From Deltaproteobacteria bacterium (GTDB taxonomy: Bacteria; Desulfobacterota; Binatia; HRBIN30): 62,439 nucleotides of DNA. The translations under genes were made by a program, and so were the position numbers. The stretch lies in contig JAGDMS010000001.1 in NCBI GenBank assembly GCA_017860575.1, positions 1 to 62,439 on the forward strand, in the 5' to 3' direction. The notes below the pieces were generated by a model that was given only the letters and a program-made list of their open reading frames with translations, was not told the origin of the DNA and did no database searches. This document shows, piece by piece, positions 1 through 62,439 of the stretch. Each line of letters opens with the position of its first letter. Positions within the stretch are counted from its first letter, which is position 1.

Positions 1-553
1 ATAGCAACTTCAGCACCTGCACGGACTCACCGAGACGGCGGGCACGACCGCCGGGAGTGTAGAAGGGGATGCCGTAGGCAACGTGCTCCGGCTCAAACCA
101 CCCGGCACCGATGCCGACGATCAGCCGTCCGTTGCTCACCTGGTCGACGGTGGCCACCATCTTCGCCAGCACGGCGGGATACCGGTAGGTATTGCCGGTC
201 ACGAGCAGCCCCAGGTGCGCCTGCCGTGTCTGAGCGGCCAGCGCGGCCAACAAGGTCCAGCCTTCGAGGCACGGCCCCGTGATGTCGCTGAAGATCGGCA
301 TGAAATGGTCAAAGGCGAAGAGCGAATCGAAGCCGAGGTCGTCGGCCTCCTTCCAGGTGTCGACGATGTCCTGGTACGTCACCTGCTGTGGTGGCGTTTG
401 GATCCCGAACCGCACGCTCCCGCGTTTCGCGGGCGTGGTCTCCTTGGCGCGCACGGCGCTACTGCACCCTGCCAGTGTCACCGCAATTCCGGCGGCACCC
501 GCCGTCTGGATGAAGCGCCGGCGCGACAGATTCGGGTCTCGATCTTCAGCCAT
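1..553 (-). CDS. LLM-class (luciferase-like) F420/flavin-dependent oxidoreductase with Tat signal and lipobox; C-terminus lies outside the window
   Basis: Absent from the ORF track because it runs off the left edge. The reverse frame is open from ATG (553) to position 1, with AGGAGG (complement of 561-566) 7 nt upstream. My translation is MAEDRDPNLSRRRFIQTAGAAGIAVTLAGCSS...VRFGIQTPPQQVTYQDIVDTWKEADDLGFDSLFAFDHF...VSNGRLIVGIGAGWFEPEH, a typical LLM barrel N-terminal half. Confidence 0.8.
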   Translation of the reverse strand, partial: MAEDRDPNLSRRRFIQTAGAAGIAVTLAGCSSAVRAKETTPAKRGSVRFGIQTPPQQVTYQDIVDTWKEADDLGFDSLFAFDHFMPIFSDITGPCLEGWTLLAALAAQTRQAHLGLLVTGNTYRYPAVLAKMVATVDQVSNGRLIVGIGAGWFEPEHVAYGIPFYTPGGRARRLGESVQVLKLL

Positions 554-751
554 GGCAAACCCTCCTATTCTTCCATGATGTCCCCAATGTCGGGTCAATC
601 TCAATCCCGGTCCAGCACATTCGGTCGGTATTCCGCTCGCGGCGCCCCGCCGCCTCCGATTGGCGCTTTCATTTGATCAGCACTGGAGCATTCGGGCACG
701 CTTGGCTATACCGGACTCCCGGCGAGTACAGTCTGTATGGGGGAGGAAGTT

Positions 752-1432
752 ATGCAGGAGCGCCCAAGCGGGAGCGCGGCACTGGTGGTGGCCATCGTTG
801 TGGTTGCCGTCGTCCTGGCAGCGAGCAACATCGGTGCGCTTGCCTACGTCTGGGGGGCGAGTGGCGCCCCGCATGACACCGACCTTGCGGCGTTGGCGAG
901 GCAGCACCTCCCTGCCCTGCTCTATTTCATCGCCGCCCCGCTTGTGGCCGGCGGTGTCAGCGCATTTCTCGCCGCCCGGCGGCTCGCGGCGGCGCGCCCG
1001 GTCGGAGCCGTCACGCGCGGTGAAGCGCGGGCGGCGGTTCCAACGCCACCCTCCCCCGCGTTTGCCTTGCGCCTGCTCGGCCTGCTGCAGCAGGAGGGAC
1101 GCTTGGTCGACTTCGTCAGCGAGGACATCGACTCCTACAGCGACGAGCAGGTCGGTGCCGCTGTGCGGGCCATCCATGCTGGCTGCCGGAAGGTGCTGAA
1201 CGAGCACGTGCAACTGCAGCACATCCTCGCCGGCGAGGACGGCAGCGAGGTCGTGGTCGAGGCCGGCTTCGATCCCGCTGCGGTGCGGCTCACCGGCAAC
1301 GTCACCGGCACCCCCCCGTTCCGCGGCACGTTGCAGCACAGCGGCTGGCGCGCCACGAAGGTTACGTTGCCGGAGACATCCGCCGCAGTCGACCCGGCGA
1401 TCATCGCCCCGGCGGAGGTGGAAATCGCTTGA
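752..1432 (+). CDS. DUF2760-like small membrane protein
   Basis: ORF 737..1432; the second ATG (752) follows a GGGGGAGGAAG RBS. Two hydrophobic helices (ALVVAIVVVAVVLAA, LLYFIAAPLVAGGVSAFLAA) precede LLQQEGRLVDFVSEDIDSYSDEQVGAAVRAIH...GTPPFRGTLQHSGW. I recall this as the DUF2760 type that accompanies Hsp70 paralogues (from memory, not searched). Confidence 0.65.
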   Translation: MQERPSGSAALVVAIVVVAVVLAASNIGALAYVWGASGAPHDTDLAALARQHLPALLYFIAAPLVAGGVSAFLAARRLAAARPVGAVTRGEARAAVPTPPSPAFALRLLGLLQQEGRLVDFVSEDIDSYSDEQVGAAVRAIHAGCRKVLNEHVQLQHILAGEDGSEVVVEAGFDPAAVRLTGNVTGTPPFRGTLQHSGWRATKVTLPETSAAVDPAIIAPAEVEIA

Positions 1433-1495
1433 TCGGGGTTGGGCGTCAGGGGTTAGGGCTCAGGGTCAGACTATGAATGCGCTTGCAAGCAGCAA

Positions 1496-3364
1496 TTGGC
1501 GGCATCGCACGGAGAGAGTTTGTTGAAGCACCCGTCCCCGAACCGTGACACCCGACACCCGCAGTTTGTCGTCGGCATCGACCTGGGCACCACGAACAGC
1601 GTCGTGGCCTTCAGCGACGTCAGGCAGGAGGTCCCGGGGCCGATCGAGGTCTTCGCCATTCCGCAGTCGACGGCGGTCGGGACCGTCGAGGCGCGGCCGC
1701 AGCTTCCCTCGTTTTTGTACATTCCCGCCGCGGGAGAGTTTCCAGCCGGGGCTATGCGGTTGCCGTGGGGCGAGGCACCGCAGTACGTCGTGGGACACTT
1801 TGCCCACAGGCGTGGCGCCGAAGTGCCTGCCCGGCTGGTGGCCTCGGCGAAATCCTGGCTGTCGTATGCGGGTGTCGATCGCGCCGCCCCGATCCTGCCG
1901 TGGGGAAGTCCGGAGGACGTCGCCAAGCTCTCGCCCGTTGCCGTATCGACGGCGTATCTGTCCCATATCCGCAACGCCTGGAACGCCGCCTTTCCCGATG
2001 CGCCGCTGGAACGGCAGGAAGTGCTGCTCACCGTGCCCGCGTCGTTCGACGCGGTGGCGCGCGAGCTGACGGTACGAGCGGCGCATGAGGCCGGGCTGTC
2101 CCACCTCACGTTGCTCGAAGAGCCGCAGGCGGCCTTCTACGCCTGGATCGACGCCAACGGTGACCGCTGGCGCGAAGCCGTGCACGTCGGTGACCTGGTG
2201 CTGGTCTGCGACGTCGGCGGCGGCACCACTGACTTCACGTTGATTGCCGTGCGCCAGGAACAGGGCAGCCTGGTGCTCGACCGGGTCGCCGTCGGCGATC
2301 ACATCCTCCTGGGCGGCGACAACATGGATCTCGCCCTCGCCTACGCCGTCCGCACCCGCCTCGCCGATGCCAAGACGCAACTCGACCCCTGGCAGTTCCG
2401 TGGCCTCACCATGAGTTGCCGCGAAGCCAAGGAGCGTTTGCTCGGCGGTACCGACACGAAGCATCCGGTTTCGATTCTCGGCCGGGGCCGCAAGCTGGTT
2501 GGCGGAACCGTGCGCACCGACATCGAGCGCCAGGAGGTCGATCGGATCCTCCTCGATGGTTTCTTCCCGTACGCGGAACTGAGCGACCGTCCACAGGCGC
2601 AGCGCCGTACCGCGCTGCAGGAGATCGGCCTCCCCTACGCCACGGATCCGGCGGTTACGCGTCATCTGGCACAGTTCCTCAACCGTCATCGCGGCGCGGT
2701 TGCGGAAGCCGGAGCCGCCACTGCGGCGCATCCGACGGCGGTGCTCTTCAATGGCGGTGTCACGCGCGCCGCCGGGCTGCGCGAACGCCTGCTCCAGGTG
2801 CTGGACGGTTGGTTCGATGCCGCGCAGCCGGTTCGTTTGCTCGCTGGTGGCGATCCCGAGCACGCGGTCGCGCGCGGCGCGGCGTACTACGGATTGGCGC
2901 GGCGCGGCCGCGGTGTCCGGATCCGCGGCGGCACGGCACGCGCGTATTATGTCGGCATCGAGACGGCGATGCCCGCGGTTCCCGGCCTCCGCCCGCCCAT
3001 CAAGGCGCTGTGCGTCGTGCCGCAGGGTCTGGAGGAAGACAGCGAAGTGCTCCTGCCGGGGCAGGAGTTCGGCCTGGTGGTCGGCGAGCCCGCTGAGTTC
3101 CGCTTCCTGACGTCCGCGACACGTCGCGACGACCAGGTGGGGACGCTCGTCGAATCGTGGGATGACGACATCACCGAGTTGGCGCCGATCGAAACCACGC
3201 TGGAATGGGAAGGCCAGGAAGGCACCGCCGTCCCGGTGCGCCTGGAAGCCCGGGTCACCGAAGTGGGCGTCCTCGAGTTGTGGTGCGTCAGTCGCGATGG
3301 CACGCGCCGCTGGAAGCTGGAATTCAATCTCAGGGGTCAGGGTCCAGGTGTCGGGGGTCAGTGA
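1496..3364 (+). CDS. Hsp70-family ATPase, non-canonical (no DnaK-type substrate-binding domain recognisable)
   Basis: Motifs VVGIDLGTTNSVVAF, CDVGGGTTDFTLIAV and VLFNGG match the actin/Hsp70 nucleotide-binding domain. The start is uncertain: TTG at 1496, or TTG at 1520/1523 just after GGAGAG. Confidence 0.9.
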   Translation: MAASHGESLLKHPSPNRDTRHPQFVVGIDLGTTNSVVAFSDVRQEVPGPIEVFAIPQSTAVGTVEARPQLPSFLYIPAAGEFPAGAMRLPWGEAPQYVVGHFAHRRGAEVPARLVASAKSWLSYAGVDRAAPILPWGSPEDVAKLSPVAVSTAYLSHIRNAWNAAFPDAPLERQEVLLTVPASFDAVARELTVRAAHEAGLSHLTLLEEPQAAFYAWIDANGDRWREAVHVGDLVLVCDVGGGTTDFTLIAVRQEQGSLVLDRVAVGDHILLGGDNMDLALAYAVRTRLADAKTQLDPWQFRGLTMSCREAKERLLGGTDTKHPVSILGRGRKLVGGTVRTDIERQEVDRILLDGFFPYAELSDRPQAQRRTALQEIGLPYATDPAVTRHLAQFLNRHRGAVAEAGAATAAHPTAVLFNGGVTRAAGLRERLLQVLDGWFDAAQPVRLLAGGDPEHAVARGAAYYGLARRGRGVRIRGGTARAYYVGIETAMPAVPGLRPPIKALCVVPQGLEEDSEVLLPGQEFGLVVGEPAEFRFLTSATRRDDQVGTLVESWDDDITELAPIETTLEWEGQEGTAVPVRLEARVTEVGVLELWCVSRDGTRRWKLEFNLRGQGPGVGGQ

Positions 3365-3416
3365 AGATGCGCTCCGACCCCCAAGCGCCCAAGCCCTCAC
3401 GCCCCCACGCCCTCCA

Positions 3417-6251
3417 ATGAAACGTTACATCATCGGCATCGACCTTGGTACGACCAACTCGGCGGCGGCGTACGTGGACACGTCCGATGGGTCGCGCCAA
3501 GTGCAGCAGCTGATGATTCCCCAGCTCGTGTCCGAGGGCTCGGTCGCGGAGCGCGCGACGCTCCCATCCTTTCTCTACATTGGTGGTGAGCACGATGTGG
3601 CGCCCGGTAGTCTCGGGCTGGCCTGGGACCAGGCGCGGACGTACGCCGTTGGTGAATTTGCCCGGTTGCAGGGCGCCCGCGTTCCCGGGCGATTGGTTTC
3701 TTCGGCGAAGTCGTGGTTGTGCCACGGCGGCGTCGATCGTAAGGCCGCAATTCTCCCATGGAGCGCACCCGCAGATGTACCGAAACTCTCCCCCGTCGAA
3801 GCCTCGGCCCGGTACCTGCTGCATTTCCGCGAGGTGTGGAGGCAGGAGTTTCCGAACGCCCCGCTCGAGGCGCAAGACGTCATCCTCACCGTTCCAGCCT
3901 CGTTCGACGAAGTGGCGCGCGAACTGACCGTCGAGGCGGCGCATCGCGCTGGGCTGGCGCGGGTGGTCCTGCTGGAAGAGCCGCAAGCGGCCGTTTACGC
4001 CTGGGTCCATCACCACGAGACCGCACTCGATCAGCTCGCCGGCCTACACCGGATTCTCGTCGTCGACATCGGGGGCGGCACCACCGACTTCAGTCTGATC
4101 GCCGTCCGACATGACGACGGTCGCGTGAGCCTCGATCGCGTTGCCGTTGGCGATCACCTGTTGCTCGGCGGCGACAACATCGACGTTGCACTGGCTCGGC
4201 TGCTCGAGCCCCGGCTGGGGACGAAGCTGGACAGTCAGCGCTGGCACGCACTGACGAGCCTCTGCCGCACCGCCAAGGAGACATTGCTGGGGCCGGAGCC
4301 CCCCGCCGACGTCCCCGTTCGTCTCGTTGGTCGTGGCCGCACGGTGGTGGGCGGTGTCGTTAGCACCCAAGTGACACGCGACGAGGTCGAAGGGCTCGTC
4401 CTCGAAGGGTTCTTCCCCCTCACCCCGTCCGATGCGTTACCGCGGCGCCTGGCTCGCGCTGGCTTGCAGGAATGGGGTTTGCCGTTCGCGAGCGAGGCGG
4501 AGGTCTCACGGCATCTCGCCGCCTTTCTCCAGCAGCATCGATCGGACACTGTAGCCGGCACGGAGGAGCCGTCGGGCCACGCCGATGCATGGCCCGACGC
4601 CATTCTCTTCAACGGCGGAGCGCTCAAACCAGCGATCATCCGTGATCGGCTGCGTGCCTTAATCCGGCATTGGAGCGGCCGCGAGCCGGCGGTCCTCGAA
4701 AGCGTCGATCTGGATCTCGCCGTCGCCCGGGGCGCCGCATACTACGGCCTGGTGCGCCGCGGCCTTGGTGTGCGCATCGGCGGCGGCAGCGCCCGCTCGT
4801 ACTATCTCGGCATCGGCGCCGCAGAGGGCCTCGAGGGTGCGACCGAGCCCGACTCCCGCATTACCGTCTTGTGCCTGGCACCGCGGGGCATGCACGAGGG
4901 CGACGAGGTCGAGATCACCGAGCCGGCACTCGATGTCCTGGCGAATCGCGCCGTCAGTTTCCCACTGTTCGCCTCGAGCACGCGGACCGGGGAGCGTGCC
5001 GGGCAACTGGTGCTGGCCGAGCCCGATTCCGTCACCGAACTGCCGCCCATCCGTACCGTGCTGCGCTTCGGCAAAAAGCTTGCGGCCCGCAAGATCCCGG
5101 TGCATGTCGTCGCGCGCCTGACCGAGGTGGGCACGCTGGAAGTCTGGTGTCGCTCGCTGACCACGGAGCATCGTTGGAGACTGCAGTTCCAGCTCCGCGA
5201 ACACGCTGCGCCGGTTGCCGAGGAAGAGGGCGAGCCGGAAGCACGATCGGAAGCGGAGTCGGTAATCGGCGAAACGCAACTCGAGGCGGCTGTGCAGATC
5301 GTGCGTGCCGTCTTTCCGGGTGGCGACGTGCACAGCCACGGCGACCCCGTCGGCATCGTGCGGGCGGTGGAGGACGCGCTGGGGACCGGCAAGGACGCCT
5401 GGCCGTTGCTCGCCATTCGCAAGCTCTGGGATGCCTTGTGGGACGGGCAGCAGCGGCGCGACGTGAGCCAGGCGCACGAGGCCCGGTGGCTCAACCTCAG
5501 CGGTTTTCTGCTGCGGCCGGGGTTCGGCGCGGAGCTCGACGATTGGCGTATCCAGCAACTGTGGAAGTTGAAGTCGAGTGGGCTCCGGTTCCCGAAAGCC
5601 GCACAGGGTCGCACGGAGTGGTGGAACATGTGGAAACGGGTCGCGGCGGGGCTCACCCGCCCGCAGCAGATGCAACTCTACAACGAGGTTGCGCCGTACT
5701 TGCTGCCGCGGCTGAAGGGCAAAGCGAAAAGTGGTCCCAAGCCGGGACCGCAGGAGTTGCGCGAGTTCTGGCAACTGATGGCAAGCTGCGAGCAGCTCTC
5801 CGCGGAGATCAAGGCGGAGCTGGGCAATGCTCTGCTGCCGCTGGTCGTGAAGGGCAAAGCCACGACGCTTGAGCTGTGGGCCCTGGGCCGGCTCGGTGCG
5901 CGGGCCCCGTTCTCCGGGCCGCTCAACTGTGTGGTGGCCCGGGCGACCGTCGAGCAATGGGTGGAGACCGTCCTGCGCGCCGGGTGGCCGAAGGCGGAGT
6001 CGATGGTCTTCACGTTGGCGCAATTGGCACGCTGCGTCGGCGACCGCGAGCGCGACTTGGACGAGTCGCTGCGCCGGCGAATTGCTCAGCGTATCGAATC
6101 ACTTCCCACAGGCCGCCGCGCCGCCCGGCTGATCACGGAATTCGTCCCCCTCGAAGCCCAGGAGCGGGCACGCATCCTTGACGAGTCACTGCCAGTGGGC
6201 CTGCAGATCCGAACCGAGAGCGCTTCGGCCGCCGCACCGCCCCAGCCCTAA
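3417..6251 (+). CDS. Long Hsp70-family ATPase (DnaK-related) with ~350-aa helical C-terminal extension
   Basis: In-frame ATG at 3417 gives MKRYIIGIDLGTTNSAAAYV, followed by VDIGGGTTDFSLIAV and ILFNGG. The track ORF begins at 3162, but those 85 codons overlap the end of the previous gene and look non-coding. The C-terminal third is W/R/L-rich and helical, with no motif I can name. Confidence 0.9.
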   Translation: MKRYIIGIDLGTTNSAAAYVDTSDGSRQVQQLMIPQLVSEGSVAERATLPSFLYIGGEHDVAPGSLGLAWDQARTYAVGEFARLQGARVPGRLVSSAKSWLCHGGVDRKAAILPWSAPADVPKLSPVEASARYLLHFREVWRQEFPNAPLEAQDVILTVPASFDEVARELTVEAAHRAGLARVVLLEEPQAAVYAWVHHHETALDQLAGLHRILVVDIGGGTTDFSLIAVRHDDGRVSLDRVAVGDHLLLGGDNIDVALARLLEPRLGTKLDSQRWHALTSLCRTAKETLLGPEPPADVPVRLVGRGRTVVGGVVSTQVTRDEVEGLVLEGFFPLTPSDALPRRLARAGLQEWGLPFASEAEVSRHLAAFLQQHRSDTVAGTEEPSGHADAWPDAILFNGGALKPAIIRDRLRALIRHWSGREPAVLESVDLDLAVARGAAYYGLVRRGLGVRIGGGSARSYYLGIGAAEGLEGATEPDSRITVLCLAPRGMHEGDEVEITEPALDVLANRAVSFPLFASSTRTGERAGQLVLAEPDSVTELPPIRTVLRFGKKLAARKIPVHVVARLTEVGTLEVWCRSLTTEHRWRLQFQLREHAAPVAEEEGEPEARSEAESVIGETQLEAAVQIVRAVFPGGDVHSHGDPVGIVRAVEDALGTGKDAWPLLAIRKLWDALWDGQQRRDVSQAHEARWLNLSGFLLRPGFGAELDDWRIQQLWKLKSSGLRFPKAAQGRTEWWNMWKRVAAGLTRPQQMQLYNEVAPYLLPRLKGKAKSGPKPGPQELREFWQLMASCEQLSAEIKAELGNALLPLVVKGKATTLELWALGRLGARAPFSGPLNCVVARATVEQWVETVLRAGWPKAESMVFTLAQLARCVGDRERDLDESLRRRIAQRIESLPTGRRAARLITEFVPLEAQERARILDESLPVGLQIRTESASAAAPPQP

Positions 6252-6327
6252 CCCGAGACCCCGACTCTCACGACGATCCGCACGGGGACGCATTTACTGA
6301 GGCGGCGCTCAAGAGGACCGGATTAGC

Positions 6328-6894
6328 ATGCGAAAGATCGTCGCAGGGCTTTTCATGTCGCTGGATGGGGTGGTGGACTCGCCCGCGAGTTCGCCACACG
6401 AATGGACCAATACCGAGATGGCCGAGTGGATGGCCGACGGGATAGCGCAGGCGGACAGCGTGCTCCTCGGTGCTCGTAGCTACTTGCTCCTGGCGGAGTT
6501 TTGGCGACACCAAGGCAACGATCTGCCAATGGCGCGCTTCCTGAACCGCTCACCCAAGTACGTTCTGTCGGCTAGCGTGGACACCCTCGACTGGCAACCG
6601 GCAGCCCTGATCAGAGGCAACCTTCGCGAGGAACTCACGACGTTGAAGGGGCAACCCGGCAAGAACATCCAGGTCCCCGGTAGCCCGCGGCTGGTGCGCT
6701 GGCTGCTGTGCAATGGGCTGCTGGATGAACTCCGCCTCGCTATCTGTCCGGTCGTGGTGGGTCCCGGCATGCGCCTCTTCGATGAGATCAGTAAGCAGAT
6801 CACGCTGACACTCATGGCCGCCAAGACGGCTAGCAACGGCGTTGTGGTTTTGACGTATCAGCCGGCGCGATCGAACACACGCGCCGCGGCGTAG
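6328..6894 (+). CDS. Dihydrofolate reductase family protein (RibD C-terminal domain-like)
   Basis: MRKIVAGLFMSLDGVVDSP...VLLGARSY...GSPRLVRWLLCNGLLDELRLAICPVVVGPG is the usual pattern of the YwjB/RibD_C family. An AGAGGA RBS lies upstream. Confidence 0.75.
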   Translation: MRKIVAGLFMSLDGVVDSPASSPHEWTNTEMAEWMADGIAQADSVLLGARSYLLLAEFWRHQGNDLPMARFLNRSPKYVLSASVDTLDWQPAALIRGNLREELTTLKGQPGKNIQVPGSPRLVRWLLCNGLLDELRLAICPVVVGPGMRLFDEISKQITLTLMAAKTASNGVVVLTYQPARSNTRAAA

Positions 6895-7046
6895 CCCTTC
6901 AACGTCCCATGGACGACCATTCGCACGCTGTGAGACCCGATGCAGGCGCTCACGGGCATGGAGTCAAGCTGGCGGCGCTGCGGAGATTCTGACGCGCCAC
7001 CACCGGCTGGGTTGCAGAGACGGACGGCGAGGAGTACTGCTGCGGG

Positions 7047-7418
7047 GTGACCAGCCCGTGCCGCGCACCACGACGATCGGTGCCCCTACACAGCAGGACG
7101 TCGCCGCTGTTGCGGCGAGCGTGGCGCACGGGCCGGTGCCTCCTGGCATTGCTCGCCAGCCTGCACACACTGGCGGCCTGTAGCGCGCAGCAACCGACGC
7201 GCAGTTCCTACGAGCGCCAAGCGGAGATGGAGGACGCCGCGCTGGCGGCGCTGGCGGACGAGCGTTCCGACCACCCCCAGGCGGACCCTGATGAGTCGGC
7301 GCAGCCGTCAGTGGCCAACGGCGGTGCGGCTGACGTGATGGGGCAGATCGGCGTCGCCCTGATGTCCGTGCTCATGACACTCGGTAATGCGATCCTGCCG
7401 CTGCTGATGCTCCTCTGA
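7047..7418 (+). CDS. Hypothetical small lipoprotein with hydrophobic C-terminus
   Basis: The signal-peptide-like LRRAWRTGRCLLALLASLHTLAAC has a lipobox L-A-A-C, and the true start may be TTG at 7110. An acidic middle is followed by a C-terminal hydrophobic segment. No homology recognised. Confidence 0.4.
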   Translation: MTSPCRAPRRSVPLHSRTSPLLRRAWRTGRCLLALLASLHTLAACSAQQPTRSSYERQAEMEDAALAALADERSDHPQADPDESAQPSVANGGAADVMGQIGVALMSVLMTLGNAILPLLMLL

Positions 7419-7574
7419 GCCCTTGGCCTGCGCCTAACGGGATGCGGCAGCGTATTGCACTCTGCGGCGAGGGTGTCCCCGCCGGATTTCCGAGGCGGGT
7501 TGCTGAGTGCGTGCACGCGGCGCATGCTGCCTGGAAACCGTGACGCGATCGAGCAGCAGCCGAGGGAGGGACCT

Positions 7575-7976
7575 GTGTCAGACCGAAACAAGAAGACGGT
7601 AATGGCGTACGTCGACGCCTTCAATCGCGGTGACATCGACGCGCTTTTGCGCCAGTTTACACCCGACGCGGTGGTGTCCGGCGTCCTCGGCTGGGGCGGT
7701 CTCGATAAGGTCAAACCAATCTGGCAAGAGCTGATCGACTGCTTCAACCTCACACTACAGGTGGAGTCGTTGGTCGCCGAGGGCAACATTGTCGCGGTGC
7801 GATACATCGAGCGCGGCAAATCGGTTCGCTCGTTCCGGGGTGGACCGGTGACGGGACGGCCCTATGAGGTGGTCGCGATGGAGTGGTTCGAGTTCCGCGA
7901 CAGGCTGATCTGCCGGCGCTGCGGTGCGCGCGATTCGGCTGCCATGTTCAGGCAGATGGGACTACCGCTCACATAA
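7575..7976 (+). CDS. SnoaL-like / NTF2-fold protein (ester cyclase-like)
   Basis: GTG at 7575 follows GAGGGAGGG. NKKTVMAYVDAFNRGDIDALLRQFTPDAVV...GNIVAVRYIERG...MEWFEFRD is a typical SnoaL polyketide cyclase-like pattern. Confidence 0.7.
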   Translation: MSDRNKKTVMAYVDAFNRGDIDALLRQFTPDAVVSGVLGWGGLDKVKPIWQELIDCFNLTLQVESLVAEGNIVAVRYIERGKSVRSFRGGPVTGRPYEVVAMEWFEFRDRLICRRCGARDSAAMFRQMGLPLT

Positions 7977-8175
7977 AGTAGCGGCACGCCGGCGCCCGAT
8001 GTCGCCGGCGTTTATTGAGCTGGTTTCGAGGTTCCGGCAGCTGCGGAAGGCTGCCGCCACCGGCTCCGATGAACTCCGGAGGAATTCCTCGCTGGCCGGG
8101 CGCCTCCATCCCTGCAGCATGCATCTTGCGACAGCCTTTATTGCCCCGCCACAGGCGCGGCCACTTCTTTCCCCG

Positions 8176-9303
8176 TCATTCCGCTGCGTCGCCCGTGAGG
8201 CGCTGCAGCCGTTCGATGGCTTCGAAGTACTCGTCCACCAATTGCCGCATGGTCGCCTTGACCGGGCGCATGGCGTTGATCTGGCCAACGATCTGTCCCG
8301 CCGGGTTGAACATTACGTCTCTGGCTTTGTCCGCGTAGCGGTGCATGCGCGCCATGGCGTCTGCGGTGACCATGCCCTGGAGCGGCATTCCCAAGGGCTT
8401 GGGCGCCTCGGGCGCCTCCCATGCCTCGGTCCAGTCGTTGCGCAGCATGCGAGCGGTCTTGCCGGTGAACGACCGCGAGCGCACGGTGTCTCGACTCCCG
8501 GCGTTGAGTAGCAGATCCTTTTGGACCGGGGTTAAATCCGACTCTTGCGTGGTCAGCCAGAGGGAGCCGGTCCACACGCCTTGTGCCCCCATGGCCAGCG
8601 CCGCCGCGATCTGCGCGCCACTGCCGATACCGCCGGCCGCAAGGACCGGGGTGGGGGCCACGGCATTGATCACCTCCGGCCACAGCACGACGCTACCGAT
8701 CTCACCGGTGTGGCCGCCCCCTTCGTATCCTTGTGCGATGACGACATCCACCCCTGCCGCCTGGTGCGCCAGCGCTTGCTTGGCGGAGCCGCACAGGGCC
8801 GCCACCAGGCGCCCGGTCTGGTGGATTTCCTGCACGATGTCCGCAGGCGGCGTCCCCAACGCATTGGCAATCAGCCGGACCTTGTCGTGCTTGAGTCCCA
8901 TGCGGAGCAGCGGCGTCGCGGTTGCTGCCGTCCACCCAAGCAGGACGTTCAATTTCTCCCCCTCCGGCAACCTCGGGACGCTATGATCCGCGAGGATCTT
9001 GTCGGCGAACGCCCGGTGTTCGGGGGGAATCATGGCATTCAGCTGCTGCTCCAGCTTTGCTGGATCCATTTCCCCTTTGCCCTCGTACTTGCCGGGGATG
9101 ACGATATCGATGCCGTAGGGCTTGTCCCCGACATGCTCATCGACCCACGTCAGCGCGGTCTCACATTGTTCCGGCAAAAAGCCGTTGAGCCCCAGAACCC
9201 CAAACCCCCCGGCCCTGCTCACCGCAGCGACAACGTCGCGGCAGTGACTGAAAGCAAAGATCGGGAACTCGATTCCCAACTTGCGGCACAGTTCGGTACG
9301 CAT
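8176..9303 (-). CDS. Nitronate monooxygenase (NMO / 2-nitropropane dioxygenase family)
   Basis: LGIEFPIFAFSH..., VIAQGYEGGGHTGEIGS and VLAAGGIGSGAQIAAALAMGAQGVWTGS are NMO FMN-barrel motifs. GAGGAGAGGAAA RBS. Confidence 0.85.
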   Translation of the reverse strand: MRTELCRKLGIEFPIFAFSHCRDVVAAVSRAGGFGVLGLNGFLPEQCETALTWVDEHVGDKPYGIDIVIPGKYEGKGEMDPAKLEQQLNAMIPPEHRAFADKILADHSVPRLPEGEKLNVLLGWTAATATPLLRMGLKHDKVRLIANALGTPPADIVQEIHQTGRLVAALCGSAKQALAHQAAGVDVVIAQGYEGGGHTGEIGSVVLWPEVINAVAPTPVLAAGGIGSGAQIAAALAMGAQGVWTGSLWLTTQESDLTPVQKDLLLNAGSRDTVRSRSFTGKTARMLRNDWTEAWEAPEAPKPLGMPLQGMVTADAMARMHRYADKARDVMFNPAGQIVGQINAMRPVKATMRQLVDEYFEAIERLQRLTGDAAE

Positions 9304-9537
9304 GCGTTTCCTCTCCTCAATTTGGGGTCAGCACCATGCTTCGACAGGTTCAGCATGAGCGGATCCCGTCGCCAATTCCACTATCCTTTTCCGGTCATCC
9401 TGATTTTGTCAAAGCGTCGACAATTCGGCAATTCGATCGCTTGTTCGGCTGGCCACCCTGTGGTAGCGCTTCGGCACCCGGATTGTCTGATCGACTTGTT
9501 GGTTCATCGAGCTTCAAAGCAGTAAAGGAGTCCCCTC

Positions 9538-9987
9538 ATGTCCGACGAGATTCTGAGCGCCGAGTTCGAGCTGGGCTTCACATACACCCGCTCGCCCGGT
9601 CCCGTCATCGGCAAGTTCCTCGCCGCCCTGCAGCAACGGCGCTTGTATGGCATCCGGGGCAGCGACGGGCGCGTGCTTTTCCCGCCAACCGAGTATGACC
9701 CGCTGACGGGCGCTGACTTGCGCGACTACGCACCCGTCGCCGAGGAGGGAGCGGTGGTGGCCTGGACCTGGGTGCGTACCCCGCGCCGCCATCATCTCCT
9801 GCGCCAACCCTTCGCCTGGGCCCTGGTCAAACTCGACGGCGCCGATACGCCGTTTCTGCATATGGTGGTCTCTGACTCCGAAGCCGACATCCACGCGGGC
9901 CTGCGCGTGAGCGTGCGCTGGGCGGACGAGCGCCGCGGTGCGATCACGGACATCGCCTGGTTCGAACCCGTCAGGAAGGAGGCGTAG
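9538..9987 (+). CDS. DUF35 OB-fold protein (thiolase-associated), zinc-ribbon cysteines absent
   Basis: The layout is typical DUF35: FLAALQQRRLYGIRGSDGRVLFPP followed by an OB-fold (ALVKLDGADTPFLHMVV...GLRVSVRW). AAGGAG RBS. Confidence 0.8.
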   Translation: MSDEILSAEFELGFTYTRSPGPVIGKFLAALQQRRLYGIRGSDGRVLFPPTEYDPLTGADLRDYAPVAEEGAVVAWTWVRTPRRHHLLRQPFAWALVKLDGADTPFLHMVVSDSEADIHAGLRVSVRWADERRGAITDIAWFEPVRKEA

Positions 9988-9990
9988 CCG

Positions 9991-10518
9991 ATGGATATCG
10001 ATCTTGAACCGGTTGCGGTGTTCGAGGCACCGATTTACCTCCGCTACCACGCCACCTCGGCGCGCGCGATTACGCCCTTCCTGCACGCGCTCAGGCGGGG
10101 CATCCTGCTCGGACACCGGTCTCCCGCCACCGGCAAGGTCTTGTTCCCGCCGTTGGGCTCCTGCCCGGAGAGCGGACAACCGACGAGCGAAGAGGTCGTC
10201 CTGGCGGACACGGGAACGATCATCAGCTTTACCACCGTGCACCTGGCAATTCCCGGTAGCAAATTGAAACCGCCGTTTACCGTCGCCAACATCATGCTCG
10301 ACGGCGCGGACCAATTCTTCAGCCACCTCGTGAGCGGTTGCGCGCTCGAGGATGTCGCCATCGGCATGCGCGTCCGTGCCAAGTGGCGACCGGCGTCCGA
10401 GTGGGGCTACAGTCTCGAGAACATCGAGTATTTTGTGCCGACCGGCGAACCGACGGTGGATATCCCCACACTCAAGGCGGAGCGCCTCAGATTGGCGCAG
10501 GAGCGCCGCCATGCGTGA
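9991..10518 (+). CDS. DUF35 OB-fold protein, second copy
   Basis: FLHALRRGILLGHRSPATGKVLFPP...FTVANIMLDGADQFFSHLV...GMRVRAKW. GGAGG RBS; the stop overlaps the next start (ATGCGTGA). Confidence 0.8.
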   Translation: MDIDLEPVAVFEAPIYLRYHATSARAITPFLHALRRGILLGHRSPATGKVLFPPLGSCPESGQPTSEEVVLADTGTIISFTTVHLAIPGSKLKPPFTVANIMLDGADQFFSHLVSGCALEDVAIGMRVRAKWRPASEWGYSLENIEYFVPTGEPTVDIPTLKAERLRLAQERRHA

Positions 10519-11566
10519 CGTCGCCATCATGGGGTACGCCCAGTCGCCGCAGGTCCGCGAGGCCCGCGGGCTCAACGAAGTCGAGATGCTCATGCCGGTG
10601 CTGCAGGCAGCCCTGGCAGACGCGCACATGACTCTGGCCGACATCGATTTCGTGTGCTCCGGCTCCTGCGACTACATCGCTGGGGGGGCGTTCTCGTTTG
10701 TCGGCGCACTAGATGCGGTCGGCGCCACGCCGTGCATGCAGGAGTCGCACGTCGAGATGGATGCCGCCTGGGCACTTTACGAGTCGTGGTTGAAGATCCA
10801 GAGCGGCCACATCAGGACGGCGCTGATTTACGGCTTTGCCAAGGCCTCCAACGGCTCGCTGCCCGACATCCTGTCGCAGCAACTCGACCCGTACTACCTG
10901 GCGCCGCTGTGGCCCGACAGCATCAGCCTGGCAGCGCTGCAGGCCAATCTTCTGCTGCAGACCGGCCGGTATGCGCAGCGCGACTTTGCCGAGGTCGTGG
11001 TCGACAGCCGCCGGCACGCACTGGCGAACCCAAACGCACAATTGAAGGGTGAGGTGACTGTCGAGGCCCTGTTGGCGGAACCGATGCTGGCGCCTCCGCT
11101 ACGCAAGCACGACTGCTGCCCCATCAGCGACGGCGCCTCGGCGATGGTGATCGCTGCAGGCGAGGTGGCGCAATCGCTCGCCGACCGGCCGGTGTACATC
11201 CGCGGCATCGATCACCGCATGGAGGTGCACCAACTCGGCCAGCGTGACCTGACCACGTCCGTCTCGACGCGGCAGGCGGCCGACCGCGCCGGCGTGGGTG
11301 AGGACAAGATCGAACTGGCGGAATTGTACGCCCCGTTCAGCCCGCAGACCCTCATCCTCCAAGAATCTTTGGGGCTCCGCCCTGACGTGGTGGTCAATCC
11401 TTCCGGCGGCCCGCTGGCAGGCCACATTTTCATGTGCGCCGGGCTGGATCGGTTTGGTGAGGCAGCACGACGGATTCGCGCGGGCACCGCCGACCGGGCG
11501 GTTGCGCATGCGACCTCCGGACCGTGCCTGCAGCACAACATGGTCGCCGTGCTGGAGGGGAAGTAA
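10511..11566 (+). CDS. Thiolase-fold protein (SCP-x/Ltp-like), canonical nucleophile Cys not evident
   Basis: In-frame ATG at 10511 gives MRDVAIMGYAQSP.... NPSGGPLAGH lies in the C-terminal half. The position where thiolases carry CxS reads HVEMDAAWAL. Confidence 0.85.
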   Translation: MRDVAIMGYAQSPQVREARGLNEVEMLMPVLQAALADAHMTLADIDFVCSGSCDYIAGGAFSFVGALDAVGATPCMQESHVEMDAAWALYESWLKIQSGHIRTALIYGFAKASNGSLPDILSQQLDPYYLAPLWPDSISLAALQANLLLQTGRYAQRDFAEVVVDSRRHALANPNAQLKGEVTVEALLAEPMLAPPLRKHDCCPISDGASAMVIAAGEVAQSLADRPVYIRGIDHRMEVHQLGQRDLTTSVSTRQAADRAGVGEDKIELAELYAPFSPQTLILQESLGLRPDVVVNPSGGPLAGHIFMCAGLDRFGEAARRIRAGTADRAVAHATSGPCLQHNMVAVLEGK

Positions 11567-11567
11567 C

Positions 11568-12731
11568 ATGGCGCATCGTGTTGCCGTCGTGGGCGTCGGA
11601 CAGACAGTTCGCTATCGGACGAAGATCAATGCCTCGCTCGCGGGCCTGGTGCGTGAGGCGGCCCTCGAGGCACTGGCCGACGCGGAGTGCACGTGGAGTG
11701 ACATCGACGCCCTGATCCTGGGTAAGGCGCCCGACATGTTCGAAGGCGTCGTCATGCCGGAGATCTACCTGGCGGAGGCGCTAGGCGGCGTGGGTAAGCC
11801 GGTCTTGCGCGTGCACACCGCTGGCAGCGTGGGGGGCTCCACCGCGATCGTGGCGGCCACACATGTGGCCAGCGGCCTGTTCAAGCGTGTGCTCACGGTC
11901 ACCTTCGAAAAGCAATCCGAATCCAACGCGCACTGGGCGCTGTCTCCGTCCCTACCTTTTCGCGCACACTTCAACTCCGGTGCGGGGGGCATGTTCGCCC
12001 CCATCCTGCGCGAGTACATCCATCGCAATCGCTGCCCGGCGGACGTTGGCTGCATGGTGGCGCTGAAAGATCGCAAGCACGCTTTGCGCAATCCGCGGGC
12101 GCATCTACAAATCAAAGATATCAGTTTGCAAATGGTGAAAGACTCGCCAATGCTGTGGGAGCCCATCCGCTTTTTGGAAACCTGTCCCTCATCGGACGGT
12201 GCTTGCGCACTCGTGCTGTGCAGCGAGGATTTGGCGGAGCGCTCGGTGCGGCCGCCCGCTTGGGTGCACGGCATGGCGATGCGCTCCGAGCCGGGATTCT
12301 ACCCCTGGCGCGAGGAAGTGTATCCCCACGCCACGCGGGAGTGCGCCAAGGATCTGTACCAGCAGGCCGGGATCCAGAACCCGCGCAAGGATTTCGACGT
12401 GGCGGAGGTCTACGTGCCGTTCTCCTGGTTCGAGCCCCTGTGGCTGGAGAACCTGGGTTTCGCCGATCGTGGCCAGGGCTGGAAGCTCACCGAGACCGGC
12501 GCCACGTCCCTGGACCAGGGCGGCGACATCCCTTGGAACTGTTCCGGCGGGGTATTGTCGTCGAACCCAATCGGCGCGTCCGGGATGATCCGCTTCGCCG
12601 AGGCGGCATTGCAGGTGCGCGGCATGGCCGGCGCCCACCAGGTGGACGGCGCGCGCAAGGCCCTGGGCCACGCTTACGGTGCCCACAATCAATTCTTCGC
12701 CATGTGGGTCGTCGCGGCCGACAAGCCGTGA
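11568..12731 (+). CDS. Thiolase-fold protein (lipid-transfer/SCP2-thiolase type), second subunit
   Basis: ATG at 11568 lies 1 nt after the previous TAA: MAHRVAVVGVGQT.... CSGGVLSSNPIGASGMIRFAEAALQVRG matches the Ltp-type C-terminal motif. The nucleophile region reads VHTAGSVGGSTAI and has no Cys. Confidence 0.85.
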   Translation: MAHRVAVVGVGQTVRYRTKINASLAGLVREAALEALADAECTWSDIDALILGKAPDMFEGVVMPEIYLAEALGGVGKPVLRVHTAGSVGGSTAIVAATHVASGLFKRVLTVTFEKQSESNAHWALSPSLPFRAHFNSGAGGMFAPILREYIHRNRCPADVGCMVALKDRKHALRNPRAHLQIKDISLQMVKDSPMLWEPIRFLETCPSSDGACALVLCSEDLAERSVRPPAWVHGMAMRSEPGFYPWREEVYPHATRECAKDLYQQAGIQNPRKDFDVAEVYVPFSWFEPLWLENLGFADRGQGWKLTETGATSLDQGGDIPWNCSGGVLSSNPIGASGMIRFAEAALQVRGMAGAHQVDGARKALGHAYGAHNQFFAMWVVAADKP

Positions 12732-12770
12732 GATGGCACCCGGCGGGACGCACGGATTAGCGGAGATTCA

Positions 12771-12800
12771 TTGACGTATCACTCGACCGTGTCGTAGCAT
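12771..12800 (+). promoter_or_regulatory. Sigma70-like promoter candidate (TTGACG-18 nt-TAGCAT)
   Basis: TTGACG at 12771-12776 and TAGCAT at 12795-12800, in the 210-nt gap ahead of the ferredoxin operon. Pattern match only. Confidence 0.3.
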
Positions 12801-12941
12801 GCAACGCGCTGGTCATCTGAACGGCGAAGCAATGAGTTACAGCGAGGGTCGTTGGGCTGTGCCCGTACCGTTCCGAGAACACGTGGAACCCTGGTCCGGT
12901 GGCAGTCGAGGACGAGTCGGTGGCTCGAAGGGAGGCCGGGA

Positions 12942-13532
12942 GTGTTGCAGGTCAAATTCATCGCTCACGTCGACCGCGCCAAGTGCAGCGGTTGCAAGCT
13001 GTGTGAGAAGGTCTGCCTGACCGACACGATCAAGGTCGTCAACAAAGTAGCTGTGGTCGACGATGACTGCCTCGGCTGCACGCGGTGCGTCGACATCTGC
13101 TGGCACGACGAGGCGGTCGTCATGGTGCCGCGACCGACTCCACGTTACGTCGGCACCGACGTCAACGAGGTCGATGCCGAGCAGGTGCGGGGGCTGTGTG
13201 CGCAGGCGCATCGGTTGCCCGGCGAACTGGTGTGCGTGTGCGCCAACACCAGTGCGGGAGAAATCGCCGCCGCCATCATCAAGGGCGCGCGATCCTTCAA
13301 GGAACTCTCGTTTGCCACCGGCGTCCTGCAGGGCTGCCAGGAGTTCTGTGTCCCGCCAATTCAGCGCATGCTCAAGGTGAAGGGCGTCGATGTCACCAAG
13401 GCCGGAGGCTTCCTGAAGTACGACCAGACGCTGTCGATGTGGGACATTCCGAAAGCGGCCCAGGAGCGCTTCGAGTACCACTTTGCGGAGGATCTCGCGC
13501 TGGCGACGAAGAGTCGGGAAGGAGGAGAGTGA
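12942..13532 (+). CDS. Ferredoxin: 2x[4Fe-4S] motifs plus BFD-like [2Fe-2S]-type segment
   Basis: GTG at 12942 follows GGGAGG. Motifs are CSGCKLCEKVC and CLGCTRCVDIC, then VCVCANTSAGEI...GCQEFC resembling a BFD-like domain. Confidence 0.75.
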   Translation: MLQVKFIAHVDRAKCSGCKLCEKVCLTDTIKVVNKVAVVDDDCLGCTRCVDICWHDEAVVMVPRPTPRYVGTDVNEVDAEQVRGLCAQAHRLPGELVCVCANTSAGEIAAAIIKGARSFKELSFATGVLQGCQEFCVPPIQRMLKVKGVDVTKAGGFLKYDQTLSMWDIPKAAQERFEYHFAEDLALATKSREGGE

Positions 13533-14971
13533 TGCTCAAGCCCGCGGTGCCGCCACCACCCTTTATCAAGTCCGCCTACGGGCCGGCACCCCGCGCGCAA
13601 CGTGCCGCCGACCTGCCGAGCTTCGCCTCGGTCGCGGTGCGCGACCTGTTTCCCGACATTGTGCCGGCGATTTATCGCGAAGAGGTCGATCTGCCCGCCA
13701 TCCGGCAGGCGACCGAGCGTGCCCTGGCCGGCGTCGACATGAGCATGATTCGGCCCGGGGATACCGTGAATGTCGCGTCGTGCGAGCACGGCTTCTCCAT
13801 CATGGGCGGCCGGCCTTACGCCGAGATGCTCAAGACCATCCGCGACGTGGTGCGCGAGCGCACAGGCTGTGAAAAGATCCGCTTGCGCGTCGGCTCGTGG
13901 CAGGGCTATCGCGAGGCGGCGGAAGGCATCGCGCAGCTCGGACTGGAGGCGCATTACGGCAAGGGGCGGGCCACCGGCTTCGGCCCGACCGACAAAGGGG
14001 TACCGATCGAAACCGCGGTCGGCACGTTTTACGGCATCCAGCGGGTGTACGATGCCACCTGGTTCATCCACGCCTATTACGATGACGCCCGCGAGATCTA
14101 CCTGCACCGCTACACCTTCCGCCCCTTCAAAGCGTTCATGATGGCGTACGCCCGCCAGGAAACCCGCGGGCTGCTGCACATGTACCCCAACCGCAGCGGC
14201 AATTTCCTCCACAAGGCGGTGTTCGAATCGCCGTTCGTGCAGCAGCGCTACGCCTTCACCTGCTTGCTGCGCTCGTCGCCGGACGGCATCACCGGGATCG
14301 AGGCCAACCGCGACCTCTACGAGATCAATCGTCACATCATCCGCGACCATCTGCGGGATTACGGCAAGATGCTCAAGCTGTTCGAATCCATCGATGAGTG
14401 CGTGCCCATCATCGACGGTGGGCGCTGGCTCTTCTACATCCCGGCCGGTGGGCTGACGTTCTGCGAGCTCCTTTACGGTACGCGCGACAATCTCGACCTG
14501 ACGAACCCCTATACCACCGCGGCATGGGACATTCGCGATCCGGATATCATGGCGTTGACGAACCCCGCGATCCGAGCCCTGGTCATCAACCAGATGTGGC
14601 GCGGGATCCCATGCGCCGGAATCACCTGGCGCTACCCGACGGCACTGGTCGGCCAGGACCTCACCGACATGTTCGACCAGGATGCGTCCAGCCCTGGCCT
14701 GGTCAGTGCCGTGATGACCATGGATACGCTCGAGCAGGCCGTGGACTGGGCGAAACAGACCGCGGGCACGGACCGTCTGATCGCCTTTGACGGTAGTTTC
14801 GGCCACATCAACTGCAGCCCTTCCATGGGAGAGTACCTCATCCGCAAGGCTCCAGAGGTGATCCGCAAGGTCGATGCGGAGCTTCCGAAATGGCTCAAGC
14901 AGCGTGGGCTGAGCCCGGAGATTCCGCCACCGTCATTTCGGCCAGCGAGCGAGGAGGCGACCGTCGCTTGA
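13532..14971 (+). CDS. Hypothetical 479-aa protein, no confidently recognisable domain
   Basis: ATG overlaps the upstream stop (TGATG) and a GGAAGGAGGAG RBS precedes it. Composition is balanced and globular (MLKPAVPPPPFIKSAYG...). The opposite-strand ORF 13361..14806 is R/A/G/H-rich shadow. Confidence 0.75.
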   Translation: MLKPAVPPPPFIKSAYGPAPRAQRAADLPSFASVAVRDLFPDIVPAIYREEVDLPAIRQATERALAGVDMSMIRPGDTVNVASCEHGFSIMGGRPYAEMLKTIRDVVRERTGCEKIRLRVGSWQGYREAAEGIAQLGLEAHYGKGRATGFGPTDKGVPIETAVGTFYGIQRVYDATWFIHAYYDDAREIYLHRYTFRPFKAFMMAYARQETRGLLHMYPNRSGNFLHKAVFESPFVQQRYAFTCLLRSSPDGITGIEANRDLYEINRHIIRDHLRDYGKMLKLFESIDECVPIIDGGRWLFYIPAGGLTFCELLYGTRDNLDLTNPYTTAAWDIRDPDIMALTNPAIRALVINQMWRGIPCAGITWRYPTALVGQDLTDMFDQDASSPGLVSAVMTMDTLEQAVDWAKQTAGTDRLIAFDGSFGHINCSPSMGEYLIRKAPEVIRKVDAELPKWLKQRGLSPEIPPPSFRPASEEATVA

Positions 14972-15846
14972 CCGCGATGCGCGTCAGCGTGCCCGACTTA
15001 CGGGACGAGATCCTCCGCAGCGTGGCGGGCAAGCAGGTGGTGGCCTGCATCATCGTCGAGGACGATGGCATCCTGGCGGAGTCCGACGCCGTGGCGAGCG
15101 AGGCGTGCCGCCTGGGACTGCGCTTGCAGCGCATCAGTACCGACGGCCCCGTGCGCCAGGGCGACGAAATCGTCCGCTTCGTCGGTAGTGCCAAGCAAAT
15201 TGCCATCGCCGAGGACGTCCTGATCGGGGTCATGGCCAAGGCATCCGGGATCGCCACCGCAGCACGGCGCTTTGTCGACCAGGCAGGCGGTCGGCCGAAG
15301 ATCGTCAGCGGCGCCTGGAAGAAGATGCCCGCGTCACAGAAGGAGAGCATCCGTCGCGCCGTGCTGCTGGGCGGCGCCTCCTGCCGGATCACCGACCGTC
15401 CCTTCGTCTATCTCGACAAGAATTACATCCGCATGCTCGGCGGCATCGTCAGCAGCCTCGCAGCTGTGGCCGGGTTCGCCGACCGCGAGAAGGTCGTCCA
15501 GCTCAAAGGCCGCTACCAGGACATTATGCAGGAGGCCGCCGAAGCGGTGGGCGCGGGCGCCGATCTCCTTCACATCGATTCGGGACGGCCCGATGACGTC
15601 AACCGCGTCAGCCAAGCCTTGCGCCAGCTCGGTCTGCGCCACCAGGTGCGCCTGGCCTTCGGCGGCAATGTGCGGCTCGAGGACCTCGACCGGTTGCGGA
15701 TGCTGGACATCGATATCTTGGATATCGGCCGCCAGATCGTGGACGCCCCACTTCTCGACATGCGGATGGAGGTGTGCGGCGTTGCCGATACGCAGGAAGC
15801 ACGCGAGGGGTGCGCGGACCATGCAGCCGTACCATCTCCTGCATAA
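14968..15846 (+). CDS. Divergent type-II phosphoribosyltransferase fold protein (QPRT / ModD-like)
   Basis: TTG at 14968 overlaps the upstream TGA (TTGA), 10 nt after GAGGAGG; ATG at 14977 is an alternative. AKASGIATAARRFV, LLGGASCR, GAGADLLHIDSG and LAFGGNVRLEDL follow the order of QPRT/ModD motifs, but the canonical substrate residues differ. Confidence 0.7.
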   Translation: MTAMRVSVPDLRDEILRSVAGKQVVACIIVEDDGILAESDAVASEACRLGLRLQRISTDGPVRQGDEIVRFVGSAKQIAIAEDVLIGVMAKASGIATAARRFVDQAGGRPKIVSGAWKKMPASQKESIRRAVLLGGASCRITDRPFVYLDKNYIRMLGGIVSSLAAVAGFADREKVVQLKGRYQDIMQEAAEAVGAGADLLHIDSGRPDDVNRVSQALRQLGLRHQVRLAFGGNVRLEDLDRLRMLDIDILDIGRQIVDAPLLDMRMEVCGVADTQEAREGCADHAAVPSPA

Positions 15847-16792
15847 GACCGAGCTCAAGATCGAGCGCATCACGCTACGCGGCGCCAACCTGACCGAACT
15901 GGCGGCGGTCGTGGCGGATACGTTATCTTTGGAGCGCGAGAAGGTCTTGGTCATCGACGTCCGCGACGACACCGTCGCACTCGACATTCTCCAGGAGCGC
16001 GTCGACGCCGACAGCATCGTCGGCAAACAAGACTTGCTATTGCGGCGCCTGTCCGCGCTGCCTGGCGTCGGCATCACGGCGCAGACACGGTGTTCCTCCG
16101 ACGGGATGCTGGGGTGGATCGCTTGGGACGAAGCGGAGGGACGACAAGCGCTGCGGCATTCCGAGAAGATCGCCGCCGCGGTTCGCCGCACCCTGTCCCG
16201 CCGCGCCATTGTCTTTTCGACTGGTGCCGAGGTCGTCGCCGGTCGAATCCAGGATACGAACACGCCCGCCATCGCGCGGCGGCTCGAGGCCGAGGGTTAT
16301 TCCGTGACGCGGGGCGCCACGCTCGGTGACGACGTGGATCTCATCTTCGCGTATCTGCGCACCGCGGTGGAGGATGATGGCTACGGCCTGGTGATTACGA
16401 CGGGCGGGACCGGTGCGGAGGACAAGGACTGTACGGTTGAGGCGATCCAGGCAGTCGATCCGGATGCCGCCACTCCGGTTCGGCAGGCGCGACTTGGCGG
16501 AGACGATTGCCGAGACCCTCCGCGCCTTGCTGCGCGCGCGATCGAGCCAGCCATCCCACGCCCATCATGCGCAGCACGGTTGAGGCGTGGAGCCTCTCGG
16601 ACCACACGCGCAAAACATTCGGCTACCGTCAAGGCAGCCATCCGTCGACCGAGGCGAGTTGGGGAGCATCAAGATGTCCGAGCAATTTCCACGTCTCTTC
16701 TCACCCATGCAGATTGGCTCCATGACCGTGCGCAACCGTATCGTCATGAGCGCACATGTCACGGGGCACGCCCTGGATTTTGTGCCCAATGA
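15821..16792 (+). CDS. CinA(COG1058)/MoaB-like MoCF_biosynth half-domain with unique N-terminal region; 3' end doubtful
   Basis: MQPYHLLHKTELKIERITL..., then AIVFSTGAEVVAGRIQDTNTPAIARRLEAEGYSV...LVITTGGTGAEDKDCTVEA matches the CinA/MoaB N-terminal half. After ~16475 the frame becomes R/P/A-rich and overlaps the next gene by 119 nt, so only ~15821-16475 is credible coding sequence. Confidence 0.6.
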   Translation: MQPYHLLHKTELKIERITLRGANLTELAAVVADTLSLEREKVLVIDVRDDTVALDILQERVDADSIVGKQDLLLRRLSALPGVGITAQTRCSSDGMLGWIAWDEAEGRQALRHSEKIAAAVRRTLSRRAIVFSTGAEVVAGRIQDTNTPAIARRLEAEGYSVTRGATLGDDVDLIFAYLRTAVEDDGYGLVITTGGTGAEDKDCTVEAIQAVDPDAATPVRQARLGGDDCRDPPRLAARAIEPAIPRPSCAARLRRGASRTTRAKHSATVKAAIRRPRRVGEHQDVRAISTSLLTHADWLHDRAQPYRHERTCHGARPGFCAQ

Positions 16793-18626
16793 TCGCATCA
16801 TCGCCTACTGGGCGGCCCGGGCGCGCGGGGGGGTGGGCCTGATCGGCATGCAGTTGCACTGGGTACACGCGGTCCCCGAACGGAATCCCTTCTACCACCC
16901 GCAGATGCTCGATGGGTTGCGGCGAGCGGCGGAGGCGGTGCATGCCCATGGGGCAAAGATCACGTGTCAGATCGGCAACATGGGCGCCGAAATGGGCCAC
17001 TTTGGCTTTCCGTCCCCATGGGCCCCGTCGGCGGTACTGGGGCCGAATAGTTGGGCGGAGGTGTTCATGGCCCATACGATGACCACCGACGAGATCAAGG
17101 GCATGATCGACAGCTTCGTGCACGCGGCGTTGCTGGTACAGCAAGCGGGGATCGACGGAGTGGAACTGCACAACGCGCACGGGTATCTGCTCAACGAATT
17201 CATGTCGCCGCACTGGAATGCGCGCACCGACGAATACGGCGGCTCGCTCGAAAATCGGATGCGCCTGCCCCTCCAGGTCATCAATGCGGTGCGCGCGGCC
17301 GTGGGGCCCGATTTTGCGGTCGGCATGCGCATCAGCGGCGATGAATTCGTGCCCGGCGGCTATACCCTCGACGACATGCGCACCATGGCGCCCCTGCTGA
17401 CCCACAACGGCAAACTCGACTTCCTCAATGTCAGCGCCGGCAACTACCTGTACGCCTCCACTGTCGTCGATCCGATGTACTATCCGCTGAACTCCTTCGT
17501 GCAGTGCGCGGCGGCGATTAAGGCGGTCGTCGATGTGCCCGTGTTTGCCCGCGGACGCATCATCGATCCGCAGCAGGCGGAGCAGATCCTCGCCGACGGC
17601 CATGCCGATATGGTGAGTATGGTGCGGGCAAACATCGCGGACCCGGAGTTCGCCAACAAGGCGCGCACCGGCCGCACTGACGAGATTAGAACGTGCATCG
17701 GTTGCAATGAAGGTTGCTGGGGGCAGGTTGCCCGGTTTCACATGGACGGTATGAGCTGTACGATGAATCCTGCCACGGGCCGCGAACACCTGCCCGGGTG
17801 GGAGGTCTTGCAGCCGGCGGCGGTGAGAAAGCACGTCATGGTCATCGGAGGCGGTCCGGCCGGGTTGGAGACCGCCAGGGTCGCAGCGGAGCGCGGGCAC
17901 CGGGTCTCACTTTACGAGCGCGGTGCCGAACTGGGCGGCCAGACGTTGGTCGCCGCCAAAGCCCCGGGGCGCGAGAGCTTCCTCGACCTGGTGCGGTATT
18001 ACAGCCACCAGATGCGTCTGCTCAACGTGGCGGTGCACCTGGGCACCGAAGCGACCGCACAAACGGTGCAGGCCGAGTCACCCGACGCGGTAGTGGTAGC
18101 CACCGGGTCGGCGCCGTACTTTCCCCGTTTTCCCGGCGCCGAAGGAGCAAACGTAGTCGAGGTCAGAACGGTGCTCAATGGCGCTGCGGTGGTTGGTGAT
18201 CGCGTCATCATCGTTGCGCTCGACAACGACATCCAGTCATTGAGCTGCGCCGACTTTTTGGCCGAACGCGGCAAGCAGGTGGAAGTGCTCGGGCGGAACT
18301 ATGATTTCGGCTCGAAGCTCGACTCCGCCACGAAGCACGCGATTCACCAACGGCTGTACCGGCACGGCATCACCCTCACGCCCAACACCGGCGTCAAGGA
18401 GATCCACGGACGGACCGTGGTCACCTACAATGTGTTCACGGAAGCGGAGAGGCGGATCGACGGCGTGGACACCGTGGTCATCGCCTGCGGGGGACAGGAG
18501 GACAACGCCTTGTATTGCTCCCTGAAGGCGCAGGTGGGCGAGATCCATCTTGCCGGCGACGCCAATGGCGTCCGGCGGATATCTGATGCCACCTTGGACG
18601 GGGCGATCGTCGGCAGGGCACTGTAG
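16674..18626 (+). CDS. OYE-like FMN + [4Fe-4S] + FAD/NAD(P) oxidoreductase (2,4-dienoyl-CoA reductase / BaiCD-BaiH type)
   Basis: ATG at 16674 follows GGGGAG: MSEQFPRLFSPMQIGSMTVRNRIVMSAH. ELHNAHGYLLNEF, CIGCNEGCWG and VIGGGPAGLE are present. Confidence 0.9.
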   Translation: MSEQFPRLFSPMQIGSMTVRNRIVMSAHVTGHALDFVPNDRIIAYWAARARGGVGLIGMQLHWVHAVPERNPFYHPQMLDGLRRAAEAVHAHGAKITCQIGNMGAEMGHFGFPSPWAPSAVLGPNSWAEVFMAHTMTTDEIKGMIDSFVHAALLVQQAGIDGVELHNAHGYLLNEFMSPHWNARTDEYGGSLENRMRLPLQVINAVRAAVGPDFAVGMRISGDEFVPGGYTLDDMRTMAPLLTHNGKLDFLNVSAGNYLYASTVVDPMYYPLNSFVQCAAAIKAVVDVPVFARGRIIDPQQAEQILADGHADMVSMVRANIADPEFANKARTGRTDEIRTCIGCNEGCWGQVARFHMDGMSCTMNPATGREHLPGWEVLQPAAVRKHVMVIGGGPAGLETARVAAERGHRVSLYERGAELGGQTLVAAKAPGRESFLDLVRYYSHQMRLLNVAVHLGTEATAQTVQAESPDAVVVATGSAPYFPRFPGAEGANVVEVRTVLNGAAVVGDRVIIVALDNDIQSLSCADFLAERGKQVEVLGRNYDFGSKLDSATKHAIHQRLYRHGITLTPNTGVKEIHGRTVVTYNVFTEAERRIDGVDTVVIACGGQEDNALYCSLKAQVGEIHLAGDANGVRRISDATLDGAIVGRAL

Positions 18627-18646
18627 ACGCGGACGGGAGGGAAGCG

Positions 18647-19150
18647 ATGACCATCGATGAACTGATCTCCAGAGAGGAAATCCACGACGTGCTGAAGCGG
18701 CTGGCCCGCGGCACCGATCGACTCGACGCCGATCTGATCATCTCTTGCTATCACCCGGACGGCTATGACGATCACAACAATTTCCGCGGCTCGCCTGTCG
18801 AATTCGCCCGGTGGGTCTGCGAGGTACTCCCGGGATTTGAGGCCACCATGCACTGTATCGGCGCGCCGCTGATCGAGCTGACCGGCGATACGGCGCAGGT
18901 GAACACCTATTGCGTTGCCCATCACTTGATGGGCCAGGGCCCGCACGGCGCGCGGGGCGATTTCGTGCTCGGCCTGCGCTACGTGGATCGGTTCGAGCGC
19001 CGCAACGGCCGGTGGCTCATCGCCAAGCGCGTCTGCGCCTTTGACTGGTCGTACACCGTTCCGATCGCGGGCGCACCCAACGCCTGGTTCGGCGAGGATT
19101 TCACCGTCGGCGCGCGGGACCGCACGGACATCACGTACCGCAGGGTGTGA
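18647..19150 (+). CDS. NTF2-fold protein (SnoaL_4-like)
   Basis: EEIHDVLKRLARGTDRLDADLIISCYHPDG...YVDRFERRNGRWLIAKR is the typical pattern. It lies 20 nt downstream of the reductase. Confidence 0.75.
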   Translation: MTIDELISREEIHDVLKRLARGTDRLDADLIISCYHPDGYDDHNNFRGSPVEFARWVCEVLPGFEATMHCIGAPLIELTGDTAQVNTYCVAHHLMGQGPHGARGDFVLGLRYVDRFERRNGRWLIAKRVCAFDWSYTVPIAGAPNAWFGEDFTVGARDRTDITYRRV

Positions 19151-19164
19151 GCGCCGCCATCGCG

Positions 19165-20127
19165 CTAGGCATACAGCCGCGGCTCGCCGGGTGGTCGCGT
19201 CTTCCAGCGCTTGTGAAACCAGATCCACTGCTCCGGGTAGCGTCGGATCATGTCTTCGAGGACGGCGGTGCAGCGCTGGGTCGTGATGCGAATGTCGTCC
19301 TCCCGATTGCCGGTCGATGCCACCTCGACATCGGGCAGTATCTCGACGCGGTGCCGGCCGCTTTCCCCTTCGCGCACGAGAAACACCGGGAGGATGGGTG
19401 CGCCGGTCAACATCGCCAGACGCGCCGGTCCCGGCGTCGTGCAGGCGGCGAGCCCGAAGAAATCGACGAACACACCGAAACTGAAGACCTGATTCTGGTC
19501 GGCCGGCACCACCAGGATCCCGTGCTGCTTCAGCACGCGCAGCGCCTCCTTGGCCGCCGCCCGCTTCTCGATCGCGCGCGTCCCCGCCTTGCTGCGGACG
19601 ACACGGATGGCCTCGTTGAACACCTTGTTGCGCATCGCGCGATGCACCAGCGTGATGGGATGCCCCAGTAAGCCGTGGGCATACGCCAGCAACTCCCAGT
19701 TGCCGAAGTGGCCGGTCAGGATGACCATGCCGGTCTTTCCGGCCCGTTCGAGCGCGTGTTCCCAGGCCGGGCGGTCTGCGAACGTCACGAGGTGAGGCAA
19801 TTCCTCGGCAGTCAGCCGTGGCAGGTGGCAGAACTCCGCACCCAGGCGCCCGAGGTTCCGGGAGCTCGCGCGCAATATGCGCCGCCGCTCCGCAAGCGAT
19901 TTCTCCGGAAAGGCCAACTGCAGATTGAACAGCGCAACGCGCCGGGCGCGTGCAGCGACCACGTACAACAGTTCCCCGATGCATGCGCCGACGCGCAGTG
20001 CCACCGTAAGCGGCAGCGCCGCAAAGAAGATAAAGGCCGCACGAAAGACGGCGTACTCGATCCGGTCCGTCAGTGCGACGCGATGGACCACGTGTGCCGG
20101 TTCCGAGGGCGCCTGCGCCTGGCTCAT
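19165..20127 (-). CDS. Lipid A biosynthesis (LpxL/HtrB-type) lysophospholipid acyltransferase family protein
   Basis: N-terminal TM segment, GHFGNWELL (HX4-type acyltransferase motif), PADQN, and RYPEQWIWFHKRWK at the C-terminus. Confidence 0.8.
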   Translation of the reverse strand: MSQAQAPSEPAHVVHRVALTDRIEYAVFRAAFIFFAALPLTVALRVGACIGELLYVVAARARRVALFNLQLAFPEKSLAERRRILRASSRNLGRLGAEFCHLPRLTAEELPHLVTFADRPAWEHALERAGKTGMVILTGHFGNWELLAYAHGLLGHPITLVHRAMRNKVFNEAIRVVRSKAGTRAIEKRAAAKEALRVLKQHGILVVPADQNQVFSFGVFVDFFGLAACTTPGPARLAMLTGAPILPVFLVREGESGRHRVEILPDVEVASTGNREDDIRITTQRCTAVLEDMIRRYPEQWIWFHKRWKTRPPGEPRLYA

Positions 20128-20214
20128 GCGATTGAGAGACGGGAGGTCGCTGCCTCGGCGCCGTGCGTGCCGTGGCGGCGCTCCGCGCTCCGTGGCTGTG
20201 TCACCGCCGACGCT

Positions 20215-20781
20215 TCAGGCCACCGAACCCAGCGGTTCCGCACTGCCGAAGGCGGCACGCTCCTTCGCCAGGAGTTCGGCGTAGACCTGTCGGTCGACTT
20301 CACGAAAACGTTCGAGGGCTTCCTCGACCCGGTCGGCGCCGCCGGTGTTCGCTGCCAATTCGTCCATCTTCGCCCTGATCCACGCGATATGCCATTTCTC
20401 GTCCTTGGTGACCTCGCGCAGTACCGCCAGGGTGTCCGCATCCACATCGGGACGTTGCGCGTGTTCCACGTAGCGCTCATGCGCGCGCTCCTCCACCACC
20501 ACCGTGAGCGCCAGGATATCAATGACCGAGCGCGGAACGACCCGCAGCCCGATGCGCGTCTGATAACCGTCCGCAATCGGCGACGGGTCCCCACCCAGAT
20601 CCGTGATGCGCTTGGTCCACAACCACGAGTGCCGTGTTTCATCAGCCAGATGTAACGACAGTTTCGTTTGCGAGTCCGGATCGGTCAAATGTGACATCAA
20701 CCGCAGCAGCAGATTGGCCCCGCGCAGTTCCGCATCACGGTAATAATTCATCAACAGGATCATTCGTGGATCCGCAGGCAT
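20215..20781 (-). CDS. Ferritin-like (di-iron four-helix bundle) domain protein
   Basis: Paired E...ExxH-like segments (LADETRHSW, VVVEERAHERY, KDEKWHIAW). GAGGAGGA RBS upstream. Confidence 0.6.
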   Translation of the reverse strand: MPADPRMILLMNYYRDAELRGANLLLRLMSHLTDPDSQTKLSLHLADETRHSWLWTKRITDLGGDPSPIADGYQTRIGLRVVPRSVIDILALTVVVEERAHERYVEHAQRPDVDADTLAVLREVTKDEKWHIAWIRAKMDELAANTGGADRVEEALERFREVDRQVYAELLAKERAAFGSAEPLGSVA

Positions 20782-20909
20782 TTAGGTCCTCCTCTGAGAG
20801 CGCATATCACCTCTCGGTCAACGCTGACGGTACGCTGTTTGCTGCGACGATACGCGATCCGCGATAGGCTATTTCCGATATGCAATAAGCGATACGCGAA
20901 AACACTCCG

Positions 20910-21926
20910 TCACACCAGCCCGGCCTTCAGGAGGTCGTGCAGATGCACGATACCAATTGGCGTGCGGCGCTCGGGCGCGAGCACGAAGAGTGCGGTGATG
21001 CTGTGGCGCTCCATGATGGCCAGTGCCTGTGCAGCCAACGCAGTCGCCGCAACGGTCTTCGGGTTGCGCGTCATCAGCTCGCCGGCGGTCGCCTGCCGGA
21101 TATCGTCCACCCGCTCCAGGGCGCGCCGCAAGTCACCGTCGGTGATCACGCCGATGAGTTCTCCCTTCGCGTTGACAACCCCCGTGATCCCCAGCCGCTT
21201 GCTGGTAATCTCCAGCAACGTATCCTTGAATGGGGTTGACGCGGCGACGCTGGGGATAGCGTCACCGGCATGCATGAGGTCGGCCACTTTGAGAAAGCGT
21301 CGCCCCAGGGCCCCCGCCGGGTGCAGGACGGCAAAATCTTCGGCGCCAAAGCCCTTACGTTCCAGGAGCGCCACCGCCAACGCGTCGCCCAGCGCCAAGG
21401 CGGCCGTGGTGCTGGCCGTCGGTGACAGACCGAGGGGGCATGCCTCCTCCGCCACGCCGACATCGAGCACCACATCCGCCGCATTGGCCAACGTCGATGT
21501 CGGGTTGCCGGTGAGCGCGATGAGCGGCAGTTCCAGGCGCTTGACCAGCGGCAGGAGCCGCACGACCTCGTCCGACTCGCCGCTGCTGGAGAGCGCCAGC
21601 ACGGCATCGCCCTTCATGAACACGCCCGCATCCCCGTGCGCCGCCTCGCCGGCGTGCAGAAAGATCGCTGGTGTACCGGTGCTGGTGAAGGTAGCCGCGA
21701 TCTTGCGGCCGATGATGCCCGACTTCCCCATGCCGCTGACCACGACCTTCCCCTTACAGCCGGCCAACAAATCCAGCGCCCGGTCGAAGCGGGCATCGAG
21801 TCGATCCGCCAGCGCCATGACGGCGTTGGCTTCGGTGAGTAACACATGTCGGGCCTGGCGGAGCCCTTCGCTCTCGCCGCCACGCCGCACCGCTGGTGGG
21901 CGCCTAGCTTTCCTTGGTAAGGGCAT
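20910..21926 (-). CDS. kdsD: Arabinose-5-phosphate isomerase (SIS + tandem CBS)
   Basis: [41 protein letters not shown], plus C-terminal CBS pairs. The start may be slightly downstream. Confidence 0.9.
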
Positions 21927-22734
21927 CGATCCGCTTCAGTTCGCGCAGCAGCGCTTCCAGTTCGTCGAGACGGTACGAGTTTGGGCCATCGCTGAGCGCC
22001 TGATCGGGATTTTCGTGGACTTCGAGAAAGACCGCATCGACGCCGACGGCCACGGCGGCGCGGGCAAGCGGGCGAATGAAGTGCCGCTGCCCACCGGAGG
22101 CGGTCCCCTGCCCTCCCGGCAACTGCACGCTGTGACCGGCATCGTAGACGACCGGGTAGCCAAATTCCGCCAGCGCAGGTAGCGACCGCATGTCCGCCAC
22201 CAGGTTGTTGTACCCGAACGAGACCCCACGCTCGGTCACCATCAGATTGTGATTGCCCGTACTGGCCAGTTTTCCCAGCACGGGCCCCATGTCCCACGGA
22301 GCCAGAAACTGTCCCTTCTTGACGTTCACGGGCCGGCCAGCGCCTGCAACGGCCAGCAGAAAATCCGTCTGCCGACAGAGAAACGCGGGCGTTTGCAGCA
22401 CGTCCGCCACCTCGGCGACGGCCGCCACTTGACTGGGCTCATGTACGTCGGTGATTACCGGCACGCCGACTTCGCGCCGGACCGCCGCGAGGATCTCCAG
22501 GCCGTCGTGCAGGCCGGGGCCGCGGTAGGCGGCGCCCGCGGTGCGGTTGGCCTTGTCGAACGAGGACTTGTAGACGAGCGGCACACCCACCCGCTCCGTG
22601 ATCGCGCGCAGCGCCGCGGCGTGGCGCATCGCATGGTCGCGGCTTTCGATCACACACGGCCCTCCGATAAAGACGAACGGCCGGCCGCCGCCGAGGCGCA
22701 GCGGCCCCACTGTCACGGTGCGCGCGGACGGCAT
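21904..22734 (-). CDS. kdsA: 3-deoxy-8-phosphooctulonate (KDO-8-P) synthase
   Basis: [34 protein letters not shown] and [11 protein letters not shown] are present. Confidence 0.9.
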
Positions 22735-22735
22735 G

Positions 22736-24403
<1,668 letters not shown>

Positions 24404-25138
24404 TCAACCTGCCGCCCAGGCCCGGGCCCGCTCCAGGTCCTGCGGCGTGTCCACCTCGATCCCTGCACCGCGCGTCTCAGCCACCTTGATCCGGAAACCC
24501 CATTCCAGTGCTCGCAATTGTTCCAACTTCTCCGCCCGCTCCAGGGGCGTCGGCGCCAGGCGCGCGAAGCGCAGGAGAAAATCGCGCCGGTAGGCGTACA
24601 GGCCCAGGTGCTTGTATCCCAGCGGTCCCGGGGGCGCCGCCTCGCGCCAGTACGGCAGCGCGCTGCGCGAAAAATAGAGCGCAAAGCCGTCCCGGTCGGT
24701 GACCACCTTCACGACGTTGGGGTTTGCCATTTCCGCCGCGTCCTCGATCGGCATCTTGACGGTAGCCATCGGCAGTATGGTGTCCGCCTGCATCGGCGCG
24801 ACAGCGGCGTGTACCATCGCCGGTTCGAGAAACGGCAGATCGCCCTGCACGTTCACCACGATCTCCGCCTCCAGATCGCGCACCACCTCAGCGATGCGAT
24901 CCGTGCCAGACTCGTGCCGCGCACTGGTCATCGCCACTTCGCCGCCGAAGCCTCGCACGGCTTCAGCGACGCGTGCGTCATCGGTGGCCACCACCACCCG
25001 ATCCACTAGATCCACCGCTCGCGTGCGCTCAAACACGTGTTGGATCATGGGTTTCCCTTGAATGAGCGCCAGTGGCTTGCCGGGGAGACGAGTGGACTCA
25101 AAGCGGGCGGGGATCAGCGCGACAACTCGTGAGCCCAT
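24404..25138 (-). CDS. kdsB: 3-deoxy-manno-octulosonate cytidylyltransferase (CMP-KDO synthetase)
   Basis: The internal ATG at 25138 gives MGSRVVALIPARFESTRLPGKPL, the canonical KdsB N-terminus. The track start at 25207 adds 23 unlikely codons. Confidence 0.9.
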   Translation of the reverse strand: MGSRVVALIPARFESTRLPGKPLALIQGKPMIQHVFERTRAVDLVDRVVVATDDARVAEAVRGFGGEVAMTSARHESGTDRIAEVVRDLEAEIVVNVQGDLPFLEPAMVHAAVAPMQADTILPMATVKMPIEDAAEMANPNVVKVVTDRDGFALYFSRSALPYWREAAPPGPLGYKHLGLYAYRRDFLLRFARLAPTPLERAEKLEQLRALEWGFRIKVAETRGAGIEVDTPQDLERARAWAAG

Positions 25139-25363
25139 AAAAAGTTGAACCCGTAGCTCGGAATGAACTACGGCATGGCTGTATAGCAGAGGTCCCCGGC
25201 AAGTCAAACTTGGGGAGGTCGGCAGCCGACAGTCGAGAGCTGGGCGTGTACCAACGAGCCGTCGCCAGATCCGGGCAACACACTCTCAACTATAGACTGT
25301 CGACTGTTGACTGTATCCGCCTCTGCAACTAAGGTCCGGCCAAACTGCCGTCGAAGGATTGCC

Positions 25364-27085
25364 GTGCGCTACAGTCGGACACTGATCCCCACACTCAAAC
25401 AGGACCCCTCCGATGCCGAGGTTGTGAGCCACAAGCTCATGGTCCGCGCCGGAATGATTCGCCAGATCGCCCGCGGCATCTACGATTTTCTGCCCCTCGG
25501 CCTCCGCGTCGTGCGCAAGGTGGAAGACATCGTGCGCGCGGAGATGAATCGTGCCGGCGCGCAGGAGATTTTGATGCCGGCGATCTGTCCTGCCGAGCTG
25601 TGGCAAGAGAGCGGCCGCTGGGAGCAATATGGGAAGGAACTGCTCCGCATGAAGGATCGCTACGAGCGCGATTTTTGCTTCGGTCCGACCCACGAGGAGG
25701 TGGTGACGGACATCGTGCGCCGGGAGATCCGTTCGTACCGCGAGTTGCCGATCAATCTCTATCAGATCCAGGTGAAGTTCCGCGACGAGCTCCGCCCGCG
25801 CTTCGGCCTGATGCGTGGGCGCGAGTTCATCATGAAGGACGCGTACTCGTTCCATGCCGATGCGGAGGACTGCCGCCGTGAGTACGAGCACATGGCGGAC
25901 ACCTATCGCCGCATTTTCCAGCGTTGCGGCCTGACCACCCGCCAGGTGGAGTCCGACACCGGCGCCATCGGCGGCCGGCGCGCGCACGAGTTCCAGGTGC
26001 TGGCCGACTCCGGCGAAGACGCCATCGTCAGCTGTACGCGCTGCGAGTACGCCGCCAACGTGGAAAAGGCCGAGATCCGGCCGGCCGCCGCCGCTCGCGC
26101 CGCCGCGGTAGCCGGGCCGTTCAAGAAAGTGCGCACGCCTGAAAAGCGCACGATTGAAGAGGTCGGCGCCTTCCTCGCCGAGCCGCCCGAACGCTTCGTG
26201 AAGACGCTGCTCTACGTGACCAGCACCGGCGACACCGTCGCCGCGCTCGTGCGCGGCGACCACGAGTTGAGCGAGACCAAGCTGCGCAGCTTGCTGGGGG
26301 CGGAATGGGTGGTGATGGCGGACGCCGCCACAGTCGAGCGTACCACCGGAGCGGCCGTTGGCTTTGCCGGGCCGGTCGGCTTGGGACTCCGCTGTGTCGC
26401 CGACCACGGTGTGCGCGGCATGAGCGGCGCGGTGACCGGTGCGAACGAAACGGACCACCACCTTGTCGACGTCGATCAGCAGCGTGATTTTCCCGACGTC
26501 GAGTTCGCCGATCTGCGCCTGGCCCGTGCCGGCGACGGCTGCCCACGATGCGACGGCGGTGTCTTCGGCGGACACCGTGGCATCGAGGTCGGCAACATCT
26601 TCTACCTCGGTACCAAGTATAGCGCCGCCCTGAAAGCCACGTATCTGGACGCCACCGGCCAGGAACGGCTTATCGAGATGGGCTGCTACGGCATCGGGGT
26701 CACCCGTACCGCGGCGGCGGCGGTGGAACAGCACCATGATGACCAGGGTATCATCTGGCCGCTGCCGCTGGCGCCGTTCCACGTGCAGGTCGTGCCGGTG
26801 TCCTGGACCGATCCGCGCATGCGGCAGACGGCGGAGGATCTCTACGGCAAATTGCACGCCGCCGGCGTCGAGGTGTTGCTGGACGATCGCGAGGAGCGGC
26901 CGGGGATCAAGTTCAAGGACGCGGATCTGATCGGCGTCCCGTTGCGGGTGACGGTCGGCGCGAAAAGTCTCGAGCGGGATTGCGTTGAGTTCAAGCGGCG
27001 GGGCGAGAAGTCCGCTCAGGATCTACCGCTGGTAGATGCCGTCGACCGCATCGCCGGACTGGTGCGGTCGGAACTACCGACATGA
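25364..27085 (+). CDS. proS: Prolyl-tRNA synthetase (bacterial type with editing insertion)
   Basis: GTG at 25364 gives VRYSRTLIPTLKQDPSDAEVVSHKLMVRAGMIRQ. Class II motifs FRDE..PRFGLMRGREF and GCYGIGVTR are present. Confidence 0.95.
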   Translation: MRYSRTLIPTLKQDPSDAEVVSHKLMVRAGMIRQIARGIYDFLPLGLRVVRKVEDIVRAEMNRAGAQEILMPAICPAELWQESGRWEQYGKELLRMKDRYERDFCFGPTHEEVVTDIVRREIRSYRELPINLYQIQVKFRDELRPRFGLMRGREFIMKDAYSFHADAEDCRREYEHMADTYRRIFQRCGLTTRQVESDTGAIGGRRAHEFQVLADSGEDAIVSCTRCEYAANVEKAEIRPAAAARAAAVAGPFKKVRTPEKRTIEEVGAFLAEPPERFVKTLLYVTSTGDTVAALVRGDHELSETKLRSLLGAEWVVMADAATVERTTGAAVGFAGPVGLGLRCVADHGVRGMSGAVTGANETDHHLVDVDQQRDFPDVEFADLRLARAGDGCPRCDGGVFGGHRGIEVGNIFYLGTKYSAALKATYLDATGQERLIEMGCYGIGVTRTAAAAVEQHHDDQGIIWPLPLAPFHVQVVPVSWTDPRMRQTAEDLYGKLHAAGVEVLLDDREERPGIKFKDADLIGVPLRVTVGAKSLERDCVEFKRRGEKSAQDLPLVDAVDRIAGLVRSELPT

Positions 27086-27882
27086 GCGTGTATTGGCCCT
27101 TCGGCATCCGCCAAGGCGGGATGCGGTCGCGCCTCATCTTTGCGCTCGATGTCGGCTCGGTACCCGAGGCGCTGCAATTCGTCGACCTGCTCACCCGCGA
27201 GGTCGGTATGTTCAAGGTGGGAAAGCAGCTGTTTCTGCATGCGGGCCCGCAGATCGTACAGATGATCCGCGAGCGTGGCGGCGAGGTCTTCCTCGATCTC
27301 AAGTTCCACGACATTCCGCGCACCGTCGCCAAGGCCGCCGGGGAGGCGACCCGCATGGGCGTACGGATGTTTGATGTCCACGCGTCTGGCAGCCTTGAGA
27401 TGATGCGGCGCACGGTTGCGGAGGTGAACAAGGTCTGCCGCGGCCAGGGACTGCGACGCCCGAAGGTCCTGGCCGTCACGGTGCTCACCAGCCTGAACCG
27501 GGAGGATCTCAAGCGCGTCGGTGTAACCGGAGGGATCGAGAACCAGGTGGTGCGTTTGGCGCGGCTGGCGAAGGAGGCCAACATGGACGGTGTCGTCGCC
27601 TCACCGCATGAGATCGCCCCCATCCGGAAGGAGTCCGGTCGCGGCTTCCTCATCGTCACCCCCGGTGTGCGGCTCCGGGGCGGCAACTGGGAGGATCAAA
27701 AACGCGTGATGACGCCGGAAGCGGCCATCCGCGCCGGCGCCGATTATCTCGTGGTCGGGCAACCGATCCGCGAGGCCACCGACCCCGTTGCCACGGCGCG
27801 CGAGATCGTTGCGGCGATGGAACGCGGCCTGACGCCCGCCGACCGACGCGGACGCCCGTTGGGCGCTCCGCCCCCAGATTAG
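27082..27882 (+). CDS. pyrF: Orotidine-5'-phosphate decarboxylase
   Basis: LIFALDV, MFKVGKQLF, FLDLKFHDIPRT and DYLVVGQPI are present. The start is either ATG 27082 (ATGA overlap with proS) or ATG 27121. Confidence 0.85.
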   Translation: MSVYWPFGIRQGGMRSRLIFALDVGSVPEALQFVDLLTREVGMFKVGKQLFLHAGPQIVQMIRERGGEVFLDLKFHDIPRTVAKAAGEATRMGVRMFDVHASGSLEMMRRTVAEVNKVCRGQGLRRPKVLAVTVLTSLNREDLKRVGVTGGIENQVVRLARLAKEANMDGVVASPHEIAPIRKESGRGFLIVTPGVRLRGGNWEDQKRVMTPEAAIRAGADYLVVGQPIREATDPVATAREIVAAMERGLTPADRRGRPLGAPPPD

Positions 27883-28058
27883 AACCTGCCCACACCCACG
27901 AAGACGTGCTCCGACGGGCGCACGCTTCGACCAGCGCAGCCGAGCGGTTGCGGTATCAATTTCAACAGGAAATTCCGTTCGCCCTGCGCTCGTGACGGAT
28001 GTTCTTCTCGTTTATGGACAGCCGCAGAGGGCGGGTGTTCAGCAGCAGCTGGCAGCCC

Positions 28059-28508
28059 CTACGCTGCCGGACTGCCTACGCCGGGTGGCCGCACGCGACC
28101 CGCGTCGAGTTGCGCGACGAACTCGCGGTCGCCCTCCAAGAAGTCGAAGTGGGCGAGCGTGCCGACCGCCGCCCACTGGATCGCCGCAAACACTTTGTTG
28201 GTGGGGTTCCCCGAATACGCGGTGACGTGAAAGAACCGCAGGCAAACAGGTTGACGTCCAGGATATTGGTGTTGCGTCTGCCAGAGCATTGCACCGATCC
28301 GGGCGTCGATGCCGAGTTCCTCGACTAACTCGCGCCGTAATGCCTGCTCGAGGTCCTCGCCCGGCTCCACCTTTCCGCCGGGGAACTCCCACTGATCCGG
28401 GTGGTGATCGTCGGCGCGCCGCTGGCAGATGAGCACGCGCCCGTGCTCGAAGAGCACACCCGCGACGACCTGCATCGTGGCAGCCGCAATCCCCGCGTGA
28501 GTCGTCAT
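28059..28508 (-). CDS. NUDIX hydrolase (MutT-like)
   Basis: The internal ATG at 28508 avoids overlap with the upstream gene. The Nudix box GGKVEPGEDLEQALRRELVEELGI is present. Confidence 0.8.
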   Translation of the reverse strand: MTTHAGIAAATMQVVAGVLFEHGRVLICQRRADDHHPDQWEFPGGKVEPGEDLEQALRRELVEELGIDARIGAMLWQTQHQYPGRQPVCLRFFHVTAYSGNPTNKVFAAIQWAAVGTLAHFDFLEGDREFVAQLDAGRVRPPGVGSPAA

Positions 28509-28581
28509 TTTGTCGCCGCCCCGCACCGTGGTCGACAACTCAGCCGCCAACTCTGCCGTTGACGCGAAGCGTACCGCTCTC

Positions 28582-30117
28582 TCAGCCCACCCGTGCGGCC
28601 CTTGTCGAAGTACCGCGTTCCGGCGTCTGCGCACGCAAAGCGCTCGCCTCCCTCGAATGCCGTAGCACATATTCGACCGCGGGCGTGCTCTCCGCTTCGA
28701 CATAGATCTGGTAGGAGAACAACGTCTTGCTCAGATGGATCAGTGCCAGATTCAGCATCACCGCCGCCTGCCCCAATCGTCCGTTGCCGAGCACCTTGGG
28801 AAAGGGGGCCGGAATCCCCTTGATCTTGGTGACGCGAAACCCCTCGTCGCGTAGCAGGTGCTTGATGGCGCGAAAGGTGAACAGTCGGGTGTGGGTGCGA
28901 TCGAGGATGCCCGCCTTCCCGTAGTTGAACTGCCCAAGCAGCAACATCAACCGCTGCACCACAAACGCCACGTTGGGCGTGGTAAGGATCAACCGCTTGG
29001 TGTCGTAGTCGAATTGGCTTCGCAGGTGCGCCATGAATCGCTCGGGATCGCGCAGGTGTTCGATGATGTCGAGCAGCAGGAGGTAGTCGAACGGCCGCAC
29101 ATCGAACAGCAACGGCGCATCGAGGTCCTGCTGGATGGACTGCACGCGCAGGTGCTCGACCCGTGGCGGGTGTTGATCCACAACGGTGACATCACATCCC
29201 TTCTGCACCAGTTCATCTGCGAGACCGCCCGGACCCGAGCCGATGTCGAGGACGCGGGCGCCCGCAGGAACGGCCGCTAGCGCGTAGGTGTGGCTGCTCG
29301 CGTAGCCCAGTTTCAGGTCGTAGTGGGTGTTGTCGTCAAGCTCGGGGTCGAACCGTCGTTGGTACAACAGTCCCGCGCGATGGGCGACGCTGCGCAGCGT
29401 CGCCAGTAACACGTCCTTGGCGTACCGCAGTCCATTTACGCGACAGATCTCGCCGCCGTAATAGGTCGGGATCGGCAACTCAACGAGGCGGGCCCCGGCG
29501 TTCAGCAACTGGATGATGATCTCGGTGTCGAAGTGGAAATCGTTCGAGTTGAGGCGGAAGGGTATCTTTTTGAGTGCGGCGACGGCATAGATGCGATAGC
29601 CGCTGTGAAATTCCGAGAGGCGCGTGCCGAGCAGGCGGTTTTGAATCCAAGTCAGAATGCGGTTGCCGACGAACTTGTACATCGGCATGCCACCCCGCAG
29701 CGCGCCGAAGCGCTCCGTCATCCGACTACCGAAGACCGCGTCCGCCTCGCCATTGCGGAGCGGGGCCAGGAGTTTGGCCAGTTCCTCAGGTGCATATTGA
29801 CCGTCGCCGTGCAACATGGCGACAAAATCGAATCCCTCGGCGATCGCATAGGCGTAGCCGACCTTCTGATTGCCGCCGTAACCCTGGTTGAACTCGTTAC
29901 GCAGCACCGTCATCGGGATCTCCGGCCGGACCGACTGGTATTCGCGACCGATGGCGAACGTCCGGTCCTCCGACGCGTCGTCGACGACCAGAATCTCGCA
30001 GGCGAACTGGTCAAACACCCCACGCGGAATGCGGTCGAGCACCTGTTGCAGCGTCGACTCGGCATAGTAGGCGATGACGAAGATCAGCAGCCGTTGCTTA
30101 CCGTCTTGCTGAGACAT
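28582..30117 (-). CDS. Bifunctional family-2 glycosyltransferase (polyprenyl-phosphate sugar synthase-like) / class I SAM methyltransferase
   Basis: The N-terminal half has VVDDASEDRT and HGDGQY (GT2 DxD-type). The C-terminal half has VLDIGSGPGGLA (SAM motif I) and LLLLDIIEHL. Confidence 0.85.
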   Translation of the reverse strand: MSQQDGKQRLLIFVIAYYAESTLQQVLDRIPRGVFDQFACEILVVDDASEDRTFAIGREYQSVRPEIPMTVLRNEFNQGYGGNQKVGYAYAIAEGFDFVAMLHGDGQYAPEELAKLLAPLRNGEADAVFGSRMTERFGALRGGMPMYKFVGNRILTWIQNRLLGTRLSEFHSGYRIYAVAALKKIPFRLNSNDFHFDTEIIIQLLNAGARLVELPIPTYYGGEICRVNGLRYAKDVLLATLRSVAHRAGLLYQRRFDPELDDNTHYDLKLGYASSHTYALAAVPAGARVLDIGSGPGGLADELVQKGCDVTVVDQHPPRVEHLRVQSIQQDLDAPLLFDVRPFDYLLLLDIIEHLRDPERFMAHLRSQFDYDTKRLILTTPNVAFVVQRLMLLLGQFNYGKAGILDRTHTRLFTFRAIKHLLRDEGFRVTKIKGIPAPFPKVLGNGRLGQAAVMLNLALIHLSKTLFSYQIYVEAESTPAVEYVLRHSREASALRAQTPERGTSTRAARVG

Positions 30118-30263
30118 GGAGTCTGCACTCTCCGCGCGCCATCGCCGAACTGGTCCCTAACCTGCGAGAACGCAAATCATACGCGCTTTGTTCTGGCGAG
30201 GCTAGCGTGACCGCGTCTCGACTTGGGGTGCCGCAGGATGAATGCTAGACGTGCGCCGATGCG

Positions 30264-33200
30264 GTGCCGTCTCAAACGGTTCCAACGACGACCATGCGCG
30301 AAGACGCCACCGTGCCGGTCCCGGCCCAGCACCGCGAGCGGGAAACAGCCGTGATCGAGGCGACTGCTCAAGCGGGAGTGCGCCACCGAAGGGTCCGGGG
30401 AGGTGCCTGGCTCACCCCCAATAGGGCCGTGCTGATCGTGGTGATGGTAGCGGCGTGCGTACGCTTTCTCATGATGGGCTCGTTGCCTCTCATCGTGACG
30501 CCAGACAGCATGGAATACATCGGTAGTGCCATCGGCCTGCTGCGCCACGGCACCGTCAACCTGAACGAATACCGGACGCCGGGGTATCCGATCGTGCTTG
30601 CCGCGGTCTTTTTGCTTTTCGGGGTGGGGCCCTTCGGGATTTTACTCACGCAGCATGCCGTCGGCATCCTGATATCGGCGCTGGTCACGGCCATGGCAAT
30701 CCGCCTGGCGACGCCGTCCATTGGACTGGCCGTTGGGCTACTCACCTGCGTCGACCCCTGGTTCCTCTTGTTGAGCAACTACGCCCTCACGGAGACCGCT
30801 TTCACGCTGAGCGTCATCGGAGCGGCCGCTTGGATCGTTCTGCGGCGCCAGCCCCGTCCGCGTATGGGGCTCGTGCTGGGAGCTGCTCTCGGGGCGGCCT
30901 GTCTGATCCGGCCGACCGCCCAGGTGCTCGTGCCGTTCTACGCTGCGGCGTGGGTTGTGCGGATGCGACGCGGTTGGCGGGGGGTCGTCGCTGGCCTGTG
31001 TGCCGTCGCTGTGGGCGGCGCCCTCGTCGTGAGCCCCTGGGTCCACTATGAATGGAAACGGGGCGTGCACGGCCTGGCGCGCGGCTCGTTCGCCTTCTTC
31101 TGGGGGACGGCGATGTTCGGGATGCTCGATCCCGATTACATTCAAGACGCCGCAACCCGGCACGCGTACCAGCACACTATCGCGCGTGAGATCAGCGATC
31201 ACTCTGTCGTCACCTTTTGCTGGGAGACGGACTGCATCCGCTCCGTCCCGCAGTCCCGATTGCTGCAGGACTGGGTCGCGCACAGCATTGCCCGCCAACC
31301 GGTGGTCTATCTGCGCAACATCTGGTACGCGTTGCTCTGGCTGCTGAACTGCGGGTTCGAGGGCCGACCACCGATCTATGACGAACTCCCGTGGTTTGCG
31401 GAGCGCCTCCTCATCGATGGGACCACCATGGGGCAGGATGCACCCAATTTCCAAGGCGCTCGCCTTGGATTCCCCAAGTCGGAGACCTTTGTCATGGCCG
31501 TGAATCCACGCGGCCCGCTGCCATCGTACTTTCGCTGGTGGGCCGCGGGTTACGTGCGTGGATGGCCGCACATCCCCCTGTTTCTCGCCACCGCTATCGC
31601 AACAGCCCTTGCCTTCAGGACACGGCGCTGGCACCTGGCCCTCCTCTTCTTATCGGTGCTGGCGTTCGTCGCGGCCCATGCGGTGATGTTGCTGGTAACC
31701 GCGCGCTACACGGTGCCGCTCTTAGCGCTCTCGTACGTTGCCTTTGCATTCGCGGTGGGCGCCTGGGTGCCGCACCGTGCGCGTGCGTTGCACCGCCTCG
31801 GAATCGATGACACAAGATCTCCCGATGTCACCCCTACCAACGAGGCGGGGCCTCACGGTATTGCATCCCGCATGAGTCGGATCAGCGGCCGGCGCTTCAC
31901 CGTTGGATTGTTGCTCGCGCTCACCGTTGGACTCTGCGCCGCATACTCGAACAGCTTCACCATCGGTTTCCAATTCGACGATGCGTATTTGATTCCGGCA
32001 AACTCGGCCATTCGTAGTCTGCGCAACATTCCCAGTTTCTTTTACGATCCGTTCACCTTCACGGCAGTGCGAGAGAACGCCGACCTGCGGCCCATCCTGC
32101 AAATCACATACGCGCTCAATTACGCCATCTCGGGGCGCCACCCATGGAGCTACCACCTACTCAGCTTGCTACTGCACTTTCTGACCAGTGCTCTGGTGTT
32201 CGTCATCGTCCGTGATCACGTGTGGTGGCCCCCCGGACAGCGCGGCGCCTGCGGGGAGGCGCGGCTCCCGGCCGCCGGAGCGGCCTTATTGTTTGCCCTG
32301 GCCCCGCTCAACAGTTCGATGATCGACTACATGTCGGCACGCTCGGCCCTGCTGTGCACGGCACTGTATCTTACCGCTTTCCTCTGTTTTCTCCGCCGGC
32401 GACCGGTGCTCACCGGACTGTTCCACGCCCTGGCACTGCTCACCAAAGCCATTGCCGTCACCCTGCCTGTCACCATCCTCGCCTACGACTTCATCTACAG
32501 GGATCGTGAGCGTTATCCGAGGGTGATCGACTATCTCCGGGATTGGAAGCGGCTCGCCCCGTGGATTATCCTCCCGGTCGTCCTCGACATTGCCTATCTG
32601 CTGTATCGGTATCTGTTGCTTCCGCCGTGGCTCGTGGAGGTGCGCAAACAGCCGTTCACCACGCCGCTACTCTGGTTCATGAGCCAATGGTCGGCCTATC
32701 TGTATTACGTCCGCCTGTTTCTCTGGCCCGACGCACTGTCGATCGATCACGACTTCCCCTACGCCTTCAGCTTTCTGCAGACGCGCGCATGGTTGCCGCT
32801 GGGCATCATACTGCTGTGGATCGGCGCGGCTCTGCGATGGTCGAGGCAGGTTCCTGCGGTGGCGTTTGCGACCCTCTGGTTCTTTCTGACGCTGGCGCCG
32901 GAATCGACTTTCGCACCGCTCGCGGAAGTGGTCAACGAGCACCGCCCGTACATTGCGTCGGCGCTCGGCCTTTCGGTTTTAGTGATGTGGCTGCTCGATC
33001 GAGCCTGCCGCTGCTTCGGTCCGTACCAGCGGACCGGCTTTGCCGCCATCTGCATCGGTCTGTGCGTCGCGGCCATACCCGTTACTCGTCATCGCAACTG
33101 GCAATGGCAGGATCCGCTCCGGCTGTGGGTCGACGCCACGCAGAAGGGGCCCGGCAACGGCCGGGCGTGGATGAACGCGGGCCTGGAGTTCATGCACCGC

Positions 33201-34043
33201 GGCGATTTCGTCTCAGCGCGCCGCTATTTCGAGCGCGCTAGGGAACTCGCACCGAACTACGCCTACGTCTACATCAATCTCAGCGTGCTGGAATCCCATC
33301 TCGGCCGTCTTCCGGAAGCGCTGGGTGCCGCCCAGCGGGCGGTTCGCCTGCAGCCGGACCTGGCCCTGTCGCATTACTACCTCGGCCTAATTTTGGAGAA
33401 GTTGGGGCGCGCCGACGAGGCCATCGCGGCATACCGGCGCTCCCTTAGCATCAACCCACGCGATGAGAATGCGCAGCAGGCGTTGAGCGCGCTGGAGCCC
33501 ACGGCGGACTGGAGTGCTGCGGAGTTACTGCGCGCCGGCGAGCAGGCGCTCTCCGGCGGCAATGATCCGGACCGTGCGGTCACCTACTTCCGCAGGGTCC
33601 TACGCAAAGATCCGACGAATCCCGCCGCGACCCGACAGCTTGCCGTGGCACTCGACGCCGCCGCAATGCCGGAGGAGGCGCGCCGGATGTGGGAAAAGGT
33701 GCTGTCCACGGCGGAGCGTGAGGGCGATGCGGCGACGGCCCTCGCAGCCCGCGAGCGTCTTGCCCGTGGTGAGCAGCCGGATGATGCCGTGCTCATGCAG
33801 CGCGGCCTGAAGGCACTGTACACCGAGCACGATCCGGAGACCGCCATCGCGGAGTTCCGCGCCGTCCTGCAACATACCCCAACGCATTACGGGGCGACGT
33901 ACCAGCTCGCGGCGGCGTTCGATGCGGCGGGTCAGCGCGACCAGGCCCGTCCGCTGTGGGAGAAGGTGCGGGCTATGGCCGACCACATCGGAGACGGCCC
34001 AACAGCGGACACGGCACGCCGCCGTTTGCAGCAACCGCCGTAA
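30264..34043 (+). CDS. 1259-aa membrane protein: two GT-C (ArnT/PMT/TMTC-like) modules followed by TPR repeats
   Basis: Module 1 has many TM helices with the first-loop motif TPDSMEYIGSA. Module 2 starts near 31872 with FQFDDAYLIPANSAIRSL, typical of TMTC/PMT_2-like proteins. The C-terminal ~250 aa are TPR (NGRAWMNAGLEFMHRGDFVSARRYFERARELAPN...). There is no stop between modules, and the start is uncertain (30264 or a downstream ATG). Confidence 0.8.
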   Translation: MPSQTVPTTTMREDATVPVPAQHRERETAVIEATAQAGVRHRRVRGGAWLTPNRAVLIVVMVAACVRFLMMGSLPLIVTPDSMEYIGSAIGLLRHGTVNLNEYRTPGYPIVLAAVFLLFGVGPFGILLTQHAVGILISALVTAMAIRLATPSIGLAVGLLTCVDPWFLLLSNYALTETAFTLSVIGAAAWIVLRRQPRPRMGLVLGAALGAACLIRPTAQVLVPFYAAAWVVRMRRGWRGVVAGLCAVAVGGALVVSPWVHYEWKRGVHGLARGSFAFFWGTAMFGMLDPDYIQDAATRHAYQHTIAREISDHSVVTFCWETDCIRSVPQSRLLQDWVAHSIARQPVVYLRNIWYALLWLLNCGFEGRPPIYDELPWFAERLLIDGTTMGQDAPNFQGARLGFPKSETFVMAVNPRGPLPSYFRWWAAGYVRGWPHIPLFLATAIATALAFRTRRWHLALLFLSVLAFVAAHAVMLLVTARYTVPLLALSYVAFAFAVGAWVPHRARALHRLGIDDTRSPDVTPTNEAGPHGIASRMSRISGRRFTVGLLLALTVGLCAAYSNSFTIGFQFDDAYLIPANSAIRSLRNIPSFFYDPFTFTAVRENADLRPILQITYALNYAISGRHPWSYHLLSLLLHFLTSALVFVIVRDHVWWPPGQRGACGEARLPAAGAALLFALAPLNSSMIDYMSARSALLCTALYLTAFLCFLRRRPVLTGLFHALALLTKAIAVTLPVTILAYDFIYRDRERYPRVIDYLRDWKRLAPWIILPVVLDIAYLLYRYLLLPPWLVEVRKQPFTTPLLWFMSQWSAYLYYVRLFLWPDALSIDHDFPYAFSFLQTRAWLPLGIILLWIGAALRWSRQVPAVAFATLWFFLTLAPESTFAPLAEVVNEHRPYIASALGLSVLVMWLLDRACRCFGPYQRTGFAAICIGLCVAAIPVTRHRNWQWQDPLRLWVDATQKGPGNGRAWMNAGLEFMHRGDFVSARRYFERARELAPNYAYVYINLSVLESHLGRLPEALGAAQRAVRLQPDLALSHYYLGLILEKLGRADEAIAAYRRSLSINPRDENAQQALSALEPTADWSAAELLRAGEQALSGGNDPDRAVTYFRRVLRKDPTNPAATRQLAVALDAAAMPEEARRMWEKVLSTAEREGDAATALAARERLARGEQPDDAVLMQRGLKALYTEHDPETAIAEFRAVLQHTPTHYGATYQLAAAFDAAGQRDQARPLWEKVRAMADHIGDGPTADTARRRLQQPP

Positions 34044-34091
34044 CGCACGGCGCTCACCGTAGGCGCCGCAAACCCCTCGGGCCGCGCCTGC

Positions 34092-34925
34092 TCACTGCAA
34101 CGACGCCGCCTGCCGGTGCAGGTCCGGCAGGGTTTCGCGGATCACCGACGCGGCATCATCGTCCGGGGCCAATTGCAGGTAACGTTCGAAGTCCCGCAGC
34201 GCCGCCGCGTAGCATTCGAGACGCTGGTAGAGGATGCCGCGGTCGCGCAACTCGCGTGGCTCGTTCGGCGACAGCAACAGGATGCGGTCGACACAGTGCA
34301 ACGCCCGCACGAAGTCGGAATCGTCGACGTAGACCTGCTTCAGGTTACTGAGCAGCCGGACCAGAATTTCGCGCGGGCTGGCCGGATGCAACAAGCGCCG
34401 GTCGAACCGGGCCTTTGCTCCGTAGATGCCCCGCAGGCGTTGGGCGCATTCCTTCTCGTTGATCACCGTGCCGAAGTACGGGTCAATGATGATCTCCGGG
34501 TCCCCCAGGTACTTGGCCAGAAAATGCCCGGGGAAACTCACGCCGTAGACCGGAAGGCCGAGCCGCTGCGCGACTTCGCTGTAGACCACGCCGAGCGAAA
34601 TAGGAATGCCGGTGCGCCGGTCGAGCACCTGGTTCAGGTAACTGTTGCGCGGGTCGTAGTAGTCATCGTTGTTTCCCATGAAGCCCTGTTCGACGAAGAG
34701 AAAGCGATTGAGCCGCGCCACCTGCTCATTCGCCGACGTGCCGGCGCGGACGGAGGGACTCGCCGCGTCCGCCAACTCGTCGAGCCGCCGCAAGTACTGA
34801 TCGATTTCGATGTCCGGATATTCCTCCTGGGCGACCAGCAAGGCCCCCTCGGCCACATCAATGGACCCGTCGGGCCCGGACACCATCCGCACAAATCGTT
34901 CGCGCGCCGTTCCCCTCATCTCCAT
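34092..34925 (-). CDS. sirB1: SirB1-like transglutaminase-fold + TPR protein (UPF0162)
   Basis: NSYLNQVLDRRTGIPISLGVVYSEVAQRLGLPVYGVSFPGHFL is the hallmark segment of this family. Confidence 0.75.
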   Translation of the reverse strand: MEMRGTARERFVRMVSGPDGSIDVAEGALLVAQEEYPDIEIDQYLRRLDELADAASPSVRAGTSANEQVARLNRFLFVEQGFMGNNDDYYDPRNSYLNQVLDRRTGIPISLGVVYSEVAQRLGLPVYGVSFPGHFLAKYLGDPEIIIDPYFGTVINEKECAQRLRGIYGAKARFDRRLLHPASPREILVRLLSNLKQVYVDDSDFVRALHCVDRILLLSPNEPRELRDRGILYQRLECYAAALRDFERYLQLAPDDDAASVIRETLPDLHRQAASLQ

Positions 34926-35353
34926 CGCACCCTCCCCACCCAGCTCCTCGCATAACGCGGAGCGCGCTCCAATTGCAAGCCCGAAATACCCGCCTCCAGA
35001 CCGCTGACCACCGTGACCTCTCGACCCTTCGCGTAGACTTCGGGGTCATAGAAGCCGGCAGCGCAGGCGATGAAGCGACCGTCGGACGCGTCCGTGTAGC
35101 GCGGGCGGCCGTCGCTTTGTAGCGGATGCGATAAAAGCTCCAAGCAGGTGTCATCTTTGCCGGGCGCGACCGCCACGATGCTGCCGCCCCAGCGCACGCG
35201 CTGGCCGGTGAGACCGCCCTCCTGCCCTTGCCGCACCGCAATCGGCGCAAACGTTCCGGCCAGCGGCGCGGGAGGGCCGATACAGCCCGTGAACACCAAG
35301 GGCGGCACGAATAGCAAGACCGACGCGGTTTTCGAAGACAAGAGTCGCGGCAT
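34916..35353 (-). CDS. slp: Slp-family outer-membrane lipoprotein
   Basis: The ATG at 35353 gives MPRLLSSKTASVLLFVPPLVFTGC (lipobox). GQRVRWGGSIVAV...TCLELLSHPL...GRFIA aligns by eye with E. coli Slp. Confidence 0.7.
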   Translation of the reverse strand: MPRLLSSKTASVLLFVPPLVFTGCIGPPAPLAGTFAPIAVRQGQEGGLTGQRVRWGGSIVAVAPGKDDTCLELLSHPLQSDGRPRYTDASDGRFIACAAGFYDPEVYAKGREVTVVSGLEAGISGLQLERAPRYARSWVGRVRWR

Positions 35354-35432
35354 GTCGGCCTCGGATCGTACGAGGCTCTCTAGCACGTGGTCCAAAGCGA
35401 AGACACTGACGACGCGTGCGGGAGGCTATGCC

Positions 35433-37100
35433 CTACCGCTCTCCGGCCAGCAGATTACGCGCAATCACTTTCAGCTCAAGGATCGGCTTGACGCCCTCGA
35501 AGATCGGCAGCACCAGCGCGTCGACGACGTAGCGCGAGATCGCGAACTCTTCGGCGTAGCCCCAGCCGCCATGCAGCAGCTGCCCTTCCTGCGTCACCCA
35601 CACGGCCACGTCGGACGCGAACAGCTTCGCCATTGCCGGCTCGAGTGCGATCGATTCATTGGCGTCCATTGCCCGCGCCGCGGCGTACGTCAGTTGTCGG
35701 GCCGCCATGACGTGCGTGGCCATGCGGCCAAGCTTGTGCTGCGTCAGCTGGAAATTCCCGATCGGCTCGCCGAACTGGCGGCGGTCGTTGGCGTACTCCG
35801 CCGTCCGTTCCAGTGCCGCCTGTGCCAGGCCGGTGGCGCGGCCGCCCGTTTGCAGGCGGCCGGCGGCGAATCCGCCCATCTGCAGGTAAAAGCCCTTCCC
35901 CGCCCCGCCCCTTTCGCCGACCAGATTCTCCGCCGGCACGAAGTAATTGTCGAAGCTCAGGGTATACGAGTGCATGCCGCGATAGCCCGGCGTCGCGTCC
36001 GCACGGCCGACGAGCACCCCGCCGCTTGCCTGTCGCATTTCGAAGGTGTGCCCCGGGAATGAATCTTTCTCGACGATCAGCAGCGACAGACCGCGCGGCC
36101 CCTTCTTTGGATCCGGATCGGTCCGCGCCAGTAAGGCAAGCACGTCCGCCCGGCCTGCAAACGTGCACCAGGCCTTGGCGCCGTTGATCGCGAAACCCTT
36201 GCGCCCGCCCAGTTCCGTGGCATCGGCACGACACTTGACCGAGGCGACGTCCGAGCCGACGTCCGGCTCGGTCACCGAGATTCCCACCATCACGTCGCCG
36301 CGTGCGATCCGCGGCAGCCAGAGTTCCTTCTGCGCTTGCGTGCCACCCTTCAGCAGCGCCTTGGTGAGGATCTCGGGCCGCGTGATCAAACTGCCGGCAC
36401 CGGCAAGCGAGCCGCGCGACAACTCTTCGGTGGTGATGATCATGACCAGATTGCCCATGCCAGCGCCGCCAAACTCCTCGGGAATCGACATCCCGAAGTA
36501 GCCCAACTCGGCCATCTTGCGGATCAAGTCCTCGGGAATGAGTTCGTCGTGACGGTGTAGGCGTTCGGCAAGCGGCACCACTTCCGTCTCAGCGAACTGG
36601 CGGACGGAGTCTCGGCTCATCATCGCCATCTCTTCCGGAAGCCAGGAATGGTTCACCCCACGGTGTTGGATGACGTGCCGGCCGATGGCGCGGACACGGG
36701 CCTCGGACAGGGCGCTGCGCACGACCGCCTTGCAGGAGGCCGACCCCAACGTCGCGTTGAGGCGGTCGTCACTCAGCGCAAATTCCTCAGCATGCGCATC
36801 GATCTGACTCCCGAGTCGATGTGCGACCTCGGCGGCGAAGAGCGCGGTCATGGCGTCCAAGACCGCACCGCCCTGCCCGTGTTCACTCGCCGTCTCTGCG
36901 AAGGCGAGCAGGGTTTTCGCCGCCTCCAATTCCGTTGCCGCGTAGGCGAGTCGTTCGCACTGTACTTGCGCGCTGTCGATGCCCTTGCCGGCATCAGTCT
37001 TGCCGCGTGCCACGTCCAGCGCCTCGGAAACCAGCGCATCAATGGCCGCCACCAGGTGTTGCACGGCAGCCCGTTCCACTGGCTTCACAGTGTCTGCCAT
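35433..37100 (-). CDS. Acyl-CoA dehydrogenase family protein with ~170-aa helical N-terminal extension
   Basis: GISVTEPDVGSDVASV, KAWCTFAG, YANDRRQFG and GGWGYAEEF...IFEGV are present. GAAGGAG RBS. Confidence 0.85.
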   Translation of the reverse strand: MADTVKPVERAAVQHLVAAIDALVSEALDVARGKTDAGKGIDSAQVQCERLAYAATELEAAKTLLAFAETASEHGQGGAVLDAMTALFAAEVAHRLGSQIDAHAEEFALSDDRLNATLGSASCKAVVRSALSEARVRAIGRHVIQHRGVNHSWLPEEMAMMSRDSVRQFAETEVVPLAERLHRHDELIPEDLIRKMAELGYFGMSIPEEFGGAGMGNLVMIITTEELSRGSLAGAGSLITRPEILTKALLKGGTQAQKELWLPRIARGDVMVGISVTEPDVGSDVASVKCRADATELGGRKGFAINGAKAWCTFAGRADVLALLARTDPDPKKGPRGLSLLIVEKDSFPGHTFEMRQASGGVLVGRADATPGYRGMHSYTLSFDNYFVPAENLVGERGGAGKGFYLQMGGFAAGRLQTGGRATGLAQAALERTAEYANDRRQFGEPIGNFQLTQHKLGRMATHVMAARQLTYAAARAMDANESIALEPAMAKLFASDVAVWVTQEGQLLHGGWGYAEEFAISRYVVDALVLPIFEGVKPILELKVIARNLLAGER

Positions 37101-37148
37101 CGTTGGGATGCTCCTTCTCTTGTCTCGCTGAAGGCCACGCGTTGCTCG

Positions 37149-37218
37149 GCGAAGCGTTGAAATTGTCTACCATCGCGCCAGCAGTGAGGCCAGCGTCATC
37201 CCTATTAGAACGCTTCGC
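37149..37218. promoter_or_regulatory. 10-bp perfect inverted repeat (GCGAAGCGTT ... AACGCTTCGC) upstream of the acyl-CoA dehydrogenase gene
   Basis: Arms at 37149-37158 and 37209-37218 with a 50-nt spacer, located 49-118 nt upstream of the minus-strand start at 37100. Confidence 0.3.
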
Positions 37219-37291
37219 ATTCCGCGCAGCCGATCTTATTTCATCCGCTTCGAGCGAACGACCAGGGACAGGAAATGCGCCGCTCACGCGC

Positions 37292-37369
37292 AACCGGGAG
37301 GGCGACGCTCCTGCCGAGCCGGACCCGCGCTGGGGTCCGCGGCTGCGCGGGAGCGTCGCCCTCCCGGTT
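37292..37369. repeat. REP-like palindromic element: 20-bp perfect stem with a 38-nt internally paired loop
   Basis: AACCGGGAGGGCGACGCTCC (37292-37311) is the exact reverse complement of GGAGCGTCGCCCTCCCGGTT (37350-37369). The loop contains CGGACCC...GGGTCCG. Confidence 0.6.
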
Positions 37370-37431
37370 CATCCTCACCGTCGCTAATTCGGCCGGCGAC
37401 CAGAGGTCGGCCGGTACGCTTTGATGATTCG

Positions 37432-37459
37432 TTGACCTCCCGGGGGAAACTGGTATTTT
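37432..37459 (+). promoter_or_regulatory. Sigma70-like promoter candidate (TTGACC-16 nt-TATTTT) for the DUF481 gene
   Basis: TTGACC at 37432-37437 and TATTTT at 37454-37459, ~110 nt upstream of ATG 37568, which has a GGAGGAG RBS. Pattern match only. Confidence 0.3.
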
Positions 37460-37567
37460 GCCGGTGACACTCAGCGCTGCGCGCAAGGGCCTCGCTTTAC
37501 GTGGCTCGGTCTGCCTCCCACGTGGCTACGTCAGCGCAACCGCACATCGACAGAATGGAGGAGTCGC

Positions 37568-38659
37568 ATGTCTCACCGTAACAAGAAACCCATAAGGTAT
37601 TGTTGGCAGGTGTTCGGCATCCTCTTGGTGCTCGGGCTGCTCCCGTGGGCGCGGCCGAGCGTGGCTGACGAAGTCACGGTCAAGGGCACCGTGCTGCAGG
37701 GGACGATCACGGCGTTGTCTGCCAGCAAGGTCGAACTCAAGACAGTTTATGGCAAGGGAACGTTGGTCATTCCCTTCGCCGATATTCAGAACCTCACGAC
37801 CGACGCTAGCTGCGTCGTCTACCACGGCGAAGACGCCAAGAGCACCGGCCGGCTGCTCGGCATTGAGCAAGGCAAGCTGCTGGTGGGCACGTCGCGCGCC
37901 AGCGCCACGCCGGTCGACATTTCGACCATTCTTTTCATGCGTGGCGCCGAGGGTATGGGCGACCTGCGCAGCCAGTGGCGCTATTGGCACGGCAACGTCG
38001 ACGCCGCGGTGCACGTCCAGCAAGCTACCACCGATACCACTGGTTTCCTCTTCGCACTCGGCGTGACCCGCGCGAAGGCTCCAACACGCCTCCTTTTAGG
38101 TGCCAGTTACCGGTATGCCACCGAGAAGCTGCAGGATGAAGACCGGACCATCACGCAAGACCAACTCAAGGGTTTGGCGCGAGGTGAATACGACTTCACG
38201 CCCCGTGTCTACGGGTACGTTTCCGGTGACGCCACGTACGATGGCGTTCAGCGGTTGAGCATCCGGGGCGTCCCGAAGGCTGGCATCGGCTACGTGTTCT
38301 GGCAAGAAACGCTGGACGAGGATCGCCGTAACTTCCTGCAGGGTGACGTGGGTGGTGCCTGGGTGTACGAGCGCTATTTCGGCGGTGAAGACAACAGCTA
38401 TGCGGCCATCGCCTTCGGGGCGCTCGCTGGATATTATCTTCCCTACGGCGTCCATGCCGATTGGCGCATGGACTACCTGCCGGCAATCGATGACTTCACC
38501 GGAAACTATCTGCTGCGCAACGAACTCGGCCTCACGGTCCCCTTGATCGCCGTACTCAACGGACGTTTCTCGCTGCTCGACGAATACCAGGCGCAGACCG
38601 CGCCGGGCACCGAGCACAACAACCTGTTCCTGACGGCCGGTTTGTCGGTGGAGTGGTAG
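37568..38659 (+). CDS. DUF481-type outer-membrane beta-barrel protein
   Basis: Signal peptide (LLVLGLLPWARPSVA), alternating beta-strand pattern, C-terminal ...LFLTAGLSVEW. I recall it as the DUF481/YdiY family. Confidence 0.7.
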   Translation: MSHRNKKPIRYCWQVFGILLVLGLLPWARPSVADEVTVKGTVLQGTITALSASKVELKTVYGKGTLVIPFADIQNLTTDASCVVYHGEDAKSTGRLLGIEQGKLLVGTSRASATPVDISTILFMRGAEGMGDLRSQWRYWHGNVDAAVHVQQATTDTTGFLFALGVTRAKAPTRLLLGASYRYATEKLQDEDRTITQDQLKGLARGEYDFTPRVYGYVSGDATYDGVQRLSIRGVPKAGIGYVFWQETLDEDRRNFLQGDVGGAWVYERYFGGEDNSYAAIAFGALAGYYLPYGVHADWRMDYLPAIDDFTGNYLLRNELGLTVPLIAVLNGRFSLLDEYQAQTAPGTEHNNLFLTAGLSVEW

Positions 38660-38692
38660 GCGCCGGTCGGTTCGTGGACGTGTTCACGGTCT

Positions 38693-38733
38693 CGTAGGGG
38701 AGTGCAGGCGGTTGTGACTGCACCGCCCCTACG
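38693..38733. terminator. GC-rich hairpin between convergent genes (possible bidirectional terminator, no U-tract)
   Basis: CGTAGGGG-AGTGCAG / loop / CTGCAC-CG-CCCCTACG forms a ~13-bp stem with one bulge. The right arm overlaps the stop of the minus-strand gene. Confidence 0.35.
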
Positions 38734-41700
38734 GAGAACCAACCGCCCCCAGTTCGAGTTGCACCGCCGGGACATCGCCGGCTGCTGCCGGCGGCTGCTG
38801 TCCGCGCTTCATCCGGCCCGGATCGAGGCCGTGTTCCTCCCGCAGCACGCGTTCAACCGCCTGCAATCGCGCTTCGCTCAGCGCCTGCAACTGCGCCTCC
38901 GGAATCGCCGCGCGCTCGTCGAGCCAGCGGTCCAAGGTGGCGGCGTCGTCCGGGTCGAGCTTGCCTTCCTGATCGCGTTTGCGCGCCTGCAGTGCCGCGC
39001 TGATGGCATTGCGGGCGCCGCGCTGTGGCAGATTTCGCATCTTTCCAAAGAACCCCTCCTTGTCCCATTCGGCTAGCAGCGCCTGCTCGCGGAGCCAGCG
39101 CACGTCCGTCGGCGTGTAAACCGTTGCCAGCGTCACGACAATCCCCGGACGGCTGGCCAGCAACGCCGCGAGTTGTTCGACTTGCTCAACGCCGCCCGCA
39201 GCAACTTCGCTGCGTCCCAGGCGGAAGGCAATGGAGGTCGGCGGCACCGACTCCACCTTACCGCCTCCGAACACGGCTCCCATGAGCTTGAGCGGTGACG
39301 CGAGCGCGCCCATGATCGCTCGCTGCAGGGCACCGCGGATGATGGTCCCCACCCCGACCTTGACACCCTCGGCGTCCATCTGCACGGGGATATTTAGAGC
39401 GATGTCGCCGTTGCTATCGCGCATCAGCGCCAGCGCCATCGACAGCGGGATGCCGAACGTCTGTTGGAACAGCGACTCGCCACCCGCGCCGCGCAAATCC
39501 AGGTTGTGCAGGGTCAGCGAATTGCTCGCATCGTAGTCCCCTTTGTTAAACGCCACCGTGCTCGCGATGGAGGCCTTGCCGCCGCCGATGCTGTAGCCAG
39601 CCAACGTCGTCGCATAGGGGTTAAACGGCGGCAAGGCGATCTTCTCGGTATGCAGCTCGAGGTGGCCCGTGGTGGGATCGAGGCTGCCCGTGGCGGTGAT
39701 CTTCCCCTGCTCGGCACTGGTCGCGGCGACGCGCAGGTCTCTGAACGCAAGCGCAGGCCAGCGCAGTCCACGCAGTTCGATCCGCAAGGGCGCCAGTCTT
39801 CCTTCGAAGAACGGCTTCACCGTGCGGTCTGCCAACCCCAGGTCGCCATCTTCGAGGCGCATGGCCTCCAGCGTCACCTCGATCGGCGGCGGCCCGGGTT
39901 GCCCCGCCGCGGAACCCTCCACCTTTTGCGCTGCGGCGGCCATCCCGGCGCTCCCCGGAGGCGGCGCTTTTGTGGGGGCAAAACTCGGGAGCACGATGCC
40001 ATCCGCCGTTCGGGTGACGCGCACGGCCGGCCCGCCGACGCGCAGGTCCCCGAGGGCGATGCGCATCGGCCCGGCCGCGCCTCCACCAGGCGCGCCAGGC
40101 AGGATACCAGGCAGAATCGCCTCTTTGACGTTGAGTTCGAACGAGCGGGTCCCGATCGCGAAGTTCTTGGCGTCGGCCCCTGCGAGCAGAAACTCTGCCA
40201 GCGACAGCTTCCCCCGTACCAGCAGATCGGGCGCCGCTGCTCCCGGCGCACCCGTGGAGGCCGCCTGGGCTCGTGCCCCAGGAACGACACCGGGCGCTCT
40301 CAACTCGGCAATGCCCACTTCTATCGAGTTGGCGCTCAGCGTGAAGCCTTCTGCCCCGGGGGTACCCGCCCTGAGACCCGAAAGCGACAGCCGGCCGCGC
40401 ACCCGGGCCTCGCCGGGCGCGAGGGCACCGCCCTCATTGCCCGACACCGCCATGCCGGCCTCGATCGTGAGCTCCGATGAAAATTCGGCCGCCTGCAGCA
40501 GGTCCGTCGGCAAAACCGCGACAGCCGCCAGGAGCTCCGCCAGGGGCAACTTGACAACGCGCACGGTGCCGGCAGCGCCGAGGCCGGCGAGCCGCACGGC
40601 ACCAGCGATTGTTAGGGAGCCGCTGCCGACATGGAGTGCGAGCTGCAACGGCGCGGGGCGTTCCGCATCGTCCGCAAGCTCGCTCACGGTGGCCTCGACA
40701 CCGACATCCAAGGGCGTTTGTGTCCTGAGCAGGCGAATGCGCGAGTCGGTCACGTGCATCCTTGACAATGACCAGTGCCATGGGGGTGACGGCGCAGCGG
40801 CGGTCCCCGCGGTAGTCGGCCCCGCCGCATTCACTGGCTTCGACTCGCCCGCCGCGTTGCGCTCCAGGACCGCCTTCAGCAGGGGGAATCGATGCCCGCC
40901 CGGCCGCCCAACATACGCCGTGGCACCTGTGACCTCAAGTTCACTCACATGGACCCGCCGCCCAACCAGATCGAGCGGATCCACCGACACTTTGAGCCGT
41001 CGATATTCGATGGCCGGCTCCTCGAGGCCGGGCATGCGCACCACGACGTCGCGCATGACAACGCTGCCACGTACCTCGTTCTGCCCTTTGCTATCGAAGC
41101 GATACGAAAGCTGGGAATCGAGCCACGCGTCGAGCGTTCGCCAGCCGACTGCGGGTACGTAATACGGCGCCCGGTGTAGCGGAATGTTTTGTGCCGCGAC
41201 CTCGGCGGTCAGGGCCTGCCTGTCGTCCTGCTGGGTCAGGTGGGCACGCACATCGACCGAACCGCCTTCGAAGCTCGCCCCGAGATGAAGCTGCGACGGT
41301 GTTGCATATACTCCGGGGCCGAGAGCGATATCCGTCAACGTGAGCTCTGGAAGATTGACGAACAGCGGCTCAGCGCCCTTGACGCGGAAGTCTCGGAAGC
41401 GCAGCTCGCCGTCACGGAGCGCCAACCGATCCGCACCAATGCGCCAAGCGGAACCCGGCGCGGCAGGCCCTGCCTCGGGCGTGCCGCGCGCGCCGGGGGT
41501 TGGGCTCGCCGCCGCCGACGCATTGCTCGGCGGCACCAACGCCAGGATGTTCAGGGTCCCGTCCTCCGCGCGATCGACCGCCACGCGCGGTGATTCGAGC
41601 ACGACCTCGCGCAGGAGCAGGTGCTTGCGCAGCAAGGGCAGCCATCGTACGGCAACCGCAACTCGCTTCCAGGCAATCATCGGCTGCTCCGCGGCGGCGG

Positions 41701-41938
41701 AGCCCGGCCCGGAGACGGGGCGGACGCTGACATCGCGCAACGCGATTCCACAACGAAGTAGCGACAGCTCGACAGCACCGATTTCGACCTGCGCGCGCAA
41801 CGCCTTCGACGCCTGTGATGCGAGCAGCGGCCGCGCTGCAAACGGGAGCGCCACCCGTATGGCAAGCAACACGAGTATGGTCACAATCCAGCGCCGCCAG
41901 CGTCGCAGGCTGGCCGGCCATGAGCGGCGGAGAGCCAT
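38729..41938 (-). CDS. DUF748 / AsmA-like large envelope protein
   Basis: N-terminal anchor (WIVTILVLLAIRVALPF), then long repetitive beta-rich sequence of the AsmA/TamB-like type, and a conserved C-terminal region. Recognised as DUF748 from memory. Confidence 0.7.
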   Translation of the reverse strand: MALRRSWPASLRRWRRWIVTILVLLAIRVALPFAARPLLASQASKALRAQVEIGAVELSLLRCGIALRDVSVRPVSGPGSAAAEQPMIAWKRVAVAVRWLPLLRKHLLLREVVLESPRVAVDRAEDGTLNILALVPPSNASAAASPTPGARGTPEAGPAAPGSAWRIGADRLALRDGELRFRDFRVKGAEPLFVNLPELTLTDIALGPGVYATPSQLHLGASFEGGSVDVRAHLTQQDDRQALTAEVAAQNIPLHRAPYYVPAVGWRTLDAWLDSQLSYRFDSKGQNEVRGSVVMRDVVVRMPGLEEPAIEYRRLKVSVDPLDLVGRRVHVSELEVTGATAYVGRPGGHRFPLLKAVLERNAAGESKPVNAAGPTTAGTAAAPSPPWHWSLSRMHVTDSRIRLLRTQTPLDVGVEATVSELADDAERPAPLQLALHVGSGSLTIAGAVRLAGLGAAGTVRVVKLPLAELLAAVAVLPTDLLQAAEFSSELTIEAGMAVSGNEGGALAPGEARVRGRLSLSGLRAGTPGAEGFTLSANSIEVGIAELRAPGVVPGARAQAASTGAPGAAAPDLLVRGKLSLAEFLLAGADAKNFAIGTRSFELNVKEAILPGILPGAPGGGAAGPMRIALGDLRVGGPAVRVTRTADGIVLPSFAPTKAPPPGSAGMAAAAQKVEGSAAGQPGPPPIEVTLEAMRLEDGDLGLADRTVKPFFEGRLAPLRIELRGLRWPALAFRDLRVAATSAEQGKITATGSLDPTTGHLELHTEKIALPPFNPYATTLAGYSIGGGKASIASTVAFNKGDYDASNSLTLHNLDLRGAGGESLFQQTFGIPLSMALALMRDSNGDIALNIPVQMDAEGVKVGVGTIIRGALQRAIMGALASPLKLMGAVFGGGKVESVPPTSIAFRLGRSEVAAGGVEQVEQLAALLASRPGIVVTLATVYTPTDVRWLREQALLAEWDKEGFFGKMRNLPQRGARNAISAALQARKRDQEGKLDPDDAATLDRWLDERAAIPEAQLQALSEARLQAVERVLREEHGLDPGRMKRGQQPPAAAGDVPAVQLELGAVGSP

Positions 41939-42061
41939 CGCGTACCTCGGTTGGTCAGTGACGCGTCATCTGCGCGGCCACGATGCCACAAGCCGGACCG
42001 GAGTCAATGCTCGACAGGGTCGCCCGATTCGATTAACTACGGGGACGTCAGGGAGGTACCA

Positions 42062-43243
42062 ATGAGGCTTGCGTACAGTCCAGAGCACGAAGCGCTGCGG
42101 CAGGAACTGCGCCAATACTACCAGAAGCTCCTCACGCCCGAGATCCTCGAAGAGCTCTCCCGCGGCGAGGGTGTGGACCCGACGGCTCGCAGGATTGCCC
42201 GGCAAATGGGCGAGGATGGCTGGCTCGGCATTGGATGGCCCAGAGAATATGGCGGCCGCGGCATGACGCCGATCGAGCAGTTCATCTTTTTCGACGAGTC
42301 GATGCGTGCCCGGGCGCCAGTACCGTTGCTGACGATCAACTCCGTCGCCCCCACGATCATGCACTTCGGGTCGGACGAACAAAAGGCCTTCTACCTGCCG
42401 AAGATCCTCAAGGGCGAAATCCACTTCGCCATCGGCTACACGGAACCCGAGGCTGGTACCGATCTGGCAGCGCTCAAGACCCGCGCCGTGCGCGACGGCG
42501 ATTTCTTCGTCGTCAACGGCCAGAAAGTATTCACCAGTCTAGCGTCTGGTGCCGATTACATCTGGTTGGCGGTGCGCACCGACCCAGAAAAGCCCAAGCA
42601 CCAGGGCATCTCCATCCTGATCGTCCCGACCAGCACCGCGGGCTACCGCAGCGTTCCTCTCAAGAACATGGGCAACCTGGCCACCTTTCAGACGTTCTAT
42701 GACGACGTGCGTGTGCCGGCCAACAACCTCGTCGGCAAGCTCAATGGCGGTTGGAAGCTCATCACCAACCAGCTCAACCATGAACGCGTGACCCTCTGCA
42801 GCTCCGGCGTGGTAGAGGGACCCTTCGAGGACGTCGTACGTTGGGCCAAGCAGACGAAACTCGCCGACGGGCGACGGGTGATTGATCAGCCTTGGGTGCA
42901 AGTGAACCTCGCCCGCATTCACGCCCGGATCGAGTTCCTGCGGCTGATGAACTTCAAGGTCGCTTGGGGCGCGGAACAGCATCAGCCGCTTAACCCGGCG
43001 CACGCATCCACGCTCAAGGTTTTCGGCACGGAGTTTTACACCGAGGCCTACCGCTTGATGATGGAGGTGCTCGGACCGACCGCAAACCTCCGGCCGGGGT
43101 CTCCCGAGGCGGCGCTCAACGGCCGCATCGGCTTAATGGCGCGTTCCACGCACATCCTGACCTTTGGCGGCGGCACCAACGAAATGCAGCGAGACCTCAT
43201 TGCCCTGTTCGGTCTCGGCATGCCAGTGCAACCACGGATGTGA
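42062..43243 (+). CDS. Acyl-CoA dehydrogenase family protein
   Basis: ATG at 42062 follows GGGAGG. YTEPEAGTDLAAL, VNGQKVFTS and GGGTNEMQRDLIA are present. Confidence 0.85.
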   Translation: MRLAYSPEHEALRQELRQYYQKLLTPEILEELSRGEGVDPTARRIARQMGEDGWLGIGWPREYGGRGMTPIEQFIFFDESMRARAPVPLLTINSVAPTIMHFGSDEQKAFYLPKILKGEIHFAIGYTEPEAGTDLAALKTRAVRDGDFFVVNGQKVFTSLASGADYIWLAVRTDPEKPKHQGISILIVPTSTAGYRSVPLKNMGNLATFQTFYDDVRVPANNLVGKLNGGWKLITNQLNHERVTLCSSGVVEGPFEDVVRWAKQTKLADGRRVIDQPWVQVNLARIHARIEFLRLMNFKVAWGAEQHQPLNPAHASTLKVFGTEFYTEAYRLMMEVLGPTANLRPGSPEAALNGRIGLMARSTHILTFGGGTNEMQRDLIALFGLGMPVQPRM

Positions 43244-43251
43244 CACCACAC

Positions 43252-43346
43252 GTTGTTAGGTGGCTAAGTTGTTACGTCATTATGTCACTCGATCCGGCAC
43301 GTTCAACGGGAAGAGCAATGCGCCTAACAACGAGCAACCTAACAAC
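43252..43346. promoter_or_regulatory. Four GTTGTTA heptamers in a two-forward / two-inverted arrangement in the spacer between the two ACAD genes
   Basis: GTTGTTA at 43252-58 and 43268-74; TAACAAC at 43325-31 and 43340-46. CGTTGTTAGG (43251-60) is the exact complement of CCTAACAACG at 43323-32 and 43338-47. Confidence 0.35.
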
Positions 43347-43377
43347 GTAACACCCTGACTTGCTTTGGGAGTGCACA

Positions 43378-44499
43378 ATGGATTTTTCGCTGACGGATGA
43401 GCAGCGCGCCATCGTCGAGTTGGCCGGGCAGATTCTTACCGATCGCTGCACGCTGACGCGCCTGCGGGCCATCGAGTCGACAGACGACCGCTACGACCAC
43501 GAACTCTGGGCAGAATTTGCCAAGGCGGGATTCCTCGGTGCGGCGTTGCCTGAGAGCGTGGGTGGCAGCGGCGGCAGTTTCCTGGACATTTGCCTGCTGC
43601 TCGAGCAGCAGGGCCGCCGGGTTGCGCCCCTGCCTCTTCTCCCGGTGATCGTCTCGGCGGCCATGCCGCTGGCGCGGTTTGGGTCTCCGGAACAGCAGCA
43701 GCGCTACCTGCCGGACGTCATCGCCGGTGCGAGCTTGATCACCGCCGCGCTCACGGAACTCGACACGGACCCAATCGCCCCGCGGACCATGGCGAAACGG
43801 AAAGGGAAGCAGTGGCGGCTGAGCGGCGTCAAGGTCACCGTCCCCCTCGCAGAGTTCGCTACCGCGGTGCTGGTCCCGGCGCGCACGGCGCGCGGCGATA
43901 TAGGTATCTTTCTCGTCGACCCACATGCGCCGGGGGTGACGCTGGCACGGCAGGAGACGATGAACTGGGAGGCACAATATCGGATGGAGCTGGCGGATGT
44001 CGCTGTCGGGCCCGACGCCGTTCTCGGCTCGATCGCGGGCGGGGCGGCGGTACTGCAGTGGATCGTCGATCGCACCACGGTCGGCCTCTGTGCAATCGCC
44101 TCGGGCGCCTGCCAGGAAGCGGTCCGGATCACGGCGGAGTATGCCTCGAACCGCAAACAGTTCGACAAACCGATCGCCATGTTCCAAGCGGTCGGCCAGC
44201 GCATGGGTGATTCCTACATAGACAGCGAAGCGGTGAATCTGGCCATGTTGCAGGCGGCCAGCCGTCTGGCGGATGAAATGCCGTCGCCCAAGGAAATCGC
44301 CACTGCCAAGTACTGGGCGGCCGAGGGCGGCCATCGCATCGGGCACGCCGCACTGCACGTCCACGGCGGCATCAGCATCGACACCGACTATCCCATCCAC
44401 CGCTACTTTCTGTGGGTGAAGCAATGCGAGTTCACGCTCGGATCAGCCACGCCCCATTTGGCGCACCTCGGTGCGATTCTGGCAGCGGAACCGGCGTGA
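43378..44499 (+). CDS. Acyl-CoA dehydrogenase family protein (partner subunit candidate)
   Basis: ATG at 43378 follows GGGAG: MDFSLTDEQRAIVELAG.... YASNRKQFDKPI and HVHGGISIDTDYPIHRYF are present. Confidence 0.85.
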   Translation: MDFSLTDEQRAIVELAGQILTDRCTLTRLRAIESTDDRYDHELWAEFAKAGFLGAALPESVGGSGGSFLDICLLLEQQGRRVAPLPLLPVIVSAAMPLARFGSPEQQQRYLPDVIAGASLITAALTELDTDPIAPRTMAKRKGKQWRLSGVKVTVPLAEFATAVLVPARTARGDIGIFLVDPHAPGVTLARQETMNWEAQYRMELADVAVGPDAVLGSIAGGAAVLQWIVDRTTVGLCAIASGACQEAVRITAEYASNRKQFDKPIAMFQAVGQRMGDSYIDSEAVNLAMLQAASRLADEMPSPKEIATAKYWAAEGGHRIGHAALHVHGGISIDTDYPIHRYFLWVKQCEFTLGSATPHLAHLGAILAAEPA

Positions 44500-44718
44500 G
44501 AGTCGGTCGCAGACGAGGGAAACACCCATCGACAAGCCTCGGGTGAGCGTAATATTCTTTTGAAGTTGATAACCCAACCGCTCGTGCTCACCATGTCGGA
44601 GCTGGATTCCGGAGAACATCGGCGACCTCTTGAGGGGGATCGGTTGGCGGCCACGGCTGCCTGAGTAGCTCTGGCTCGGATGCCAGTCAGTTAAGGACCT
44701 TGCGGCGGCTCGATCGCG

Positions 44719-45312
44719 TCAGGCCGGAGTTTTCTGGGCGTCGGTGTCGTCGCCGCACTCTCTCTCAGCTTGCTCGTCGCGCAGGAACTGTTTCGTCTCC
44801 TCGACCGACGGGGCGACTCTCTTCTCCCCTTGCCGCTTGCGTCTCGCCTCGATGTCGCCAAGCCGCTGGACAAGACCGGGAATCGACTTCCAGGTAGTCG
44901 GGTCGTCCTGCTGAATCTGCGGCGCGTAAGTGGTGCACGCCGCCCAGTAGTTCGCGAGCGGCCAATAAAAGTAGCGTGCAACGCTCTCCTCATCGAGGAC
45001 GCCGCGCTCGATGAGGCTTCCGGTCTGCTCGAAGAAATTGAGGATCGCGCCCACCTCGGTAGTCGCGTTTCCATTGAGCAGCGCGGCCGCGGCCGCACCC
45101 CGGATATCTCCCATCTCAGCGGAGTTCCACCGATCCGTGAGATGCCACAGCAGTTCGACGCGCACGCTCTCCCGGAAGAGACGGCTTTCCTCCTGAACGT
45201 GGCGGGCAACAAGGCCGGCGGTGACGACGGCGCCCACCGATGCCAGGCTCGCAAGCAAGCTGGCAAGAACGCTCAGGTTGACCTTGCCCGCGCGCGTTCG
45301 GCTCATACCCAT
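44719..45312 (-). CDS. Hypothetical membrane-anchored protein (possibly DUF4760-like)
   Basis: N-terminal TM (VNLSVLASLLASLASVGAVVTAGLVA), then a helical soluble domain (ILNFFEQTGSLIERGVLDEESVARYFYWPLANYW). The start is ambiguous (45342 TTG, 45312 or 45306 ATG) and the family call is a weak recollection. Confidence 0.5.
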   Translation of the reverse strand: MGMSRTRAGKVNLSVLASLLASLASVGAVVTAGLVARHVQEESRLFRESVRVELLWHLTDRWNSAEMGDIRGAAAAALLNGNATTEVGAILNFFEQTGSLIERGVLDEESVARYFYWPLANYWAACTTYAPQIQQDDPTTWKSIPGLVQRLGDIEARRKRQGEKRVAPSVEETKQFLRDEQAERECGDDTDAQKTPA

Positions 45313-45427
45313 CGCGTACCACGCCCGACCGCGCCGACTCAAGCTACCCCAGAGGCACCGCGCTCGCGCGGCGTGGCTGCGCTGGCCGATCCTTCACTCT
45401 TCGGCCCTTCTCTTGTAAACCTAGCGC

Positions 45428-46417
45428 ATGGATCTTGGTCGTCTGGCACTGAGCCTCCCCGTGTCTGCGGACGTGCGGACGTGCATCGAATGGGCCCGCC
45501 GCGCCGAAGCGCTTGGCTACGAGAGCATTTGGATCGCGGACGCCGTCGGGCCGGATCCCTTCGTACTTGCCGGCACCATCGCCCAAGTCACCACCGTGGT
45601 GCGCATCGGCATCGCCGTCTCACCCGTGTACATCCGCACGCCAGCCGTGCTGGCCACCACGGCGGCGACCCTGGCGCAGTTGGCGCCAGGGCGCTTCATT
45701 CTCGGGCTGGGCGCGTCGAGTCATGCCATGATCGAAAACTGGCATGGCATGCGCTTCGATCGGCCCGTGACCCGCGTGCGCGAGACCGTCACCACCGTGC
45801 GATCGATGCTGGCGGGGGAAAAGGTGACGTTCGACGGGAAGACGCTGCGCACGCGGGGATTTCGCCTGGCGGCACCGCCGCCGATGCCGGTGCCCATTTA
45901 CGTTGGCGCCCTGCGGCCGCCGATGCTTGAGCTTGCCGGCGAGGTGGGCGATGGGGTTGTGGTGAACCTGTTTCCCGCCGAGGCGTTGCCGAGGATGCTG
46001 GAGCATGTTCGCACAGGCGGCAGACGTGCGGGAAGAAATGGACTACCGCTGGAAGTTGTCTGCCGGCAGCAAGTGCTGGTGACCGACGACAAACCGGCTG
46101 TACGGGAGGCGCTGCGCGCCGGGTTGAGCGGGTATTTTGCCACGCCCGTGTACAACAAATTCGCCGCCTGGTACGGATTCGATCAGGAAGCCGCCATGGT
46201 CGCCGAGGGGTTCCGCACGGGCGATCGCGCGCTGACACGCCGGGGCATGACGGACCGCTTTGTGGACAGCATCGCGGTCTTCGGTTCGCTGGACGAGTGC
46301 CGTGAGCGCCTCGCCGCCTACGTCGCCGCGGGGGTGACCACCACCGCCATCAGCCCAGCGGCCGTGGATGCGGATGCCGTCCGCCGCACGATCGAGGGGT
46401 TTGCGCCGGGCCGCTAG
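45428..46417 (+). CDS. LLM-class F420-dependent oxidoreductase (cytoplasmic)
   Basis: EALGYESIWIADA, GRFILGLGAS and GDGVVVN... are present, and the C-terminal TAISP pattern is typical of the family. No signal peptide. Confidence 0.85.
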   Translation: MDLGRLALSLPVSADVRTCIEWARRAEALGYESIWIADAVGPDPFVLAGTIAQVTTVVRIGIAVSPVYIRTPAVLATTAATLAQLAPGRFILGLGASSHAMIENWHGMRFDRPVTRVRETVTTVRSMLAGEKVTFDGKTLRTRGFRLAAPPPMPVPIYVGALRPPMLELAGEVGDGVVVNLFPAEALPRMLEHVRTGGRRAGRNGLPLEVVCRQQVLVTDDKPAVREALRAGLSGYFATPVYNKFAAWYGFDQEAAMVAEGFRTGDRALTRRGMTDRFVDSIAVFGSLDECRERLAAYVAAGVTTTAISPAAVDADAVRRTIEGFAPGR

Positions 46418-46575
46418 GCGCTGCGCGAAGGCGTTCCGATATCCCAGGTACCGTGCGAGCGTTGCTCTTCTAGCTGAGTGAAGTATTTCTTACCCCCTCC
46501 ATCCTTGCGCGCTTTACCGCGGCCACCTAACATTCCAGCGCTGAGTGCGTGGATACCGCACGGAGGGACCCCGCT

Positions 46576-48480
46576 GTGACCACACCTTTTCTGACCGATT
46601 TCGACCTGCACCTGATTGCGGAGGGCACGCACTACCGCACCTACAATAAGCTGGGCGCGCACCTGTCCGACCTGGACGGACAGCCGGGTACCCATTTCGC
46701 TGTCTGGGCGCCCAATGCGCGCGAGGCGTCCGTCGTCGGCAGCTTCAACGATTGGAACCCGCGTTTCCATCCCATGACCTTTCGTGCCGACGCCGGGCTC
46801 TGGGAATGCTTCATCCCAGGCGTGGGCCAAGGCGCCCTGTACAAGTATTTCCTGCGCTCCAACTATCACGATTACGAAGCGGAGAAAGCCGATCCGTATG
46901 CCTTTGCCAGCGAGATCCGGCCGGCCAGCGCTTCAAAAGTGTGGAACCTCAACGGCTACGCGTGGGGGGACCAGACGTGGATGGCCACCCGAGGCGGCGC
47001 ACACCGCCTTGATGGCCCGATAGCCATCTACGAGGTTCACCTGGGCTCATGGATGCGGGTTCCCGAAGAAGACAACCGCTGGCTCACCTACCGCGAGGCC
47101 GCGCACAAGCTCGCCGACTATGTCCAGCAGATGGGGTACACCCACGTCGAACTCCTGCCGGTGTGCGAGCATCCGTTCGACGGCTCCTGGGGCTACCAGA
47201 CCATTGGGTACTTTGCGCCCACCAGTCGCTTTGGCAACCCGCATGACTTCATGTTCTTCGTCGACACGCTGCATCAACGCGGCGTTGGCGTGATCATGGA
47301 CTGGGTGCCGGCACACTTTCCGCGTGACGGCCACGGCCTGGGGTTCTTCGACGGCACGCACCTGTACGAGCACGCCGACCCACGCCTGGGTGAGCATCAG
47401 GAGTGGGGCACGTACGTCTTCAACTATGGCCGGCTCGAGGTGCGCAACTTTCTGATCAGCAACGCGCTGTTCTGGTTCGACAAGTATCATCTCGACGGTC
47501 TGCGCGTCGACGCGGTCGCCTCGATGCTCTACCTCGACTACGCCCGCAAGCCCGGTGAATGGATTCCGAACCGCTACGGCGGGAACGAGAACCTCGAGGC
47601 GGTGGATTTCGTCCGCCGCTTCAACGAGCAGGTGTATGCCGAGTATCCCGATGTCATCACCATTGCCGAGGAATCGACCGCGTGGGCAATGGTGTCGCGG
47701 CCGACGTATCTCGGTGGACTCGGCTTTGGCCTGAAGTGGGACATGGGCTGGATGCACGACTCGCTCGAGTACTTCAGCCATGACCCCGTCCATCGCCGGT
47801 TCCATCACAACGACCTGACGTTCCGGATGTTGTATGCCTTCACCGAAAACTTCGTGCTGCCCCTGTCCCACGACGAAGTCGTGCACGGGAAGGGATCTCT
47901 GCTGGGCAAGATGCCGGGGGACGACTGGCAGAAGTTCGCCAACCTGCGTTTGCTGCTGGGCTGCATGACCGCCCAACCGGGCAAGAAGCTCCTGTTCATG
48001 GGGGGCGAGGTCGGGCAGTGGCGGGAATGGAATCACGACGAGAGCGTGGACTGGCATCTCCTCCAGTACCTCCCCCATCAAGGTCTGCAGCACTGGGTGC
48101 GCGACCTCAACTGGCTGTACCGCAACGACCCGGCGATGCACGCGCTCGATTGTGATCCGCGCGGGTTTGAGTGGATCGACTGCAACGATGCCGACGCCAG
48201 CGTGATCAGCTTCCTGCGTCGAGGGCGCAACCCGAGCGAGGTGGTCCTCATCGCCTGCAACTTCACCCCCGTTCCGCGGCCCCAGTACGTGATCGGGGTC
48301 CCGGGGGGCGGGTATTGGGCGGAGATCCTCAACGGCGACGCGGCGCTCTACGGCGGCAGCAATCTGGGCAACGGTGGTGGCGTCGAGGCACAGGAGCGCC
48401 CGGCGCACGGGCGGAGCCACTCGCTTGTCGTGACGCTCCCTCCCCTGGCCATGCTCGTCTTTCGGGCACCGCGCGAGTAG
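46576..48480 (+). CDS. glgB: 1,4-alpha-glucan branching enzyme
   Basis: GTG at 46576 lies 8 nt after [47 protein letters not shown] and [10 protein letters not shown] are GH13 branching-enzyme motifs. Confidence 0.9.
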
Positions 48481-48530
48481 CAATCGGGCCCGCCTGCAGG
48501 CGCGCACCGTGTCAGCGGGCGGGGCGAGCC

Positions 48531-48929
48531 CTACTCTTTCGGCTTGAAATCCAGTGAGGCCGAATTGACGCAGTACCGCAACCCCGTGGGGGCCGGTCCA
48601 TCGTCGAAGACGTGCCCCAGGTGCGCGCCGCACACCGAGCACAAAATTTCCGTCCGCCGCATGAAATGACTGGTGTCGTCCGCCGTGGCGATGTTGTCCG
48701 CATTTGCCGGTGCCGAGAAGCTCGGCCAGCCGGTGCCGGAGTCGAACTTGCTGTCGGAACTGAACAGCTCGGCGCTGCACGCCGCGCAGCGGTACATTCC
48801 CGGAGCATGATTGTTCCAATACCTTCCGGTAAAGGCCGGCTCCGTTCCCTTTTGCCGACAGACGGCGAACTGTTCCGGCGTGAGCGTCTCCTGCCATTCG
48901 GCCTCTGACTTGATCACCTTCGGCTTCAT
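48531..48929 (-). CDS. msrB: Peptide-methionine (R)-S-oxide reductase
   Basis: The ATG at 48929 gives [21 protein letters not shown]. Zinc CxxC pairs (CAAC, CSVC), GWPSF and the catalytic RYCVNS are present. Confidence 0.9.
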
Positions 48930-49121
48930 CGTTGACCCCCAGCTACCTGTGCTTTCCCTGGACCCTTCGCCCCGTGGCAAGGGGAGACGCCGGTGTGGCA
49001 CGCAACCGGCATGCCGCGCCTACGAATCGCGGTGTCCGCAGCACAGGTTCTGCTCCAAACGGTACCGGCAGGCCGTGGAGCAGGCAAGCCCCCGCGAAGG
49101 GGTGCCCTTGGGATTTCCGCG

Positions 49122-50309
49122 TCACGTGCGCTCCGCCGGGTCGAACAGCTTGCGGTGTTCGTCGAGCGCGAACCGGTCGGTCATGCCGGCGATATAGTCG
49201 GCCACGACCCGTGCAAGCGCTTCGCCCTTCTGCCAGCGCGCCGCGATGTGTGGTGGTAGCTGCGCCGGTTCGTCTATGTAGGCATGGAACAGATCGGCCA
49301 TGACCTTCTGCGCCTTCACCCCCATGCGCATGACGCGATAATGGCGGTAGAGGTTGTGCATCAAAAACGCTTTCAGTTCGAGCCGCATCTCCTCGGTCCG
49401 CGGACTGAACCCGACAATCGGCCGGCCGCTGTCGCGCAGGTCATCAACATTCTCGATTTCCCACTCGCGCAAGCGGGTGGAGACCGTCTGGATCAGGTCG
49501 GTAACCAGGGTATCGATCAGTGTCCGCTGCACCTGGTAGCGCCAGATCCGAAAGCCGGCGGTCGGGTACTGCGCCGACACCGCACCAAAGATCGCGCGCC
49601 ACAGGCTCACCCCGTGGAGTTGTTCCGACGTCAGGAGGCCCGATTTCAGCCCATCATCGATATCGTGGGTGTTGTACGCGATCTCATCCGCAAGGTCGAC
49701 GATCTGCGCTTCAAGGCACGGCGCTCGGCCGGGCTCGAAGGCCTGTGCCAGTGGGCGGTCGTACGGCGGGGAGTGCTTGGCGATGCCCTCGCGGACTTCC
49801 CACGACAGATTGAGTCCGGCGAATGCTGGGTAGCGCTCCTCCAGGAGATCTACGATCCGCAGACTCTGCTGGTTGTGTTCGAAGCCGCCGTGGTCCGCCA
49901 TCAACTGGTGCAAGATTCGCTCCCCGGCATGGCCGAACGGCGTATGTCCCAGGTCGTGCGACAACGCCACCGCCTCGGCGAGGTCCTCGTTGAGCCGCAA
50001 CGCGCGCGCGATGGTCCGCGTGATCTGCGCCGTTTCCATGGTGTGCGTCAGACGGGTGCGGTAGTAGTCCCCTTCGTGGTTCACGAACACCTGGGTCTTG
50101 TACTCTAGTCGCCGAAATGCGGTCGAGTGAATGATGCGGTCGCGATCGCGCTGGAACGCCATCCGGAAGCCATGTTCCGTTTCCGCGTGCGCGCGGCCCC
50201 GGCTATCCCGGCTCTGCATCGCATACGGTGCCAGCGTCGCCTCTTCCAGCATCTCGAACGCTTTTCGGTCCATGGGACGACTATATTCGGCGCCGGCGGA
50301 GCGGTGCAA
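49122..50309 (-). CDS. dgt: dGTP triphosphohydrolase-like HD-domain protein
   Basis: FQRDRDRIIHSTAFRRLEYKTQVF, RLTHTMETAQI and HDLGHTPFGH are present. The start is TTG 50309 or ATG 50273. Confidence 0.85.
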   Translation of the reverse strand: MHRSAGAEYSRPMDRKAFEMLEEATLAPYAMQSRDSRGRAHAETEHGFRMAFQRDRDRIIHSTAFRRLEYKTQVFVNHEGDYYRTRLTHTMETAQITRTIARALRLNEDLAEAVALSHDLGHTPFGHAGERILHQLMADHGGFEHNQQSLRIVDLLEERYPAFAGLNLSWEVREGIAKHSPPYDRPLAQAFEPGRAPCLEAQIVDLADEIAYNTHDIDDGLKSGLLTSEQLHGVSLWRAIFGAVSAQYPTAGFRIWRYQVQRTLIDTLVTDLIQTVSTRLREWEIENVDDLRDSGRPIVGFSPRTEEMRLELKAFLMHNLYRHYRVMRMGVKAQKVMADLFHAYIDEPAQLPPHIAARWQKGEALARVVADYIAGMTDRFALDEHRKLFDPAERT

Positions 50310-50466
50310 CCGTCGGCTGTCGCCGGATCGCCAAACGCATTCCGAGCGACCGCTCGTGCAGTCACGACGCGCGCCCTCGCAAGCGGGGCGGGCAGCATCT
50401 CAGCACACCGTGTGCGTTGCGCCCTTGCTCAACGGTCTTGTGCCGCGTAGAAGGTGCGGGGCTGCG

Positions 50467-51390
50467 ATGGAAGCTGTACAGACGGTTGTTGCGGTAACCG
50501 ACTCGCCCGCGATGCGGGAGACGCTGAGCGTGCTCCTCGAGCACGATTGTGAGCTTCAGTTTCTGGATCCTGCTTGCCTCAGCCCGATCTTGGGCGACTG
50601 TGCCGATCTCGCGTTGGTCGCCGTGCAGCCGCCGGGAGCGATAATGAACAACTTGAAGCGGCGCTGGCCGGCACTTCCCGTGGTCGCGGTGCACCCCGGC
50701 GCGTCCTGTCCGGTCAGCCTACCGGGAATCACCAGTGTCCCACTCGAGCCGCTGGCGATCCGCAATGCCGTACGGGAGGGGCTGCGGGTCGATGCCGCCG
50801 GCGCGTTGCGCAAAGCGGCACGGCTTGTCGCCACCACTTTGCGGGCAGAACTGACGTATGCCTTTGCCGCCCTGCGGGCCCTTGCGCCCCTCGATGCGGG
50901 CACAGTCGGCAACGAGAGCTACGCGCTCTTCGCCGTCATCATCCACGAGCAGCTTTGCGTTATTACGAGCGTGATCGAGCAGCTCGAGCGTTACCAGGCC
51001 CGCCCCCGTGCGGTGGCCTGCGCTCCGCGGTTCACACTCGCGCTCCTGTCCGCGTTGGCACGCAGTGACACAGCCGCTCGCACCCGGGGCCTGCTCTGCC
51101 ACGTCGCAAGCGACACACCGGCCCTGCCAGCCACCGGACCCGTTGGGCTCGCCCCCTTGATTGCGGAACTCTTACGCTGCCACTTGCGTCGTCGGTCCGG
51201 TCCGGATGGCGCCACCGTCCGGCACACGGGGGGCGGCATTACGCTCCGGTACCGCCCACAGCCGCCGCAAGCCTCCCCGGGCGGTTCCTGGCCCCTACTG
51301 CTTATCTCGCTTCTGCTTCAGCGTTGGTCTTGGCGTGCGGGTATGGTCCGCGACGGCCAAGATGAGACCATCGCCATCCGTCGAGCCTGA
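50467..51390 (+). CDS. Hypothetical: degenerate receiver-like N-terminus + degenerate histidine-kinase-like C-terminus
   Basis: In-frame ATG at 50467. VVAVTDSPAMRETLSVLLEH...ADLALVAV...PVVAV...VPLEPLAIRNAV follows receiver-domain topology without the acidic pocket or phospho-Asp. IIHEQLCVITSVIEQLE and LAPLIAELLRCHL...GGGITLRY are reminiscent of DHp/HATPase segments. Confidence 0.5.
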   Translation: MEAVQTVVAVTDSPAMRETLSVLLEHDCELQFLDPACLSPILGDCADLALVAVQPPGAIMNNLKRRWPALPVVAVHPGASCPVSLPGITSVPLEPLAIRNAVREGLRVDAAGALRKAARLVATTLRAELTYAFAALRALAPLDAGTVGNESYALFAVIIHEQLCVITSVIEQLERYQARPRAVACAPRFTLALLSALARSDTAARTRGLLCHVASDTPALPATGPVGLAPLIAELLRCHLRRRSGPDGATVRHTGGGITLRYRPQPPQASPGGSWPLLLISLLLQRWSWRAGMVRDGQDETIAIRRA

Positions 51391-51411
51391 CCACCGCTGT
51401 GGAGGAAACCC

Positions 51412-51984
51412 GTGCCAGACGTCTGGACCTGCTTAATCGTCGCGACGCTTCCCGCGGTGGCAGTTGAACTCCTCGTACTGAGCCGTGCCCGGCGCGCCTG
51501 GATGTCCCGCAGTGCGCATGGCGCGTTTGCGGGTGTTCACGAATACGAAGCCGGCGACCGAACTGCGCCGACGGTTCCGGGAGTCGGGCCGGCACATGAG
51601 CATTGGTTCATCGGCACTCCCCCCGCCGAGTCGGCTTGGCGCGGCACCGCCGACGCCGTTCTTTGCTTCGATCCGAGCGGGCGGTGCACGGCGGCGAATG
51701 CGGCTGGACGGCGACTGCTACCACGGCCGGATGGAGAGAATTCGCTGACGCAGCTGCTCTCCGGGGGGGAGCCAGCGGCCGCCCGTCTGTTGGCAACCCT
51801 GGCGACTGAAGGGGTGCTGGAACGAAACGAGCTTATTGTCTCCGAAGCCGCATCCCCACACATGCACCTGAGGGCACTGGCCCTGCGGGATCGTGACAGT
51901 AACTTCTGGGGCGCGGCGCTGTTTCTCCGGCGTACGGCGGCGGTCACCCCGGAGCAATCGGCGGCGGATCTTTCACCCCGCTGA
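51412..51984 (+). CDS. Hypothetical TM + PAS-like protein
   Basis: GTG at 51412 lies 5-6 nt after GGAGGA. N-terminal TM (CLIVATLPAVAVELLVL), and AVLCFDPSGRCTAANAAGRRLL resembles a PAS core. Confidence 0.5.
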   Translation: MPDVWTCLIVATLPAVAVELLVLSRARRAWMSRSAHGAFAGVHEYEAGDRTAPTVPGVGPAHEHWFIGTPPAESAWRGTADAVLCFDPSGRCTAANAAGRRLLPRPDGENSLTQLLSGGEPAAARLLATLATEGVLERNELIVSEAASPHMHLRALALRDRDSNFWGAALFLRRTAAVTPEQSAADLSPR

Positions 51985-52149
51985 CCTCGCGGCGGCCGCT
52001 AGCCGCGTAGAGACGCGGGCCTCCATACGCCACCACACCGGCAGCGGCGCGCCACAGGCGTGCGGGACCTGGAACCTTGCAAAGCAGCGGAAACGTTTGC
52101 GGCCCCGCCACCTTTATGCTTGGTTTGGACGTCTGGTGGAAATTTGCCT

Positions 52150-52647
52150 ATGTTGAGACTGCGTTTCCTTCCCGGACTCATCCTCGGACTGGTCCTCGGC
52201 CTCCCCGCCGGAGTGCTGATCGGCATGCTGACGCTTTCCCCTCGCGGGACGTCGGACCCCACGGCCACGTCGTTGCATGTCCAGGAACTCACGCGCAAAC
52301 TCGATGCCGCCAACGAAGCCAAGGAGCGCGCTGAGCGGCAATTCGAGCAGTTCCAGAAACTCGCCGAGCAAATGACGGCCTCGTTTAATGAGCTCGAGCG
52401 ACGCTTCAAGGCGCTGGAGGAGGAGCAACGGCGACGCGAGTCCCAGGGCGCGCAAACATCGCAGCGACCCGCTGCCGGTGCGGCCCAGGGCACGAACGCC
52501 GTTCCATCGAAGGCGGTTGGCGGGCAACCCGCATCCGAAGCACCGGCGCCGAAGGACCCTGTGGAGGCGGGCAAAGCGGAGCAGTCCGGAACAGACGGGT
52601 CAACATCGGCGCCCGACCCCACGCCGTCGCCCGCCCCGTCGCAGTAG
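52150..52647 (+). CDS. Hypothetical membrane-anchored coiled-coil protein with Pro/Ala/Ser-rich tail
   Basis: The ATG at 52150 gives MLRLRFLPGLILGLVLGLPAGVLIGML (TM), then heptad-like ELTRKLDAANEAKERAERQFEQFQKLAEQM...ALEEEQRRRE, then a low-complexity tail. Confidence 0.5.
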   Translation: MLRLRFLPGLILGLVLGLPAGVLIGMLTLSPRGTSDPTATSLHVQELTRKLDAANEAKERAERQFEQFQKLAEQMTASFNELERRFKALEEEQRRRESQGAQTSQRPAAGAAQGTNAVPSKAVGGQPASEAPAPKDPVEAGKAEQSGTDGSTSAPDPTPSPAPSQ

Positions 52648-52716
52648 TTGTTCACGACTCGCGCGCTACCCTGCTCGTCCGGAACTTCGTAGCACTGCGC
52701 AAGGACTCTGGATAGG

Positions 52717-52744
52717 GACTTTGGACTTTGGACCTTTGACTTTG
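52717..52744. repeat. Tandem heptamer array GACTTTG x4 (one variant GACCTTT)
   Basis: gactttg gactttg gaccttt gactttg at 52717-52744, with a degenerate ggactctg at 52703-52710. It lies ~75 nt upstream of the MFS start. Confidence 0.6.
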
Positions 52745-52819
52745 GGTTGCGGGCGACGCCCGCGCTGAGGTGCCGCAGCCATTTCGCCGCCGCAGCGTGT
52801 GTGGAGGTCTTCAAGCAAG

Positions 52820-54037
52820 ATGCCCGCCGTTTTTCGTGCCTTCGAGTCGCGCAATTATGCGCTCTACTGGACCGGTGCCTTCCTCTCCAATGTGGGCTCC
52901 TGGATGCAGAATGTCGCACTCGGCTGGCTGGTGCTGCAATTGACCAATTCGGCGTTCTGGGTCGGGTTTGTGAGCTTCGCGGGCTTGTTCCCGTCGCTCT
53001 TTCTCTCCCTCTTCGGCGGCGTGCTTGCCGACCGCATGGATCGCCGGATCGTCTTGCTGGTGACACAGACGGCGCTGATGCTGTCGGCCGCAGTGTTGGC
53101 GACACTCACCGCCGTCCACCTCATCAGCGTGCCGCTGATTGTTCTCCTGTCGCTTTCCAGCGGTTTCGCCGCCGCCCTGAATACCCCCGCCCAGCAGGCT
53201 ATCGTCTCCGACCTCGTCCCGACCGAGGTTCTTCTCAACGCGATCTCCCTGAACTCGGTGCAGTTCAACCTGGCGCGGGTCGTTGGGCCGGCCTGCGCCG
53301 GTGCCTTGATCGCCTGGCTGAACGTGGCGGCCTGCTTCTATCTGAACGCCCTCAGCTTTGTGGCACTGATTGTGGCGCTGATGATCATCCGCATCGCCCC
53401 CCAGCGACGGTTACCAACACACTCCTTCTGGCGACATCTCGGCGAGGGCTTCAAGTACGTGCAGACACAGCCGCTGATGCGCATGATCTTGGCGGTCAGC
53501 GCAGTGCTCAGCCTTTTCTGTCTACCCTACGCCGTGCTCTTGCCGGTGTATGCGCGCGACATCTTACACGTCGGGGCAGCAGGTCTAGGATACTTGACGG
53601 CGAGCGCAGGCTTCGGTGCGGTGCTTGGCGGACTGGGGCTCGCGGCCCTGGGGAACGTCCGCGACAAGACGCGCTGGGCGCTGCGTGCCGGCCTACTGTT
53701 TTCCCTGGCGGTAGTCACCTTCGCGGTATCACGAACTCTCTACCTGTCCGTGGCCATGCTCGCAGTTGCCGGTGGCAGCATGGTGGCCTGCCTGGCCAGT
53801 TTCAACACGCAGCTACAGATGACTGTCGACCCGGCCATGCGGGGGCGCATGCTGAGCATGTATTTGCTGACGGTGGTTGGTTTGGGACCGATTGGCAGCT
53901 TGCAGGTTGGAACGCTGGCGCATTTCATCGGCACACCGTTGGCCGTCGCTCTCGGGGGCGCGGTGTCGTTCGTGTTCCTGTCCGCAACGGCGCTGCGGTT
54001 CGCGGAAGGACGGCCCGCCGCCGGCGCCGCGGACTAG
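52820..54037 (+). CDS. MFS transporter (EntS/MFS_3-like)
   Basis: The ATG at 52820 gives MPAVFRAFESRNYALYWTGAFLSNVGSWMQ..., the typical N-terminus of this MFS subfamily. GGVLADRMDRR lies in loop 2-3, and there are ~12 TM segments. Confidence 0.85.
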   Translation: MPAVFRAFESRNYALYWTGAFLSNVGSWMQNVALGWLVLQLTNSAFWVGFVSFAGLFPSLFLSLFGGVLADRMDRRIVLLVTQTALMLSAAVLATLTAVHLISVPLIVLLSLSSGFAAALNTPAQQAIVSDLVPTEVLLNAISLNSVQFNLARVVGPACAGALIAWLNVAACFYLNALSFVALIVALMIIRIAPQRRLPTHSFWRHLGEGFKYVQTQPLMRMILAVSAVLSLFCLPYAVLLPVYARDILHVGAAGLGYLTASAGFGAVLGGLGLAALGNVRDKTRWALRAGLLFSLAVVTFAVSRTLYLSVAMLAVAGGSMVACLASFNTQLQMTVDPAMRGRMLSMYLLTVVGLGPIGSLQVGTLAHFIGTPLAVALGGAVSFVFLSATALRFAEGRPAAGAAD

Positions 54038-54074
54038 CGCGGCTGTGGCAAAACCTACGGGGCAACGGCCGTCA

Positions 54075-54136
54075 GACGGGCAGACAAGAGATCCGACTCC
54101 AGCGGCAACAACGGCTTGTGCCTGTTGTCTGTCGTC
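54075..54136. terminator. Imperfect long hairpin between convergent genes
   Basis: GACGGGCAGACAA (54075-87) pairs with TTGTCTGTCGTC (54125-36) with one bulge, and GGCAGACAAG/CTTGTGCC is nested inside. No U-tract. Confidence 0.25.
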
Positions 54137-54171
54137 AGCAGGGCTGGTGTCCGGGAGTTTGAAGAGAAGCG

Positions 54172-56130
54172 CTAGATCGTACGCCCGACGTTTGACCCTT
54201 CGGCAATCGCCTCCAGTGCCCGGCGTGCCCGCTTCGCATCGCCAACGACGTACACCTCCGGCACCTTCGTACTGATCTTGTCACGCAAGTGCTCAACGGA
54301 TTTCGTTCCGCACGCCAGGACGATGTGGTCCATCCCGCTGAGGGTTTCGTCCCGTCCCTCGTGTGACATGACGACACCGTCGTCGGTGATCTGCTGCACC
54401 GTGGCGGAGGTGATGGTGACGACACCCTTGTCGCGCAGCCGTTGCATCAGCACCATGCGCGCCGCGGGCGGCTCGTCCTGCGCGATCTCGGGGAGCATTT
54501 CCACGATGGTGACCTTGTTGTTGGCGTCCATCGGATTATCCCCGGGGCCGGCGATGGCATCGGCCACCTCACAGGCTACGCTGCCGCCACCGATGACGAG
54601 CACTTTTGCGTGCACCGGGGTGACCCGCCCTTGCAAGACGTCCGAACTGTGTACCACCTTGGCCTTGTCGACGCCGGGAATCGGGGGTACCACACACTCG
54701 CCGCCAGTGGCCACCACCACCGCATCGGGCTTCATTTCTTCGATGAACTCCGGTGTCACCTCGGTATTGAACTGGAAATGGACGCCGGCCTTCTGCGCTT
54801 GCCGCGCGAGGTATTGGATCCATACCGTGATTTCTTGCTTCGCCGGAGCGATGACCGCGAGGTTGAGCTGTCCGCCCAGTTTTGCGGACTTCTCGCACAG
54901 GGTTACGTCGTGTCCCCGGGCCGCGGCCAGCCGCGCCGCTTCCAACCCGCCCGGACCGCCTCCCACGACCAGCACCCGCTTGCGTGTCGCCGCCGGGGTC
55001 AGTTCGGTCTCCTTTTCCCGGCCCAACATCGGGTTGACGACGCAGGTCATGGGCCGCATTTTTGTCTGCTCCCCGATGCACCCAAGGCTGCAAGCCGTGC
55101 ACGGTGCGATGTCATCGAAGCGTCCGGCCTTGGCCTTGTTGGGCAATTCCGGATCCGCCAGCAGCGCCCGACCCATCACGGTGACGTCCGCGCTGCCCTT
55201 CTGCAGGATGTCCTCCGCAATCAGCGCGTTGTTGATCCGGCCCACCACCATGACCGGCACACTGACAACCTGCTTGATGGCCGCGGCCGCCGGCACATTG
55301 AGGCCCAGCGGGGTCCCGGTCGGCGGCATGATGCGCCAGGTCATCTCGGGCTGGACGCCGCCGGAGACCTCGAACGCATCGACTCCGGCTTCCACGAGCT
55401 TCGGTGCGATATAGAGTGTGTCGCCGAGGGTCCGTCCCCCATAGACATACTCGTCGCCGGAGATCCGCAGGATCACCGGAAAATCCCGGCCCGCCCGTGC
55501 CTTGATGCTCGCCAACACTTCGGTGACGAAGCGCAGCCGTCCGTCGGCACGGCCGCCATACTCATCGGTCCGCTTGTTGCGCAGCGGCGACAAGAACGAG
55601 CCGGCCAGCATGTAGCTGTGCGCCGCGTGCAACTCGATACCGTCGCAGCCCGCTTCTCGCGCCCGCCGCGCCGCCTCGCCGTATTGCACGACGATCTCCT
55701 GGATCTCATCGACCGTCAGTTCGCGGCACACCTGCCCGGTCCCCTTGCACAGACAGGGCGACGGCCCCACCGGCTGAATGCCCTTGAGGAAAGAGAAGGA
55801 CTCCGGCCCTGGATGACTGATCTGTGGCGCGATCTTCGCCCCGTGGCGGTGCACCGCATCCACCAGCCGCTTGAAGCTCGGAATCAGAGTATCGTCCCAC
55901 AGCCCGACGCTTTGCATGATGTAGGGAAAGCGTTCGTCAATGACGACGGTCTCGAAGATGAGGAGGCCCACGCCACCCTTGGCCCTGGCCTCCATGTAGT
56001 CAATCATCTTGTCGGGGACAGTACCGTCTGCTGGTGCCCACCCGGTCGTCATCGGCGCCATCGCGATGCGGTTCCTCAGTTCCATGCTACCGATGCTGAT
56101 CGGGCTGAACAGTTTCTCCAGGGGTTTCAT
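54172..56130 (-). CDS. OYE-like FMN + [4Fe-4S] + FAD/NAD(P) oxidoreductase, second paralogue
   Basis: The ATG at 56130 follows AGGAGA: MKPLEKLFSPISIGSMELRNRIAMAPM. ELHAAHSYMLAGF, CTACSLGCIG and VVGGGPGGLEAA are present. Confidence 0.9.
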   Translation of the reverse strand: MKPLEKLFSPISIGSMELRNRIAMAPMTTGWAPADGTVPDKMIDYMEARAKGGVGLLIFETVVIDERFPYIMQSVGLWDDTLIPSFKRLVDAVHRHGAKIAPQISHPGPESFSFLKGIQPVGPSPCLCKGTGQVCRELTVDEIQEIVVQYGEAARRAREAGCDGIELHAAHSYMLAGSFLSPLRNKRTDEYGGRADGRLRFVTEVLASIKARAGRDFPVILRISGDEYVYGGRTLGDTLYIAPKLVEAGVDAFEVSGGVQPEMTWRIMPPTGTPLGLNVPAAAAIKQVVSVPVMVVGRINNALIAEDILQKGSADVTVMGRALLADPELPNKAKAGRFDDIAPCTACSLGCIGEQTKMRPMTCVVNPMLGREKETELTPAATRKRVLVVGGGPGGLEAARLAAARGHDVTLCEKSAKLGGQLNLAVIAPAKQEITVWIQYLARQAQKAGVHFQFNTEVTPEFIEEMKPDAVVVATGGECVVPPIPGVDKAKVVHSSDVLQGRVTPVHAKVLVIGGGSVACEVADAIAGPGDNPMDANNKVTIVEMLPEIAQDEPPAARMVLMQRLRDKGVVTITSATVQQITDDGVVMSHEGRDETLSGMDHIVLACGTKSVEHLRDKISTKVPEVYVVGDAKRARRALEAIAEGSNVGRTI

Positions 56131-56208
56131 CTCGGTTCTCCTGTGAACGCCACTAGGCGCATAGGGGCCTCCCCACACGATTCGTCGTGGCGCCCCACTC
56201 GCTCATGA

Positions 56209-56646
56209 TTAGGCTCCGGCCGCTTGCCTTCCCGGGCTAACGTCGACCCGCAGCCGTGTCAGCTTGATGCTCTGGAACCGCCATGCCCCGCCTTGCTTGA
56301 TGTATTCCTCTTGGTAGTGGCCGTACCCGTGCAGGGTGAACTCGGGTAGCTCCACATAGTCGTACATGGCCCAGATGCCGGTGGCGGTTGTGGGGCTGGT
56401 CAACTCGATCTCCGGCGTGTGACCGTGGTGTACCGTGATGGCATTGACGAGCGCATCACTGGTTCGGCTGACGAAATCGGCGCGCCCCTGGTAGCGGATT
56501 TCGGGATGTGGGCCGTGGTAGATTCCCGTGAAGTCCTCGGCGAACAATTGGCCCCACTCATCCCAGCGCTTCAGGTCCATGAGGCGAAAGTATCGCGCCT
56601 TCAACTGCTTGATCTCCTCAATATCCGTAAGCTGGTCTTGGGTCAT
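56209..56646 (-). CDS. NTF2-fold protein (SnoaL_4-like), second copy next to an OYE reductase
   Basis: EEIKQLKARYFRLMDLKRWDEWGQLFAEDF...YQEEYIKQGGAWRFQSIKLTR. Confidence 0.75.
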   Translation of the reverse strand: MTQDQLTDIEEIKQLKARYFRLMDLKRWDEWGQLFAEDFTGIYHGPHPEIRYQGRADFVSRTSDALVNAITVHHGHTPEIELTSPTTATGIWAMYDYVELPEFTLHGYGHYQEEYIKQGGAWRFQSIKLTRLRVDVSPGRQAAGA

Positions 56647-56695
56647 AGACTGCTCTCCTAGCTTGGGCGCGCGTGTTCACCACCGCTTGCCGAGA

Positions 56696-57235
56696 TTACG
56701 AGGCAACCACCGGCGCTGGACTGGCATCGGAGATGGCACACAGCGCGATGACAGGGCCGACCAGCCCCGCCAGCATCGCGGTGTACACCCCCTTGAGCAC
56801 GACGACATTCATCGGTGCCAGGTGTGCAACGCCCGCCAGGCTGAGTCCGCCGAAAATGATCGGCAGTCCGGCACCAACGGCGAGACCGCCGATGACAGCG
56901 CCACGCCCCCACACGGACAGCGGCAGATAGCCAAGCACGCCATGTTCCGCCGCACGCCACGTCAGTGGCGGTACCTTTCCCCCGGCAACGCCCCGCCGAA
57001 TCAATGGTGTCACGATCAGGCAGGTTAGGAACGGCAGCAGAAAGAGCGTGGCAATTGTGTCGAACACGAGCCCGCCGTCACCCCAGACGGGGATGCTGGA
57101 ACGCGCGCGAAAGATCAACCAAGCGATGATCCCGTTCAGCGCACAGTTCATCAGTGCCGGCGCGATCACCTGCTCACGGAAAAGATAGGAACGGTGGGCA
57201 GCGGAAATGGCCACGGTGCAGGACATTCGTCTCAC
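56696..57235 (-). CDS. Hypothetical integral membrane protein (about 4 TM helices)
   Basis: Hydrophobic segments are APALMNCALNGIIAWLIF, LVFDTIATLFLLPFLTCLIVTPLI, AVIGGLAVGAGLPIIFGGLSLAGV and VYTAMLAGLVGPVIALCAI. No family recognised. Confidence 0.5.
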   Translation of the reverse strand: MRRMSCTVAISAAHRSYLFREQVIAPALMNCALNGIIAWLIFRARSSIPVWGDGGLVFDTIATLFLLPFLTCLIVTPLIRRGVAGGKVPPLTWRAAEHGVLGYLPLSVWGRGAVIGGLAVGAGLPIIFGGLSLAGVAHLAPMNVVVLKGVYTAMLAGLVGPVIALCAISDASPAPVVAS

Positions 57236-57309
57236 CTCTGTCGCCTACCCTAGCGTTGTCACGCCGCGATGCGCAAACAGAAACTATCGTCCTGCAACCG
57301 TTGTCATCG

Positions 57310-57924
57310 TCACACTTGCTTCTTCACGACGTGCAGCGGACTCGCCGTGCCTTCATCCCACAACACGCCGCGTCGATCCGGCCCCGCGACGGCGAGGGCA
57401 ACCGCCGGCCGCATCGTAGTGAGGGAGCGTTGCGCCAGCCGCTGGTAGACGCGGGTACCGTTCGCTTTCCACGCCAGTTCGGTTTCCGACAGCGGCCGGA
57501 TGGTGGTCGCCGGATTGCCCGCCGCCAGGCTGCGGGCGGGCACCGCAAAGCCGGCTTTCACAAAGGAGGCAGCGCCGACAAATGCGAACTCTCCGACGAC
57601 GGCATCGTCCATGACGACCGCATTCATGCCGATCAGCGCGCCACGGCGCACGGTGCACCCGTGCAAAATCGCCCCGTGCCCGATGTGCCCGTCCGCCTCC
57701 ACCAGCGTGGCCTTGCCCGGAAACGCGTGCAGCGTGCACGAGTCCTGCACATTCACACCGGCCTCGATCGTAATGCGCCCGAAATCGCCGCGCAGAGACG
57801 CAAACGGTGCGACGTAACAGCCTGGTCCGATGATCACGTCGCCGATGACAACCGCCTCGGGATGGACAAAGGCGGTCGGGTCGATTACCGGGATCACGCC
57901 CGCGAATTCATACACTCTCGCCAT
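57310..57924 (-). CDS. Gamma-carbonic-anhydrase-like / PaaY-CaiE hexapeptide-repeat protein
   Basis: IDPTAFVHPEAVVIGDVIIG, left-handed beta-helix repeats, HGAILHGCTV and NPATTIRPLSE...W are present. Confidence 0.8.
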   Translation of the reverse strand: MARVYEFAGVIPVIDPTAFVHPEAVVIGDVIIGPGCYVAPFASLRGDFGRITIEAGVNVQDSCTLHAFPGKATLVEADGHIGHGAILHGCTVRRGALIGMNAVVMDDAVVGEFAFVGAASFVKAGFAVPARSLAAGNPATTIRPLSETELAWKANGTRVYQRLAQRSLTTMRPAVALAVAGPDRRGVLWDEGTASPLHVVKKQV

Positions 57925-58061
57925 AGCCGTGCAGACTATAATTCGGGGCGATACCGCCTTTCAATGCCGTCCCGCGCTACCATTGCAGGGGCGGAGAATG
58001 CTACGATCCGCGCACCACGATGGCCGATGATTTTCGGCGCGCGCTTGCACAGGAGGCAACC

Positions 58062-59213
58062 ATGGCGATTGAGCCGTTTCGCATCACTGTTCCGGAGGCC
58101 GTACTCGAGGACCTGCAGCAGCGGTTGGCGCGAACGCGCTTCCCCGACCAGGTCAACGACGGCAACTGGAGCTACGGGACGGACCTGGCCTACCTTCAGG
58201 AACTGATCGAATACTGGCGGACAACCTACGATTGGCGCGCCGCGGAGCGGGCGCTCAACCAGTTCCGTCAGTTCCGCACGGTGGTGGACGGGCTGGGACT
58301 GCATTTCATCCACCAGCCCGGGGTCGGACCCAACCCGCTGCCCTTATTGATCAGCCATGGTTGGCCGGGGTCCATCGTCGAGTTCACCAAGATCATCGGC
58401 CCGCTCACGGATCCGGCACGCTATGGTGGCGATCCCGCGGATGCCTTCGACGTTGTCGCACCGTCGCTGCCCGGCTACGGCTTTTCCGACCATGCGCGTG
58501 GGCCGGGGATGCATCCGGGCGCGATCGCAGACCTGTTCGCCGGCCTCATGCAGCAACTCGGCTACCAACGGTTTGGCGCGCAGGGCGGCGATTGGGGCGC
58601 GATGATCTCCACGTGTCTCGGCCGCCAGTATCCAGCACGCCTCATCGGCGTCCATCTCAACATGGTCCTGGCCTTCCCGCCGGACGAAGCGAATCCGACG
58701 GCCGGACTGTCGGAGCGCGAAATGGTCGCTCTGATGGAAATGGAACGCTTCAAACAAGAAGAGACGGGCTATCAAAGTATCCAGGGTACCAAACCGCAAA
58801 CCCTCGGGTACGCGTTGAACGACTCTCCCGCCGGCCTGGCCGCATGGATCGTGGAAAAGTTCCGGACATGGACGGACTGTCACGGCGATCTGGAGAGCCG
58901 TATCAGCAAGGACGAACTGCTCACCAACATCACGCTCTACTGGGTGACCGAAACCGCCACCTCGTCGGCACGGCTCTATCGCGAGGCCATGCAGCAAGGC
59001 TGGTTCCCGCCGCGGGGCTTCCGCATCGAGGTGCCGACGGGATGCGCCATCTTTCCGCGGGAGCTCTTTCGTCCACCGCGGGCCTGGGTGGAGAATTCGT
59101 TCAACGTGCAGCACTGGGCGGAATATCCCGCGGGCGGTCACTTTGCCGCGATGGAAGAGCCCGAGGCGTTGGTCGGCGATATCCGGACGTTTTTCCGGCC
59201 ACTGCGGACGTAA
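58062..59213 (+). CDS. Epoxide hydrolase (EHN N-terminal domain + alpha/beta hydrolase)
   Basis: ATG at 58062 follows AGGAGG. FRITVPEAVLEDLQQRL..., the HGWPGS oxyanion motif and the nucleophile motif GGDWGA are present. Confidence 0.85.
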   Translation: MAIEPFRITVPEAVLEDLQQRLARTRFPDQVNDGNWSYGTDLAYLQELIEYWRTTYDWRAAERALNQFRQFRTVVDGLGLHFIHQPGVGPNPLPLLISHGWPGSIVEFTKIIGPLTDPARYGGDPADAFDVVAPSLPGYGFSDHARGPGMHPGAIADLFAGLMQQLGYQRFGAQGGDWGAMISTCLGRQYPARLIGVHLNMVLAFPPDEANPTAGLSEREMVALMEMERFKQEETGYQSIQGTKPQTLGYALNDSPAGLAAWIVEKFRTWTDCHGDLESRISKDELLTNITLYWVTETATSSARLYREAMQQGWFPPRGFRIEVPTGCAIFPRELFRPPRAWVENSFNVQHWAEYPAGGHFAAMEEPEALVGDIRTFFRPLRT

Positions 59214-59246
59214 CCGGCCGCAGTCGTGCAGCGCCGCCGCGAGTCA

Positions 59247-61226
59247 TCAGGAGCCAGGGGTGGTCGGCACACCTGTGACATCGTTGCGCCCGCTGGTTCG
59301 CGTCATAAGGTGTGTCTCGAAAAAGTCCAGCAGCCGTTCATAGAAGCGCACGCGATCCCCCTCGGCGATGAACCCGTGCGGCTCGTGCGCGAACTCGAGG
59401 TACTCGATGTCCTTTCCCGCCTCGCGCAGGGCCTGCGCCATCATCCGCGCGTGCGCCACCGGCACACGGTCGTCGTCCGCCCCGTGTGCGAGGAGCACCG
59501 GTGCCTGGATCCGGCTCACGTTGTGGAGCGGCGACACAGCCTGTTGTGCCTTCGTATCGTTCCAGGCGCCCGCCGTGCCGCCGCGATCGTGTTCGGCAAA
59601 CATATGTGGATTCGCGGCAACGAACGCCGGCAGGTTGGTCGCCGCGGCGTAAGCGGCCCCGGCACGGTACAATTCCGGCGTCTTCACCAGTCCCATGAGT
59701 GCGGCATAGCCGCCATAGCTCGCGCCGTAGATGCCGATCCGCTCGGGATCGGCAATGCCCTGCTCGATCAGCCACCGCACGCCATCGGTAATGTCGTCTT
59801 GCATGGCGAGCCCCCACTGCCGGAAGCCCATCTCGCGGTAGGACTCGCCATATCCGCCGGAACCGCGGAAGTTCATCTGAAAGACAGCGAAGCCCCGATT
59901 GGCCAGCAACTGCACCTCCGGGTCGAACTGCCGGCAATCGCGGGTCATGGGCCCGCCGTGTGGCCGGACGATCACCGGAAGATTTCTCGGCGCACGCCCG
60001 TTGGGAATCGTAAGGTAGGCAGGGATTTCGAGGCCGTCGCGGGCGCGATACGACAGGACCCGCGTCGGCGCCAGTTGGTCGGGGCCGAGCGTGGGATACA
60101 GGCTGGTCAGGAGATCCGCTCGCTTGGAGTGGTCATCGCGCACAAAGAGATAGTACGCTGGTGGTCGTGTGTCCCCCGCTACGCGCACGATCGCCCGTGT
60201 ATGCGCTTTGTTCTGGCTGACGACTTGGTTGAAGGTGCCGGGCAGTGCGTCATCGATCAGCTGCTGCTCCCGCTCGGCTTGTTCGTCCAGGAATTGTCGT
60301 TTCGGCTCGTCTGCGATGTAGTCCACCGCAATCAGCTTGCGACGTCCCTCATTGAACACTAGCCCATCGACGTCCACGTCCGGTCGGGCGAACACCAGTC
60401 GAACGATGTGCTTCGAGGCAAGATTATATTCGTAGAGCGCCCGTCTGCCGTCCAGCAGCTTCCACACGTAGAGAGTGGCGGGATCGAAACCGAATCCGGC
60501 AAAGGTGAACCCCGTTTCCCTTGACGGGTCGAAGTCCACGATCGGCTGGAACCCCGCCGCCGCATCCATTCGCACCACCAGCCGGTAGCGGTTTTGCCCG
60601 AAGCCCACGCCGGCGCGGATCACTCCGTCGTGATCCGCGTACCACAGGTCGATTCCGCGGCGGCTGGGGAGAATGTTCGTCAGCTGGCCCGACAGGACGT
60701 CCATGAGCTTGACGCCCGGGTACAGCTGGCCCGGGTCACGGTACTGGACTAACGCATGGGTGGGTTCATCCCGCTGCCAGTGAATGACCTCATCCTGCAG
60801 TGGCAGATCCCACGCCTCATGTAGCACCTGCGTGCCCGCGGTTGCCGCGAAAGGGGGCGCGCCGCCGGGCAGCTCAAATGCAAACACCCGATGCGCGTGT
60901 GGCGGATCGCCAGGGGAAGCGATCTCTGCGCTCAGGAGCACACGCGTTGGGTCGGCCCAGCGCAACCAGCGCGGCTGAACGTTTGCGTCGGGAATCCGCC
61001 CGATGGGCTGAACGTCCGCACGATCCCACGGGCGTACCGCCACCACCGTTTCAGCGTCCGGAATGAGCAGCGCGATGGACCGGCCATCCGGGGCGAACAC
61101 CGGGGCCAGGAAGCTTGATTGCGGTCGAAAAGCCTGTACCGGAAGACGCTGCGGGTGCGCCTCGGTCGCCACCCCCGCGTGCGCCACACACAGCAGCAAA
61201 GCGATGGTCTTCCAGTGCGGCCGCAC
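59247..61226 (-). CDS. S9 family serine peptidase (prolyl oligopeptidase / dipeptidyl aminopeptidase-like), secreted
   Basis: Signal peptide MRPHWKTIALLLCVAHAGVA, a beta-propeller N-terminal half, the catalytic GASYGG, and HGADDDRV and HEPHGF. Confidence 0.85.
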   Translation of the reverse strand: MRPHWKTIALLLCVAHAGVATEAHPQRLPVQAFRPQSSFLAPVFAPDGRSIALLIPDAETVVAVRPWDRADVQPIGRIPDANVQPRWLRWADPTRVLLSAEIASPGDPPHAHRVFAFELPGGAPPFAATAGTQVLHEAWDLPLQDEVIHWQRDEPTHALVQYRDPGQLYPGVKLMDVLSGQLTNILPSRRGIDLWYADHDGVIRAGVGFGQNRYRLVVRMDAAAGFQPIVDFDPSRETGFTFAGFGFDPATLYVWKLLDGRRALYEYNLASKHIVRLVFARPDVDVDGLVFNEGRRKLIAVDYIADEPKRQFLDEQAEREQQLIDDALPGTFNQVVSQNKAHTRAIVRVAGDTRPPAYYLFVRDDHSKRADLLTSLYPTLGPDQLAPTRVLSYRARDGLEIPAYLTIPNGRAPRNLPVIVRPHGGPMTRDCRQFDPEVQLLANRGFAVFQMNFRGSGGYGESYREMGFRQWGLAMQDDITDGVRWLIEQGIADPERIGIYGASYGGYAALMGLVKTPELYRAGAAYAAATNLPAFVAANPHMFAEHDRGGTAGAWNDTKAQQAVSPLHNVSRIQAPVLLAHGADDDRVPVAHARMMAQALREAGKDIEYLEFAHEPHGFIAEGDRVRFYERLLDFFETHLMTRTSGRNDVTGVPTTPGS

Positions 61227-61235
61227 GCTCCCTCC

Positions 61236-62439
61236 CTAATCCTTCACCGACAGCCCCGCCTCCTGGCTCTGGTCCCACTCATCGTATTCCGGTCCGGCCA
61301 ACGTCAGCGGCGGCATTTCGTTTTGCACCAAGTACTCGAAGCGGCGGCGAAACTCGTCCACCGACAGGCCGGCGGTGGCGGCGAATCGTTGCAGCAAGGC
61401 GGGTTGCTCGAAATCGTCGCGCCGCAGCCGAATCATGTAGCGCCGTGCAATGGCGTACCGGGTCGAATGGATGTCTACCAGACGGACCTTCGCGCGTCCG
61501 GTATGCGGGTCGAGGAGCCTCAGAAAGGGGATCGGTACGAAGTGGCCGCCCTGCATGGAGACCATGACGGCAGCACCGCCGTCGAGCAAGTATTTGGCGG
61601 CACAGTATCCGAGGTCACGGGTGTACTCCATATCGTACGGAATGGGATCGGCGCAGCGCAACTCGTAGCCGATGTTCTTGGGTGTCACGGTCGTGTGGAG
61701 CCCAAACTCACTGAGCCGTTCCGTGACCGCCCGCTTCAGCATGTCGCCGATGTCGATCTCGGAAAGGCGGATATTGCCGTGCGCGTCTCGTTCCACGTTT
61801 TCGATTCCAGCCAGATCTTTTGGATCGATGTCCAGGATCAGCCCTTCCGCGATCACCGCGACGCCATGGCGCTGTCCCTCACTGAGGCGCTTGATGATGG
61901 CACACACGAGGGTGTCGACGATGGTCGAAAAACGCACGGGCGCGGTGCCGAACTCCTCCGCAATCAAGGTCAGCGTGGCACCGGCGGCCTTGCCGATCCC
62001 GAGCGCCAGGTGACCGGCCTTCCGGCCCATGGAGATCACCAGGTACCAGCGCGTGGTGGTGTAGGCATCGACCATGAGGTTCTTGACGATCTCGACGCCG
62101 ACGTGCCGTGCCGTTTGGAAGCCGAAGGTATCGATGTGCGGCGGCAGGTCGAGGTCGTTGTCGATCGTCTTCGGCACATGGACCACGCGGATGCGCCCGC
62201 CGGAGGCCTCCGAAAGTTTCATCGCCGAGAACGCCGTGTCGTCGCCGCCGATGGTGATCAATTGTGACACGTGCAGTCGTTCCAGGGTCTTGACGCAGTT
62301 CTCCATGTGCCGGGGATCGCGCGTGGGATTGGCACGAGAGATTCCGAGGTACGAACCGCCGCGGAAATGCAGCCGCCGGACCTCGTCGATCGACAGTGGC
62401 GCTGCGCCGTCGGTCTTGCCCTGCATCAGGTACTCAAAG
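61236..62439 (-). CDS. pfp: Phosphofructokinase, PPi-dependent type by signature; N-terminus outside the window
   Basis: The reverse frame stays open to the right edge (..FEYLMQGK..). IGGDDT and PKTIDNDL carry Asp and Lys at the two positions that are Gly/Gly in ATP-PFKs, the classical PPi-PFK signature. Confidence 0.8.
   Translation of the reverse strand, partial: FEYLMQGKTDGAAPLSIDEVRRLHFRGGSYLGISRANPTRDPRHMENCVKTLERLHVSQLITIGGDDTAFSAMKLSEASGGRIRVVHVPKTIDNDLDLPPHIDTFGFQTARHVGVEIVKNLMVDAYTTTRWYLVISMGRKAGHLALGIGKAAGATLTLIAEEFGTAPVRFSTIVDTLVCAIIKRLSEGQRHGVAVIAEGLILDIDPKDLAGIENVERDAHGNIRLSEIDIGDMLKRAVTERLSEFGLHTTVTPKNIGYELRCADPIPYDMEYTRDLGYCAAKYLLDGGAAVMVSMQGGHFVPIPFLRLLDPHTGRAKVRLVDIHSTRYAIARRYMIRLRRDDFEQPALLQRFAATAGLSVDEFRRRFEYLVQNEMPPLTLAGPEYDEWDQSQEAGLSVKD

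What the first reader, a model, noticed from the sequence alone, without database searches (positions are those of the whole stretch)
752..6251. DUF2760-like membrane protein plus two paralogous non-canonical Hsp70 ATPases, with no co-chaperones: a three-gene module of unknown function
Seen: three same-strand genes with 63-nt and 52-nt spacers. Gene 1 (226 aa) has two TM helices and a conserved soluble domain. Genes 2 (622 aa) and 3 (944 aa) keep intact Hsp70/actin ATPase motifs (IDLGTTNS; D[VI]GGGTTDF[TS]LIAV; LFNGG). What follows is not a DnaK-type substrate-binding domain or lid. Both genes share a beta-rich region ending in the same signature (ARVTEVGVLELWCVSRDGTRRWKLEFNLR vs ARLTEVGTLEVWCRSLTTEHRWRLQFQLR), so they are paralogues of each other. 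Gene 3 adds a ~350-aa W/R/L-rich helical tail with no motif I can name. No J-domain or GrpE gene occurs anywhere in the window, and the flanking genes are unrelated. Established (from memory): DUF2760 and long DnaK-related proteins are catalogued families without an assigned function. Inference: this is a self-contained, membrane-associated ATPase machine (a dedicated chaperone, a sensor/effector or a conflict system). It is my best candidate for an undescribed system here.
Basis: partly seen in the sequence, partly recalled or inferred. Interest (0 to 1): 0.7.

Follow-up and report, generated by a model that had tools for sequence, protein, structure and literature searches.

The report
Membrane-anchored two-Hsp70 module, function unknown
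Three adjacent genes (a small membrane protein of family DUF2760 and two divergent Hsp70-type ATPases, one with an armadillo-like tail) form a module found in many bacterial phyla with no J-protein or GrpE gene beside it; I found no published function, and it is most likely a dedicated chaperone-type machine at the inner membrane rather than a defence system.

Summary
Gene 1 (752-1432) is a DUF2760 protein with two hydrophobic helices. Genes 2 (1496-3364) and 3 (3417-6251) are 47% identical Hsp70-type paralogues with every catalytic residue intact. Gene 3 ends in Pfam DUF3731.

One claim is wrong. The region after the ATPase is an Hsp70 substrate-binding beta-domain by fold. What is missing is the helical lid: gene 2 stops after the beta-domain, and gene 3 carries an armadillo-like solenoid instead.

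The three genes are colinear in 52 of 60 assessable genome loci anchored on DUF2760, from Binatia, Myxococcota, Desulfobacterota, Planctomycetota and Vibrio, and the same order occurs on a Bradyrhizobium plasmid. The short Hsp70 nearly always follows DUF2760. The long gene is unlinked in about 40% of tail-anchored metagenome loci.

No fourth gene, J-domain or GrpE gene is conserved nearby. The module is absent from phage collections, rare on plasmids, and has no defence-family match beyond a weak one to the shared ATPase core.

No paper in the library names either DUF. A 2026 review lists such "DnaK derivates" as uncharacterised.

Best reading: a dedicated Hsp70 pair tethered to the membrane by DUF2760. 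The mechanism is inferred, not shown.

The parts
1..553 (-). Context only: 5' part of a divergent, unrelated gene (TAT-signal luciferase-like monooxygenase) cut by the contig end. The 198-nt intergenic region 554-751 should hold the module's promoter.
   Evidence: Six-frame translation. Pfam Bac_luciferase E 2.1e-28 and TAT_signal. No convincing sigma-70 promoter on the + strand.
752..1432 (+). Gene 1, 226 aa, DUF2760 membrane protein. GGAGG lies a few bases upstream of the ATG at 752.
   Evidence: PF10816 E 1.7e-51. Sequence read. 839 homologues at E<=1e-3 among the candidates scored.
758..976 (+). Two hydrophobic helices of gene 1 (aa 3-36 and 53-75), the predicted membrane anchor. The short loop is outside and the K/R-rich segment after the second helix is inside.
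   Evidence: Kyte-Doolittle scan and charge count. AlphaFold2 helices 7-36 and 45-80. Orthologues have 2, 1 or 0 such segments.
1061..1429 (+). Conserved cytoplasmic DUF2760 domain, ending in the near-invariant C-terminal motif ..APAEVE(I/L).
   Evidence: Pfam envelope. Invariant columns in alignments A1 and A3. The motif is kept in Vibrio, Myxococcales, Desulfobacterales and Caldilineales. The AlphaFold2 model of this part is only pLDDT 55-75.
1496..3364 (+). Gene 2, 622 aa, the 'short' lidless Hsp70. ATPase domain about aa 23-471 (nt 1562-2908), beta-domain about aa 480-613 (nt 2933-3334), then the protein ends.
   Evidence: Pfam HSP70 E 3e-15 over the ATPase domain only. 47% identity to gene 3 through the beta-domain. 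Catalytic residues invariant in 75 short-form sequences.
3417..6251 (+). Gene 3, 944 aa, the 'long' Hsp70 with the DUF3731 tail.
   Evidence: Pfam HSP70 plus DUF3731. 100% match to an NCBI MAG protein, locus tag H6Q33_4.
3423..4760 (+). ATPase domain of gene 3 (aa 3-448), with intact catalytic residues.
   Evidence: PDB sequence matches cover the DnaK ATPase domain only. DnaK D8, T11, T12, K70, E171, D194, G196-198, T199 and D201 are invariant in 61 long-form sequences.
4797..5192 (+). Hsp70-type substrate-binding beta-sandwich of gene 3 (aa 461-592).
   Evidence: AlphaFold2 strands at model residues 22-153, pLDDT mostly above 85. Foldseek hits to Hsp70 peptide-binding domains, target-normalised TM-score about 0.5, probability 1.0.
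5271..6182 (+). Armadillo-like alpha-solenoid of gene 3 (aa 619-922; Pfam DUF3731 covers aa 684-931). It follows an acidic disordered linker (aa 596-613) and sits where a canonical lid would be.
   Evidence: AlphaFold2 helices at model residues 180-483, pLDDT about 90. Foldseek hits Armc8 (8a1i, E 8.8e-4) and designed armadillo repeat proteins, target-normalised TM-score 0.42-0.49. 1,531 representative clusters, and in the full-length proteins (about 890-1,130 aa) the tail is always C-terminal.

Best explanation
The locus encodes a dedicated Hsp70-type machine that works at the cytoplasmic face of the inner membrane.

Shown:
- Two anciently duplicated, catalytically intact Hsp70 paralogues each keep an ATPase domain and a substrate-binding beta-domain but have no canonical lid.
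- The short one ends after the beta-domain. The long one carries an armadillo-like solenoid (DUF3731) in the lid position.
- A small DUF2760 protein, usually with one or two hydrophobic helices, is encoded immediately upstream of the short Hsp70 in almost every locus.
- No J-protein or GrpE gene is linked.

Inferred:
- DUF2760 tethers the ATPases to the membrane. It also acts as their obligate partner, as co-factor or as dedicated client, through its near-invariant cytoplasmic domain and C-terminal ..APAEVE(I/L) end.
- The two ATPases work as a pair, one possibly regulating nucleotide exchange of the other as Hsp110 does for Hsp70.
- The arginine- and tryptophan-rich armadillo surface of the long paralogue recognises an extended peptide. 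This could be the acidic C-terminus of DUF2760 or a specific client.
- The output would be ATP-driven remodelling or holding of a limited set of membrane-proximal proteins, not general folding.
For: - Domain assignments.
- Catalytic residues are invariant in 75 short and 61 long sequences.
- DnaK residues that contact the J-domain (R167, N170, T173; roles from my own knowledge of the DnaK-DnaJ structure 5NRO) are replaced, and the VLLLD linker has no alignable counterpart.
- No J-domain or GrpE gene is found in the window or in 81 loci. None is among the recurrent neighbour families.
- Synteny: 52 of 60 assessable DUF2760-anchored genome loci are colinear. Spacing between the conserved segments is tight, median 50 and 73 nt.
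- All 10 plasmid or chromid records that have the tail also have DUF2760 about 4-5 kb upstream on the same strand.
- Short forms from all phyla form one clade, 73 of 75, so the pair predates the spread.
- Hydrophobic anchor and positive-inside charge.
- The DUF2760 soluble domain models poorly on its own (pLDDT 55-75). That is compatible with folding on a partner but proves nothing.
Against: - No interaction among the three proteins was tested; both structure-prediction jobs went to single chains.
- The long gene is unlinked in 12 of 28 assessable tail-anchored metagenome loci. It is inverted or distant in a few genome loci. So an obligatory three-part complex is not proven.
- A Haliangium DUF2760 has no hydrophobic segment.
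- No DUF2760-Hsp70 fusion was found in the five over-length tail-bearing proteins checked.
- DnaJ and GrpE encoded elsewhere could still serve these proteins.
- The Foldseek E-values for the beta-domain are modest (about 1e-2), although the hits are consistent.
Confidence: 0.45

Rival explanations
1. The two proteins are not autonomous chaperones. They are Hsp110-like co-chaperones, acting as nucleotide exchange factors or disaggregation boosters that pair through their ATPase domains with the canonical DnaK encoded elsewhere. DUF2760 only localises them.
For: - A 2026 review proposes exactly this role for bacterial 'DnaK derivates' with shortened or missing lids and extra terminal domains, and says such genes occur only in genomes that also have a true DnaK (PMC13580251).
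- The J-contact residues and the canonical linker are lost, as in Hsp110.
- The long form is larger than the short one, as Hsp110 is larger than Hsp70.
Against: - Two paralogues kept together across phyla suggest they partner each other.
- Both keep all catalytic residues and a beta-domain.
- No dnaK gene is linked.
- Nothing here tests binding to DnaK.
Confidence: 0.2
2. It is a regulatory Hsp70 switch rather than a chaperone. ATP-dependent binding and release of one signalling client at the membrane controls a pathway such as exopolysaccharide, c-di-GMP or development, as proposed for StkA in Myxococcus or Ssz1 in yeast.
For: - StkA is an Hsp70-like negative regulator of exopolysaccharide (PMC4319316).
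- In Vibrio a CHASE-GGDEF gene lies divergently upstream in the conserved context.
- A MarR regulator precedes the copy on a Bradyrhizobium plasmid.
- The M. xanthus 925-aa cd10170 Hsp70 MXAN_5323, possibly a member (not verified), is developmentally up-regulated. Its deletion lowers sporulation and peroxide resistance (PMC8265645).
Against: - The stk locus is a different system: StkB is SCP2-like and there is no DUF2760.
- Signalling neighbours are lineage-specific. No such family recurs in more than 2-4 of about 70 neighbours.
Confidence: 0.15
3. It is an anti-phage or other conflict system in which the ATPases sense infection and a membrane effector (DUF2760) kills or arrests the cell.
For: - It is a compact three-gene module with a small membrane protein, patchy across phyla.
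- One copy sits on a conjugative plasmid next to a VapC toxin gene.
- There is a weak PADLOC hit to PDC-M61B (E 1.6e-5, ATPase-core region only).
Against: - No PADLOC family match for any of the three proteins beyond that core hit.
- Absent from 50,697 phage records and 2.9 million viral contigs.
- Present in only 10-11 of 72,556 plasmids, mostly chromids.
- Neighbours are housekeeping or metabolic, without recurrent defence families.
- The genomic context is stable across Vibrio species, and near-identical copies occur throughout the Harveyi clade.
- All three proteins are strongly conserved rather than diversifying.
Confidence: 0.06
4. The ATPases are actin- or MreB-like polymerising proteins that build a membrane-attached filament through DUF2760.
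For: Weak Pfam and NCBIfam hits to MreB, BeeR and EutJ in the shared actin-fold core.
Against: - Hsp70 scores are higher than MreB scores.
- The Hsp70-specific catalytic lysine (K70 equivalent) is invariant.
- A true Hsp70 beta-domain follows the ATPase.
Confidence: 0.03

Closest known systems
Canonical DnaK-DnaJ-GrpE system
   Same: Actin-fold ATPase with all catalytic residues, followed by a peptide-binding beta-sandwich.
   Different: - About 24% identity to DnaK.
- No helical lid, and no alignable VLLLD linker.
- J-contact residues are replaced.
- No linked J-protein or GrpE gene.
- NCBIfam DnaK scores of 53-61 bits against cut-offs of 648-822.
Specialised bacterial Hsp70s with dedicated partners (HscA-HscB; HscC with the membrane-anchored J-protein DjlC)
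   Same: A diverged Hsp70 encoded beside a dedicated partner. For HscC the partner is membrane-anchored (my own knowledge). The best NCBIfam hits are HscA models.
   Different: - HscA scores of 82-87 bits against a cut-off of 620.
- The partner here has no J-domain (hhalign probability 0.1%).
- Two paralogous Hsp70s instead of one.
Hsp70-Hsp110 pair of eukaryotes
   Same: Two paralogous Hsp70-fold ATPases of unequal length that could pair through their ATPase domains. The linker and J-contacts are lost (PMC13580251).
   Different: - The extra length here is a C-terminal armadillo-like solenoid, not an extended beta-domain and lid.
- The origin is bacterial and independent.
- Pairing was not tested.
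Armadillo-repeat nucleotide exchange factors HspBP1, Fes1 and Sil1
   Same: An armadillo-type solenoid associated with an Hsp70 (fold class only; the role of these factors from PMC13580251).
   Different: - Here the solenoid is fused to an Hsp70.
- No sequence similarity to any solved structure (best E 0.039, to FliG).
- These proteins are not among the listed Foldseek hits.
'DnaK derivates' of Myxococcota (FEBS J 2026 review; mSphere 2021 study of M. xanthus Hsp70s)
   Same: The same general class: a DnaK-like ATPase domain, a shortened or missing lid, and added C-terminal domains of unknown function. MXAN_5323 (925 aa, cd10170) has the size of the long form.
   Different: Those papers, as far as I read them, do not describe the DUF2760 partner, the paired arrangement or the fold of the tail. 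Membership of MXAN_5323 could not be checked here.

Membership tests
Pfam PF10816 (DUF2760) | Match to the family profile above the gathering score (25 bits) | tested here: met
   173.7 bits, E 1.7e-51, profile positions 4-124 of 124.
Pfam PF12531 (DUF3731, 'DNA-K related protein') | Match above the gathering score (25 bits), C-terminal to an Hsp70 ATPase domain | tested here: met
   265.9 bits, E 5.9e-79, profile positions 1-248 of 248, aa 684-931 of gene 3. The tail is C-terminal in the full-length proteins among 1,531 representative clusters.
Hsp70 superfamily | Actin-fold ATPase domain with phosphate-binding motifs and catalytic residues (DnaK D8, K70, E171, D194, T199, D201) | tested here: met
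   Pfam HSP70 at 55.9 and 64.2 bits against a cut-off of 20.6. All listed residues are invariant in 75 short and 61 long sequences. The DnaK reference sequence was recalled from memory; positions 4-240 agree with PDB 1dkg_D apart from one substitution (A17/I17).
Hsp70 superfamily | Peptide-binding beta-sandwich after the ATPase domain | tested here: met
   AlphaFold2 model pLDDT 84. Foldseek hits to Hsp70 peptide-binding domains, about 140 columns, target-normalised TM-score 0.47-0.51, probability 1.0, E about 7e-3 to 1e-2. Not detectable by sequence profile.
Canonical DnaK-type Hsp70 | Alpha-helical lid over the beta-domain | tested here: not met
   Gene 2 ends about 9 residues after the beta-domain. 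In gene 3 a disordered linker and an armadillo-like solenoid follow.
Canonical DnaK-type Hsp70 | Conserved hydrophobic interdomain linker (DVLLLD) and J-domain contact residues (R167, N170, T173) | tested here: not met
   The linker columns are gaps in all 136 sequences. R167 becomes T/V/I, N170 becomes E, T173 becomes Q/L. The MAFFT alignment in this region is uncertain; a G-V-R-I segment may be the functional counterpart.
Canonical DnaK-type Hsp70 | Cognate J-protein and GrpE | tested here: not met
   None in the window or in 81 loci by tblastn, and none among recurrent neighbour families. Partners encoded elsewhere in the genome cannot be excluded.
HscA / HscC / YegD (NCBIfam models) | Score above the curated cut-off | tested here: not met
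   HscA 82-87 bits against 620-708. YegD-type PRK11678 22-35 bits against 331.
GrpE (as an identity for DUF2760) | Profile similarity to the GrpE family | tested here: not met
   hhalign probability 0.1-0.3%. No GrpE among PDB profile hits at E<=10 or Pfam hits at E<=10. Foldseek lists GrpE 3a6m at E 3.2, probability 0.03.
J-domain (as an identity for DUF2760) | Similarity to the J-domain; HPD motif | tested here: not met
   hhalign probability 0.08%. No HPD in the conserved domain.
Known or candidate anti-phage defence systems (PADLOC-DB 2.0) | Match of the component proteins to a defence-system model | tested here: not met
   Gene 1 has no hit. Genes 2 and 3 hit only PDC-M61B at E 2.5e-4 and 1.6e-5, over about 80-90 residues of the ATPase core.
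Hsp110 / Grp170 | Nucleotide-exchange activity on a partner Hsp70 through an ATPase-to-ATPase heterodimer | not testable with these tools
   Needs complex modelling or biochemistry.

The most novel reading that the evidence does not exclude
This is a previously undescribed class of bacterial Hsp70 machine that needs neither a J-protein nor GrpE. A hetero-pair of lidless Hsp70 paralogues is anchored to the inner membrane by DUF2760, and DUF2760 is a new kind of Hsp70 co-factor (tether plus ATPase or nucleotide-exchange regulator, or a lid supplied in trans). The fused armadillo solenoid acts as a built-in adaptor or exchange factor.
Probability: 0.3. Interest if true: 0.75.

Novelty: new variant of a known kind. 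Interest (0 to 1): 0.55.

Why it matters
Hsp70s are usually described as working only with J-proteins and exchange factors. Bacteria with large genomes carry many divergent "DnaK derivates" whose roles are an acknowledged open question (PMC13580251).

This module gives that question a concrete handle:
- a fixed three-gene unit with a membrane partner;
- fold assignments for every soluble part except DUF2760;
- presence in cultivable, genetically tractable bacteria (Vibrio harveyi, V. alginolyticus, V. anguillarum, Burkholderia cenocepacia).

If the pair proves independent of J-proteins and GrpE, it would widen the known ways of running the Hsp70 cycle. It would also give functions to two Pfam families of unknown function.

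Tried and rejected
1. My recollection that this was the Myxococcus stk locus was wrong. StkB is SCP2-like, StkC is a small PhaE-like protein, and there is no DUF2760.
2. DUF2760 as a GrpE-like exchange factor. Two short colinear matches (FDP.. and GNVxG..) caught my eye, but hhalign gives 0.1-0.3% probability. PDB, Pfam and Foldseek give nothing.
3. DUF2760 as a J-domain: no similarity.
4. Fold of DUF2760: the model is too weak (pLDDT 68) and Foldseek returns noise.
5. Sequence relatives of the tail among solved structures: none. The best is FliG at E 0.039.
6. A conserved fourth gene: none, by clustering 1,088 ORFs and by Pfam on 143 flanking ORFs.
7. A DUF2760-Hsp70 fusion as evidence of interaction: none in the five over-length tail-bearing proteins checked.
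8. An alternative partner for solitary long genes: none.
9. Promoter and terminator scans: uninformative.
10. Rfam and tRNA scans of the window: nothing.
11. Verifying that M. xanthus MXAN_5323 is a member: the sequence is not obtainable here and the supplements do not help.
12. A third homologue search seeded with the Vibrio protein returned only 99-100%-identical Vibrio sequences. It added little alignment diversity.

Full report
**What is in the sequence.** The window comes from a metagenome-assembled genome labelled Deltaproteobacteria. Its closest relatives are labelled Candidatus Binatia.

Three + strand ORFs lie at 752-1432 (226 aa), 1496-3364 (622 aa) and 3417-6251 (944 aa), separated by 63 and 52 nt. 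Upstream, on the other strand, is the cut 5' part of a TAT-signal luciferase-like monooxygenase (1-553). Downstream are RibD_C, SnoaL, nitronate monooxygenase and ChsH2/thiolase-like genes. tblastn finds no third Hsp70, no J-domain and no GrpE in the 62 kb. Rfam and tRNA scans are empty.

**Gene 1.** It matches Pfam DUF2760 (E 1.7e-51).
- It has two hydrophobic stretches, aa 3-36 and 53-75. Four K/R follow the second, which places the conserved C-terminal 120 residues in the cytoplasm.
- Across phyla the N-terminal part varies. There are two hydrophobic segments in Binatia, Myxococcales, Syntrophobacteraceae, Desulfobacterales and Caldilineales. Vibrio has one, followed by a VEKxVE repeat spacer. 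A Haliangium copy has none.
- The cytoplasmic domain is highly conserved. It ends everywhere in ..APAEVE(I/L), at or within two residues of the C-terminus.
- AlphaFold2 models the soluble domain poorly (pLDDT 55-75). Foldseek, a PDB profile search and Pfam at E<=10 give nothing.
- I tested whether it could be a hidden GrpE or J-domain. hhalign probabilities are 0.1-0.3% and 0.08%, so neither is supported.

**Genes 2 and 3.** They are 47% identical over 601 residues. By sequence they match Hsp70s only across the ATPase domain. Scores are far below the curated cut-offs for DnaK, HscA or YegD.

I aligned 75 short and 61 long orthologues with E. coli DnaK. The DnaK sequence was recalled from memory; its first 240 residues agree with PDB 1dkg_D apart from one substitution.
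- D8, T11, T12, K70, E171, D194, G196-198, T199 and D201 are invariant in both families. Both should therefore hydrolyse ATP.
- The residues that contact the J-domain in DnaK (R167, N170, T173; roles from my own knowledge of PDB 5NRO) are replaced.
- The DVLLLD linker has no alignable counterpart.

**The C-terminal regions.** I modelled gene 3 residues 440-944 with an alignment of 62 homologues (mean pLDDT 84). The model has three parts:
- a beta-sandwich, gene 3 aa 461-592;
- an acidic disordered linker, aa 596-613;
- a helical solenoid, aa 619-922.

Foldseek against the PDB returns two classes of hit. One class is Hsp70 peptide-binding domains (3dqg, 3dob, 3h0x, 4wv7, and DnaK, BiP and HscA substrate-binding domains): about 140 columns, target-normalised TM-score 0.47-0.51, probability 1.0. 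The other is armadillo repeat proteins: Armc8 at E 8.8e-4, and designed armadillo repeat proteins at target-normalised TM-score 0.42-0.49.

These are Hsp70s without a lid. Gene 2 stops right after the beta-domain. Gene 3 carries Pfam DUF3731, which by fold is an armadillo-like solenoid.

The tail has no sequence relative among solved structures. It occurs in 1,531 representative clusters, and in the full-length proteins (about 890-1,130 aa) it is always at the C-terminus. Its invariant residues are rich in W and R.

**Conservation of the arrangement.** A scan of one genome per species with the DUF2760 alignment found at least 576 relatives; 80 loci were kept. They include Binatia, Myxococcota, Syntrophobacteraceae, Desulfobacterales, Planctomycetota, Gemmatimonadota, Caldilineales and thirteen Vibrio genomes.
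- Of 60 loci with enough downstream DNA, 52 show DUF2760, short Hsp70 and long Hsp70 with tail in that order on one strand.
- Three were scored as DUF2760 plus the long form only. One of these, L022, also has a short Hsp70.
- Three have the long gene nearby but inverted. Two lack it within the locus.
- Gaps between conserved segments are short, with medians of 50 and 73 nt.
- All ten plasmid or chromid records with the tail also have DUF2760 upstream on the same strand. One is a conjugative Bradyrhizobium plasmid where the record itself annotates the three genes.

Anchoring on the tail gives a less tidy picture. Of 28 assessable metagenome loci, 13 are colinear trios, 3 are variants and 12 have the long gene alone, with no alternative conserved partner. 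The tight pair is therefore DUF2760 plus the short Hsp70. The long paralogue is usually, but not always, adjacent.

In a neighbour-joining tree the short forms from all phyla fall in one clade (73 of 75). The duplication is therefore old.

**What surrounds it.** Clustering all ORFs of the 80 loci shows no conserved fourth gene. Pfam scans of 143 flanking ORFs give no family in more than four loci. The mix is housekeeping or metabolic: Sua5, RtcA, arginine decarboxylase, lipid A acyltransferase and others. Within Vibrio the context is conserved (RNase T-like, TerB, CHASE-GGDEF). That argues for vertical inheritance there, and near-identical copies occur throughout the Harveyi clade.

There is no copy in 50,697 phage records or 2.9 million viral contigs. 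PADLOC gives no family match beyond a weak hit to the ATPase core. A defence role is therefore unlikely.

**What is known.** No paper in the searchable library mentions DUF2760, DUF3731 or their accessions.
- A 2021 review of bacterial Hsp70 machines returned no match for my search terms (YegD, atypical, DUF, unknown function).
- A 2026 review describes bacterial "DnaK derivates" with missing lids and extra domains as functionally unknown. It proposes an Hsp110-like co-chaperone role.
- A 2021 study of M. xanthus Hsp70s deleted MXAN_5323, a 925-aa cd10170 protein of the right size. It found lower sporulation and peroxide resistance, and heat induction. I could not verify that this protein carries DUF3731 or sits beside a DUF2760 gene.
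- My initial idea that the locus equals the stk locus was wrong.

**Interpretation.**

Shown:
- a widely conserved module made of a DUF2760 protein that usually has a hydrophobic N-terminal anchor and two catalytically intact, lidless Hsp70 paralogues;
- one paralogue carries an armadillo-like tail;
- no linked J-protein or GrpE gene;
- the context is not that of a defence island.

Inferred:
- DUF2760 tethers the ATPases to the membrane and regulates or feeds them.
- The paralogues act as a pair.
- The armadillo surface binds an extended peptide, possibly the acidic C-terminus of DUF2760.
- The system remodels a narrow set of membrane-proximal clients.

The main rival is that both proteins serve the canonical DnaK as Hsp110-like factors. 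A regulatory-switch role is also open. None of these can be separated without complex modelling or experiments.

**Verdict.** Three corrections apply:
- the beta-domain is an Hsp70 substrate-binding domain;
- the tail is DUF3731, an armadillo-like solenoid;
- the trio is the commonest arrangement, not a universal one.

This is a new variant of a known kind of system, catalogued in domain databases but with no functional description in the literature I could search. Interest is moderate to high for chaperone biology, because the module is present in tractable organisms.

Noticed in passing
L066:9734-10366 and L047:9770-10405 (Vibrio harveyi, V. ordalii): Vibrio DUF2760 proteins have a single hydrophobic helix. 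A tandem VEKPVEKIVEVEK-type repeat spacer follows it before the conserved domain, in place of the second helix seen in Binatia.
   Followed up: partly
L081:3991-9840 (Bradyrhizobium barranii plasmid pCC829_3, NZ_CP088103.1): A complete trio sits on a 110-kb conjugative plasmid. It lies between Trb transfer genes and a topoisomerase/VapC region, and a MarR-family regulator gene lies directly upstream.
   Followed up: partly
L086, L091, L099, L122, L128, L134, L140, L142, L148, L155, L158, L159: In these metagenome contigs the long Hsp70-DUF3731 gene stands alone. There is no DUF2760, no short Hsp70 and no other conserved neighbour within about 5-7 kb. Whether the pair is encoded elsewhere in those genomes is unknown.
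   Followed up: partly
L022:12221-13988 and L035:12204-14025: The long Hsp70 gene matches in two adjacent pieces, which suggests a frameshift: either a pseudogene or an assembly error.
   Followed up: no
window 1496-1525: The start of gene 2 is ambiguous. The longest ORF starts at TTG 1496, but GGAGAG at about 1511-1516 precedes TTG codons at 1520 and 1523. Most distant orthologues align only from residue 22 or so onwards.
   Followed up: partly
window 1268-1373 (gene 1 aa 173-207): Two short colinear resemblances to the C-terminal beta-domain of GrpE (G-F-D-P.. and G-N-V-x-G ... R-A-x-x-V-T). They are statistically unsupported (hhalign probability below 1%), but they recurred in three separate comparisons.
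   Followed up: yes
window 9538-12731: Two tandem ChsH2-type OB-fold proteins are followed by two thiolase-like proteins. This arrangement is reminiscent of side-chain cleavage clusters for steroids or branched lipids.
   Followed up: no
window 30001-34000 and 50001-54000: AT skew is markedly negative (about -0.13 to -0.16) compared with the rest of the window.
   Followed up: no

Follow-up and report, generated by a model that had tools for sequence, protein, structure and literature searches.

A conserved four-gene module built around a predicted LarA-fold protein, probably an undescribed user of a nickel-pincer-type cofactor

What four chained genes, P1 to P4, accomplish together is the question raised by contig JAGDMS010000001.1 of a deltaproteobacterium of the Binatia (HRBIN30), of which positions 1 to 62,439 (the window) were analysed. 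An earlier note, made from the sequence alone, had described these genes as a translationally coupled unit of non-canonical family members. With respect to their layout, coordinates and junctions could be reproduced except for the end of P4 (Table 1), with TGATG at 13530-13534 between P1 and P2, TTGA at 14968-14971 between P2 and P3, and a 26-nt overlap between the ATG of P4 at 15821 and the TAA of P3 at 15844-15846. The GGAGG-type ribosome binding sites ascribed to each gene are present upstream of P1, P2 and P3, the site of P4 being weaker (GAGGGG with a 12-nt spacer). The proposed unit also survives comparison across genomes: the set is co-conserved in at least six phyla, and with all four genes found together in dozens of species, their arrangement exceeds chance.

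Table 1. Features of the module and of its neighbours in the window
Feature	Position	Strand	Basis
Two DUF35/ChsH2-type OB-fold genes	9538-9987, 9991-10518	+	Pfam
Two SCP2-type thiolase-like genes	10511-11566, 11568-12731	+	Pfam
P1, ferredoxin, 196 aa	12942-13532	+	Pfam Fer2_BFD and 4Fe-4S dicluster/Fer4 models
P2 (X479), predicted LarA-fold protein, 479 aa	13532-14971	+	AF2 model, Foldseek, invariant K200/H216
P3 (QPRT-like), 292 aa, TTG start	14968-15846	+	Pfam QRPTase_N, QRPTase_C
P4 (MoCF-like), 5' part, frame intact to the deletion junction	15821-16476	+	Pfam MoCF_biosynth, alignment to intact homologues
P4, 3' remnant, out of frame, original C-terminal helix (...LAETIAETLRALLRARS...)	16477-16583	+	ORF 16413-16583; DNA alignments
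OYE/FadH-type Fe-S flavoenzyme	16674-18626	+	Pfam Oxidored_FMN, Pyr_redox_2
SnoaL_4 (NTF2-like) protein	18647-19150	+	Pfam SnoaL_4, 86.5 bits

The DUF35/ChsH2-type and thiolase-like genes upstream of the module are syntenic in the relatives L006 and L085, and the SnoaL_4 gene downstream in L006, L007 and L085. The gene of the OYE/FadH-type flavoenzyme is missing from the close relative L007 and is found close to the module in no more than about 10 loci; it is a co-directional member of the catabolic cluster outside the conserved four-gene core.

The two CxxCxxCxxxC motifs and the BFD-like segment noticed earlier in P1 as signs of two [4Fe-4S] clusters and a BFD-type [2Fe-2S] domain agree with Pfam, where P1 matches 4Fe-4S models and Fer2_BFD (40.6 bits, cut-off 26). 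The BFD cysteines C98, C100, C132 and C136 are kept in 96-97 of 97 relatives, and 86 of the 92 X479 copies have a ferredoxin gene immediately 5'. P1 is therefore proposed to be the electron-transfer partner of X479.

For X479 itself the earlier note could assign no motif, and searches by sequence in Pfam, NCBIfam and the PDB were equally empty. A sequence link to LarA in particular was absent from Pfam, from a PDB profile search and from an exhaustive profile search of 1.84 billion proteins. The AF2 model (pLDDT 90.3, pTM 0.91), however, bears out the faint resemblance to LarA/DUF2088 that had been suspected, since the six best Foldseek matches in the PDB are all LarA-family enzymes of the nickel-pincer nucleotide (NPN) (probability 1.00, E = 1.8e-8 to 8.2e-6), with the seventh-ranked match reaching only E = 2.4e-3 and a TM score of 0.18. 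As modelled, X479 is thus a very remote relative with a LarA-like fold, sharing the two-domain alpha/beta architecture as its sole significant PDB fold match, together with the collinear motifs S-[D/E]-H, K-x15-H, [N/D]GG...Y and a C-terminal T[L/M][D/E]xA...G. By hhalign, residues 14-425 are collinear with LarA 6-422, pairing K200 with K184, H216 with H200, E85 with D72 and Y302 with Y294; as the probability is only about 1%, these equivalences depend on register and not on statistics. K200 and H216, 16 residues apart, are invariant in all 99 X479 sequences, and in LarA Lys184 tethers NPN while His200 binds nickel (residue roles from PMC12611868). The view that the cofactor residues of LarA are absent from X479 hence needs correction for this Lys/His pair but stands for the catalytic His108 and His174 and for the carboxylate/phosphate-binding Arg75, for which the alignment gives no conserved equivalents. 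LarA and its homologues (DUF2088/IPR048068) are NPN-dependent 2-hydroxyacid racemases and epimerases, from which X479 further differs in being nearly always paired with a three-cluster ferredoxin and accompanied by QPRT-like and MoCF-like proteins, neither of which LarA needs. We propose that X479 is a catalytic subunit binding a nickel-pincer-type cofactor.

The type II phosphoribosyltransferase fold of P3 is shared with NadC and ModD, both Pfam domains being present and the equivalents of Lys, Arg and Asp as well as the ribose-5-phosphate GG loops being retained. In contrast, phmmer alignments to the yeast and human QPRT reproduce the motif replacements formerly read by eye (TRKT to AWKK, HR to CR, KDNH to DKNY): the Arg of TRKT has become Trp, the Arg of AER is Asp or Glu, the Lys of KDNH is shifted, and the catalytic Glu is an invariant Gln. 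Since these substitutions are held throughout the family (61-62 of 63 relatives; signature GAWKK / xR / YLDKN / Q178 / DTG), the QPRT-like protein is not NadC or ModD. The scores of P3 against the NCBIfam models, 89 bits for nadC (cut-off 198) and 21 bits for modD (cut-off 179), likewise rule out an ordinary member of either family. P3 is instead proposed to bind or process a pyridinium mononucleotide in the supply or loading of the cofactor.

P4 had been regarded as a truncated CinA/MoaB-like protein, its truncation being taken as a trait of the protein. Its 5' part comprises an N-terminal domain (about 125 aa) peculiar to this family, followed by a MoCF domain of the MogA/MoaB/CinA type of which only the first half is present, Pfam MoCF_biosynth matching at profile positions 2-80 of 144 only. 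However, DNA alignments with L006, a syntenic relative, and with L085, a contig otherwise nearly identical to this one, reveal that 158 nt are missing after position 16476, which shifts the frame, so that the ORF as written ends at 16792 (323 aa) instead of 16600, with the original stop at 16581-16583 in another frame. In L085 the protein has 306 aa. The intact homologues P0121, P0122, P0124 and P0125, identical over the N-terminal 218 aa, likewise have 306 aa and a full MoCF domain, of which the invariant GxGRHxK and LPGP motifs lie in the lost stretch. Judging from these alignments, P4 is inactivated in this contig by the deletion. The intact allele resembles MogA, MoaB and CinA (COG1058) in its TTGG(V/T)GxxxKD and LPGP motifs, and its fold matches Mog, Cnx1G, a MoeA domain and CinA with E values of about 1e-7 to 1e-8. 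It differs from them by the extra N-terminal domain, which is conserved and matches nothing, by the lack of the C-terminal deamidase domain of CinA, and by scores under every NCBIfam equivalog cut-off, as obtained with the shortened copy of the window. Moreover, neighbours and fusions alike link it to nickel-pincer and not to molybdenum cofactor genes, leaving the molybdenum connection drawn before unsupported. That housekeeping NadC, MoaB/CinA and ferredoxin genes merely happen to lie beside a hypothetical protein, as the Pfam domain names alone might suggest, is refuted by scores far under the equivalog cut-offs, by the family-wide replacement of canonical QPRT residues, by synteny across phyla and by gene fusions joining the partners, and retains practically no probability.

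The fusions are of two kinds. In one (L034, P0391-P0394), the QPRT-like domain is attached to LarC1, in Pseudomonas at its C-terminal side; in the other (P0400, P0407, P0418, P0470, P0472) the MoCF-like and QPRT-like proteins are joined, the P0418 gene lying directly 3' of a ferredoxin-X479 pair. LarC is a CTP-dependent nickel insertase consisting of a LarC1 nickel-insertion and a LarC2 CMPylation domain (PMC13510736). The QPRT-like protein hence stands in the position of LarC2, also in sphingomonads, where its gene directly follows a LarC1-only gene. By analogy, adenylylation of the MogA type followed by metal insertion may parallel CMPylation by LarC2 followed by nickel insertion by LarC1. 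However, both folds are unrelated to LarC2, and as full-length LarC coexists with the QPRT-like and MoCF-like proteins in Mycobacterium and Moorella loci, these do not simply replace LarC2.

Genes for LarB, LarE, LarC and NadD, identified by passing the NCBIfam cut-offs, are embedded in the module in several lineages, among them sphingomonads, Pseudomonas sp. GM21, Mycobacterium sp. E796, Desulfoscipio and Moorella. The 62-kb window itself and the +/-8 kb around 63 of the 78 species loci, in contrast, contain no lar, nadD or nickel-related gene. A nearby canonical LarA homologue could account for the LarC gene of L080. The sphingomonad loci also carry an aldo-keto reductase (AKR), whose best match is the NADPH enzyme DepB; one AKR family is now known as an NPN user (PMC13524815). 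Since QPRT-like and MoCF-like genes each lie near the module in 55 of 78 loci, as against 15 with larB, larE or larC and 13 with nadD, and since the base-binding residues of the QPRT-like protein are remodelled family-wide, X479 might use a nickel-free pyridinium nucleotide cofactor made by these two proteins, the lar and nadD neighbours reflecting only a shared precursor pool. We consider this unlikely, because the lar genes are co-directional with the QPRT-like gene and in sphingomonads are inserted within the module, where they separate it from the MoCF-like gene, or in Mycobacterium sp. E796 lie immediately 3' of it, because of the fusion to the LarC nickel-insertion domain, and because the invariant Lys/His pair is one typical of NPN binders.

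DUF362 is described as found in iron-sulfur proteins, and those of its members that carry fused ferredoxin domains are assumed to cooperate directly with the Fe-S protein. X479 could similarly be a scaffold of the LarA/DUF362 clan devoid of a nicotinate-derived cofactor, with the QPRT-like and MoCF-like proteins as structural subunits. Although DUF362 (PF04015) and DUF2088 share Pfam clan CL0471 (PMC11770544) and most loci have no lar genes nearby, none of 34 X479 members matches PF04015 even at E <= 10, and the embedding of lar and nadD genes, the LarC1 fusion and the invariant Lys/His pair make this scaffold reading very improbable.

It remains to consider the model of the earlier note itself, in which P1 to P4 catalyse successive steps of a redox-coupled pathway making or modifying a nucleotide-derived cofactor or small molecule used elsewhere. 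Its redox component, the P1 ferredoxin, and the link to pyridine-nucleotide chemistry are upheld, the folds of P3 and P4 are those of nucleotide and cofactor biosynthesis, and nadD and lar genes adjoin some loci. However, the modules belong to catabolic gene clusters that also encode TetR/IclR regulators, transporters, CoA ligases, thiolases and a 2-oxopent-4-enoate lower pathway, the fold of X479 is that of a cofactor-using and of no known biosynthetic enzyme, and a genome may contain up to four ferredoxin-X479 pairs but one QPRT-like gene. A four-step pathway is hence distinctly unlikely; as the pairs multiply while the QPRT-like gene stays single, the module looks like one catalytic pair of ferredoxin and X479 with two shared cofactor-handling helpers.

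We therefore favour, with moderate confidence, a ferredoxin-coupled NPN-type oxidoreductase served by two dedicated cofactor-handling proteins, in which NPN binding, electron transfer and the helper roles are inferred. X479 would hold the cofactor through Lys200 as tether and His216 as nickel ligand and, as the two racemisation histidines of LarA are absent, would probably be confined to the half-reaction of hydride transfer, acting on a hydroxy/oxo substrate. Through its two [4Fe-4S] clusters and its [2Fe-2S] cluster, the ferredoxin would link this cofactor to an external donor or acceptor of electrons and so convert the hidden redox step of LarA into a net oxidation or reduction; we know of no precedent for the passage of a hydride from NPN to Fe-S clusters, which are one-electron carriers. 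The two helpers, P3 and P4, would jointly act on the pyridinium (di)nucleotide, in its supply, in nucleotide activation in concert with the nickel-insertion domain LarC1, or in loading into X479.

About 15% of genomes have larBCE without larA, and further NPN-binding proteins are expected (PMC11796402, PMC13524815). That such unexplored NPN users exist is shown by NphT, an NPN-dependent hydride transferase of the aldo-keto-reductase fold (Nat Chem 2026, PMC13524815), which resembles X479 in being encoded beside larBCE without annotation as LarA and in having a His/Lys cofactor motif, but is a TIM barrel with neither an Fe-S partner nor QPRT-like or MoCF-like helpers. The pipeline of that study profiled Pfam families (PMC13524815), of which X479 has none. 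The module thus probably represents an undescribed enzyme class using the rare nickel-pincer cofactor.

The four genes placed by the earlier note in a chained unit at 12942-16600 are present as it gave them: a ferredoxin gene (P1), X479 (P2), a QPRT-like gene (P3) and a MoCF-like gene (P4), together referred to as the module, with overlaps at all three junctions. The GGAGG-type ribosome binding sites claimed for every gene are found for P1, P2 and P3, but the site of P4 is weaker, and a promoter and terminator scan of window positions 9300-19400 gave no signal above shuffled expectation. P1 carries two 4Fe-4S motifs and a BFD-type [2Fe-2S] domain according to Pfam and NCBIfam (Fer2_BFD 40.6 bits, Pfam cut-off 26), and in an alignment of 97 sequences the BFD cysteines C98, C100, C132 and C136 are kept in 96-97 while the eight cysteines of the dicluster are for the most part conserved. 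By cysteine motifs and domain models, P1 belongs to the BFD-like [2Fe-2S] / 2x[4Fe-4S] ferredoxins.

Coordinates of the module in the window and of features at the loci of relatives (L handles)
Feature	Location	Size or remark
Spacer between second thiolase-like and ferredoxin genes	window 12732-12941	~210 bp
Ferredoxin (P1)	window 12942-13532, +	196 aa
P1/P2 junction	window 13530-13534	TGATG
X479 (P2)	window 13532-14971, +	479 aa
P2/P3 junction	window 14968-14971	TTGA
QPRT-like (P3)	window 14968-15846, +	292 aa
P3/P4 junction	window 15821-15846	26-nt overlap, ATG 15821, TAA 15844-15846
MoCF-like (P4), ORF as written	window 15821-16792, +	original stop 16581-16583
Missing segment of P4	window, after 16476	158 nt
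OYE/FadH	window 16674-18626
AKR	L052:1229-2248
Membrane protein	L052:10268-10918	206 aa
LarC1-only LarC	L052:12978-13706; L034:15579-17129	~243 aa
Canonical-type LarA homologues	L080:14351-15652; L081:4980-6281	433 aa
Operon shared with module, Bacillota/related anaerobes	L084:4599-7381; L054:10352-13083
Class-III aminotransferase and SDR genes	L006:6117-8307
Region without OYE/FadH gene	L007:~10945-11722	Ca. Binatia MAG
Conserved protein without family match	L001:6953-7384; L002:5135-5566	143 aa
NadA (quinolinate synthase)	L001:14981-16476; L002:13163-14658

With respect to X479, the faint likeness to LarA/DUF2088 perceived in the earlier note is borne out by the predicted structure. [quoted passage not shown] With the LarA superfamily (DUF2088/Lar_N, IPR048068) X479 shares the fold but not a match to the sequence models. 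The window protein matches no Pfam or NCBIfam family, and for 34 relatives Pfam at E <= 10 yielded no relevant match, including none to DUF362 (PF04015). Searches of the PDB by single sequence and by profile gave noise only and no LarA, and a profile run exhaustively against 1.84 billion representatives recovered its own family alone (233 hits, the majority of them fragments), with nothing connecting it to LarA. All of the more than 438 homologues are unnamed or "hypothetical" in public records, and a literature search for the gene combination or X479 found no description.

An hhalign comparison with a small LarA alignment runs collinearly through almost the whole protein and keeps the motifs in a consistent register, but at a probability of ~1% has no statistical support. 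In this low-stringency register of ~1% probability, K200 and H216 of X479, both present in 99/99 family members, are aligned to the NPN tether K184 and the nickel ligand H200 of LarA at an identical spacing of 16 residues, E85 (71/99) corresponds to D72, which binds the cofactor ribose, DGG...Y302 (Y302 in 99/99) to NGG...Y294, and T(M/L)(D/E)xA...DG to the C-terminal motif of LarA (residue roles from PMC12611868). The previous statement that the LarA cofactor residues are absent may thus not hold for K184 and H200, to which invariant residues align (hhalign ~1%). Not conserved are the catalytic His108 and His174 and also Arg75, which serves the 2-hydroxyacid carboxylate; the positions aligned to them are the variable residue 127, the invariant R187 and F88. 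Their loss speaks against X479 being a racemase and against its having a simple site for a 2-hydroxyacid carboxylate.

Scanning a single genome for each species found 294 relatives, and 87 loci were fetched (78 from the scan and nine from contig look-ups), the first 84 of which underlie the neighbourhood statistics. The hosts belong to Binatia, Desulfobacterota, Actinomycetota, Bacillota, Myxococcota, Chloroflexota, sphingomonads, Pseudomonas and Mycobacterium, the closest relative being the Binatia locus L007 with 93% identity, and tblastn against plasmids found nothing. Of 92 X479 copies, 86 have the ferredoxin gene immediately upstream. The QPRT-like and MoCF-like genes are each found in 55 of the 78 species loci, and short contigs account for many of the loci that lack them. 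The place of these two genes relative to the ferredoxin-X479 pair is variable, and several genomes have two to four such pairs and a single QPRT-like gene; the locus pairs L008/L044, L010/L045 and L009/L030 each come from the same MAG, and in sphingomonads and Pseudomonas the duplicated unit is ferredoxin-X479-MoCF. This arrangement fits a catalytic pair of ferredoxin and X479 with shared helpers and not a linear four-step pathway.

Clustering of neighbouring genes across the loci brought out LarB (244 bits, cut-off 175), LarE (243, cut-off 150) and LarC (151, cut-off 90), all of the nickel-pincer pathway, as well as NadD (160, cut-off 150). A lar gene lies within 8 kb of 15 of the 78 species loci, in at least five lineages and in differing gene orders, for a chance expectation roughly estimated by us at well under one; lar genes are absent near most X479 loci, and the 62 kb of the window hold no detectable lar, nadD or AKR homologue. 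In sphingomonads, one co-directional block comprises ferredoxin, X479, MoCF-like, a membrane protein, NadD, LarE, LarB, LarC and QPRT-like genes, in Mycobacterium sp. E796 the order is ferredoxin, X479, MoCF-like, QPRT-like, LarE, LarB, LarC, and in Pseudomonas sp. GM21 two ferredoxin-X479-MoCF units precede NadD, LarE, LarB and LarC. In the loci of Desulfoscipio and the Moorella group, LarC and/or LarB are close by, and at four actinobacterial or acidobacterial loci NadD adjoins the QPRT-like gene. In addition, two kinds of gene fusion connect the helpers with this pathway. In Pseudomonas sp. GM21 the nickel-insertion domain of LarC (LarC1; profile positions 3-231 of 375) and the QPRT-like protein make up a single ORF, a fusion also seen in three further database clusters, and MoCF-like/QPRT-like fusions occur in five clusters, one such protein (P0418) being encoded directly after a ferredoxin-X479 pair.

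LarC2, the second domain of LarC, CMPylates the precursor, and LarC1 inserts nickel (PMC13510736). In the proteobacterial loci (sphingomonads, Pseudomonas) LarC consists of LarC1 only, and no LarC2 domain was found within 8 kb of them. Since full-length LarC coexists with the QPRT-like and MoCF-like helpers in the Mycobacterium and Moorella loci, the helpers are not a plain LarC2 substitute. Short proteins with LarC1 alone (285-320 aa) abound in the protein database.

Further genes of interest accompany the module at some of these loci. L080 and L081 each encode, a few kb from the module, a canonical-type LarA homologue 22-28% identical to LarA, in which Gly apparently takes the position of the tethering Lys (GGSGM) and the nickel-binding His is kept. 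The sphingomonad membrane protein, encoded between the MoCF-like gene and nadD, has the motif LHALDADH and no Pfam or NCBIfam match; that it is a nickel transporter is a guess only. An aldo-keto reductase (AKR) recurs beside the module at nine loci (L052 and other sphingomonad loci, L027, L063 and L072), and one AKR family is, to our knowledge, among the only known NPN users, the others being LarA racemases and one ornithine cyclodeaminase. It is nevertheless unlikely that this AKR is the sole NPN user of the sphingomonad operons, as its best PDB match is DepB, an NADPH-dependent 3-keto-deoxynivalenol reductase (E 9e-74), and as this AKR is missing from the lar-carrying Mycobacterium, Pseudomonas, Desulfoscipio and L048/L067 loci.

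P3 has the type II PRTase domains found in NadC (QRPTase_C 58.2 bits, QRPTase_N 29.6 bits, both over the Pfam gathering scores), which might suggest an ordinary NadC or ModD. However, it reaches only 89.3 bits against the nadC equivalog TIGR00078 (cut-off 198.4) and 20.6 bits against modD TIGR01334 (cut-off 178.85), and the canonical residues are replaced family-wide, so that both assignments were rejected. The motif replacements read by eye in the earlier note were reproduced by alignment to yeast and human QPRT. The AER Arg, TRKT, HR, KDNH and catalytic Glu of NadC become AE[D/E], AWKK, xR, DKN[Y] and Q178 in 61-62 of 63 family members, and GAWKK, xR, YLDKN, Q178 and DTG form the invariant signature of the family. 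The ribose-phosphate GG loops are kept, whereas the arginines holding the quinolinate carboxylates are lost.

The half CinA/MoaB domain previously taken as the architecture of P4 does not hold up as such. In the window copy only positions 2-80 of the 144 of the Pfam profile MoCF_biosynth are covered, and compared with L006, an 82%-identical syntenic relative with a MoCF-like protein of 306 aa, the missing segment causes a frameshift. Four database proteins, all of 306 aa, are 100% identical to P4 over the first 218 residues; one of them is carried by L085, which has the gene order of the window and near-identical DNA on both flanks of the deletion, with TCCG microhomology at the junction. Since the family's invariant GxGRHxK and LPGP motifs fall in the missing segment and intact counterparts exist, the half domain is, by sequence comparison, a deletion allele or an assembly error and not an architecture. 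Fused relatives cover profile positions 2-139 of 144, and the model of the intact database protein P0121 matches Mog, Cnx1G and CinA structures in Foldseek (E about 1e-7 to 1e-8), so that the intact protein is predicted to have a full MogA/MoaB/CinA-type domain. While the complete domain is thus shared with these proteins, equivalog identity is not reached by the truncated window copy, all NCBIfam scores of which are far below the cut-offs (moaB_proteo 31.7 vs 222, cinA_nterm 30.3 vs 243). No second Pfam domain, such as the CinA C-terminal deamidase, was found in P4, and the family-specific, conserved N-terminal domain (~125 aa) has no match.

The contexts of the module are catabolic, with TetR or IclR regulators, SDRs, CoA ligases/transferases, thiolase/DUF35 pairs and OYE enzymes, and in Bacillota with BenE and 2-oxopent-4-enoate hydratase, aldolase and acetaldehyde dehydrogenase. 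At L084, L054, L080, L074 and L083 (Bacillota/related anaerobes) the genes for 2-oxopent-4-enoate hydratase, acetylating acetaldehyde dehydrogenase and 4-hydroxy-2-oxovalerate aldolase are in one operon with the module, which is also accompanied by IclR, by a BenE-type transporter in Moorella, and by Fe-ADH and aldehyde:ferredoxin oxidoreductase in Desulfoscipio. In the interval from the second thiolase-like gene to the ferredoxin gene, L006 has aminotransferase and SDR genes and L007 an SDR gene, and L085, like the window, only the short spacer. Downstream, the OYE/FadH protein of the window scores best with the mycofactocin-system OYE_2 (638 bits, below the cut-off of 793), followed by BaiCD (bile acid). 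In L007 the gene is absent and SnoaL_4 directly follows the MoCF-like gene, which places this Fe-S flavin reductase outside the conserved core. In L001, L002 and six other Actinomycetota loci, the gene of the 143-aa protein separates the QPRT-like gene from the ferredoxin gene, and NadA lies ~5 kb downstream of the module in L001 and L002, accompanied by Rrf2, a fragment resembling NifU and a cysteine desulfurase, possibly by coincidence.

Taken together, X479 is a protein of LarA-like predicted fold and probably an enzyme dependent on the nickel-pincer cofactor, with an Fe-S protein as its partner and with new helpers. In the mechanism proposed, X479 would bind a cofactor of NPN type and transfer hydride in a reaction with a hydroxy/oxo substrate, while electrons would reach or leave it by way of the three-cluster ferredoxin. 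Given the roles of LarC2 in CMPylation and of LarC1 in nickel insertion, the MogA-type nucleotidyl-transferase fold and the mononucleotide-binding QPRT-like fold of the helper pair could provide activation or loading. It is furthermore conceivable, if somewhat short of probable, that X479 and the ferredoxin found a new class of NPN- or NPAD-dependent enzymes, in which hydride chemistry is coupled to Fe-S electron transfer for net redox and not racemisation, and which would be matured by a hitherto unrecognised pair, one a MogA-like protein of nucleotidyl-transferase type and the other a QPRT-like binder of pyridinium nucleotides, aiding or, in some lineages, replacing the LarC2 activation domain; this class might then explain part of the genomes with larBCE but without larA.

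Such genomes make up ~15%, and further NPN users yet to be identified are expected (PMC11796402, PMC13524815). The neighbourhood screen for NPN users worked by Pfam family (PMC13524815), and as X479 has none, Pfam-based neighbourhood screens would miss it. Pseudomonas sp. GM21, Mycobacterium sp. E796, Desulfoscipio geothermicus DSM 3669 and Moorella species are cultivated strains with the module and thus testable targets. If X479 binds the cofactor, this would add a widespread enzyme class, occurring in Binatia, Desulfobacterota, Actinomycetota, Bacillota, sphingomonads, Pseudomonas and Mycobacterium, provide the first link of nickel-pincer chemistry to Fe-S electron transfer, and reveal new components of cofactor maturation.
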